From positions 120,001 through 152,000 of the forward strand of contig OZ245819.1 of NCBI GenBank assembly GCA_965228485.1: DNA of 32,000 nt, given 5' to 3'. The DNA comes from Candidatus Saccharimonadota bacterium. Its GTDB lineage: Bacteria > Patescibacteriota > Gracilibacteria > UBA4473. The notes under the pieces are model-generated. The model was given only the letters and a program-made list of their open reading frames with translations, did not search any database and was not told the origin of the DNA. The first letter of the stretch is position 1, and each line of letters starts with the position of its first letter. This document shows, one piece after another, positions 1 through 32,000 of this stretch. A program made the translations under genes and the position numbers.

Positions 1-10
1 TCAGAGTACT

Positions 11-2071
11 TTGGTTAAAGAGAGAGAGATGAAAGAACCTGAAAAAGCTTTGGTAACTGCAGCAGAAAAAGTACTAGCTGATTTGGATGGAATAACCACG
101 GCTCCAGAAACAAGAGATGCGGGCAGAGATCAAGCACCAGAATCTACAGAAACAGTAGAGACTAACAAAGTTGCTATGGCGGCTCTTGCAGAGTTTCTTG
201 GAGTTTCGGCTGATAGCCCTGAAGCGTTAAAGTCTGCTCTTTCGACAAAACTTCAAGCAGAAGGAGGGCCAAAAGCCGTTTTAGATTTTATAAGTGGTTT
301 GAAAAATAATGCTTCTCTTATTTCTAGTTTAGCTGGGAAATTCCCTTTTTCAGAAACTGCAGTAAAACAAGCTTTTGAACAAGTTTCTAAAGCAGTTTTA
401 GGAGATTTGCAAAATGATTTTAAAGACGGTGTTCCTGATAAGTTAGATAAAGAAAAAGCTGATAGGATGGCGGAAGGAGTTGTAGAAGGTTTAGATTCAT
501 TAACACCAGATCAGCCAAATCCTTTTGAGATGCCTGATTGGGCGCCCGGGAAAGCTCAGGAGAGAATATCAGATTTATTTACCAATTTTCCAGATATTGT
601 TTCCACTGATACAGAGCAGTTAACTACGGATAAAGTTGAAAAATATTTGAAAGGTATATTAGAGAAGGCTTTAAGTTCTAATGATGCTGACGCTTTAAGA
701 AAGCTCGGTAGTGTGTTAGGATTCTCATTTAGTGAGACCGATCCTGAGAAACTTAAAACTCACATTAAAGAGAATGAATCTGAAATTATGAAAAGAATTG
801 GTGAAGTTGCCAAAGAAGCAAATGGAAAAAGTAAGGCAGAAGCTCAACGAGAAGCTATTGAAGCCAATCAAGCAAAAGCAAGTGAGCTTATTGATCAAGC
901 CGCTAAAGAGTTTCCAGAGCATGTGGGAACGCCTCGATGGGAGCGTTGGGTTAATAAGTTAGCGAATGGAGAAACACAAAAATCTTTTGCCGAATACTTA
1001 GCTGAAGATGAACCTGTGGAAGGTTTAGAAGTCATTATTTTAATGCTTAAAAAACTGTTTATGCAGTTTAAAAGTTTGATGGATAGCTTTGGTAAAAAAG
1101 AAGGAGAAACAACTCTTTCTGAACAGTTGCAAGCGGATGTAGATGCTGCAAAAGATAAAATTAAAAATGCTTATTTGGGTAGATTGGGAGAAGAGTTTGG
1201 TCTAACAGCTGAACAAGTTGAGGCTAATCGTGATGGATTAAGTTTTGTTAATGAGAATAGAGATTTATTGGGAGCTGTTCCTAATTTGAATATAGCAGGG
1301 ATGGATCTTAATGGAGATGGGCAGATTACTCCTGCTGAAAAAGTACAAACACTTCAGTCTATGTCGCCAGATCAAAGAGATGTATTAAAAACACTTCTTC
1401 GTTCAGTAGAACAAAAACCATACATGAAAGATGTATTACAGGCTGGATTGGATGGTACAACTATTGATGCCATTTATGATTTTGAATCTAATATGTCTGA
1501 AAAAGATAGAACTGCTGATATTAAAGTTGAAGGAGGAAATCTTGTGGTTAATGGGCAAACAGTAGAGTTGAAACCAGGTAACGATAACGCCATTAAAGAT
1601 TTATTAGAAGCAACTTTAAAAGATGAAGATGGAACTTTGACAACTGTAGAAAGAGATACTACGACAGTACGAAATAGTTTAGAACGTGGAGAAGTTAAAG
1701 GTGAAATTGAGCTTGATGGAGTTCATATAAAAGTTGGAAAGGAAGAACCTATTACTAAAGAATTCTTTGATAAAGCAAAAGCCGCATTGGGGGCTAATCC
1801 AGATTTAGCAAAAGCTTTAGAAGAAGGTTTATCATTAGCTACACTTGAGAAATTTATGAAAATTTTAGAAGACCCAAGAGCCGTGAAAGAGGAGTATGTC
1901 GAGTTTAGAAATGGATATATTAACCTAGATAGTTCAGAATGGTTTGAATGGAATGATGCCTTTGATTATGGCGGTAATTTATTAAGTAAAGAAGCACGTT
2001 TTAATGAGATGCTTGATCGAATTGCTAAGGATTTAAATATTAATACTGCTCCGGCAGAACCTACTGAATAA
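11..2071 (+). CDS. Large acidic protein of unknown function (686 aa as tracked, possibly 5'-truncated by the window edge). It carries an EF-hand-type loop and the family amphipathic helix.
   Basis: Uninterrupted 2 kb ORF. The frame stays open back to base 2, so the true start may lie upstream; in-window candidates are TTG 11 and ATG 29. DLNGDGQITPAE (1304-1339) fits the DxNxDGxIxxxE pattern. VIILMLKKLFMQFKSLMDSFGKK (1031-1099) resembles the pre-catalytic helix of the hydrolase family. KEPEKALVTAAEKVLADL resembles KEPEISAAAELLKEQL, which follows the leader motif of the 8354-9799 protein. Confidence 0.7.
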   Translation: MVKEREMKEPEKALVTAAEKVLADLDGITTAPETRDAGRDQAPESTETVETNKVAMAALAEFLGVSADSPEALKSALSTKLQAEGGPKAVLDFISGLKNNASLISSLAGKFPFSETAVKQAFEQVSKAVLGDLQNDFKDGVPDKLDKEKADRMAEGVVEGLDSLTPDQPNPFEMPDWAPGKAQERISDLFTNFPDIVSTDTEQLTTDKVEKYLKGILEKALSSNDADALRKLGSVLGFSFSETDPEKLKTHIKENESEIMKRIGEVAKEANGKSKAEAQREAIEANQAKASELIDQAAKEFPEHVGTPRWERWVNKLANGETQKSFAEYLAEDEPVEGLEVIILMLKKLFMQFKSLMDSFGKKEGETTLSEQLQADVDAAKDKIKNAYLGRLGEEFGLTAEQVEANRDGLSFVNENRDLLGAVPNLNIAGMDLNGDGQITPAEKVQTLQSMSPDQRDVLKTLLRSVEQKPYMKDVLQAGLDGTTIDAIYDFESNMSEKDRTADIKVEGGNLVVNGQTVELKPGNDNAIKDLLEATLKDEDGTLTTVERDTTTVRNSLERGEVKGEIELDGVHIKVGKEEPITKEFFDKAKAALGANPDLAKALEEGLSLATLEKFMKILEDPRAVKEEYVEFRNGYINLDSSEWFEWNDAFDYGGNLLSKEARFNEMLDRIAKDLNINTAPAEPTE

Positions 2072-2072
2072 A

Positions 2073-4583
2073 ATGTCTAATCACGAATACCGAGAGCGAC
2101 CTCAAGACAGACCTGGATATTCTCCGATAGCCAGTGAGTATGTAAATGCTGGCCTAGAAGGATTAGAAGCTCGTAATTCTCAGTTAGCTTTTATTTATCA
2201 GATGAGAGCTATGGAGCGGGGAAGTTTAAGTCCTGCAGAACAAGGATTTTATGATGGGGCTTTGGAAGCTCGAATGAGATTAAATAATACTTTGTATCGT
2301 TATAACTATGAAGCGGGGAAAATTGCTGAAGGTTTACGGCAGCTTCATACGGCTTTTGGAAAAGTTCCCCCGAGTGCTTATGGTGGACCTGAAGCAAAAA
2401 CGCGAACGGTGAATGGTATTGATGCTTTGGCTCGAAGGGTTGCGGCAGATCCAGCAGAAGAACGACGTTTGTATGATGAGTCTCGAGCAGCAAGAGAGGC
2501 GAGTGATGCGGCTGATGCTGCTGCAGAAGAAGAGCGAAGAGCCAATATTGAATCGCGGAATTTAAATCAGAAACAAGCCGATATTCTGGCTACCCCAGGA
2601 ATTAAGGTAGGGGATATTATTAAGAAGGTTAGAGAAGAAGTAACGGTTTCAGACCCGGTTACTGATGAAGAGCGTTTAGCTCAGATGGCTCAGTTTAAAG
2701 AGCTATTAAAGGTAAACGTAAATTCCCACATTAAAAAATGGGTTAGTGATCATCAGAAATATATTAATCCAACAGGGGCTTCAGAAACTCAGTCAAATTG
2801 GGAAGATGCTTGGACCGATCAAGGGTTAGGGAGAAACTTTAATAACACCGCGTTAGGGCATGGAGTTAATGCCGGAGCTAGTGTTGTGGCTTGGTCAGGT
2901 GTATTAGGTGGTGCAGGAAATCCAGACTTTAAGAATATGGATCCTGTGATGTCTCACGTTTTTTCTGGAGCAGAAGGGGCTTTCTTAGCAAAGTTTAAGG
3001 CTGGAGAGATTAACGATGAATATCTTAACTCTGTAGTCGGGCCGAAAATTGATGAATTATTTCCAGATGGAGTTTCTTTTGAAGCGGTTGAATCTCTTTT
3101 TGGAACTTATAATAAACCCGATGAAGAACTAACTTCTGAAGAATTAGAAGAAATTGTAGCTCGTTTAGAGCGAATTCCTAAGTATTTTAGGCATTATAAG
3201 TCGGATTTAGTGAAGCAGTATGACCGTTATCTTCGAAAAACAGGACAGGGAGCTATGGAGTTTAAAGACTGGTTATTTACTTCTGTAGAACTTGGAACTT
3301 TTCAAAAAATGTTCTTTGGTTTGATTTTTCAATTTCCAGGCATTGCAGATTGGATTACTGACTGGTTTGATGGTGATGAATCAGGGAAAACAGAGGCACA
3401 AAAAGCGGGTGAAACATTGCACCATTATCGGGAACTTTTAGAAGAAGAAAATGGAACTCCTACTGACCGTACGGAAGTTCCTGCAGAGAGTCGAGTTGAG
3501 AGTGATACAAATTATCAAGCTTTAATTACACAGATTAACGGATTTAGACAATCAGGGGACCCAGAGGTAGATATTCGGCTTAATGGACAGCCTTTGGCAG
3601 AAGCAAATATTAATGATATTCAGACTTCAGAGCTTACGGTTTTACGAGACTTATTGGCTCAATCAAATGGTTATAAACTTTTCCTCAAAGGGAATGAGCT
3701 TTCAGATCTTCATTTTCTTGCCACTCATGTGGGGGCAGAGCATGCTGATGGTATTGATGTAACGCTTAAAGAAGGAGGAATTAGACTAGATACCGATATC
3801 TGGGAAGACATTCAAAGTTGGACAGCTATTCCAGGATGGATGGATACTATTATTGGTGGAGGCGCTCTAATTGGTGGAGGTTATGGTGTGAGAAAAGGAC
3901 GACAAGCTCTTGCTGGTAAATTGGCTAGCCCTGCTGCAGAAGTAGTGAGACCAAAAGCTACTGGAAGTATTGCTCGGTTTGCACAAAGAGGACCAGGATG
4001 GCTTCGTGGGGCCGCTGGGAAAGTTAGTCGATTTGGAGGTAGAGGTAAGTTAGTCGCTGGAGGATTACTCCTTCTAGATGGTATTATTGGGGGAACAATT
4101 GTTGAACGACTTGGTCGAATGGATACTCCTTTTGGAGGACGTAGCCTAGACTATGCCGATATGACTCCTCAGAAGCTACATAACCTTATTCGAGAGACTC
4201 AAGAAGATGTTGGAATTATTCGAGAACATTTACAAACAATCTCTTTTGAGCAGGTTTCAGCTGATGTAGATCGATTTAGAACAGATTTTGCTCATAGATT
4301 TGATCCAGAAGCACTGGTTCCACGAAGTTTGGTAAATAATCAAAATTTTGTGCCGACGGTGGATACACTCGTTAAAATGCCGAATGGAGTTTGGGGCGCT
4401 TTCAAATTTGAGACTTCTCATTTAGAGACTCTGGCGAACTTTTTGGCTTCACCTCTTTTTGCTCAATTCTCAAACTTAAAAGAGGAAGGGGGAACTATTA
4501 AAGCTACGGTTAACGGAACCGAACAGAGCTGGGATAATGTAGAAGCCTTTATTGAATGGGTAGAAACTCAAAATAATATTTAA
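2073..4583 (+). CDS. 836-aa protein of unknown function with Gly-rich hydrophobic (putative transmembrane hairpin) segments
   Basis: The ATG lies 1 nt after the upstream stop (TAA-A-ATG), suggesting translational coupling. WTAIPGWMDTIIGGGALIGGGYGV and KLVAGGLLLLDGIIGGTIV (3819-4103) flank an Arg/Lys-rich loop. A further hydrophobic stretch is FQKMFFGLIFQFPGIADWI. I recognised no catalytic motif. Confidence 0.7.
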   Translation: MSNHEYRERPQDRPGYSPIASEYVNAGLEGLEARNSQLAFIYQMRAMERGSLSPAEQGFYDGALEARMRLNNTLYRYNYEAGKIAEGLRQLHTAFGKVPPSAYGGPEAKTRTVNGIDALARRVAADPAEERRLYDESRAAREASDAADAAAEEERRANIESRNLNQKQADILATPGIKVGDIIKKVREEVTVSDPVTDEERLAQMAQFKELLKVNVNSHIKKWVSDHQKYINPTGASETQSNWEDAWTDQGLGRNFNNTALGHGVNAGASVVAWSGVLGGAGNPDFKNMDPVMSHVFSGAEGAFLAKFKAGEINDEYLNSVVGPKIDELFPDGVSFEAVESLFGTYNKPDEELTSEELEEIVARLERIPKYFRHYKSDLVKQYDRYLRKTGQGAMEFKDWLFTSVELGTFQKMFFGLIFQFPGIADWITDWFDGDESGKTEAQKAGETLHHYRELLEEENGTPTDRTEVPAESRVESDTNYQALITQINGFRQSGDPEVDIRLNGQPLAEANINDIQTSELTVLRDLLAQSNGYKLFLKGNELSDLHFLATHVGAEHADGIDVTLKEGGIRLDTDIWEDIQSWTAIPGWMDTIIGGGALIGGGYGVRKGRQALAGKLASPAAEVVRPKATGSIARFAQRGPGWLRGAAGKVSRFGGRGKLVAGGLLLLDGIIGGTIVERLGRMDTPFGGRSLDYADMTPQKLHNLIRETQEDVGIIREHLQTISFEQVSADVDRFRTDFAHRFDPEALVPRSLVNNQNFVPTVDTLVKMPNGVWGAFKFETSHLETLANFLASPLFAQFSNLKEEGGTIKATVNGTEQSWDNVEAFIEWVETQNNI

Positions 4584-4599
4584 AAAAATACTTTAGATC

Positions 4600-4608
4600 T
4601 GTTATAAT
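4600..4608 (+). promoter_or_regulatory. Extended -10 promoter element TGTTATAAT
   Basis: TGnTATAAT match. The last T lies 8 nt upstream of ATG 4617, implying a leaderless or near-leaderless mRNA. Confidence 0.45.
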
Positions 4609-4616
4609 ACTCTGAA

Positions 4617-5114
4617 ATGAACACGTTTGATCCAACAACACAAAACCAACAACAAGATGGACAAGGGGCTGTTGCGACCACTGGAGGAGTAGCCGTTAAA
4701 ATTACCACGGCTGACTTGGCTCTGATTAAGACGCCTTCTGGTAAGACCATCAATGATTTTAATATTTCAGACAAGCTTAAAAATAATGATCCAGAGTTAG
4801 TAGACTTCATTATTCGTTCTGAATCAATGAAAGATCCAGAGCGGCAATATTGGTTTAATCTGACAGAAATCATGAATTCTGAGCAGACGGAAAAATTAAG
4901 AGATATCCTAAAAAGAGAAAGGGTAAAGTTGGCTGAGATTGATGCTAAATATGGGAAGAAACCAATAGATCCGATTAAGGCGGCAAAAGACGCTGAAGCG
5001 AAAGCTGCTCGTCGGGCACAAGAACAAAAACGTTTGCAACAAGAAGAAGCGGCTCATCAAGCTAAAGAAGCTGCAGCAGAAGAAGATATCCTTGCGGAAT
5101 TGGATAACATTTAA
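4617..5114 (+). CDS. Small helical protein, 'P-family' paralog (165 aa) with a Gln-rich N-terminus and a charged coiled-coil-like C-terminus
   Basis: It shares the core M(N/D)xxQTxxLRxILxK (MNSEQTEKLRDILKRE) with the ORFs at 12255-12578 and 12669-12983. It also shares the acidic C-terminal tail (EEDILAELDNI versus ENELDDLISKL). Confidence 0.65.
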   Translation: MNTFDPTTQNQQQDGQGAVATTGGVAVKITTADLALIKTPSGKTINDFNISDKLKNNDPELVDFIIRSESMKDPERQYWFNLTEIMNSEQTEKLRDILKRERVKLAEIDAKYGKKPIDPIKAAKDAEAKAARRAQEQKRLQQEEAAHQAKEAAAEEDILAELDNI

Positions 5115-5152
5115 TCCTCTCGGAGAAGTGTCAGAGTAGGGGAGAGAAGTCT

Positions 5153-5932
5153 CTATTTTTTGCTGAATTTTTCTTTTACAATAAGATAAGAAAAGACAAT
5201 AACAGCGTTGAAGATACGATTTCCTCGCTTTTTAGGTTCTTTCAATAGTCTAAAGAGCCATTCAATCCCTATTTTTTGCATCCAAAAAGGAGCTCTGTCT
5301 ATCTTCCCAGCCCAAAAATCAAAAGTCCCACCAAATCCTCCTGCAATTCGACAATTCGGAATCTCGGTGATGAATGTTTTAATCCATTCTTCTTGTGCAG
5401 GAGCACCGAAAGCCACCAAAATGACATCAGGATTAGCTTCTTTTAGTTTTTTACTGATTGATTTTGGGTCGCCATCTTCAAATCCTGCTACTTTTAGGTT
5501 TGTATATTTTTTTTTCATGACCTTAGCCGCTTCTTTTGCTACGCCAAAACCGCCAAGAAAGTAGACGGTTTTATTGTTTTTGGCCGTGGTTTTACAGAGT
5601 AATTCAGCGATGTGAACTCCAGGTATTCTTTGAATACTTTTTTTGTACAATAATTTGCTCCATATACTAATGCCGCTTCCGTCACAGATATTTAACTCTG
5701 TACCATTTAAGATATTTTTAAAGCTCGTATTTTTATTGGCTTCAACCAGGAATTCAGGGTTAACGGTCGCAATATGATTAAACTTTTTACTGGCTAAAAA
5801 GTCGTCAAAAATTTCTTCAATTTTAGTTTCATCATGATTATCGATTCTAATTCCGAGTAGTTTGAAGTGATTCACAAAATTATTATAGAGTTCATTTTTT
5901 GTTTGACCAAAAAACGAACCAAAAAAGGTCAC
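5153..5932 (-). CDS. tagA: WecG/TagA/CpsF-family glycosyltransferase (UDP-ManNAc transferase-like)
   Basis: Family-typical blocks are present: ATVNPEFLVEA, CDGSGI, VYFLGGFG, ILVAFGAPAQEEWI, and GGTFDFWAGKIDRAPFWMQKIGIEWLFRLLKEPKKR. The start codon is GTG (cac at 5930-5932). Confidence 0.85.
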   Translation of the reverse strand: MTFFGSFFGQTKNELYNNFVNHFKLLGIRIDNHDETKIEEIFDDFLASKKFNHIATVNPEFLVEANKNTSFKNILNGTELNICDGSGISIWSKLLYKKSIQRIPGVHIAELLCKTTAKNNKTVYFLGGFGVAKEAAKVMKKKYTNLKVAGFEDGDPKSISKKLKEANPDVILVAFGAPAQEEWIKTFITEIPNCRIAGGFGGTFDFWAGKIDRAPFWMQKIGIEWLFRLLKEPKKRGNRIFNAVIVFSYLIVKEKFSKK

Positions 5933-6104
5933 CCTATTATATAAAATTTTGAAAACAATCAGCTTATTTACTAAAAATTAAAAACTCGCTTCGCTCAGAC
6001 ACTTTAATTTTTTAGCGTAAATTTTACTGTGTTTTCTTAGAAAAATTTATACAAATGGGATAATTTAGAAAAGACTGAAATTAGAGGTAATAAAAAATAG
6101 ATTT

Positions 6105-6419
6105 ATGACTCATTCAAAACGATTTACGCATAAAAATGATGGTTTTATCTGTGAGAACTGTGGGACAGAGGTGCCTCCAGCGCAGGGAACTTGTCGAAAT
6201 CATTGTACGAATTGTCTGTATTCAAAGCATGTTGATATAAATCCTGGAGACAGGGCTGCTAACTGTGGAGGGAAAATGAGACCTGTTCGTTTGGAACTCA
6301 AATCAGGATTGCCTTTTAAAATTATTCATGTTTGTGAAAAATGTGGATTTGAACGTCCAAACAAGGTAGCCGATGACGATAGCCGAGAGTCATTGTTTAC
6401 TCTCAATTCAGTGTTTTAG
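6105..6419 (+). CDS. RNHCP-domain zinc-ribbon-like protein
   Basis: The signature is CENCGTEVPP...CRNHCTNCLYSKHVD...NCGG...VCEKCG, i.e. four CxxC-type pairs plus an RNHC(P/T) motif. The 3' end overlaps the convergent gene by 4 nt. Confidence 0.6.
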   Translation: MTHSKRFTHKNDGFICENCGTEVPPAQGTCRNHCTNCLYSKHVDINPGDRAANCGGKMRPVRLELKSGLPFKIIHVCEKCGFERPNKVADDDSRESLFTLNSVF

Positions 6420-8350
6420 CGAGCCACAGAAACAAAGGCTTCTCCATTGGCACCACCGAACTCTTGTATGGCTTGGGCGAAAGTAACGGCATGTTCTTTG
6501 GGAATTCCCCAGCATCCCCAGGTAGTCCCATTTGATCCGTGCATTAAGATAGCTCTTCCAGCGGTATTGGTATTACCTGCTGCTGGATCAATGTTTCCTC
6601 CTTGTTCATAACTTGTTTTATAGCTTTGAGTCATTGGTTCCATTCCATGAACAGTGGCTCGTGCAGCATAACGATGGTTTGGAAGAAATGCTACGTCGCC
6701 TGGTTGAAAATAAAATGAACCTAGAGGGCTTCCATGACTCTTTGGAACGTTACTAATTCCACCACTTCCCCCGTGGCATTTTGTTTGAATGCTCCCTTTT
6801 CCAGGAATATAAATTAGGGCTCGTTGGGTTCCCAGATCATTGGCGAAAAAAGGACGATCGGCTGAAAAAGGTTTTCCTTGCTTATGAGCATTGATGGCAT
6901 GACGCATAACAGGGAGTGACCACCCTTCATCCCAACCTTCAGTAATTTTTTCAACAGCATCTTTATAGTTTTGAGGAAGGGCCTCATATTGAGCTTTCAT
7001 TTCTTCCCCATAAAACTCAGAATTTAGATTAATGGATCCAGGATGACCTTCAATGTTTCTCATACTTCCAGGAGAATGAGTATTTCCTCTTGGATTTGCC
7101 ACAGATAAAGGATTACCACTACTGTCGGTAGCTTTGCTGCCTGGTTTACCAAGGTTTGCAATATCTTTGAAGAGTTTAAAAAGGTCTAAAAGACTGAACT
7201 CACCATTTTGTCCTGGCGCCCCTCCCATCAAATTTAGAGCTTCGGCTTGCCCTTGAGGGGTAGTCGTGTCTATATTTGGATTGCTTTTGGCGACTTCGCC
7301 TAGTTTTTCTTTTAATTTTTTTGCTAGAGCCTCAGCATTTTTTAGGTATTCTTCTTTATTGTAAGCGAGGGGATTTCGGCTGTTGTCTAGACCAAACCCT
7401 TCGTAATTAATAGCTATGGCACGATAAAGAATTTGAGGATCTATATTGTTGGCTTTTGCAATTTCTTCAAGTGCTTTTTGAAGTGTTTTTTCTGTGCTTT
7501 CGGTTGCACGTTCGCCTGTTTCTAGATCGATTTCATTTAGTTCGTTTATTTTTAGGAATGTTGCGTATTCCTCTATAAGTTTTCGAGTTTTGGTTTCAAT
7601 GTCTTTGTCTGATAGATCCTTTGTTTCCAACATGTGGATAACATATCGACCAATATCATTTTTAAATTCCTCAGGAATAAAGATACTTGTTTCACCAGCT
7701 TTAGTTTCCTGGCTTTCTTTCTGCCTCTTTGCCCAAATCTCATCAAATTTCTCTTGGGTCAGTGGCACTTCTACAGAACTAGGTTCTTTCCCTTCTGTTC
7801 CTTCAACAATAGATTTTAGTGTTTTGTGGTAGGTGATTTCATCGGTAATCATTCTAGAAACCTCTGTTTGGATTTCTTCGTCTGATAATCCTTTGGTTTC
7901 TAAATTAGCGATTATTGAACTGGCAATAGTGTCTTTTAATTCTCCTGGAATATTGAGATTAACCGGAGGATTTTTTTCTATTTCAGCCCAAATTTCATCA
8001 AACTTATCTCTTTCTAATGGTTGTTCAATATTTCTTCCTTCAGTGGCGGCTTCGATGATTTTATCACTTAACCCAGCCAAATCATTTATGTCTGATAGTT
8101 TTCTTCCATCCAGTGCTTTTTCAATTAGAGGGCAAATATCAGTATAATCTTGTAATGTATTAGCACACCGAGCAGCTTCAGCCTGAATGAGTGCATCAGA
8201 AATTTGAGTACCTTTTTCGATATATTTTTTTATTTCTTCAGCATAGGTTCTTTCTCGTGTATCGGTTGCGGGGCTTTTATCCTCTGGTCCTGTTTCTTGG
8301 TAAACAAAACGAGATATTGAATTTTGAGGATATAAAAATAATTTTTTCAT
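6416..8350 (-). CDS. Leader-motif effector-like protein E4 (644 aa): acidic modular N-terminal part plus a C-terminal YkuD/L,D-transpeptidase-like domain
   Basis: The N-terminus MKKLFLYPQNSISRFVYQETGPED fits the shared motif. There is an internal ~73-aa duplication (7541-7765 and 7802-8020). The C-terminus has ILMHGSNGTTWGCWGIP, which resembles the YkuD signature HG(T/S)N...GC with a shortened loop (Cys codon at 6512-6514). Confidence 0.6.
   Translation of the reverse strand: MKKLFLYPQNSISRFVYQETGPEDKSPATDTRERTYAEEIKKYIEKGTQISDALIQAEAARCANTLQDYTDICPLIEKALDGRKLSDINDLAGLSDKIIEAATEGRNIEQPLERDKFDEIWAEIEKNPPVNLNIPGELKDTIASSIIANLETKGLSDEEIQTEVSRMITDEITYHKTLKSIVEGTEGKEPSSVEVPLTQEKFDEIWAKRQKESQETKAGETSIFIPEEFKNDIGRYVIHMLETKDLSDKDIETKTRKLIEEYATFLKINELNEIDLETGERATESTEKTLQKALEEIAKANNIDPQILYRAIAINYEGFGLDNSRNPLAYNKEEYLKNAEALAKKLKEKLGEVAKSNPNIDTTTPQGQAEALNLMGGAPGQNGEFSLLDLFKLFKDIANLGKPGSKATDSSGNPLSVANPRGNTHSPGSMRNIEGHPGSINLNSEFYGEEMKAQYEALPQNYKDAVEKITEGWDEGWSLPVMRHAINAHKQGKPFSADRPFFANDLGTQRALIYIPGKGSIQTKCHGGSGGISNVPKSHGSPLGSFYFQPGDVAFLPNHRYAARATVHGMEPMTQSYKTSYEQGGNIDPAAGNTNTAGRAILMHGSNGTTWGCWGIPKEHAVTFAQAIQEFGGANGEAFVSVAR
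7541..8020 (-). repeat. Intragenic duplication of a ~73-aa 'F(D/K)EIW...IPEE...LETKxLSD' module (two copies)
   Basis: Copy 1 is PLERDKFDEIWAEIEKNPPVNLNIPGELKDTIASSIIANLETKGLSDEEIQTEV. Copy 2 is PLTQEKFDEIWAKRQKESQ...IFIPEEFKNDIGRYVIHMLETKDLSDKDIETKT. A third copy lies in the neighbouring protein (10769-10987). Confidence 0.75.
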
Positions 8351-8353
8351 TTC

Positions 8354-9799
8354 TTAGCTTGGTGGGTGGTGTGCTCGAATTACTTTTTTACTATTTCCAG
8401 CACCATTAGCCGTCATTGTGTAAGTTTCTATTCGGGGAGGTTTTCCATTTCCTGGATAACTTGCCACTCTGGCCACACCATTACTTGGTTGTGAAAGTAG
8501 AATTGCACTGTGTGTTTTTCCTTGATTACACTGACCATTTCGACAATGATCAATCATGATATGAGAACCAGGTGGAAGTTTGTCGACTTCTTCGGGTCCT
8601 GCACCACCATTTGAACCAATTCCTGTTCCTGAACTAATTCGATTCACACGATAATTAATGGCTTTTGGGAGGGAGTGAATTTTGGAGCCATCGGTAGTCC
8701 CTTCTCCAAAAAAGACTTTTTCTACCCAGTGAGTACAGTGTCGAGCCCCCTTAACTCCGGCTCGTCCTTGCTGAACCCAGTTTAAAGCTCTATTAACGAC
8801 CGATGAATTTGTTTCGATACCTTCGATATTGTCGTTCAAAATTTGCTCTCCCGTATAATTTCGTCCACTAGTTGTCGTTGTATCACCTTGGGTACTACTT
8901 CCAAATAACTCTTTTAGTAATTTTTGAAGCGCTTCAAGAAGCGTTGTTAATAGGTCTTTGCCTTGTTCTGGGGTCGTCGTTGTAGCGTTTGGTTGTGTAA
9001 CTGCATTGCTAAGGTCTCGGGTCTCTGTTGGTGTTGGAGTAATAAGATTTTGAGGGTTCAAATCTCTTAATACTGGGTTATCTTTTATGTTTGTTTCAAA
9101 CTGTTTAACAAAGTCCTGAATTTTTTCGGGTGTAAGACTTTTAATATCATCAATACTAAGATTTTGAGCTAATGCTGTTGTTAATGCTTTTGGAGTGATT
9201 TTTAGTCTTCCGGTATCTAGTGATTCTGCAGCTGTGTTAATCGTGTCTCCGTGTGCTTCGGTAATAAGATTTTCTTTGTAGCCTTGGATTTCATCCTTTT
9301 CGTAATTATCTAAGTACTCAGTAATAGCTTTTTGTGCTTCCTCTTTTGAAGCGTACATCGCTTGATTATTCCATTCGAGATCTTCGATAATTTTTTCATG
9401 GGTTAATGTTTGCGATGGCTCTAATGGTGGTTCTAGTTTTGAAAAATTTTCATTGATCGTTTGAATTTTTTTATCAATATCACTTTTTTCTGCTTCTAGA
9501 TATTCTCTGTTTTTAGTAACAATTCTTTGTTTTAAAATTTCCCGAATTCGATTTTTTTGATCGGTTAATTCGGTGTTTTCCGTATCTTCTTCTAGAGTAG
9601 CTCTAATAATCCTGTGGGTTTCTTCTTCTCCTCTTTGATCAACTAAAGCTTGTATTTTGGCTTTAATTTCTTCGTCGGTGAGTTGTTCTTTTAGAAGCTC
9701 TGCTGCAGCACTTATTTCAGGCTCTTTTTCACCTTCTGGTCCACTATTGAAATAGAAGGTTTTTATCTCTAACTCTGATGTGTGTTTTAAATATTTCAT
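8354..9799 (-). CDS. Leader-motif effector-like protein E3 (481 aa) with a C-terminal CHAP/NlpC-P60-like cysteine peptidase/amidase domain
   Basis: The N-terminus is MKYLKHTSELEIKTFYFNSGPEGE. The C-terminus has GARHCTHWVEKVF (compare the CHAP QCTWxV Cys block), then PPGSHIMIDH and GKTHSAILL (His block). The domain spans about 8357-8857. Confidence 0.55.
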   Translation of the reverse strand: MKYLKHTSELEIKTFYFNSGPEGEKEPEISAAAELLKEQLTDEEIKAKIQALVDQRGEEETHRIIRATLEEDTENTELTDQKNRIREILKQRIVTKNREYLEAEKSDIDKKIQTINENFSKLEPPLEPSQTLTHEKIIEDLEWNNQAMYASKEEAQKAITEYLDNYEKDEIQGYKENLITEAHGDTINTAAESLDTGRLKITPKALTTALAQNLSIDDIKSLTPEKIQDFVKQFETNIKDNPVLRDLNPQNLITPTPTETRDLSNAVTQPNATTTTPEQGKDLLTTLLEALQKLLKELFGSSTQGDTTTTSGRNYTGEQILNDNIEGIETNSSVVNRALNWVQQGRAGVKGARHCTHWVEKVFFGEGTTDGSKIHSLPKAINYRVNRISSGTGIGSNGGAGPEEVDKLPPGSHIMIDHCRNGQCNQGKTHSAILLSQPSNGVARVASYPGNGKPPRIETYTMTANGAGNSKKVIRAHHPPS

Positions 9800-9802
9800 T
9801 TT

Positions 9803-11236
9803 TTATCCAATTCTACGAATCCCAATGAGGTTTTGACGACTCGATTTAACAGAGACTCTATTACTTTGATTTCCACCAACAATAATAGGTTTCCTGTTTC
9901 TATCCCAGCCAACAAATACTCCAACATGACCTCCGCTCCCTCGAGAGAAGATACAAAGATCTCCTGGTTGAGCATCACCTGGAGAGATGGCGGTTCCATG
10001 ATTTAAAAATTCTCTAGAAGAAGCCGTTTTTGGGCCATCAATTCCTGCTTTTTGCAATACCCAGCTGATAAATGAGGCGCACCAGGGAGTGCCTGGTCCA
10101 GCGTTAAGTCCTGCACATGCATGCATTTCTCGAATAAGTCCAGCGTTACCACTTTCACTTACTCCAATTGCCTCTAATGCTTTTGCTAGAATTGCTTTAT
10201 TTGTTCCCGTTGCTTGATCTAGAGCTTGTTGAGCAAAGGCTGGAGTGGCTTCTCCATTTCCATTAGGAAGTTCACCACTGATTTCATCACCAGAAACTCG
10301 GTCATTGTTAGAAAAACTGTATTTTTTACCCGTTGCAAATTCAAGAATAATTCGGATCAGATCCCAAAGAGTATTAATTTCTCCATTATTACTTTCTACT
10401 CGAGAAGGATCGACCGTCCCATCTCGTAAAACCTGAGCCGCTTGTGCGGGAGTTGGGTTGTCTCCGAGTTTTCCAAGATTTTCTCGCAGGGCACTTAAAT
10501 TTTGAATATTAAATTTTCGAAGTCTTTCGAGTGTGGCTTCATATCTTTTTTCCAATCCCTCTAGATCGTTTCCACCCTGTTCGTGTTTGAATCCGAGGCC
10601 AAGAGCATTACTCGCTCTTAAATAGGCAAGTAACTCTGGATCGATGTCGTCTTTTGCATCATTTGGATCTCCTTGGGCTAAGTGATCGATGTAATCACCC
10701 TCGGTTAGAAATCCTCCTGGGAAAGTGTATTGAGGTGTTCCATCAGGATTTTTTGGCACGGGATTGTCTAGTGCTAACATTTTAAAGAAGAGGGCTTCTT
10801 TTTCGATTGCTTCGGTAACTTTATTTTTTAGTGTATCTCCACTTGATCCTTTAGCTTCAAAGGTGTGTTGAACATAATCCCAAACCTGATCGTAAAGATC
10901 CTCAGGAATGTACATTCCGTTGAATCCTTCTTTCTTTTGAGCTTCAAGTCGTTCATTCCAAATCTCTTTGAAAGTTCCTTCTTCCAATGCTTGTTCTAAG
11001 ACAATTTCTTTTTTTTCTGCGTATTCTTTTCCCGTCATAACTTTGAACTCTGAATTCAAAATTTCTGCGTTAGTTTCTTCTCTTTCGGCATTAGTATCAG
11101 CTATTCTTTCAGCTTTTTCAGCCTCTATTGAAGCGGCAAGATCGGCATCTATATCTGTAGGTCTTGTTTCATTTCCACCACTTTGGTAGTAAAATGTTGT
11201 AATTTCTCGTACTTGATTTTTGTTTAAGTATTTCAT
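9803..11236 (-). CDS. Leader-motif effector-like protein E2 (477 aa) with a C-terminal TIGR02594-family (NlpC/P60-like) peptidoglycan hydrolase domain
   Basis: The N-terminus is MKYLNKNQVREITTFYYQSGGNE. The C-terminus is TPWCASFISWVLQKAGI...FLNHG...PGDLCIFSRGSGGHVGVFVG...IIVGGNQSNRVSV. This matches the family pattern PWCAaFV...GD...GHVGf...GGNQsn.V as I remember it. The Cys codon is at 10079-10081. Confidence 0.75.
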   Translation of the reverse strand: MKYLNKNQVREITTFYYQSGGNETRPTDIDADLAASIEAEKAERIADTNAEREETNAEILNSEFKVMTGKEYAEKKEIVLEQALEEGTFKEIWNERLEAQKKEGFNGMYIPEDLYDQVWDYVQHTFEAKGSSGDTLKNKVTEAIEKEALFFKMLALDNPVPKNPDGTPQYTFPGGFLTEGDYIDHLAQGDPNDAKDDIDPELLAYLRASNALGLGFKHEQGGNDLEGLEKRYEATLERLRKFNIQNLSALRENLGKLGDNPTPAQAAQVLRDGTVDPSRVESNNGEINTLWDLIRIILEFATGKKYSFSNNDRVSGDEISGELPNGNGEATPAFAQQALDQATGTNKAILAKALEAIGVSESGNAGLIREMHACAGLNAGPGTPWCASFISWVLQKAGIDGPKTASSREFLNHGTAISPGDAQPGDLCIFSRGSGGHVGVFVGWDRNRKPIIVGGNQSNRVSVKSSRQNLIGIRRIG

Positions 11237-11244
11237 GTTTTTAG

Positions 11245-12249
11245 TTAGGTAACTGATGAGTCTGAGGCTTCTCTCTTAGTAACGATAAGAGATCCATCTG
11301 GAGCTTCTCCTTGTTTTGGAGTTTTATCTCCATTAGCGGCGGCTTCAGCCGTGTTCCATTCAAAAGTTGATGGCATAGATTTGTAACAAACTTTATTTCC
11401 TTGATTACCACCAAGACATTGGCCTCCAACCTTGATACAAATGTGACCGAGACCACTTCCCCCAATACATTCTTGAGCTAGAGAAGCATCACCAATATCG
11501 TGTCCAGCTTGTTTACAAACGTAATTTACAAAATCTCGACACCAAGGTTGATCAGCTCCTCCTGGAGTATATTTGGCATTTCCTTCGGCATCACTATTGG
11601 CCTGACCAAGCTCTGCTTGTGCGGCTTGTACAACAGCTTCATTGTCCCCGCCAAGACCACTAAAGTCAGAGTTTTCCCAATCAATTCCGTTGGAGCCAAT
11701 TTGTTGTCCCAGTTGTTTTATAATGCGAGATTTTCCATCAATCGAATTTGCCATTTTTTCTCCTTCAGGATCACCATTAGTTTCTTCTCGAACTTTAGCC
11801 GCTTCTTCAGCATAGGTTTTAGCGACTTGTTCCAGATAACTTCTTAGTTGTGTTTCAATTTCTTGTCGTTGTGCTTCTATTGTTTCTTGAGTTACGTCAC
11901 TGTCTTTTGCTGCTCGAGCAGTATCAACTTGTTCTCCTTCAGCATCGTTTAGTGTGTCTTCAATACTTTTTTCTAATTGCGATCGATTCAAGACTTCTTT
12001 TCCAGCCGTTTGATTAATAAGATCACCAATTTGACCATGTGCCAAATTTTGCACAGCCGGAGGAACGGGGATTCCATCAATTTTAGTTTGAATATCACTG
12101 TTTCTTTGTTTGATCCAATCCGGGGTGATAACCGTCTTATCTTGACTAGGAGTGCTTCTCTCTGCGTCTTCAGGTCCTTTTGGTCCTTCTGCACTTAGAT
12201 ATAAGAATTTACTGTTAATATCGATAGCCTGTAGATTTAATTGTTTCAT
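11245..12249 (-). CDS. Leader-motif effector-like protein E1 (334 aa) with a diverged TIGR02594-like domain
   Basis: The N-terminus is MKQLNLQAIDINSKFLYLSAEGPKGPED. The C-terminal region is QPWCRDFVNYVCKQAGHDI...LGHICIKVGGQCLGGNQGNKVCY (about 11350-11637). Confidence 0.6.
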   Translation of the reverse strand: MKQLNLQAIDINSKFLYLSAEGPKGPEDAERSTPSQDKTVITPDWIKQRNSDIQTKIDGIPVPPAVQNLAHGQIGDLINQTAGKEVLNRSQLEKSIEDTLNDAEGEQVDTARAAKDSDVTQETIEAQRQEIETQLRSYLEQVAKTYAEEAAKVREETNGDPEGEKMANSIDGKSRIIKQLGQQIGSNGIDWENSDFSGLGGDNEAVVQAAQAELGQANSDAEGNAKYTPGGADQPWCRDFVNYVCKQAGHDIGDASLAQECIGGSGLGHICIKVGGQCLGGNQGNKVCYKSMPSTFEWNTAEAAANGDKTPKQGEAPDGSLIVTKREASDSSVT

Positions 12250-12254
12250 ATTTT

Positions 12255-12578
12255 TTATGAGAGTTGATTTAAGTCTGATTGGAGTGTTTCATCAGCTTTT
12301 TTATGTTCTACTTCTTCTTGTCGTTGAAATTCTTCTTCCATAGACATAAGAATGATGTGTTCCATTTTATGAAAAAAGTATGGTTCTTTTTTTAGTATTT
12401 CATTAAGAGCGTCTGTTTGAGCCTTGTCAGCTTCGATGAGGGTTTCATGAATGGTTATAAGCTGATCTTCTCTTAGTGTTGGTAACTTGGTTACTACCTT
12501 GGTTCGAATTTCTTGGCTTAAAACAAGGTTTCGTTTAACCAGCTTCAAGATATCATCTTTGATTTGCTCAATAGTCAT
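12255..12578 (-). CDS. Small helical 'P-family' protein P1 (107 aa), first gene of the minus-strand effector operon
   Basis: RNLVLSQEIRTKVV...EADKAQTDALNEILKKEPYFF aligns with RNLFLSKAVKEQIL...EEMDEKQTLLFRKVLEKNPHFF of the divergent paralog. The gap to the next gene is 5 nt. Confidence 0.7.
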   Translation of the reverse strand: MTIEQIKDDILKLVKRNLVLSQEIRTKVVTKLPTLREDQLITIHETLIEADKAQTDALNEILKKEPYFFHKMEHIILMSMEEEFQRQEEVEHKKADETLQSDLNQLS

Positions 12579-12584
12579 CAGTTC

Positions 12585-12593
12585 ATTGTACCA
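12585..12593 (-). promoter_or_regulatory. Extended -10 element TGGTACAAT (minus strand) for the P1-E1-E2-E3-E4 operon
   Basis: The reverse complement of 12585-12593 reads TGGTACAAT. Only 6 nt separate it from ATG 12578, implying a leaderless transcript. Confidence 0.45.
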
Positions 12594-12649
12594 TAAAATG
12601 AACTAAAAATAAAGTCTTGAGTTCGGGGTTTGTAATTGATGTTGTTTTC

Positions 12650-12658
12650 TGGTATAAT
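12650..12658 (+). promoter_or_regulatory. Extended -10 element TGGTATAAT for the plus-strand P2/Q1 unit
   Basis: TGnTATAAT match, 10 nt upstream of ATG 12669. It lies inside the tracked TTG-12636 ORF extension, which argues for the 12669 start. Confidence 0.45.
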
Positions 12659-12668
12659 GTCGCGACAA

Positions 12669-12983
12669 ATGAGTGAAAATCTTGAAGTTATCAAAGTTTT
12701 GTTAGGAAGAAATCTTTTTCTTTCTAAGGCTGTTAAAGAACAGATTTTAGCGTCTGATGAGAATTCTCAGACAGAAATTCTACCTATTTTGGAAGAAATG
12801 GATGAGAAACAGACTTTGCTGTTTAGAAAGGTTTTAGAAAAAAACCCTCACTTTTTTGGAGATTTGGAAAATATGGCCATTCACGAAGCTTTGCGAAAAT
12901 TAGTTCAGCAAGAAGAGGCCCTCCATTTAGAGGAGATTGAAATGGCTGAAAACGAATTAGATGATCTTATTTCAAAACTCTAG
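12669..12983 (+). CDS. Small helical 'P-family' protein P2 (104 aa from ATG 12669)
   Basis: Paralog of P1 (NPHFF/EPYFF block and M-D-x-K-Q-T core). The start was moved from the tracked 12636 because the promoter element sits at 12650-12658. It ends ENELDDLISKL, followed by the junction TAG-GCG-ATG. Confidence 0.7.
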   Translation: MSENLEVIKVLLGRNLFLSKAVKEQILASDENSQTEILPILEEMDEKQTLLFRKVLEKNPHFFGDLENMAIHEALRKLVQQEEALHLEEIEMAENELDDLISKL

Positions 12984-12986
12984 GCG

Positions 12987-13232
12987 ATGAAACGAGATGA
13001 GAACTGGTTCAAGATACATTTAAAAGCTTATGCGGCTCTTTCGCAAAAGCAGATTGATGAAATTTTTTCAGGAAATACGGCTTTATCTCGTAGTTTTGAA
13101 GTATTTTTAGGCAGAGTTTTTCCTGATTTTTTGAAAGATTTTATTGGTTATGAGAAGCATATCTTAAAGATTTTGAAAAAGTCTCAAAGACGTCGTAAAA
13201 TACAGGCTTTTCGTAAGAGTCTTTTTGGTTAA
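12987..13232 (+). CDS. Small 'Q-family' protein Q1 (81 aa)
   Basis: Clear paralog of 15775-15963: NWFKIHLKAYAALSQKQIDEIFSGNTALSRSFEVFLGRVFPDFLKDFIGYEK versus NWFSLQWQTYTELSKSELEKIFSTKRVLSSSFKVFLEQAYPDFLKDFLQYEK. Confidence 0.7.
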   Translation: MKRDENWFKIHLKAYAALSQKQIDEIFSGNTALSRSFEVFLGRVFPDFLKDFIGYEKHILKILKKSQRRRKIQAFRKSLFG

Positions 13233-13258
13233 ACAAGATTGTTTTTTTGTGGTATTTA

Positions 13259-13267
13259 TGTTACAAT
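13259..13267 (+). promoter_or_regulatory. Extended -10-like element TGTTACAAT
   Basis: TGnTAnAAT match, 23 nt upstream of ATG 13291. The elements at 15530 and 16982 have the same 23-nt spacing. Confidence 0.4.
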
Positions 13268-13290
13268 GGCGAGATTAATCATCATTTTTA

Positions 13291-15300
13291 ATGAAACACC
13301 TAAAACAGTTTTCGAATACTATTCCTTCTCGGTATTGTTTTCGTCTACCGACAGGAGGAGAAGTGGGAAGGGATGTAGAAAATTCTTTTGATTCTTCGCG
13401 AATGCTTATGATAGGGGATTCCAACACGATTCGTATGGGGACACATTTGCCAGGAGTCAAACTTGATGCGGAAGAAGGTCGTTCTATTAGTGCGATGCCT
13501 GCAGCTCTTAATAGAGCTCTTCAGCAAAGACCTAAGCCAGAGGTCGTGACTATTTTGGGAGGAACGAACGATGCTGGTAATTTAGCTACAATTCGGACTG
13601 CTTACACTCAAATGATAGAGACGGCTAGGGCTAATGGTGTGAAACTGGTTATTGGTACACTCCCACCATTAGAAGGACATAATGTCGAAGAAGCGAATAA
13701 ATTTATTCGTAGCTTAGCGGGAGCAGATGTTCGAGTGGTTGAACTTGGACAATACGCTATGGCGGGAGATGGAGTGCACTTCACTATGAGAGGGGGAGCG
13801 AAAGAGGCGGCGAATGCGATGCGGATTGGGGCTCAAGAATCGGTTGAGCCTGTTAAAGCTGAAGATTTAGCCGCTATCTTATCTCGAAATGCAGAAAAAC
13901 CAGAGAGTGAAGAAGTTAAAAACGCTATTAAGGAAACATCTAAATTACTTTCAGAAAAAGGAATTAGGCCAAAGGTGCTTCAGGCATATTTTGAAAAGCA
14001 TCCAGAAAAATTAGATGCCGAGTCGATTAAGGCTTTAGCGACGATTTTGGCCGATCAACAAAAAATTGCAGAGCTTCTTGGAAATACGACCGCAACAACA
14101 CTGTCAGCCGAAGAACAGACAGAGCTTAAAACACTAACACCAGATCAATTACTCAGAAAAGATGAGAATGAAAGGCTAAGATTTGTAACTCAGGGGGGTA
14201 TTTCAGCAGAAAAACTTGCCTCTGGAGAATCAAAAGAAATTACATTTAATTTTGATGAAGCTGGGAATAAAGAACTTTACTTAAAGACCACAGCAGGTCA
14301 GGTTTTGCCTCCTAATGTGCGTCAAGTAGTGGCCTCTGGTTCTAAGCAAGATGGAAGTACAATTTTTACTCGAAGAGGGTATAATGGAGAATTCTTTTCT
14401 CCTTCTGGGGCGCGTTTAAAAATTCACAATGGAACAACTATTAAAGTTGTTGAAGGGGAAGAAGGGTTTGTTGCCAATAATAAATTAGAGGAATTTAAAT
14501 CTACTTTTACTAAAGATGTAAAAGCTGTTTTGGAAGAAGCGGGTATCAAAGAAGATTCGGAAGGATATGAAAGATTGTCTCGAGCCACTGAAATGGCCGC
14601 ACTTAAAGGCGTTGATCTTCGTATTGCTTTGGCTTTGGCCAAAAGTGATACCTTTAAAGGCGTAAGTGATGAAGACTTTCCAGCTAAGTTCGAAGAAGTA
14701 CTTACCCAAGCTCATCGTTTACAGAATGGAATGTCTGAAACCCAAATCATGAAAGATGGGAAGCTGAATTTGAATCTTGCTCAACAATGGTTGAGTCGAT
14801 ATATCACTGATCGAGATCAGCTGAAAAGCTTGCTTTCAGAGCTTAAAGGGTCTGACGGAGAGACGTACTATACAGAAGAAGATCTTAGAGCTTTGGAAAA
14901 TATTGAAGTTGCTGCTGGAAAAAAATTGTCAGGAGAGCAGGCTTATGCATTGGCTGCAAAATATTTTCCAACTGAACCAGTCGATAAAGTTGTAGCGATT
15001 ATGATCGGGGAGAGTGGGCTTGATCCTCGTGCGGGTAATAACTACCAAGCAGGGCATACTGGTCTGATGCAGATTAGTGGACTTCATCGTGATGGTTTGA
15101 TTAAAGATGGGATTATTGACCCTAATCGTGATTACCGAGAACAGCTTTATGATCCTGAAACAAATATGGCAGCAGCTAGATGGGTCTTTAATAAACAGGG
15201 ATGGGGAGCTTGGGAAGCTGGTCCGAATCATAAGCCTGGTTACTATGCTCAGAATCTGGCAAGAGCTCAGGCAATGAAGCCTTCGACAGCGGTCGCTTAA
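13291..15300 (+). CDS. Leader-motif protein (669 aa): N-terminal SGNH/GDSL hydrolase, long linker, then a C-terminal SLT-type lytic transglycosylase (GH23-like)
   Basis: The N-terminus MKHLKQFSNTIPSRYCF fits the motif spacing. The SGNH blocks are LMIGDSNT (I), LGGTNDA (III) and GDGVHFT (V), within about 13399-13830. The SLT blocks are VAIMIGESGLDPRA (Glu codon at 15010-12), GHTGLMQIS and AAARWVF, within about 14923-15240. Confidence 0.8.
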   Translation: MKHLKQFSNTIPSRYCFRLPTGGEVGRDVENSFDSSRMLMIGDSNTIRMGTHLPGVKLDAEEGRSISAMPAALNRALQQRPKPEVVTILGGTNDAGNLATIRTAYTQMIETARANGVKLVIGTLPPLEGHNVEEANKFIRSLAGADVRVVELGQYAMAGDGVHFTMRGGAKEAANAMRIGAQESVEPVKAEDLAAILSRNAEKPESEEVKNAIKETSKLLSEKGIRPKVLQAYFEKHPEKLDAESIKALATILADQQKIAELLGNTTATTLSAEEQTELKTLTPDQLLRKDENERLRFVTQGGISAEKLASGESKEITFNFDEAGNKELYLKTTAGQVLPPNVRQVVASGSKQDGSTIFTRRGYNGEFFSPSGARLKIHNGTTIKVVEGEEGFVANNKLEEFKSTFTKDVKAVLEEAGIKEDSEGYERLSRATEMAALKGVDLRIALALAKSDTFKGVSDEDFPAKFEEVLTQAHRLQNGMSETQIMKDGKLNLNLAQQWLSRYITDRDQLKSLLSELKGSDGETYYTEEDLRALENIEVAAGKKLSGEQAYALAAKYFPTEPVDKVVAIMIGESGLDPRAGNNYQAGHTGLMQISGLHRDGLIKDGIIDPNRDYREQLYDPETNMAAARWVFNKQGWGAWEAGPNHKPGYYAQNLARAQAMKPSTAVA

Positions 15301-15479
15301 GAGTCAAAAGAGGGGCTCTGAGTGATTATGGGCTTTCTCAATTAGAAGCGGATAAACAAGCCGGTAGAGTGCCACAAACGATCGGTTGGTCTTTTGGCGC
15401 TAATGATATTATGTCCGGAAATTCAGGAGCCGCCCTTACAAATGCAGAAGCGGCGAAAGCTTTAGGGCTTCAGGCCTAA
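15300..15479 (+). pseudogene. Remnant of an SGNH-hydrolase paralog (3' part of a 16071-16931-like gene with a 72-codon internal deletion and no start codon)
   Basis: It translates as RVKRGALSDYGLSQLEADKQAGRVPQTIGWSFGANDIMSGNSGAALTNAEAAKALGLQA*. The intact gene reads RVKRGAQSSYGLAQLEADKQAGRVPKTIGWSFGANDIMSGNSGAALTNAEAA[72 aa]KALGLQA*. Block I (GDS) and block V (DGVH) are missing. No in-frame ATG, GTG or TTG occurs before 15369. Confidence 0.8.
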
Positions 15480-15726
15480 TTTTACAGCTCGTTTGATGTC
15501 TTAAAACCCTTTTAAAAAAGATTGTTTTGTGATATAACAATCCGATTCATTTAATAAAAGTATGAAACTAAAACTTAATGATTTCGCTATCGAGAAGACT
15601 CGTTTTATTTTCAAGACTCCGGATGAGATTTATGGAGCGGCTCCAGAAAGAGATATTTCTAATGATCCAGAGGCACTCGTTAAGCAGTATAAGGAACTGT
15701 TTCAATCAGAGTCTCCAGAAGAAATT
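15301..15726 (+). repeat. Segmental duplication, copy 1 (SGNH 3' remnant, intergenic promoter, and effector leader)
   Basis: Colinear with 16537-16690 plus 16907-17178. I counted 18 mismatches by hand in the first 154 nt, and the remainder looks similarly conserved by eye. Confidence 0.85.
15530..15538 (+). promoter_or_regulatory. Extended -10-like element TGATATAAC (duplicate of the 16982 element)
   Basis: TGnTATAAc, 23 nt upstream of ATG 15562. It lies inside the duplicated segment. Confidence 0.4.
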
Positions 15727-15771
15727 AAAACCGCCGAAAAAGAACAGGATGATTTAATTGCTAAAATGTAG
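15562..15771 (+). CDS. Chimeric mini-ORF (69 aa): the effector leader region fused to a P-family C-terminal tail
   Basis: Residues 1-55 (MKLKLNDFAIEKTRFIFKTPDEIYGAAPERDISNDPEALVKQYKELFQSESPEEI) match the N-terminus of the 969-aa protein, with 7 differences. The tail KTAEKEQDDLIAKM resembles the P2 tail MAENELDDLISKL. The same TAG-GCG-ATG junction leads into a Q gene. Confidence 0.6.
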   Translation: MKLKLNDFAIEKTRFIFKTPDEIYGAAPERDISNDPEALVKQYKELFQSESPEEIKTAEKEQDDLIAKM

Positions 15772-15774
15772 GCG

Positions 15775-15963
15775 ATGCCAACTAAAAAAAATTGGTTTAG
15801 TTTACAGTGGCAGACCTATACAGAATTGAGTAAGTCTGAACTAGAGAAAATCTTTTCTACTAAAAGAGTACTTTCGAGTAGTTTTAAGGTTTTTTTGGAG
15901 CAAGCTTATCCAGATTTTTTGAAAGACTTTCTTCAATATGAAAAAAAAATCGAAGAATCTTAA
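15775..15963 (+). CDS. Small 'Q-family' protein Q2 (62 aa)
   Basis: Paralog of Q1 (see 12987-13232), with the same 3-nt spacing after the preceding stop. Confidence 0.65.
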   Translation: MPTKKNWFSLQWQTYTELSKSELEKIFSTKRVLSSSFKVFLEQAYPDFLKDFLQYEKKIEES

Positions 15964-16035
15964 AGCGCTCTGCTAGACCAAAAAAAATGCAAGTTTGGAA
16001 GGAATAAATTATGTGTAGACAAGTAGTGAAATTTC

Positions 16036-16044
16036 TGGTACAAT
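16036..16044 (+). promoter_or_regulatory. Extended -10 element TGGTACAAT
   Basis: TGnTACAAT, 26 nt upstream of ATG 16071. The downstream leader GATCGGATTTTAAC resembles GATCTGATTTATTTAAC downstream of the 16982 element. Confidence 0.4.
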
Positions 16045-16070
16045 GATCGGATTTTAACTTTAATTAGAAA

Positions 16071-16931
16071 ATGAGTTTGGGTCCCGAAGCAGGAAACAGA
16101 GTCGATATAAGAGAGGGGAGAGAAGTGCCTGGGGTTATTCCGACAAAAGCCATCACCACGGCTTTGACGAAGGTTGTTCAGTCTGGAAAAGAGAAAGAGG
16201 TTGTCGCAGCTGTTCGCCAAAATGTGCCAGAAGCCGCCGGTGATATTAAAAATTTAGAGGCAACCCTCGGCGATTTAATGAAAAAATTGAGAGAGTTTAT
16301 TTCAAACTTTTTTTCTGGAGCCAAAACAACGGATACGGCTGATACAAATGGAACAAATCCGCCGCCAAACACTCCAAATACTCCAGGTACTCCAAATACT
16401 TCAGGTGCTGATCCGGCACGAGAGCCAACCGCCGCTGAGAGAGAAGCGGCGGCAGAAGCTTTAAGGTCTCTTGGCCCTATAGAAAGTGTTTATGGGGATT
16501 CTCATGCAGAAGGATTAACAGGCGGTACATCGGCAAGAGTCAAAAGGGGGGCGCAGAGTTCTTATGGACTCGCACAACTAGAAGCGGATAAGCAAGCCGG
16601 TAGAGTTCCAAAAACGATTGGTTGGTCTTTTGGAGCTAACGATATTATGTCCGGAAATTCAGGAGCCGCGCTTACCAATGCAGAAGCGGCTATAAAAATT
16701 GCGGAAACGGCCGGATCGAAGTTTACCTTGATTGCGGTTCCTCCGATGTCAAAAAATGGGAAACAGGGCGAAGTAGATGCTCTTAACGCCCAATATAAAG
16801 CTTTGGCAGCTAGATATCCACATGTGACTTTCGTTAATCCGTATATCGGAATGAGGAATAGATCTGACGGGGTTCATTTAGCTATGAGTGACTATGCAGC
16901 AGCGGCGAAAGCTTTAGGGCTTCAGGCCTAA
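16071..16931 (+). CDS. SGNH/GDSL-family hydrolase (286 aa) with the family amphipathic helix and a Pro/Asn/Thr-rich linker, but without the N-terminal leader motif
   Basis: The SGNH blocks are VYGDSHAEG (I), WSFGANDI (III) and SDGVHLA (V). The helix is LGDLMKKLREFISNFFSG (16266-16319), followed by TNGTNPPPNTPNTPGTPNTSG. Confidence 0.75.
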   Translation: MSLGPEAGNRVDIREGREVPGVIPTKAITTALTKVVQSGKEKEVVAAVRQNVPEAAGDIKNLEATLGDLMKKLREFISNFFSGAKTTDTADTNGTNPPPNTPNTPGTPNTSGADPAREPTAAEREAAAEALRSLGPIESVYGDSHAEGLTGGTSARVKRGAQSSYGLAQLEADKQAGRVPKTIGWSFGANDIMSGNSGAALTNAEAAIKIAETAGSKFTLIAVPPMSKNGKQGEVDALNAQYKALAARYPHVTFVNPYIGMRNRSDGVHLAMSDYAAAAKALGLQA

Positions 16932-17178
16932 TTTTATCGGCAGTTTGATCACTTAAAATCCTTTTAAAAAAGGTTGTTTTGTGATATAATGATCTGATTT
17001 ATTTAACAAAAATATGAAACTAAAACTTAATCAGTTCGCTATCGAGAAGGCTCGTTTTATTTTTAAGACTCCCGATGAGATTGATGGAGCCGGTCCAGCA
17101 AGAGATATTTCTAATGATCCAGAGGCACTCGTTAAGCAGTATAAGGAATCGCTTCAATCAGAGTCTCCAGAAGAAATT
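16537..17178 (+). repeat. Segmental duplication, copy 2 (intact version; 16691-16906 is absent from copy 1)
   Basis: See copy 1. The 216-nt segment missing from copy 1 is bounded by the near-identical direct repeats GCAGAAGCGGC (16680-16690) and GCAGCAGCGGC (16896-16906). Confidence 0.85.
16982..16990 (+). promoter_or_regulatory. Extended -10 element TGATATAAT
   Basis: Perfect TGnTATAAT, 23 nt upstream of ATG 17014. Confidence 0.45.
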
Positions 17179-19923
17179 GCTGCGGCGACAAAAGCCATTG
17201 ATAAGTATATTGAAAGTAAAGCTTCTGCGCTGGTAGAAAAAGGGGGGGCTCCACTAGTAAGAGCCGAAATCAGAAAAGCCGCAGACCCATCACTTGATGA
17301 AGTTATTGATAAGGTGGAAGCTCGATATGAAGCTTCGGATGGCGGAATCCTCAACGTGACAGAGCTAAAGTCGATGATCACAATTTATTCAACGGCTGAA
17401 GAACGAAGTCTTCTAGAAGCACGAGCAAAAGAAATTTTAGATGAAGATGATCTAAAATCCTTTAATGAACATTTGGCAGCGATTGATGCAAAGTTAGCAG
17501 AAACTTCTTATGAAGCCAATCGAGATAGTTTTGAAAGAACTCATACAAGAGAAGATGATAGACCGGTTTATGAAAGAGTTAATCCAAATACCTTAGCCTC
17601 AAGTGCCGCTATTTTAGGGAAAAGCTACAACCGTCCTGGAGGGAGAGGTGAAGCTAAATACTTTTCTGATGCGGATCATAATGCCGTGGTAGATGAAGAT
17701 ATGGGAGCCATTCATCGGTCAGTGACGAAAGAAATGCTTGATGGATTTCTAGAAGAAAACTCGACTATCAAAGATAAACTTAATAACGGAAAGGTTGATA
17801 TATCAAGACTTTCTGATGAAGAGCTAACCGCTTATGCCAGATTTTACGGAAAAGTTTTAAGTGAGTCTAAGATTGAAGGAAATGCGGTTGATGGTTTGTT
17901 ACTTCCGACAGAGATTACCCGACCTGGGGGGCTCATTGAGGGACAAGCTCGAGGGATGGCAACGAGTAATGAGGATTTGGCTCGAAGATCAAATCTTTTC
18001 ATTAAAGCGCTTAGAGAAGGTGGATATACCGGATCTATCACGATGAAGCACTGGCCTGGTTATACCGGGGTGGGGAACTCGGATGAAGAAATGGTTTACG
18101 GAAAGGTTGACCAGGGGACACTAGAAGCTCTGAAAGGGGTCGAAGGGGCTAATTCAATCATGGTTTCAAGTCTTCATCTAGAAGATTTTGGAAGTAATGT
18201 GGGAAAAGACAGAGCCGATATGCTTCCTGTTTTTGCAGATCCTGAAGCGATTGCGAAACTTCGAGAGGGGCATGAAAACATGAAAGTCATGACCGATGAC
18301 CTTTCGGCTTATGTCAATGCTCGAGTGGCTCAAGGAGATACTCGTGATCGTTCAGAGATTGTAAAAGAAACAGCCTTGAAAACTTTAAAAGCTGGTGTTG
18401 ATCAGGTTATGTTTGCCGATCCCAAAGATCAAAGAACAGCTGAAAGTGTTGTAAAATCTTATATGGAAGATCTTCAAGCAAGAGCAAAAGAAGGGGATGA
18501 AGCCGCTAGAACCGAATATGAAGCGCGAGTAAAAAGAATGGAAGCGGCAAGAGGAACTGCTGGAGAGGAATTATCACCCGAAGCTAAGGCCTGGGTCGAT
18601 GATGTTGTTGCTCGTGAAACAGCGGCGAAAGCGGAAGGCCGATCCTTAGAAGGTTTCGGTGCTTCAGAAGTAGCGGAAGCGGATGTTCCAAAAGAATGGA
18701 CCGACAGTGAAGCCACAGTAGCGGACAAAGAAGCTATTACAAAACTAGCGGAAGGTTTAGATGCAGAAACTCAAGCAGAAATCAAAAAATTACTAGAGGA
18801 AGGAGGAGAAGCAAATCTTGCTAAAGCTCGTGAGTTAGCGCTAGTCAAACAGGGAGAGAAATTACTTTCTGGTAAAAGCGGTACGGAAGTTTTGGATATT
18901 GTTGAGCAAAACCCAGACGCGGCGTTTAATCATTTCTTCCAAGCGGAAGAAGGAAAAGAAAATACCTGGAAAGTTGATTTCAAAGGGGTAGATGAGCGTC
19001 TGCTTGGAGCGGGTCACTTTGAAAAGAACCTAATGGCTAAGTTCCAATACGTTAAAATTTTCAACCCTAAAACAGGGGAGACTAATATTGGTGTTCGGGG
19101 TGTTAAGCCAGGAAGTGAAAAACCCGGTTATTTTGACATTCATACTGGGAAATACCTTCCAATCTGGACGGGGAGTGTGATTAAAGGTCTAACCGCTAAA
19201 GATATTAGTGAGATGGATATTAAGACTCAGAATGCCATGCGGGGTGAACACGGAAAACCAATGAGCATTAAAGATTATTTAGCTCAGGCTAAAGAAAAAC
19301 GGAAATCTTATCGTACCTCTGTTGAAAATGGAACGGCTCAGCATCAAATTGGGGGAGAAAACCCTTTAAATGCGAAATTAAGTAAGGAGGCAGGACGAGA
19401 GGTTGTTCCAGAAAAACAAGCAAAACTTCGGAATGCAGTTGGGACACTTATGAGAGATAAGTCTCGTTATAAGGCTGTTGCTCAGAAACATAATGTCCCA
19501 TGGGAGCTTCTAGCGGCTATCCAGTACCGAGAAGCGAGCGGGAATCTAAATAAATATTTCCTAAATGGTCAGACCGTTGGAACAACAACGACGATTGTTC
19601 CAAAAGGTTTGAGATTTGATACTTGGGAAGCTTCGGCTGAACACGCTATCGTAAATAGAGACCATTATGGTTTTAAATCTTTAGGAACGGATCCATCTCC
19701 TCATGCGGTTGCAAACCTGACCGAGCGATATAATGGGATGGGATACAGCAAAAGAGGGCTTGTAAGCCCTTATGTATGGGCTGGACATCCTTCTTATGAG
19801 AACCAAGGTGGTATGTTCGTTTCAGACGGAAACTTTGATCGAAATGCTAAAGATGGACGGCTGGGAGTTATGCCAATTTATATGGAACTCAGACGCCAAC
19901 AAGGTAAGGAAGCGACCTCCTAA
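17014..19923 (+). CDS. Leader-motif protein (969 aa) with a C-terminal COG5526-type lysozyme-family domain and a possible central GH3/NagZ-like region
   Basis: The N-terminus is MKLKLNQFAIEKARFIFKTPDE. The C-terminus (about 19420-19900) is PWELLAAIQYREASGN...VPKGLRFDTWEASAEHAI...ERYNGMGYSKRGLVSPYVWAGHPSYENQGGMFVSDGNFDRNAKDGRLGV. This matches my recollection of the COG5526 pattern (PW..iAaiH.RE / E.yNG.GY / SPYLW.g...Y.kGkyv.DG.fd). Central MKHWPGYTGVGNSDE...MVSSLH...VMTDDLSA (about 17881-18333) weakly recalls GH3 KHFPGHG...DSH...SDDL.M. Confidence 0.65.
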   Translation: MKLKLNQFAIEKARFIFKTPDEIDGAGPARDISNDPEALVKQYKESLQSESPEEIAAATKAIDKYIESKASALVEKGGAPLVRAEIRKAADPSLDEVIDKVEARYEASDGGILNVTELKSMITIYSTAEERSLLEARAKEILDEDDLKSFNEHLAAIDAKLAETSYEANRDSFERTHTREDDRPVYERVNPNTLASSAAILGKSYNRPGGRGEAKYFSDADHNAVVDEDMGAIHRSVTKEMLDGFLEENSTIKDKLNNGKVDISRLSDEELTAYARFYGKVLSESKIEGNAVDGLLLPTEITRPGGLIEGQARGMATSNEDLARRSNLFIKALREGGYTGSITMKHWPGYTGVGNSDEEMVYGKVDQGTLEALKGVEGANSIMVSSLHLEDFGSNVGKDRADMLPVFADPEAIAKLREGHENMKVMTDDLSAYVNARVAQGDTRDRSEIVKETALKTLKAGVDQVMFADPKDQRTAESVVKSYMEDLQARAKEGDEAARTEYEARVKRMEAARGTAGEELSPEAKAWVDDVVARETAAKAEGRSLEGFGASEVAEADVPKEWTDSEATVADKEAITKLAEGLDAETQAEIKKLLEEGGEANLAKARELALVKQGEKLLSGKSGTEVLDIVEQNPDAAFNHFFQAEEGKENTWKVDFKGVDERLLGAGHFEKNLMAKFQYVKIFNPKTGETNIGVRGVKPGSEKPGYFDIHTGKYLPIWTGSVIKGLTAKDISEMDIKTQNAMRGEHGKPMSIKDYLAQAKEKRKSYRTSVENGTAQHQIGGENPLNAKLSKEAGREVVPEKQAKLRNAVGTLMRDKSRYKAVAQKHNVPWELLAAIQYREASGNLNKYFLNGQTVGTTTTIVPKGLRFDTWEASAEHAIVNRDHYGFKSLGTDPSPHAVANLTERYNGMGYSKRGLVSPYVWAGHPSYENQGGMFVSDGNFDRNAKDGRLGVMPIYMELRRQQGKEATS

Positions 19924-19987
19924 GAGGCATACTTTAGCTTTTTATATAAATACAATAAACAAAGGATATTGTAACCTAAAAAACTTT

Positions 19988-20012
19988 AAAATCCCCTTGC
20001 CAAGGGGATTTT
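19988..20012 (+). terminator. Rho-independent terminator after the 969-aa gene
   Basis: AAAATCCCCTT-GCC-AAGGGGATTTT forms a perfect 11-bp stem and runs into a T-tract. Confidence 0.7.
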
Positions 20013-20059
20013 CTTAATACTACAATTCGAGACGCAATATTTATTAACCCACATCTATC

Positions 20060-20335
20060 ATGTCAAAAGGTGATTTGATTACAGCAATTGCAAACCGAGC
20101 TGGTTTGACTAAGAAAGCTGCTGGAGACGCTCTTCAAGCTTTCATCGACACAGTTACTGGTGAACTTACTAATGGTGAACAAGTAACTATTACAGGTTTC
20201 GGAACTTTTAAAGTTTCTAAACGAGCGGCTAGAACTGGAGTTAATCCACAAAACCCGTCTCAAAAAATTAAAATCCCTGCTTCTAAAGTTCCAACTTTCA
20301 AAGCTGGTAAAAATCTTAAAGACGCAGTTAACTAG
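20060..20335 (+). CDS. hup: HU-family nucleoid-associated DNA-binding protein
   Basis: 91 aa. GDLITAIANRAGLTKKAAGDALQAFIDTV...ITGFGTFKVSKRAARTGVNPQNPSQKIKIPASKVPTFKAGKNLKDAVN is a canonical HU/IHF fold sequence. Confidence 0.95.
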   Translation: MSKGDLITAIANRAGLTKKAAGDALQAFIDTVTGELTNGEQVTITGFGTFKVSKRAARTGVNPQNPSQKIKIPASKVPTFKAGKNLKDAVN

Positions 20336-20359
20336 TTCGTTACAAACTTATTAGTTATT

Positions 20360-20386
20360 AAAAAGCCCCGCACTGCGGGGCTTTTT
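20360..20386. terminator. Bidirectional rho-independent terminator between the convergent hup and repeat-protein genes
   Basis: AAAAAGCCCCGC-ACT-GCGGGGCTTTTT: a 7-bp GC stem flanked by an A-run and a T-run. Confidence 0.8.
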
Positions 20387-20388
20387 GT

Positions 20389-21711
20389 TTATTCGTTTGT
20401 TTTATTTTCTTCTGGTTTTTTGTCTTCTTTCTTCTCTTTGTTTAGTTCTTCTGGGTGATTATTGTGTTTCTTCTTTTTCTTTTTTTTATGTTGAGAATCA
20501 GAGTTGGATTCATCTTTTGTAAAATCTCCTGTTAGAACCTCAATTTCATGAAGCATATTTCTAAATTCAGCTTTTTTATCTTTTAGAAGTTCTTTTTCGT
20601 CTTTGATTTCTCCTTTTAAGGTTTCAATTTGTGCTTCGTAATCAGCAATGTTTTTCTTGTGTTGATCCATAAAGGCTTCAATTTGCGCTTTTATCGCTGA
20701 AAGAGAAGTTACGGGATCTCCATTATCATCACCAGAGCCACTTTGGCTTGTGGTTTCTTCTACAACAATGGATTCTTCGTTAACCGTGTCGGTTTCTACT
20801 GAAGTTTCTTCAGTTGTTGTATTAGTATTTTTTTCTTCTGACTCTCCAAAAATATCAATTCCCATACTTGGTGTAGCTTCTACAATATTTTCTACTGGAG
20901 GAGCTTCTTCTGTCGTTTCTTCAGTCGCAAAAGGATTTTCGGCTGGAGCTTCTGGAGCAGTTGCGGTTTCTGCAACGGGTGCAGGTTCAGCCGCTACTTC
21001 AGGAGCCGCGAAAGGATTCTTAGCAGGTTCAGTTGGTGTTTCTGCGGTCGCCGTAAAAGGGTTTTCCGCTGGAGCTTCCGGAGCTGGTGCGGCTTCTGCA
21101 ACGGGTACAGGTTCAGCCGCTACTTGAGGAGCCGCGAAAGGATTCTTAGCAGGTTCAGTTGGTGTTTCTGCGGTCGCCGCAAAAGGGTTTTCCGCTGGAG
21201 CTTCTGGAGCCGGTGCGGCTTCTGCAACAGGCGCAGGCTCAGCCGCTACTTCAGGAGCCGCGAAAGGATTCTTAGCAGGTTCAGTTGGTGTTTCTGCGGT
21301 CGCCGCAAAAGGATTTTCCGCTGGAGCTTCCGGAGCTGGTGCGGCTTCTGCAACGGGTACAGGTTCAGCCGCTACTTGAGGAGCAGCAAAAGGATTCTCA
21401 GTAGGTTCTAGTGGAGCTACAGCCGTTGGTGCATCTGTGCTCTGAACATTAAAATTAATGTCATCAGCTTGTACGGGATTTGCCGTTGGTCCAACAGGAG
21501 CTTGAACTGGTTCTTCTGCTACAATTTGAATATCTCCAGCAGGAGCTTCGTCGCTACTAGTTACATTTATAGAAATATCTTGATTAATATTTGTGTTTGG
21601 ATCTTGAGCAACAGGAGTATTAGCCGCTTGACTATCGTCAGACGCTACCCCAGTAGCCCCGTCATCTTGTCCACTTTTTCCACCGAGACCGAAATTGAAG
21701 TTGATTCCCAT
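20389..21711 (-). CDS. Pro/Ala/Glu-rich tandem-repeat protein (440 aa) with NPF motifs, a C-terminal coiled-coil-like segment and a poly-Lys tail
   Basis: The long ORF is on the strand opposite the spurious plus-strand repeat ORFs. The repeat unit is NPFAAP(Q/E)VAAEP(V/A)PVAEAAPAPEAPAENPFAATAETPTEPAK. The C-terminus has IKAQIEAFMDQHKKNIADYEAQIETLKGEIKDEKELLKDKKAEF and HKKKKKKKH. Confidence 0.75.
   Translation of the reverse strand: MGINFNFGLGGKSGQDDGATGVASDDSQAANTPVAQDPNTNINQDISINVTSSDEAPAGDIQIVAEEPVQAPVGPTANPVQADDINFNVQSTDAPTAVAPLEPTENPFAAPQVAAEPVPVAEAAPAPEAPAENPFAATAETPTEPAKNPFAAPEVAAEPAPVAEAAPAPEAPAENPFAATAETPTEPAKNPFAAPQVAAEPVPVAEAAPAPEAPAENPFTATAETPTEPAKNPFAAPEVAAEPAPVAETATAPEAPAENPFATEETTEEAPPVENIVEATPSMGIDIFGESEEKNTNTTTEETSVETDTVNEESIVVEETTSQSGSGDDNGDPVTSLSAIKAQIEAFMDQHKKNIADYEAQIETLKGEIKDEKELLKDKKAEFRNMLHEIEVLTGDFTKDESNSDSQHKKKKKKKHNNHPEELNKEKKEDKKPEENKTNE
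20926..21396 (-). repeat. In-frame tandem repeat: 126-nt (42-aa) unit in about 3.7 copies, with a 252-nt higher-order alternation
   Basis: GCCGCTACTTCAGGAGCCGCGAAAGGATTCTTAGCAGG recurs near 20990 and 21242. The TTG variant recurs near 21116 and 21368. The Q/V-type and E/A-type units alternate. Confidence 0.9.
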
Positions 21712-21813
21712 ATTTATTACCTATAAAGATATTTAATTATGATTTGACTTTTGTCAGTAAATCTCAATACTTTAGCAGATTTTTTTAGAAAAAGCAAGTT
21801 TTTCTTTCTGTGC

Positions 21814-22857
21814 ATGGAAGCTTCAAGCCTTATAAATAAAATTTCTGATTTAGCCTCTCAAGCGGATGAGAAAGCTTTAAAAATTGACAATTTTGCCGAT
21901 TTGGAGTCTTTTTATGAAATTTTTTTAGGAAAGAAAAGTGAGTTACAGACTTGCTTAAAGAGTTTGAAGGCTTTGGAGAATGAAGCAAAGAGAGAAGTCG
22001 GCCCGGAGATTCAGGCTTTCAAACAAAAATGGGAACAATTTTTTCGGACTAAGAAAGCAGAATTAGAGTTGGAAGCTCTTAACAAGAAGTTAGCTTCGGA
22101 AAAACTAGATGTAACGAAATCAAAAGAGATTACTAAAGGAGCTCTACATCCTATTTCACTTATTCAGCGTAAAGTAGAAAATATTTTTACGAGTATGGGG
22201 TTTGAAATCGCTGATGGTCCAGAAGTAGAAACTGAATGGCATAATTTTGAAGCTTTGAATATTCCAGATACTCATCCGGCGCGAGACATGCAGGATACTT
22301 TTTTCGTTTCTACGGGGGCAGAGGATGCAAAAGAAAATGTAGTGCTTCGTACGCATACCTCTAGTGTACAGATTCGAAAAATGTTAGAGAAGGGAGTACC
22401 TGTTAAGGTAATTGCCCCGGGAAGGGTTTATAGAAATGAAGATGTAGATGCGACTCATGATGCAAGCTTCTACCAGGTGGAAGGTTTGCTTGTTGATGAG
22501 AATATTTCTGTAGCGGATTTTAAGGGAATTGTAGAAAAAATGCTGAGTGAGGTTTTTGAAAAGCCTATCACAGTAAGAATTCGGCCGGGTTATTTTCCTT
22601 TTGTAGAACCTGGTTTGGAGATTGATATTTGGTGGGAGTATAAAAATGCGGAAGGAAAAACTGTCGGAAGATGGTTAGAGTTTATGGGTGCCGGAATGGT
22701 CCACCCAAATGTTTTGAAGAATTGTGGTGTTGATCCACAAAAATACAGTGGTTTTGCTTTTGGTTTTGGACTGACTCGTCTCGTTATGATGAAGTACGGA
22801 ATTGAAGATATTCGACTGCTTTTTTCTCATAAAAAAGAGTTCTTACAACAATTTTAG
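21814..22857 (+). CDS. pheS: Phenylalanine--tRNA ligase alpha subunit
   Basis: FLGKKSEL near the N-terminus, then HPI...ENIFTSMGFEI..GPEVE..WHNFEALNIP..HPARDMQDTFF, LRTHTS, and GFAFGFGLTRLVM. The start is taken as Met22 of the tracked ORF (21751 is a TTG extension), and the exact start is uncertain. Confidence 0.9.
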   Translation: MEASSLINKISDLASQADEKALKIDNFADLESFYEIFLGKKSELQTCLKSLKALENEAKREVGPEIQAFKQKWEQFFRTKKAELELEALNKKLASEKLDVTKSKEITKGALHPISLIQRKVENIFTSMGFEIADGPEVETEWHNFEALNIPDTHPARDMQDTFFVSTGAEDAKENVVLRTHTSSVQIRKMLEKGVPVKVIAPGRVYRNEDVDATHDASFYQVEGLLVDENISVADFKGIVEKMLSEVFEKPITVRIRPGYFPFVEPGLEIDIWWEYKNAEGKTVGRWLEFMGAGMVHPNVLKNCGVDPQKYSGFAFGFGLTRLVMMKYGIEDIRLLFSHKKEFLQQF

Positions 22858-22875
22858 TTTTTAAACACTTTGTGT

Positions 22876-24108
22876 ATGTCTAAATTTCAGAAACGGATTG
22901 AAAAATTTGCACCAGAAGTTCAACAATTGATTCAAAAGGGGCGAGATCAAAAGTTCATTACAGAACAAGAGCTTATGAAGGTGGTCCCAAATGTAGAAGA
23001 AAATATCTTGCTACTAGATGAACTTTATGAGCTTTTCTTGGATTTGGGGGTAGAAGTTATTGATGTAAAAGAAGAAAAAATTTGGAAAGAACGTTTAGAT
23101 AATAAAGAAAAAGAAGAAACAACCGTAAAGGTAACGATTGAGGATGTAGAACCAACTGATGAAGATTTGAAACAAGAAGAAGAGCAAGAAGAATCTTCGG
23201 AAGATAATTTCGTAGATCTTTCTGAAATATCGAATGATTCAGTACGAATGTACCTGAATGAGATTGGTCGAATTCCACTTTTGACAGCGGAAGAAGAAGT
23301 AGAATTAGCAAAACGAATAGAGAAGGGAGATTTATCGGCTAAGCAAAAATTGGCGGAATCAAATCTTCGATTGGTGGTGTCTATTGCGAAAAGATATATT
23401 GGAAGAGGACTGCCTTTTCTTGATCTTATGCAGGAGGGGAACTTTGGTTTACTTCGAGCGGTTGAGAAATTTGATTATACTAAAGGTTTCAAATTCTCGA
23501 CGTACGCTACGTGGTGGATTCGACAAGCTATTACTCGAGCAATCGCTGATCAAGCCCGAACCATTAGAATTCCAGTGCATATGGTTGAGACGATTAACAA
23601 GTTGACTCATACTCAGCGTCGTCTTCAGCAAGAACTTGGACGAGAGCCTTTGCCAGAAGAAATTGCGGCTGAAATGGATCTAGATCTTAAAAAGGTTAAC
23701 CATATTCTTAAAATTTCTCAGGATATTGTTTCTTTGGAATCTCCGGTGGGATCAGAAGAAGATTCAAAACTGGGAGATTTTATTGAAGATGAAGGAGCAC
23801 TTTCTCCATTTGAGACGGCTCATCGTCAGATGATCAAAGAGAATATTACTGACCTTTTACAATATCTTTCTGCTCGAGAACAAAAAATTATTAAGATGCG
23901 TTTTGGTCTTGATGATGGAGTTCCTCATACGTTGGAAGAGGTGGGTAAAGAATTCAATGTTACACGTGAACGTATTCGTCAGATCGAGGCTAAGGTTCTG
24001 GAAAAACTTCGAACTCACCCGATGTCGATGAAGATTTCAGAAGACCCGAGTAATAAAAAAGATAATTACCCATTATATACGAATTCAAAAGTTCCAGGGC
24101 AGAAATAG
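22876..24108 (+). CDS. rpoD: Primary-type RNA polymerase sigma-70 factor
   Basis: [15 protein letters not shown] (region 1.2), [80 protein letters not shown] (regions 2-3), and [25 protein letters not shown] (region 4.2). I prefer ATG 22876 to TTG 22870. Confidence 0.9.
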
Positions 24109-24173
24109 CCTGGATTAAACTTGCCATTTAAAAAAATATTTTTAAATTTTCCTTACTTTATTAAAGCATAAAT

Positions 24174-24656
24174 ATGACAGCAAACGACAATAAACAAGCC
24201 GTTCTACTCACCAAGGAAGGACTTAGAAAGCTTCAAGAGGAGCTTGATCAACTAAAAACTGTTGGTCGTAAAGAAGTGGCCGATCGTTTGGCTGAAGCTA
24301 TTTCTTACGGAGATCTTTCTGAAAATTCAGAATACGATGAAGCCAAGAATCAACAGGCTTTTGTTGAAGGACGAATTTTGGAACTAGAAGAGCAAATTAA
24401 AAATGCTCAGATTGTTGAAAGTTCAACGGTAGAAAAAGGCGTTATTCAGATTGGTTCCAAAGTTACCCTTAAGAGAAAGGGCTCTGATACTCATGAGTAT
24501 TCTATTGTTGGTTCAACGGAAGCTGATCCAATGGCTCACAAAATTTCTAATGAATCTCCAGTAGGAGCTGCTATTATTGGTAAAAAAGCAAAAGATAAAG
24601 TTAAGGTTAAAGCACCAGGAGGAACTTTTGAATACGAAATTCAAAAAGTAGCCTAA
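24174..24656 (+). CDS. greA: Transcription elongation factor GreA
   Basis: LTKEGLRKLQEELDQLK..GRKEVADRLAEAISYGDLSENSEYDEAKNQQAFVEGRILELEEQI, plus a C-terminal SNESPVGAAIIGKK block. Confidence 0.95.
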   Translation: MTANDNKQAVLLTKEGLRKLQEELDQLKTVGRKEVADRLAEAISYGDLSENSEYDEAKNQQAFVEGRILELEEQIKNAQIVESSTVEKGVIQIGSKVTLKRKGSDTHEYSIVGSTEADPMAHKISNESPVGAAIIGKKAKDKVKVKAPGGTFEYEIQKVA

Positions 24657-24682
24657 GTTTTAAACTCTATATTTTAAAGAGT

Positions 24683-24717
24683 AGGGAAGCATCGAAATGC
24701 TTTCCTATTTTTTTTTA
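24683..24717 (+). terminator. Rho-independent terminator after greA
   Basis: AGGGAAGCAT-CGAA-ATGCTTTCCT forms a 10-bp stem with one G-U pair, followed by ATTTTTTTTT. Confidence 0.7.
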
Positions 24718-24738
24718 TTGTTTAGAATTAGATCACTT

Positions 24739-25713
24739 ATGAAATACAATATTACTAAAGACGATCTCAAACAAACCATTGATAAAATTAGCTTTAGGGA
24801 AGCTGCTTTTCATCATTCCGGGAAGGTTAGAGAGAGTTTTGTTTTTGATAACGAAAAGAGAGCTATCGTCGTTACGGATCGTGTATCGGCTTTTGATTTC
24901 ATTCTTGGGACGATTCCTTTTAAAGGACAAGTCTTAAATCAACTAGCCGCTTGGTGGTTTAATGAACTTACAAAAATTGAGGTTCCTCATCATTTGATAG
25001 ACGTGCCTCATTCAAATGTCTCTTTGGTAAAAAGTGTAAAACCTTTACCAGTTGAAATCGTTGTTAGAGGCTATTTGACGGGGACTACGACGACGTCTTC
25101 TTGGTATGCTTACCAGAATAATGATCGTGAGATATCAGGTATTGTTATGCCAGAGGGGATGAAGAAAAATGAACCATTTGAAAATCCTATTATCACGCCT
25201 ACAACAAAACCTGAAGTTGGTCATGATATGAATATTTCTAAAGAAGAAATATTAAATCAAAAGTTGGTGTCACCAGAGATTTACAAGAAAGTAGAAGAAT
25301 ATGCTCTGAAAATGTTTTTACATGGTCAAAAGGTGGCAAAAGAAAGAGGATTGATATTAGTTGATACTAAGTATGAAATGGGGCTTACCAATGCTGGAGA
25401 GTTACTCGTCATAGATGAAGTTCATACTCCAGACTCTTCTCGATATTGGGTAGCTGATTCTTATGAAGAACGGCTAGTAGAGGGATGTGAACCAGAGGGG
25501 TTAGATAAAGAATTTGTGAGAAGAATGATTGTTAATGCGGGATATGATGTTGATGATGCAACACAAAACCCTGCAGATTTTTTAAATGAGGATATAAAAC
25601 TCCAAGCGGCAGAACGATACTTGGAATTGTTCACTCGAATGACGGGAGAAACTTTGACTCTTAAGCGACAAGATTTCACAACGGAGATAAAGCAGCTTTT
25701 GAAAACAATTTAA
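24739..25713 (+). CDS. purC: SAICAR synthetase (phosphoribosylaminoimidazole-succinocarboxamide synthase), long form
   Basis: HSGKVRE, VTDRVSAFDFILG, VRGYLTGTT, LVDTKYEMG and IDEVHTPDSSRYW. The start is moved to ATG 24739 because the tracked ATG 24697 lies inside the greA terminator. Confidence 0.85.
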   Translation: MKYNITKDDLKQTIDKISFREAAFHHSGKVRESFVFDNEKRAIVVTDRVSAFDFILGTIPFKGQVLNQLAAWWFNELTKIEVPHHLIDVPHSNVSLVKSVKPLPVEIVVRGYLTGTTTTSSWYAYQNNDREISGIVMPEGMKKNEPFENPIITPTTKPEVGHDMNISKEEILNQKLVSPEIYKKVEEYALKMFLHGQKVAKERGLILVDTKYEMGLTNAGELLVIDEVHTPDSSRYWVADSYEERLVEGCEPEGLDKEFVRRMIVNAGYDVDDATQNPADFLNEDIKLQAAERYLELFTRMTGETLTLKRQDFTTEIKQLLKTI

Positions 25714-25904
25714 TTTGTTTATCTTTGTATTTATTTTACTCAAGGAAATGAGTTTTGCCTTTTTGAAAGTTCGTTATACCGAACCCAAACTAGTATAAAA
25801 AACAAAAAAGTTGTTCAAGCAAATCGTTTTTCGCACAATTATTTGCGCTCTATGTTAGTTTTTTATTAATATTGGTCTGCTTATATTTTTTAACAACTAA
25901 AAAA

Positions 25905-26444
25905 ATGCAAACAAACATGCAAAGAAAAGGGTTTACCCTAATCGAGTTGCTTGTAGTGATCGTGATCATTGGTATTTTGGCCACTATCTCTGTAGCGACT
26001 TTCTCTGGGTACTTCAAAAAAGCACGTGATTCTGAACGACAAGCAGCTGTTCGGAATATCGCTACGCTACTAAAAACAGCGCGAGCCACTGATGCTATCG
26101 TTTCTTACTCTATCGTAACAGATAATGATGATGGAACGAGTACGCTAAGTACAAGTATCACTGGAAGTGCTGAAACAAGTATCGATGCACTTCTTCTTGC
26201 TGAAGGTGAGTACGAAGTTCCAGCACTTACAAAAACTGGATTCACTTACCACTACTTCACTAATGATGCTGACAACTTCGCAGTATATACTTGTGGAGAA
26301 GATAGCGCTGCGCTTATCATTGATGGTACGCAAGGAGCTAAAACTGTTGTAGAAGCAGCAAATGGTGGATCTTGTAGTGCTAACGGAGTAACAAATGGTA
26401 CAAGTATCGTTGATGCTAACCATGCTGATATTACTGGAAGTTAA
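25905..26444 (+). CDS. Type IV pilin-like protein (prepilin N-terminal cleavage/methylation motif)
   Basis: MQTNMQRKG|FTLIELLVVIVIIGILATISVATF has Gly-1, Phe+1 and Glu+5. There is a C-terminal Cys pair (YTCGED...GGSCSANG). ATG 25917 is an equally possible start. Confidence 0.85.
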   Translation: MQTNMQRKGFTLIELLVVIVIIGILATISVATFSGYFKKARDSERQAAVRNIATLLKTARATDAIVSYSIVTDNDDGTSTLSTSITGSAETSIDALLLAEGEYEVPALTKTGFTYHYFTNDADNFAVYTCGEDSAALIIDGTQGAKTVVEAANGGSCSANGVTNGTSIVDANHADITGS

Positions 26445-26467
26445 AACTAAGATTTAATTTCTATCTG

Positions 26468-26500
26468 GAAAGGGGCGGCAATTCCGCTCCTTTTCTTTAC
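26468..26500 (+). terminator. Rho-independent terminator after the first pilin gene
   Basis: GAAAGGGGCGG-CAATT-CCGCTCCTTTTC forms a stem with one G-U pair, followed by T-rich sequence. Confidence 0.55.
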
Positions 26501-26531
26501 TCTTATGTTTTTTTCGATAAAATTTTTGTAA

Positions 26532-27071
26532 ATGAAAATAAAAAAATCGGGGTTCACTTTGATTGAGACACTTACGGTTTTAGTGGTTGTAGCAATCTTA
26601 GCTGGATTTAGTGTGGCAACCTTTAGAGTTTATATTGCTAAAAGCCAAGATTCTTATCGACTTGGCGCGATCAAAAATATGGGAGTAATCATTAAAGCTC
26701 ATGGTTTCCGATCTGATGCTCCAAACTTTGCTGATGTTGATGATGATTCGGTTTTCTCTACGGCAGATCCTGTTGAGATTGGGGATATTGCAGCGGTTCT
26801 TGGAGAACAAGATTACTATTTACCAAAACAAGAGATAGATACGTGTTACTTATATGGATATGAAAGTCAGCCTGCAGAGCATGATGATTTCTTGCTACTG
26901 GTTCAGCGTAAGGATGAGAATGCTCCAGAAGGAGACTTTATTTATGATGGAACGGAAGGGGCTTTGAAAGAAGCCAAAAATATTACAGCTATGTCTTGTG
27001 CCTCTGGAAGCGAAGGCGTTACTGGCGGTTCTTGGACAAATTATACCTGGTTGAATTTAACGCCATTATAG
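26532..27071 (+). CDS. Type IV pilin-like protein, second copy
   Basis: MKIKKSG|FTLIETLTVLVVVAILAGFSVATF has Gly-1, Phe+1 and Glu+5. There is a Cys pair (DTCYLYG...AMSCASG). Confidence 0.8.
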   Translation: MKIKKSGFTLIETLTVLVVVAILAGFSVATFRVYIAKSQDSYRLGAIKNMGVIIKAHGFRSDAPNFADVDDDSVFSTADPVEIGDIAAVLGEQDYYLPKQEIDTCYLYGYESQPAEHDDFLLLVQRKDENAPEGDFIYDGTEGALKEAKNITAMSCASGSEGVTGGSWTNYTWLNLTPL

Positions 27072-27075
27072 ACAG

Positions 27076-29876
<2,801 letters not shown>

Positions 29877-29985
29877 TTAAGCCTTTTAGAGCAAATAATT
29901 TACGGGTATATTTTATTGTTTTTTCTTGTAAGCGTTATTGATTATTTTATAATCCTGGTCGTATTTAACTAACCTACAAAATACT

Positions 29986-30279
29986 ATGGGAATGTTTGGT
30001 CAAATGGGAGACATGTATAAGCTTCAGAAAGAAGCGAAAAAAATTAAAAAAGAACTTGCTAATACGCATATCTTTTCTGAGTCAGACGGTGTGAAAGTTA
30101 CCGTTTCAGGAGAACAAGAAATGATTAAAGTAGAAATTCTGGATGAGACAATTCTTGGAGATACTAAGCGATTGGAAAAGGCAGTATTAGAAGCTTCTAA
30201 TAAAGCTTTCAAAAAGGCTCAACAAGTGGCAGCTGAAAAAATGAAAGCTGTTATGGGAGATTTTCCAGGAATGGCATAA
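29986..30279 (+). CDS. ybaB: YbaB/EbfC-family nucleoid-associated protein
   Basis: 97 aa. MYKLQKEAKKIKKELANT...GVKVTVSGEQEMIKVEILDE...LEKAVLEASNKAFKKAQQVAAEKM is typical of the family. Confidence 0.85.
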   Translation: MGMFGQMGDMYKLQKEAKKIKKELANTHIFSESDGVKVTVSGEQEMIKVEILDETILGDTKRLEKAVLEASNKAFKKAQQVAAEKMKAVMGDFPGMA

Positions 30280-30289
30280 ATTTACTTTC

Positions 30290-31264
30290 ATGAAAAAGTA
30301 TTTATTTTTAGTCTTACTCCTCATTTTTTGTTACTTTGCGGGGAGGGTGGTTATGGTTTGGGATAAACCCAATAGTGATAGCTCATCTCGTGTGACTTTT
30401 ACCGTTCCAAAGGGAGCGAGTTTGAATAAGATTATTGGTATTCTTGATGAAAAAGAGCTTATTAGAGATCCTTTGGTTTTTAAATGGTTTATTCGTTACA
30501 ATGGACTTTCAACTAAATTGCAAGCGGGGGACTATGTAGTTCAAAAGGATTTAACCTTTGCTGAGTTGGCTGAAATTTTGCAAAACGGAAAATCTGAGGA
30601 AGTAAGAATTACTATCCCAGAAGGTTACACTATAGAGCAAATTGATGCTTTGCTAGCCAAAAAAAGCTTAACAAGTCCTGGGGAATTTAAAGATTGTACG
30701 AGTACTTGTGATTTAGGATTTCAAGTAGAGGCTTTAGAGGGATATCTTTTTCCTTCTACTTATTTTGAGCCTTATCAATCATTCACCGTTCGTAAATTTA
30801 TTCAGCGATTATATCGAACTTTTCAACAACAGATTACAGCGCTTCGAATGGACATTAGTGCTTCAGAGAGAACTTTAGATGAAGTTGTAAAGGTGGCTTC
30901 TATGATTGAAAGGGAGGCTTTTGGTGACAGCTATGAAGAAAAGCAAATGATTGCAGACGTTATATGGAAACGTCTAGATGAAGGTATTCATTTAGGAATC
31001 GATGCGACTACTCGTTACGAAAAAAATGATTGGACTGGACCGTTGTATGCCGAAGACTTTGCGAAAGATACGCCTTATAATACTCGTAGAAAACTCGGAC
31101 TTCCACCAACGGCAATCTCAAATCCTGGTTTAGATTCTTTGAAAGCGGCGGTTTACCCAAAATCAACAGAGTACTACTATTACCTGCATGACAGTTCTGG
31201 AAAAGTTCATTTTGGAAAGAACTTGGAGGAACACAACGAAAATAAACGAAAGTACATTTATTAA
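30290..31264 (+). CDS. mltG: Endolytic murein transglycosylase MltG (YceG-like)
   Basis: An N-terminal TM helix, then FTVPKGASLNKII, LQAGDY, ITIPEGYTIEQI, LEGYLFPSTY, ASMIEREA, YNTRRKLGLPPTAISNPG and YYYYLHD. Confidence 0.9.
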   Translation: MKKYLFLVLLLIFCYFAGRVVMVWDKPNSDSSSRVTFTVPKGASLNKIIGILDEKELIRDPLVFKWFIRYNGLSTKLQAGDYVVQKDLTFAELAEILQNGKSEEVRITIPEGYTIEQIDALLAKKSLTSPGEFKDCTSTCDLGFQVEALEGYLFPSTYFEPYQSFTVRKFIQRLYRTFQQQITALRMDISASERTLDEVVKVASMIEREAFGDSYEEKQMIADVIWKRLDEGIHLGIDATTRYEKNDWTGPLYAEDFAKDTPYNTRRKLGLPPTAISNPGLDSLKAAVYPKSTEYYYYLHDSSGKVHFGKNLEEHNENKRKYIY

Positions 31265-31545
31265 GCTGCTACTTGTTTTACCGGTTCTTTAACGATCTCT
31301 GAGGCTCTTTTTCGAATTTGTAAAGATAATTTTTCTATTAGTATTTCAGCTCGTGCAATATCAATGGTAGTTCTTTCATGGGCTCCTTGTGCAAGTTTGT
31401 TTCGTCCTTCTGGAGTTGATAATAGATCTTCACTGGTATCATTTAAAACTTCAGCAAACACCTCAATATTTCCTGATTCGATTTTTGCTAATTCATCTAT
31501 CTCTCTATCTTCTAGCCCTCGAGTGTAATCGTATGCGTATTCCAT
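31261..31545 (-). CDS. Hypothetical acidic protein (94 aa)
   Basis: ORF only. It overlaps the mltG stop by 4 nt in convergent orientation. I recognised no motif. Confidence 0.4.
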   Translation of the reverse strand: MEYAYDYTRGLEDREIDELAKIESGNIEVFAEVLNDTSEDLLSTPEGRNKLAQGAHERTTIDIARAEILIEKLSLQIRKRASEIVKEPVKQVAA

Positions 31546-31664
31546 TTTTAAAAAAATTATCTTGTCCCAAATGATACTCCTAAGCAGTTTGTTTTGGGAA
31601 GTGAATTTTTGATGAACTGTTAGATGTTTGTTGACATATTTTCTATATATTTTATTAATATTTC

Positions 31665-32000
31665 ATGGATTTGGAAAAATTTGATAGTATTGGAGCTTCA
31701 GAGCGTATTTCTCGTTCATTAGAGGTTGTTTCGAGGGCCAGTGATAATGTTCGAACAAGTTTAATTCCAGATTTAATATCTAAGGGAATCTCATCTGAAG
31801 AAGCTTACTTTTCTATGCATCGTTCATATTTTGATGAAGATCCCCTTATGTCTCAGTTTCATCATGACTACTTGTTAGAAGCTCCAGAATTAACAGTTGC
31901 TTATGTTCGATCTATTGCAGAGAGGACTGCTGGTGATTATTCCAATATGGTTGGGTGTCTTCGCCAAAATGATCCCAAAGTAGGGGATATAACTTTTCCA
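31665..32000 (+). CDS. Hypothetical protein, 3'-truncated by the window end (not in the supplied track)
   Basis: My hand translation from ATG 31665 gives 112 codons with no stop: MDLEKFDSIGASERISRSLEVVSRASDNVRTSLIPDLISKG...NDPKVGDITFP. TTGACA at 31631-31636 with ATTAAT at 31654-31659 (17-nt spacer) would put the transcript start at or next to the ATG. Confidence 0.5.
   Translation, partial: MDLEKFDSIGASERISRSLEVVSRASDNVRTSLIPDLISKGISSEEAYFSMHRSYFDEDPLMSQFHHDYLLEAPELTVAYVRSIAERTAGDYSNMVGCLRQNDPKVGDITFP

Follow-up and report, generated by a model that had tools for sequence, protein, structure and literature searches.

Organisation of the locus

Two divergent operons on the chromosome of a CPR bacterium encode modular peptidoglycan-active enzymes, several of which begin with the same short N-terminal sequence (the tag). 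The window, i.e. the whole stretch of DNA analysed, is 32,000 nucleotides long, and all positions refer to it. A sequence-only reading of this window had guessed at a small-genome CPR organism, which was borne out by a relative that is placed in GTDB among the Patescibacteria, class Gracilibacteria, order UBA4473. The genome has no Shine-Dalgarno sequences and its gene starts are A-rich; it encodes MltG (YceG), i.e. the organism builds its own wall. Gene order is identical in every genome that has the locus, and because this includes the housekeeping genes, the neighbourhood tells little.

The minus-strand operon starts with u107 (12255-12578), the gene of a small all-helical protein, and continues with four genes for tagged enzymes, D (11245-12249; 334 aa), C (9803-11236; 477 aa), B (8354-9799; 481 aa) and A (6416-8350; 644 aa, MKKLFLYPQNSISRFVYQETGPED), which are spaced by 3-8 nt. 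D carries a diverged TIGR02594-like domain (PWC...GH), C an endopeptidase domain of the TIGR02594/NlpC-P60/CHAP type, B a C-terminal domain with conserved Cys and His, and A a series of helical repeat modules followed by a probable YkuD-like C-terminus (L,D-transpeptidase fold). The divergent intergenic region (12579-12668) contains promoter-like sites that would serve both operons, namely TTGTAA-17-TATAAT with an extended TG on the plus strand (12630-12658) and TGGTACAAT upstream of u107.

The first gene of the plus-strand operon is u104 (12669-12983), which also encodes a small helical protein and is a paralogue of u107 (BLAST of u107 against u115/u104, 4e-10). Its mechanical ORF start lies at 12636, and alignments of orthologues identify the Met at 12669 as the true start. 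It is followed by the small-protein gene u81 (12987-13232), the gene of tagged enzyme E (13291-15300; 669 aa), which combines an SGNH/GDSL esterase, a middle domain and an SLT lytic transglycosylase, the feature F (15442-15771), the u81 paralogue u62 (15775-15963; 47% identity, 7e-19), the gene of the untagged protein H (16071-16931; 286 aa) and that of tagged protein G (17014-19923; 969 aa), whose C-terminal ~160 residues form a widespread uncharacterised domain.

F is a duplicate of the promoter and 5' end of G. The copy comprises 285 nt (15442-15726), is 90% identical to positions 16894-17178, and gives rise to a chimeric ORF of 69 aa (15562-15771) that joins the 5' end of G to the tail of a small-protein gene; this tail resembles the end of u104. 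H has a sub-threshold SGNH-type (DUF459) match, possesses its own promoter-like site and has a GPE-type linker at its very start. The sequence upstream of H was considered as a decayed tag and rejected, as it consists of promoter and leader; the orthologue L3_280 is likewise untagged.

Small helical genes head the operons in every locus-sharing genome examined, and are retained even in a distant, reduced version of the locus (L012). The u104/u107 family has only 28 relatives, all of them lineage-restricted. The AlphaFold2 model of u104 (pLDDT 88) consists of four helices, has no structural neighbour in the PDB and shows no likeness to known chaperones or adaptors. At the position of u81, the closest relative (L003) has a gene of 90 aa; no equivalent is present in the more distant loci L001, L002, L004, L006 and L008.

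The N-terminal tag

Seven ORFs in the window (A-E, G and the chimera of F) start with M-K-x-L ... [T/K/R]-[F/Y]-x-[F/Y]. All of them begin with ATG, and their positions and N-termini are exactly those quoted in the sequence-only reading; the Gly/Pro-rich and acidic stretch that it saw behind the motif is also present, as a run rich in Pro, Gly, Glu and Asp. The tag extends over ~19 residues from Met1, with the consensus M-K-x-L-x-N-x(6-7)-[T/S]-[K/R/Q]-F-[I/L]-[F/Y/W]-x-E. The fixed spacing claimed for the motif holds in the window but not throughout the wider set, where 6 of 36 members have a 1-residue deletion; position 15 is Leu or position 17 is non-aromatic in a few of the 36. Each tagged enzyme consists of the tag, a non-conserved Pro/Gly/acidic linker, a long and mostly helical spacer (200-750 residues) and an exchangeable catalytic domain.

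A regular expression of the motif was run against 256 ORFs, i.e. every ORF, real or spurious, with a length of 50 aa or more in the 75 kb made up by the window and two related loci, and it matched only tagged proteins. Information content is highest at positions 1, 2, 4, 6 and 13-17 and falls to background from position ~20. Between proteins with different catalytic domains, identity is 26.5% over residues 2-19 (8.3% by chance) and 9.4% over residues 20-37 (9.1% by chance). After Met-Lys, the most conserved positions are 13-17, ~40-50 nt into the gene. The tag is conserved at the protein level, with synonymous codons at conserved residues and third codon positions that are less alike than the first and second. 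Neither Pfam nor NCBIfam has a model that matches it, its residues follow no clear amphipathic periodicity from which a mode of binding could be deduced, and we found no published description of the motif. Searches for LXG (PF04740) and WXG100 (PF06013) gave no match at E<=0.1 for the members in the window or at E<=0.01 for those in L001.

The tag is present in 36 proteins of seven genomes that share the locus, always at residue 1, and also in an eighth such genome; all eight belong to the class Gracilibacteria (CPR). Diverged versions are found in more distant relatives, including code-25 Gracilibacteria, and the tag persists in lineages where the rest of the sequence is no longer recognisably similar. 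Two tagged members lie outside the cluster: L3_1079, which adjoins pilin genes, and P0179, the product of a solitary gene in one of the more distant relatives, which combines NlpC/P60 with a G-type domain. Both the N-terminal anchoring of the motif and its recurrence, in genomes that share the locus and in more distant lineages, are thus supported. The loci also encode related enzymes that do not carry the tag, namely H, L3_280, L3_511, L3_475 and, in L012, an M23 peptidase, so that the tag is no absolute requirement for the existence of such enzymes.

The proposed lack of a hydrophobic h-region, a lipobox and a Tat motif was confirmed by hydropathy and motif checks. A Sec signal, with a charged n-region and an h-region of ~7-15 residues, is absent: the best 19-residue Kyte-Doolittle mean of the tagged proteins in the window is <=1.06, versus 1.97 for YceG, and the best 10-residue mean within the first 40 aa ranges from -0.7 to 1.59 among the 36 members. 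None of the 36 has an RR-type motif (Tat; S/T-R-R-x-F-L-K) in the first 35 aa, and no member has a lipobox (L-[ASTVI]-[GAS]-C) in the first 40 aa. The model of the type IV pilin (class III) signal (PF07963; G-F-T-L-I-E followed by a hydrophobic helix) matches no tagged protein; it matches two pilin genes in the same window (25872-27071), where both the pilins and MltG carry normal export signals.

Catalytic domains and their exchange

The assignment of C to TIGR02594/NlpC-P60 is supported (82 bits; cut-off 70.55), with additional matches to CHAP (E=3.5e-7) and NlpC_P60 (E=1.5e-6). D, which had been assigned to the same group, is homologous to C (BLAST, 8e-7) and has kept PWC and GH, but its own match to TIGR02594 is weak and partial (21.9 bits); orthologues of D are present in six other genomes. 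For E, both proposed domains score above the Pfam gathering thresholds (GDSL_2, 33.3 bits with a cut-off of 32.9; SLT, 32.3 bits with a cut-off of 21.3).

A itself has no Pfam match, only two relatives among 5.8 billion proteins and an AlphaFold2 model of poor quality. Its C-terminus is homologous to that of L6_461 (BLAST, 1.5e-21), which matches YkuD (PF03734) at E=3e-4 and 21.8 bits, below the cut-off of 23.4, and the HG...TWGCWG motif of A (HG...TWGCxG) is conserved. Together, homology and motif make the suggested YkuD-like domain probable. The proposal that B is CHAP-like found no support in Pfam (nothing at E<=5), in a PDB profile search (no meaningful match) or in hhalign, which gave a probability of 0.5% against a profile of the C/D type; what remains is a conserved Cys...His pattern. 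The C-terminal domains of B and L3_573 share 55-60% identity.

G had been taken for a COG5526 lysozyme-like protein. Its C-terminal domain belongs to a large family (2780 cluster representatives at E<=1e-3) that is covered by no Pfam model, with the motifs HYRE[AS]S ... YNGxGY and an invariant Glu in the former. Its similarity to lysozymes and transglycosylases is faint: the profile of the domain matches MltF/MltB at E ~0.01-0.03 and goose lysozyme at E=0.7. The hhalign probability against PF11860-type muramidases is 2.8%. The domain is possibly lysozyme-like.

In sister genomes the set also includes muramidase and M15 peptidase domains, both supported, and comparison of the genomes shows how C-termini are exchanged. 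The scaffold of E ends in SLT in the window (W_E), in a transglycosylase-like domain with a terminal 'HEGY' in L1_726 and in a G-type domain in L2_745; L4_508 joins the N-terminal half of the muramidase family to the 'HEGY' C-terminus. Within the window, the claim that the middle parts are paralogous applies to A, B and C but not to the remaining proteins. One and the same N-terminal and middle scaffold thus bears different catalytic C-termini depending on the genome, which is how polymorphic effectors are built. The polymorphic-toxin architecture put forward in the sequence-only reading is therefore matched in its conserved N-terminus and in the exchange of C-termini across genomes, but not in immunity genes, which are lacking. 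The set of enzymes is largely constant from genome to genome, and hence resembles a conserved toolkit rather than a hypervariable arsenal.

Possible roles of the tag and comparison with known systems

Peptidoglycan lies outside the membrane, and the enzymes must therefore leave the cytoplasm to act on it. Since the tag is the sole element common to enzymes with unrelated catalytic domains, we read tag and linker as a docking peptide through which all the enzymes would be passed on to a single shared partner, most probably a Sec-independent route of export, surface display or cell-to-cell delivery, with u104 and u107 as candidate adaptors or chaperones. To the core of this reading, the docking peptide and its likely Sec-independent route, we give about an even chance. 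We are clearly more hesitant about its fuller form, in which the tag would be the address label of a new Sec-independent route by which CPR episymbionts of the class Gracilibacteria place wall-cutting enzymes on or into the envelope of their host, using u104 and u107 as adaptors. Genes for secretion machinery are missing from the locus and its surroundings (~20-kb flanks, seven genomes), and because the organism, which has MltG/YceG, builds a wall itself, the enzymes could remodel that wall rather than attack a host.

The strongest alternative, although we consider it unlikely, is that the tag is a control element, either a degron or a peptide to which an inhibitor or chaperone binds. It would hold the hydrolases in an inactive or short-lived state until some other process, e.g. 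regulated lysis or a holin-like event, sets them free. A short N-terminal peptide with a flexible linker would also suit recognition by a protease or adaptor, small helical proteins are encoded at the head of both operons, and the persistence of untagged enzymes in the loci would be compatible with such a role. However, the locus contains no gene for a protease, an adaptor or a holin, u81 and u62 are not hydrophobic, the tagged P0179 has no small helical gene nearby, and the path of the enzymes to the wall would be left unexplained.

It is less probable still that the shared N-terminus is a functionless relic of duplication or reflects a favourable context for translation start. The genes form a single cluster of paralogues, F documents that 5' ends duplicate at this locus, and MK starts are common, in a genome with A-rich starts and no Shine-Dalgarno sequences. 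Yet conservation is confined to residues 1-19 and then drops straight to chance, is highest, Met-Lys apart, ~40-50 nt downstream of the start at residues encoded by synonymous codons, and outlasts all other recognisable similarity.

Only slightly better than the weakest explanation is the view that the enzymes need no export signal because they act inside the cell, where they would recycle or digest imported muropeptides. CPR bacteria scavenge building blocks, some enzymes of the NlpC/P60 and L,D-carboxypeptidase types are cytoplasmic in other bacteria, and most homologues of the C-terminal domain of G likewise lack signal peptides. Lytic transglycosylases, muramidases and SGNH O-acetyl esterases, however, act on polymeric glycan rather than on small cytoplasmic fragments, YkuD-type enzymes work on wall cross-links, and spacers of 200-750 residues are hard to reconcile with soluble recycling enzymes. 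Finally, a classical polymorphic toxin-immunity system served by a known machine (T6SS, T7SS, T4SS or a contractile injection system), which would fit the conserved N-terminus with swapped C-termini and the T4SS genes of many Patescibacteria (PMC12102498), is very improbable, given the lack of immunity-type genes among those of the enzymes (and of any ORFs in the gaps between D, C, B and A, likewise in related loci), of a Pfam match to LXG, WXG, MIX, PAAR, Rhs or the like, of genes for such a machine in ~20 kb of flanking sequence in seven genomes and of any phage or tail signal other than the catalytic domains, and given that the enzyme repertoire is stable between genomes.

How CPR bacteria, with their tiny genomes and dependence on a host, breach or remodel walls is largely unknown, and their export routes beyond Sec and type IV filaments are poorly mapped. 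If the tag is an address label, it would allow the exported or host-directed proteins of an entire CPR class to be catalogued by sequence, hint at an export pathway that is still missing from the picture and offer a portable tag for experiments. Even if it is regulatory, the locus defines a conserved, modular toolkit of wall enzymes; it also exposes a large family of wall-enzyme-like domains (~2800 cluster representatives) without a Pfam model.

Among known systems, the LXG effectors of T7SSb and the MIX effectors of T6SS share with the tagged enzymes a conserved N-terminal marker, exchanged C-terminal enzymatic domains and clustered genes, and small helical partners are encoded upstream of LXG toxins, as u104 and u107 are here. 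Their marker domains, however, comprise 100-200 residues instead of ~19, and their repertoires are hypervariable instead of conserved between genomes; the tagged enzymes have no LXG/WXG Pfam match, and neither immunity genes nor T6SS/T7SS genes were seen with them. The capsid-targeting sequence of phage T4 and the encapsulation peptides of microcompartments consist of ~10-20 N-terminal residues and a flexible linker, and direct unrelated cargo to one partner. The likeness is one of logic only, a terminal peptide and linker on unrelated enzymes, as the cargo here consists of wall hydrolases and there are no capsid, shell or encapsulin genes and no phage signal. CwlT, PrgK and TcpG of monoderm conjugation systems are also multi-domain enzymes, which combine glycan cutting with peptide cutting by NlpC/P60 or CHAP (compare P0179), but they have an N-terminal membrane anchor or signal and are encoded in T4SS operons, neither of which applies to the tagged enzymes. 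The SecA2-dependent autolysins of Listeria (p60, NamA) have kept signal peptides that the tagged enzymes lack, but they resemble them in that a subset of wall hydrolases is served by a dedicated route, as the tagged enzymes may be.

Sequence and constraint of the N-terminal tag

The seven N-termini in the window were identical to those quoted in the sequence-only reading. The tag, the peptide of about 19 residues that they have in common, opens 36 proteins of the related loci with the consensus M-K-x-L-x-N-x(6-7)-[T/S]-[K/R/Q]-F-[I/L]-[F/Y/W]-x-E, which is followed by a stretch rich in Pro, Gly, Glu and Asp (the linker). Positions 1, 2, 4, 6 and 13-17 carry high information content, which drops to background by about position 20. 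Across different catalytic groups, residues 2-19 have 26.5% identity vs 8.3% expected from composition, and residues 20-37 have 9.4% vs 9.1% expected. The fixed motif spacing claimed earlier holds in the window but not across the relatives, where 6 of the 36 proteins have a one-residue deletion; a few tag carriers have Leu at position 15 or lack an aromatic residue at position 17. In 75 kb, no other ORF matched a regular expression for the tag.

The conserved residues of the tag are encoded by synonymous codons, codon position 3 is less alike than positions 1 and 2, and Rfam gave no match. The constraint therefore acts on the peptide, and an RNA-level element was rejected on the varying third positions together with the Rfam result. 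An amphipathic helix was also rejected because the tag has no clear periodicity (mean z of 0.3 at helical and 0.0 at strand spacing).

That the window members carry no classical export signal was borne out, with hydrophobic segment, twin-arginine motif and lipobox all absent; the tagged proteins as a whole lack Sec, Tat, lipobox and pilin features. Normal hydrophobic N-termini are present on YceG and the pilins of the window, so ordinary signals are in use elsewhere in this organism. Both the lack of classical signals and the constraint at the peptide level are established. A double-glycine leader served by an ABC exporter can be dismissed, as the proteins have no Gly-Gly at a fixed place and the 632-aa gene nearby encodes GyrB.

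Operon organization and catalytic domains

The window ORFs form two divergent operons. The minus-strand operon consists of u107 (a small helical protein; 12255-12578) and the tagged enzymes D, C, B and A, with gaps of only 3-8 nt between genes; the plus-strand operon consists of u104 (the small helical protein at its head), u81, E, F, u62, H and G. The mechanical ORF of u104 (12636-12983, +) begins 11 codons 5' of the start used in all orthologues; this call is probably wrong, and the true start is at 12669. The call for a 604-aa protein in locus L004 (4427-6241, -), which starts 16 codons 5' of the Met of the tag and overlaps the preceding gene, is probably wrong as well. The model of u104 (AlphaFold2) is confident (pLDDT 88) and had no match in the PDB below E=0.9 (Foldseek).

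Shine-Dalgarno sequences are absent. A -10-like TAtAAT lies about 23-29 nt 5' of the ATG in E, F, H, G and u107, and promoter-like sites were called by a scan 5' of u104, H and G. C/B and B/A share a reading frame and are separated only by a stop and one codon (TAA AAA ATG and TAA GAA ATG; 9797-9805 and 8348-8356, -), which suggests coupling by termination and reinitiation. The chimeric F comprises a 285-nt copy, 90% identical, of the promoter, leader and first 55 codons of G (15442-15726 vs 16894-17178, +); its tail resembles that of u104, and a copy of u81 comes next. As a duplicate of the 5' end of G joined to a u104-like tail, F is no independent member of the tagged set, and the duplication together with the small paralogues u81 and u62 indicates recent recombination within the plus-strand operon.

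Several of the proposed enzyme assignments were supported by Pfam or NCBIfam: C is a TIGR02594/CHAP/NlpC-P60 protein, with D as its diverged relative, and E is an SGNH/GDSL plus SLT fusion (Pfam). The C-terminus of A is probably YkuD-like, judging from its homologue L6_461 (locus L006), which scores 21.8 bits vs a cut-off of 23.4, and from the conserved HG...TWGCxG motif; the AlphaFold2 model of A (pLDDT 45, from a two-sequence alignment) was too poor for a fold search. The label "CHAP-like" for B found no backing beyond a Cys...His pattern, with a probability of 0.5% against an NlpC/P60-type profile (hhalign). Searching the PDB with single sequences of the A, B and G C-termini gave no match. 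The C-terminal domain of G (19246-19920, +) belongs to a family of 2780 cluster representatives at E<=1e-3 that has no Pfam model and in which the Glu of HYRE[AS]S is invariant (P0032-P0181). Its likeness to goose lysozyme and MltF/MltB is faint only; against PF11860 muramidases, hhalign gave a probability of 2.8% and aligned the YNGxGY motif alone. A hydrophobic N-terminus is missing in 141 of the 151 top members of this family, and a subgroup of 600-800 aa has a different common N-terminal pattern (MNFxxxKxGFxxYL...).

The layout of tag, linker, spacer and exchangeable enzyme is firmly documented. One N-terminal and middle scaffold bears differing C-termini between genomes: the E-type scaffold ends in SLT in the window, in a 'HEGY'-type transglycosylase-like domain in L1_726 (locus L001) and in a G-type domain in L2_745 (L002), and L4_508 (L004) joins the N-terminal half of the muramidase family to a 'HEGY' domain. 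Domain shuffling between genomes is real; the overall enzyme set is similar across genomes despite it. PF11860 muramidase and Peptidase_M15_3 are also present in sister genomes.

Some related enzymes lack the tag. H and L3_280 (locus L003) begin at the linker. A decayed tag in H ('MCRQVVKFLVQ*SDFNFN*K' in frame upstream) was rejected, as the DNA there is a promoter (TGGTACAAT) and a leader with homology to the F and G leaders. L3_511 (L003 5448-6983, -) is an untagged orthologue of C without the first ~30 residues, L3_475 (L003 8453-9880, -) is transglycosylase-like with a Lys-rich N-terminus and no tag, and an M23 peptidase of locus L012 (423-1205, -) has neither tag nor signal peptide.

Distribution and genomic neighbourhood

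The window's genome is that of a CPR bacterium of ~1.3 Mb. In the protein database, A and G were confined to a single contig of 1,295,315 bp. A has a single other homologue among 5.8 billion proteins, which together with 28 proteins related to the small helical ones led to loci of identical gene order in another six genomes (L001, L002/L007, L003, L004/L005, L006 and L008). Scanning metagenomes with a profile of the small proteins brought in just one more genome, the eighth (L016/L017). L002 is GCA_009995455.1 from Crystal Geyser, assigned by GTDB to Patescibacteria, class Gracilibacteria, order UBA4473 (PMC11760937 supplement). In the searchable literature, no description of this order or of the tag motif was found.

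The motif proved to be N-terminally anchored and to recur beyond the locus, both in the 36 proteins of the related loci and in other lineages, where further tagged proteins were found by searching the G C-terminal domain against 1.84 billion cluster representatives. P0179 (MRLIWKIKFTADKRFIWETGG) combines NlpC/P60 and a G-type domain; its gene stands alone, flanked by the suf operon and thyA/folA, with no small helical gene adjacent. P0058 is encoded in a pared-down form of the RNHCP...HU locus and adjoins a u107 homologue. A code-25 Gracilibacteria contig has three adjacent wall-enzyme genes whose N-termini are related to the tag but contain no Lys and abundant Gln and Phe (MFFLQQLFSLFFMQCFSYQESPD, MLTLQYIIRQFYLQVFVLAGPED, MFIINQIHAQIHSQLMNYEVQGG). 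Database translations of P0033, P0037 and locus L011 show Trp at Gly positions of the family (HNWQPLG and FNGLWYRNRW, for example), because these genomes read TGA as Gly (code 25) whereas the database translations took it as Trp; retranslation with code 25 restored the conserved glycines.

L003 also encodes, outside the cluster, a 1079-aa protein with a G-like tagged N-terminus directly downstream of two type IV pilin genes (19277-20315). In the window, the gene that follows the pilin genes (25872-27071) codes for a membrane protein carrying CoA_binding_3; L003 is the closest relative.

Ordinary chromosomal genes make up the flanks (WecG, an RNHCP-domain protein, HU, PheS, sigma-70, GreA, PurC, two type IV pilins, GyrB and YceG/MltG). 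Genes for proteins of 686, 836 and 165 aa beside the cluster (11-2071, 2073-4583 and 4617-5114, +) are conserved in all genomes with the locus and had no Pfam or PHROGs match; the 836-aa protein spans the membrane once, near residue 660, and the 165-aa protein has a conserved 'SESMKDxERQYWFNL' stretch. A 440-aa protein (20389-21711, -) with the conserved N-terminus MGINFNFGLGGK keeps its position in all related genomes and had no Pfam match. A 126-nt repeat in its gene, present in 3.8 tandem copies, encodes Ala/Pro/Glu-rich 'ENPFAA' units; the protein also has a coiled-coil region and a tail rich in Lys. This neighbourhood weighs little, since all related genomes keep one gene order, housekeeping genes included.

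Possible role of the tag and comparison with known systems

Since enzymes that act on the wall have to get out of the cytoplasm and these proteins share no feature but the tag, we infer that the tag would most simply be a docking peptide for one common partner, probably a Sec-independent route of export, display or delivery; we regard this reading as about evenly balanced. That the tag marks a truly new export route is rather doubtful. The main rival, which appears improbable, makes the tag a control element, for example a degron or an inhibitor-binding peptide. A phage or prophage origin was rejected, as the PHROGs matches were limited to the C catalytic domain and a weak one to a lipase in E. 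The enzymes may attack a host wall or may remodel the cell's own wall, given that the organism encodes MltG in the same window and presumably has its own peptidoglycan.

The comparison with polymorphic toxins drawn in the sequence-only reading is upheld in part: the common N-terminus with swapped C-termini is there, but the ~20 kb flanks of all related genomes contain neither immunity-type genes, which sets the locus apart from polymorphic toxin systems, nor recognisable secretion machinery. The tagged enzymes resemble LXG/MIX effectors in their N-terminal marker logic but, unlike LXG/WXG proteins, have no Pfam match to either. They are a marker-tagged modular enzyme family that falls outside each known family tested. 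In its logic, the tag also resembles short cargo-loading peptides such as the capsid-targeting sequence of phage T4 and the encapsulation peptides of microcompartments.

Follow-up and report, generated by a model that had tools for sequence, protein, structure and literature searches.

A new family of small acidic proteins encoded directly ahead of leader-bearing wall hydrolases in Gracilibacteria, and its candidate role as an enzyme escort

Introduction

How episymbionts of the CPR/Patescibacteria attack or remodel the envelopes of their hosts is largely obscure. Most published work explains it by type IV pili, by a T4SS and by hydrolases described generically as "secreted" (PMC8080830, PMC12102498). 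We analyze here a stretch of 32,000 nucleotides (the window) from a gracilibacterial genome. It encodes a set of peptidoglycan hydrolases that have no Sec signals and whose common leader is genetically locked to a new family of small proteins. The question raised by this locus is what these small proteins do for the enzymes encoded behind them.

A previous interpretation of the window, made from the letters of the DNA (the sequence-only reading), placed two families of small helical proteins, P and Q, at the head of each effector unit and offered them as candidate adaptors, chaperones or immunity proteins. It drew a comparison with the T7SS; in the T7SSb, Lap1 (DUF3130/TIGR04197) and Lap2 (DUF3958) are targeting factors of LXG toxins (PMC9600955; PMC10801868) and FxxxD is the conserved export motif of Lap1 (PMC9600955). 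In this study, we searched for relatives of P and Q, analyzed the genes adjacent to them and weighed the functions that could account for this arrangement.

Results and Discussion

P1 and P2 belong to a new protein family

P1 (12255-12578, minus strand) encodes an acidic helical protein of 107 aa (pI 5.1). As had been read from the sequence, it opens an operon on the minus strand, here a tight one of hydrolase genes, and the gaps from P1 through the four next genes are 5, 8, 3 and 3 nt. P2 (12669-12983, plus strand), which encodes a protein of 104 aa that is likewise acidic (pI 4.6) and helical, heads the plus-strand unit. The two had been assigned to one family, and this assignment was correct. 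BLASTP aligns them over 94 aa with 28% identity (E 2e-8), they have in common the motifs RNL(V/F)LS, (D)xxQT and (E/N)P(Y/H)FF, and, judged from sequence, they are true paralogs. P1 is scored by the P-family HMM at E 1.7e-28. Orthologs of P1 and of P2 fall into separate clades, with the P1 orthologs of loci L001, L003, L004 and L016 forming a clade of their own; P2 has six close homologs.

The AF2 model of P2 (pLDDT 90.8) predicts helices at residues 3-14, 20-28, 31-58 and 62-103, such that a 28-residue and a 42-residue helix meet at the invariant NPxFF turn. The 19-residue hydropathy maxima of P1, P2, Q1 and Q2 are 0.26-0.88, and these proteins have neither a signal peptide nor a lipobox.

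An exhaustive profile search extended the family to 101 clusters, nearly all of them 100-119 aa long and aligned over their full length (medians, 107 aa and pI 5.1). The family is without a membrane segment, since its 19-residue hydropathy maximum is only 1.25. P60 and E82 show 99% conservation across the family, the turn motif is K-N-P-x-F-F, and a C-terminal LExEL is also conserved. No cluster is annotated beyond "hypothetical protein", and the only source names are "Candidatus Gracilibacteria bacterium" and Candidatus Altimarinota. P is a new family of acidic, predicted all-helical and cytoplasmic proteins of ~105 residues, restricted, as far as its members are named, to Gracilibacteria.

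P1, P2, Q1 and Q2 matched nothing in Pfam at E<=1, and 83 P members searched against Pfam at E<=0.01 gave single-member noise matches only. Neither these four proteins nor the ORF at 4617-5114 had a match in NCBIfam, PHROGs or PADLOC, and the latter had none in Pfam either. The P profile found nothing meaningful in the PDB (best E 0.03, MDA5), and the best Foldseek match of the P2 model to the PDB had an E of 1.4, so no fold was assigned. Phage genomes searched by tblastn gave no match. Across the family, PDB and Foldseek searches, no characterised chaperone or adaptor was similar to P in sequence or fold, and a literature search found neither the P family nor the leader described. Profile searching of P, as suggested with the sequence-only reading, thus yielded about 100 clusters and no housekeeping family in the libraries searched. 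A 301-nt Brevibacillus contig (L005) was rejected as a P locus, its HMM match (E 0.33) being noise, as was a relationship between P and Q (hhalign E 0.1).

The ORF at 4617-5114 (plus strand, 165 aa; "P3") had also been counted as a member of the P family, which the statistics do not support, and we rejected it. It belongs to a well-conserved family of its own (SESMxDxERQYWFNL...KLRDIL..ER.KLAEIDAKY), with 55 homologs at 46-81% identity. None of its comparisons with P was significant: BLASTP matched the acidic tail alone (E 0.017), hhalign gave an E of 0.16 (probability 0.4%), or of 0.005 (7%) in another register, and the P-family HMM gave an E of 2.6. RNLxLS and NPxFF are absent, and of its "QT" only the Q is invariant within its own family.

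Enzymes encoded behind P have a common leader and no Sec signal

The leader occupies ~25 N-terminal residues and reads M-K-x-L, nine variable residues, (K/R)-F-(I/L/V)-(F/Y), then ..G-P-E. On the minus strand, P1 is coupled to a 334-aa leader protein with a CHAP-like C-terminus (11245-12249; N-terminus MKQLNLQAIDINSKFLYLSAEGPKGPE), which has weak TIGR02594/RipC matches and no hydrophobic segment. It is followed by a 477-aa leader-bearing CHAP/NlpC-P60 hydrolase (9803-11236; Pfam CHAP 3.5e-7, NLPC_P60 1.5e-6), a 481-aa leader protein in which Pfam and the PDB reveal no catalytic domain (8354-9799), and a 644-aa leader protein that closes the operon (6416-8350). On the plus strand, the gene after Q1 encodes a 669-aa leader protein with GDSL and SLT domains (13291-15300; leader MKHLKQFSNTIPSRYCFRLPTGGE; Pfam SLT 7.9e-8, Lipase_GDSL_2 8.7e-8). 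Q2 is followed by a leaderless 286-aa SGNH-type protein (16071-16931), the usual partner of Q; a 969-aa leader protein is encoded at 17014-19923 and has a C-terminus in common with a 745-aa protein of L004. For the 644-, 481- and 969-aa proteins, a PDB sequence search named no catalytic domain.

Beyond the leader, detectable similarity among the leader proteins of the window is limited to two pairwise regions, namely, the catalytic region common to the 334-aa and 477-aa proteins and a 75-aa module common to the 644-aa and 477-aa proteins. None of the seven enzymes in the window has a hydrophobic N-terminus, a segment above KD 1.06 or a Sec signal. Other proteins of the window carry true Sec and prepilin signals, which are normal. 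We infer that the leader proteins are secreted.

P genes are linked to the leader

A census of gene neighborhoods covered 24 complete P genes at 17 loci, of which 23 genes were evaluable for the next gene; these loci are phylogenetically clustered and count as roughly a dozen separate lineages, not 17. The sequence-only reading had named such a census as a check, and for P it was strongly positive: the adjoining gene encodes a leader-bearing protein in 20 of the 23 cases and Q in 3/23. The distance from the P stop to the next start was -4 to +18 nt in 22/23. Distant members from across the E-value range (P0066, P0076, P0090, P0105, P0120, P0163 and P0164) were all linkage-positive; P0140 was uninformative, its contig stopping before the following gene.

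In L001, L003, L004 and L016/L017 the genes again follow the order WecG-RNHCP-[leader operon]-P1 <> P2-[leader gene]-HU-PheS-RpoD, and we propose that P1 and P2 have each been kept to their own operon since before the divergence of these genomes. Leader proteins also occur without an adjoining P: one in L001 (19277-) lies behind two pilin genes, and two are encoded in L020, a locus of 20 kb that lacks P. None of the P loci has genes of an export machinery beside it.

A candidate escort for wall hydrolases

Because P nearly always directly precedes a protein with the same leader, it is the best candidate for an enzyme escort. The catalytic types found behind P across the loci (CHAP/NlpC-P60, SLT, GDSL, Peptidase_M15_3 and N-acetylmuramidase) are mutually unrelated. 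Together, the leader linkage, the absence of Sec signals and the unrelated catalytic domains therefore favor a cytoplasmic, leader-directed escort and disfavor domain-specific immunity. Among the roles that had been suggested for P, that of adaptor or chaperone is the reading best supported by the census and by the differing catalytic domains downstream.

In the mechanism that we propose, P1 and P2 would escort peptidoglycan-degrading enzymes devoid of a Sec signal, as their chaperones or targeting factors. Translational coupling would produce P and the leader protein encoded first in the operon in roughly stoichiometric amounts; since one P heads operons of several enzymes, a 1:1 stoichiometry is impossible for all of them. 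P may bind the leader or the adjoining enzyme region in the cytoplasm, which would keep the bound enzymes export-competent or inactive, and may then pass them to some Sec-independent export route. The acidic C-terminal LExEL tail, which is found family-wide, is a plausible docking element. Q would be a fast-evolving basic accessory that emerged immediately after P2 in a single subclade and most likely links the leaderless SGNH hydrolase encoded behind it to the P pathway. We hold the escort explanation as a whole, with Q as an accessory, tentatively, and put its chances a little short of even.

Immunity, the other role suggested for these proteins, would make P a cytoplasmic inhibitor, either a "safety catch" before export or a protection of the producer, with Q doing the same for the SGNH esterase. 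In toxin-immunity pairs, too, a small protein is typically coupled tightly in translation to a lytic enzyme; in addition, Q is tied to one enzyme type, SGNH, and evolves fast (its pN is ~2x that of P2), like many immunity genes. Immunity proteins against wall hydrolases (for example T6SS Tsi/Tai-type) are, like P, small proteins that adjoin a wall-degrading enzyme. However, each of them serves one catalytic domain, whereas P is constant across six catalytic domain types; the catalytic domains change completely while P stays homologous, and a single P may stand before up to four different, unrelated enzymes. Tsi/Tai-type proteins are also exported or lipid-anchored. Peptidoglycan lies outside the membrane, yet P and Q have no signal peptides. 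Finally, immunity genes are usually located downstream of the toxin gene, whereas P and Q are upstream. These observations disfavor immunity, and we regard an inhibitor as quite improbable.

Comparison with known targeting factors and chaperones

The likeness to the T7SS LXG/Lap system that had been pointed out holds as an analogy, in position and in the helical hairpin, and fails as membership. Like P, Lap1 and Lap2 are small helical cytoplasmic proteins encoded directly upstream of Sec-less antibacterial enzymes in a monoderm-type bacterium. They also form a hairpin of two long helices with a short conserved motif near the turn, and two different small proteins may precede one effector, as P2 and Q do. 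P has the traits of the Lap type in its helical hairpin, in having no hydrophobic segment and in a next gene at -4 to +18 nt; its model is of the same size and fold class as known cytoplasmic targeting factors (PMC9600955). Unlike Lap1 and Lap2, P has no DUF3130/TIGR04197 or DUF3958 match in Pfam or NCBIfam, and a single P heads multi-enzyme operons. Q, being basic and unrelated to P, also differs from the Lap system. The leader has ~25 residues versus ~200 in the LXG domain, and Pfam detected no LXG domain in the seven window enzymes.

The same hairpin raises the alternative that P is itself exported, as a WXG100-like protein co-secreted with the enzymes by a divergent T7SS-like or other ATPase machine, the turn and the C-terminal tail serving as a composite signal. 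P and the WXG100 proteins (EsxA/EsxB) have in common a size of ~100 aa and a helix-turn-helix with a conserved turn motif, in P two long helices at NPxFF, and the extreme C-terminus of P is conserved. In the nine closest P sequences, which form the close P1/P2 clade, F63-x3-E67 past the turn recalls YxxxD/E and FxxxD (PMC9600955), but E67 is not conserved among the 83 members examined. P also differs from WXG100 proteins in lacking a W-x-G motif, with NPxFF at the turn instead, and in having two additional N-terminal helices. The 83 members gave no match to WXG100 (PF06013), DUF3130/TIGR04197 or DUF3958, and Foldseek against the PDB returned neither WXG100 nor Lap structures at E up to 10. No FtsK/EssC-like gene or WXG100 domain was seen among the scanned proteins of the 32-kb window, which represents part of a ~1.3-Mb genome, and T7SS is described for Bacillota and Actinomycetota only (PMC11217815). 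Overall, we strongly doubt that P is an exported partner.

An escort that stays in the cytoplasm also invites comparison with type III secretion. T3SS class I and flagellar chaperones (FliS, FliT, FlgN) are small, acidic cytoplasmic proteins whose genes are adjacent to those of their substrates. They bind substrates that have a non-hydrophobic N-terminal signal, in the T3SS by the N-terminal region, and dock at the export gate. P is similar in being small, acidic (pI 4.6-5.1) and encoded beside a putative substrate with an N-terminal signal. However, class I chaperones are dimers of an alpha/beta (CesT/SycE-type) fold. The model of P contains helices only, P has no sequence or Foldseek match to them, and the P-linked leader, unlike T3SS signals, is a fixed sequence motif. 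No T3SS or flagellar genes are evident.

The control region between P1 and P2

P1 and P2 are separated by a divergent control region of 90 bp (12579-12668). It contains an inverted repeat (12580-12590 / 12594-12604, 91% complementary) and extended -10 boxes near both start codons, including a promoter-like site at 12630-12658 with a TG extension. Searches of the window for Rfam families and tRNAs found none.

This arrangement could mean that P is a device of gene expression, either a small regulator (for example anti-sigma-like, or with RNA polymerase or mRNA as its target) or a coupling uORF for near-leaderless mRNAs. P1 and P2 border on a region in which the inverted repeat and the -10 boxes lie a few nt from the starts; moreover, the first ORF is P in every case, and the next start overlaps or abuts the stop of P. 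On the other hand, P is acidic and has no HTH or other nucleic-acid-binding domain, and a mere coupling ORF would not retain residues conserved to 99%, or a confidently predicted fold, across ~100 clusters. In addition, what the linkage follows is a motif at the protein level, the leader, in genes that have nothing else in common. We therefore consider a role in expression improbable and retain the escort as the preferred reading.

If P is an escort, the combination of leader and P would be a sequence signature by which metagenomes could be searched for the arsenal that Gracilibacteria secrete, pull-downs of P would give a handle on the export machine, and a testable model of effector targeting would be available for a phylum in which genetics is nearly absent. 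A broader possibility, which we think rather unlikely, is that P and the leader form the cytoplasmic recognition step of a new Sec-independent export pathway of Gracilibacteria, in which the leader would mark polymorphic hydrolases, P would dock via LExEL, Q would serve the leaderless esterase in trans, and the route would breach host walls. Such a pathway would offer episymbionts or predators a way through the cell walls of their hosts. Were P an inhibitor or a regulator, it would still be a new, tightly conserved part of wall-hydrolase loci.

Q is a lineage-specific addition to P2

Q1 (12987-13232, plus strand) lies 3 nt behind P2, in frame with it, and encodes a basic protein (pI 10.3) of 81 aa. 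Its paralog Q2 (15775-15963, plus strand) has 62 aa and no basic C-terminal tail. The claim that they form one family holds: they are 47% identical (E 3e-21), with the motifs NWF, SxSF(E/K)VFL and (F/Y)PDFLKDF, and their alignment identifies them as true paralogs.

Four Q sequences are known, in three genomes, and beyond the window only L021 and L001 contain one. Q is always located behind a P2-type gene and occurs in only one subclade. The remaining P loci examined have no Q, a metagenome scan found no further Q genes, and the Q profile found nothing in the PDB. In three of the four cases, Q precedes a leaderless SGNH hydrolase; that of L001 has 280 aa (Lipase_GDSL_2 weak), and that of L021 has an MSLGP... 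N-terminus. The census thus ran against Q as a constant companion of P, and Q is a rare lineage-specific add-on, not a general partner. That Q might be an effector fragment or a disguised leader was rejected, as neither tblastn nor the leader HMM revealed any similarity.

The pN/pS of Q is 0.32-0.40 with saturated synonymous sites (about 0.4 for Q1), which supports it as coding; for P, the ~100 homolog clusters do so. Against the L001 copy, the value rises to 0.75. The latter value, the restriction to four sequences, the many P loci without Q and the loss of the basic tail in Q2 would all suit a young, weakly constrained, non-essential ORF that arose as a by-product of locus rearrangements. 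Nevertheless, the reading frame and the core FPDFL(K/E)(D/T)F are kept in 4/4 copies despite the saturation, the place directly behind P2 is constant in every Q-bearing genome, and the rearrangement described below left the upstream frame and the exact Q2 junction intact. A dispensable by-product is, in our view, very improbable.

A chimeric gene ahead of Q2

The ORF at 15562-15771 (plus strand, 69 aa) abuts Q2, and its tail had been noted as P-like. The stop-start sequence TAG-GCG-ATG is found at both P-Q junctions, that of P2 with Q1 and that of this ORF with Q2, which agrees with the previous description of P-Q pairs joined identically ahead of effector genes. Because the ORF is a chimera, however, the description applies to one intact pair only. 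Its first 54 codons come from a leader protein, and its last ~14 codons (15727-15771) are what is left of a P2-like gene that has been lost; the ORF escapes detection by the P HMM, and the tail aligns with that of P2. The resemblance seen in the tail was therefore real, as a remnant, and the ORF is not a P gene.

The leader-protein part lies in a remnant of a segmental duplication at 15299-15726 (plus strand). This remnant runs from the 3'-terminal part of the SGNH gene through the promoter between the two genes into the 5'-terminal part of the 969-aa gene and carries an internal deletion. In blastn, 15299-15454 is an 88% copy of 16535-16690 and 15442-15726 a 91% copy of 16894-17178; the stretches that were copied cover the 3'-terminal part of the 286-aa gene, the region of the promoter and codons 1-54 of the 969-aa gene. 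The two parts of the chimera are joined at a codon triplet common to both, EEI.

Organization of the locus

The source bacterium has a small genome and belongs to the Patescibacteria group. A syntenic locus, with a P2 of 62% identity, occurs on a 1.33-Mb chromosome assigned to 'Candidatus Altimarinota', i.e., the Gracilibacteria phylum (OZ246423.1). Housekeeping genes border the region: on its left, those for a WecG/TagA-type transferase and an RNHCP protein; on its right, those for HU, PheS, RpoD and GreA. Between them are two divergent gene sets. The minus-strand set is headed by the small helical protein P1 (12255-12578); four genes come after it, at gaps of 5, 8, 3 and 3 nt. The plus-strand set begins with the P2 gene (12669-12983) and that of Q1, a member of a second small-protein family, and continues with three large genes and a rearranged segment.

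The 90-bp region separating P1 and P2 (12579-12668) contains an 11-nt inverted repeat (12580-12590/12594-12604) and extended -10 boxes (TGnTAyAAT) approximately 6-10 nt from both start codons, a spacing that suggests near-leaderless mRNAs. P may, on the basis of these elements, be a regulator or a pure coupling ORF, but that the protein is so deeply conserved speaks for a function at the protein level. A block of this control region, AAAATAAAGTCTT, is also present in an intergenic region of locus L021. In L001, the closest complete relative, P1 is not the first cistron, because an additional gene on the P1 strand (8453-9880, minus strand) separates it from P2. The 475-aa product of this gene lacks a leader; its N-terminus is basic, and its C-terminus is also found in a 583-aa protein of L003. 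Adjoining HU, and kept in all relatives, is a gene (20389-21711, minus strand) for a 440-aa protein with a 126-bp tandem repeat (3.8 copies at 20926-21408, 91% matches) encoding proline/alanine-rich units of the PAENPFA type, a C-terminal coiled coil and a lysine-rich tail.

P is a new protein family

P1 and P2 are true paralogs (28% identity over 94 residues, BLASTP E 2e-8), and the motifs by which the sequence-only reading had grouped them are present. Its core observation holds for P1/P2 and for Q1/Q2, and is wrong for its third P candidate (P3) and for its second 'P', which are discussed below. A word-indexed search with P returned only six relatives; an exhaustive profile search with HMMER yielded 101 cluster representatives, 30 of them below 1e-10 and nearly all with 100-119 residues matched end to end. 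The 83 aligned members have a median length of 107 and a median pI of 5.1, and none contains a membrane-type hydrophobic segment. Their signature comprises I-x2-LL-x2-N-L-F-L in the N-terminal part, D-x2-Q, K-N-P-x-F-F (proline of NPxFF in 99%), and a glutamate in the last helix (99%) with L-E-x-E-L near the C-terminus. In the AF2 model of P2, which is confident (pLDDT 90.8), four helices span residues 3-14, 20-28, 31-58 and 62-103, and NPxFF is located at the turn joining the two long ones.

P matched no family in Pfam, NCBIfam, PHROG or PADLOC, no phage sequence and no PDB sequence, and a Foldseek comparison with the PDB gave no fold (best E 1.4); the sole name on its members is 'hypothetical protein', in Candidatus Gracilibacteria MAGs. 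The orthologs of P1 and those of P2 fall into separate clades; thus, each paralog has been kept with its own operon since before these genomes diverged.

P genes mostly precede leader-bearing wall hydrolases

Seventeen fetched loci, which amount to about a dozen independent lineages, apparently Gracilibacteria throughout, contain 24 complete P genes by the P HMM; the next gene could be evaluated in 23. In 22 of the 23 cases, the distance from the P stop to its start codon is -4 to +18 nt. This gene encodes a leader-bearing protein in 20 cases and Q in the other three. The leader consists of M-K-x-L, a fixed nine-residue spacer and (K/R)-F-(I/L/V)-(F/Y), usually followed by ..G-P-E. The order is found in syntenic relatives (L001, L003, L004, L013-L017 and L021) and also in distant singletons located elsewhere between housekeeping genes (L006, L008, L009, L011, L012, L018 and L019).

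In the window, leader N-termini with this fixed spacing start at 12249, 11236, 9799 and 8350 on the minus strand and at 13291, 17014 and 15562 on the plus strand. Every large protein of the locus has the leader except a 286-aa SGNH-type protein of the plus-strand set (16071-16931). The window leader proteins carry CHAP/NlpC-P60, SLT and GDSL domains, that of L006 an SLT domain, and those of L004 Peptidase_M15_3 and N-acetylmuramidase domains. The 334- and 477-aa proteins have one catalytic domain in common, and a 75-residue module (FxEIW...IPE(E/D)L...) is found in the otherwise different 477-aa (9803-11236, aa 80-154) and 644-aa proteins (6416-8350, aa 108-178; 32% identity, E 2e-5), in the latter duplicated; no other common part was detectable among the seven window enzymes. 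None of the seven has a hydrophobic N-terminus or a segment above KD 1.06, and genuine Sec and prepilin signals elsewhere in the window look normal. The genomic association of P, a new and uncharacterised family, with this N-terminal leader, itself novel and carried by wall hydrolases that are independent of Sec, is unusually clean.

A leader HMM found no further ORF at E <0.1 in approximately 250 kb of fetched loci. Leader proteins also occur away from P, for example one in L001 and two in L020, a locus of a more distant genome. In L020, a leader-bearing Peptidase_M23 protein (11761-13368, minus strand) occupies the RNHCP-HU slot and no P gene occurs anywhere in the 20-kb locus; a leader protein can thus occur where no P is adjacent. 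The L001 protein (19277-20315, plus strand; 1079 aa) is encoded directly 3' of two type IV pilin genes and is not homologous to the window 969-aa protein outside the leader.

A second short motif, the amphipathic helix L(W/G/F)(D/E)(L/M)(I/L)xx(L/I)(L/I)xx(F/L), just precedes the catalytic domain of many enzymes, including the 477-aa protein (aa 290-301), proteins of L001, L004, L009 and L017, and the leaderless L001 SGNH protein (aa 66). This helix might offer P or Q another place to bind, or else be membrane-active.

Possible function of P

The sequence-only reading offered adaptors, chaperones or immunity proteins. The feature that tracks P is the leader alone, and no catalytic domain does so, which makes an adaptor or chaperone the best supported of these, if still a tentative assignment. 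P would act as an escort or targeting factor for leader-bearing enzymes unable to use Sec; this role is favored because P tracks the leader, is tightly coupled in translation and is a cytoplasmic, acidic, helical protein. Domain-specific immunity, in which P would neutralize particular enzymes, is unlikely: one P serves several unrelated enzymes, P lies upstream of them, and it lacks an export signal even though the enzymes act on the wall.

The proposed escort logic would be the same as that of type III chaperones and of Lap1/Lap2, which target LXG toxins (PMC9600955), but it does not imply membership in either group. All family-model tests of P were negative, the leader proteins have no LXG domain, and the P turn carries NPxFF instead of WxG. 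No genes for an export machine were found near P at any P locus.

The Q family and a segmental duplication

Q1 and Q2 are likewise true paralogs (47% identity, BLASTP E 3e-21) with the motifs described for them, and the P-Q junctions are indeed identical, both reading TAG-GCG-ATG. Four Q sequences are known: these two, a copy in L021 with 57% identity to Q1, and an L001 gene that is a divergent ortholog by position; searches of a 5.8-billion-protein index and of JGI metagenomes gave no more. Q is unrelated to P by hhalign and always lies 2-3 nt behind a P2-type gene. L003, L004, L013-L017 and all singleton loci lack Q, and there P2 directly abuts a leader protein. In three of the four cases (L001, L021 and the window) Q is followed by a leaderless SGNH-type protein of 280-286 aa; Q1 is now 5' of the leader-bearing 669-aa GDSL+SLT protein. 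Most plausibly, Q adapts the leaderless SGNH protein to the P/leader system, the main alternative being an inhibitor. Q1 is basic (pI 10.3) and Q2 lacks the basic tail; the non-synonymous rate of Q is about twice that of P2, with pN/pS of 0.32-0.40 among closer copies.

Judged from the nucleotide alignments, a recent segmental duplication has reshaped the Q2 neighborhood. By blastn, 15299-15454 is an 88% copy of 16535-16690, and 15442-15726 a 91% copy of 16894-17178, with 16691-16893 deleted internally. Copied were the 3' end of the 286-aa gene, the promoter region downstream of it and 54 codons from the start of the 969-aa gene. The duplication replaced the greater part of a second P2-like gene and left an in-frame leader::P-tail ORF with its own copied promoter. 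This ORF (15562-15771), previously taken for a second P, is thus a chimera, in which an EEI triplet common to both joins the copy to the final ~14 codons of the lost gene; the remnant still abuts Q2. Divergence between Q1 and Q2, whose synonymous sites are saturated, is much greater than in the 88-91% duplication; at least two rearrangements of different age have therefore occurred.

P3 is a separate family

P3 (4617-5114, plus strand) had been listed as a third P protein, but no membership in P is detectable. BLASTP aligns its acidic tail only (E 0.017). Profile-profile comparison gave E 0.16 (probability 0.4%) for the proposed motif and, with the deeper P profile, E 0.005 (probability 7%) in another register; the P HMM scored it at E 2.6. 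P3 instead represents a well-conserved family of its own (55 matches) with invariant SESMxDxERQYWF and KLRDIL..ER.KL, within which the threonine of the proposed QT motif varies. P3 may be linked in function to leader proteins without being detectably homologous to P, because the 704-aa protein directly 5' of P3 in L020 (12-nt gap) has the leader motif (MKNIFRSDSEMITSRFVWQQ) and P3 ends in an acidic ILxELxxL tail like that of P. P3 is always behind one or two large proteins, with WecG next (window 11-5114; L004 49-3359; L020 7874-10414), and the 836- and 787-aa proteins preceding it contain glycine-rich hydrophobic segments.
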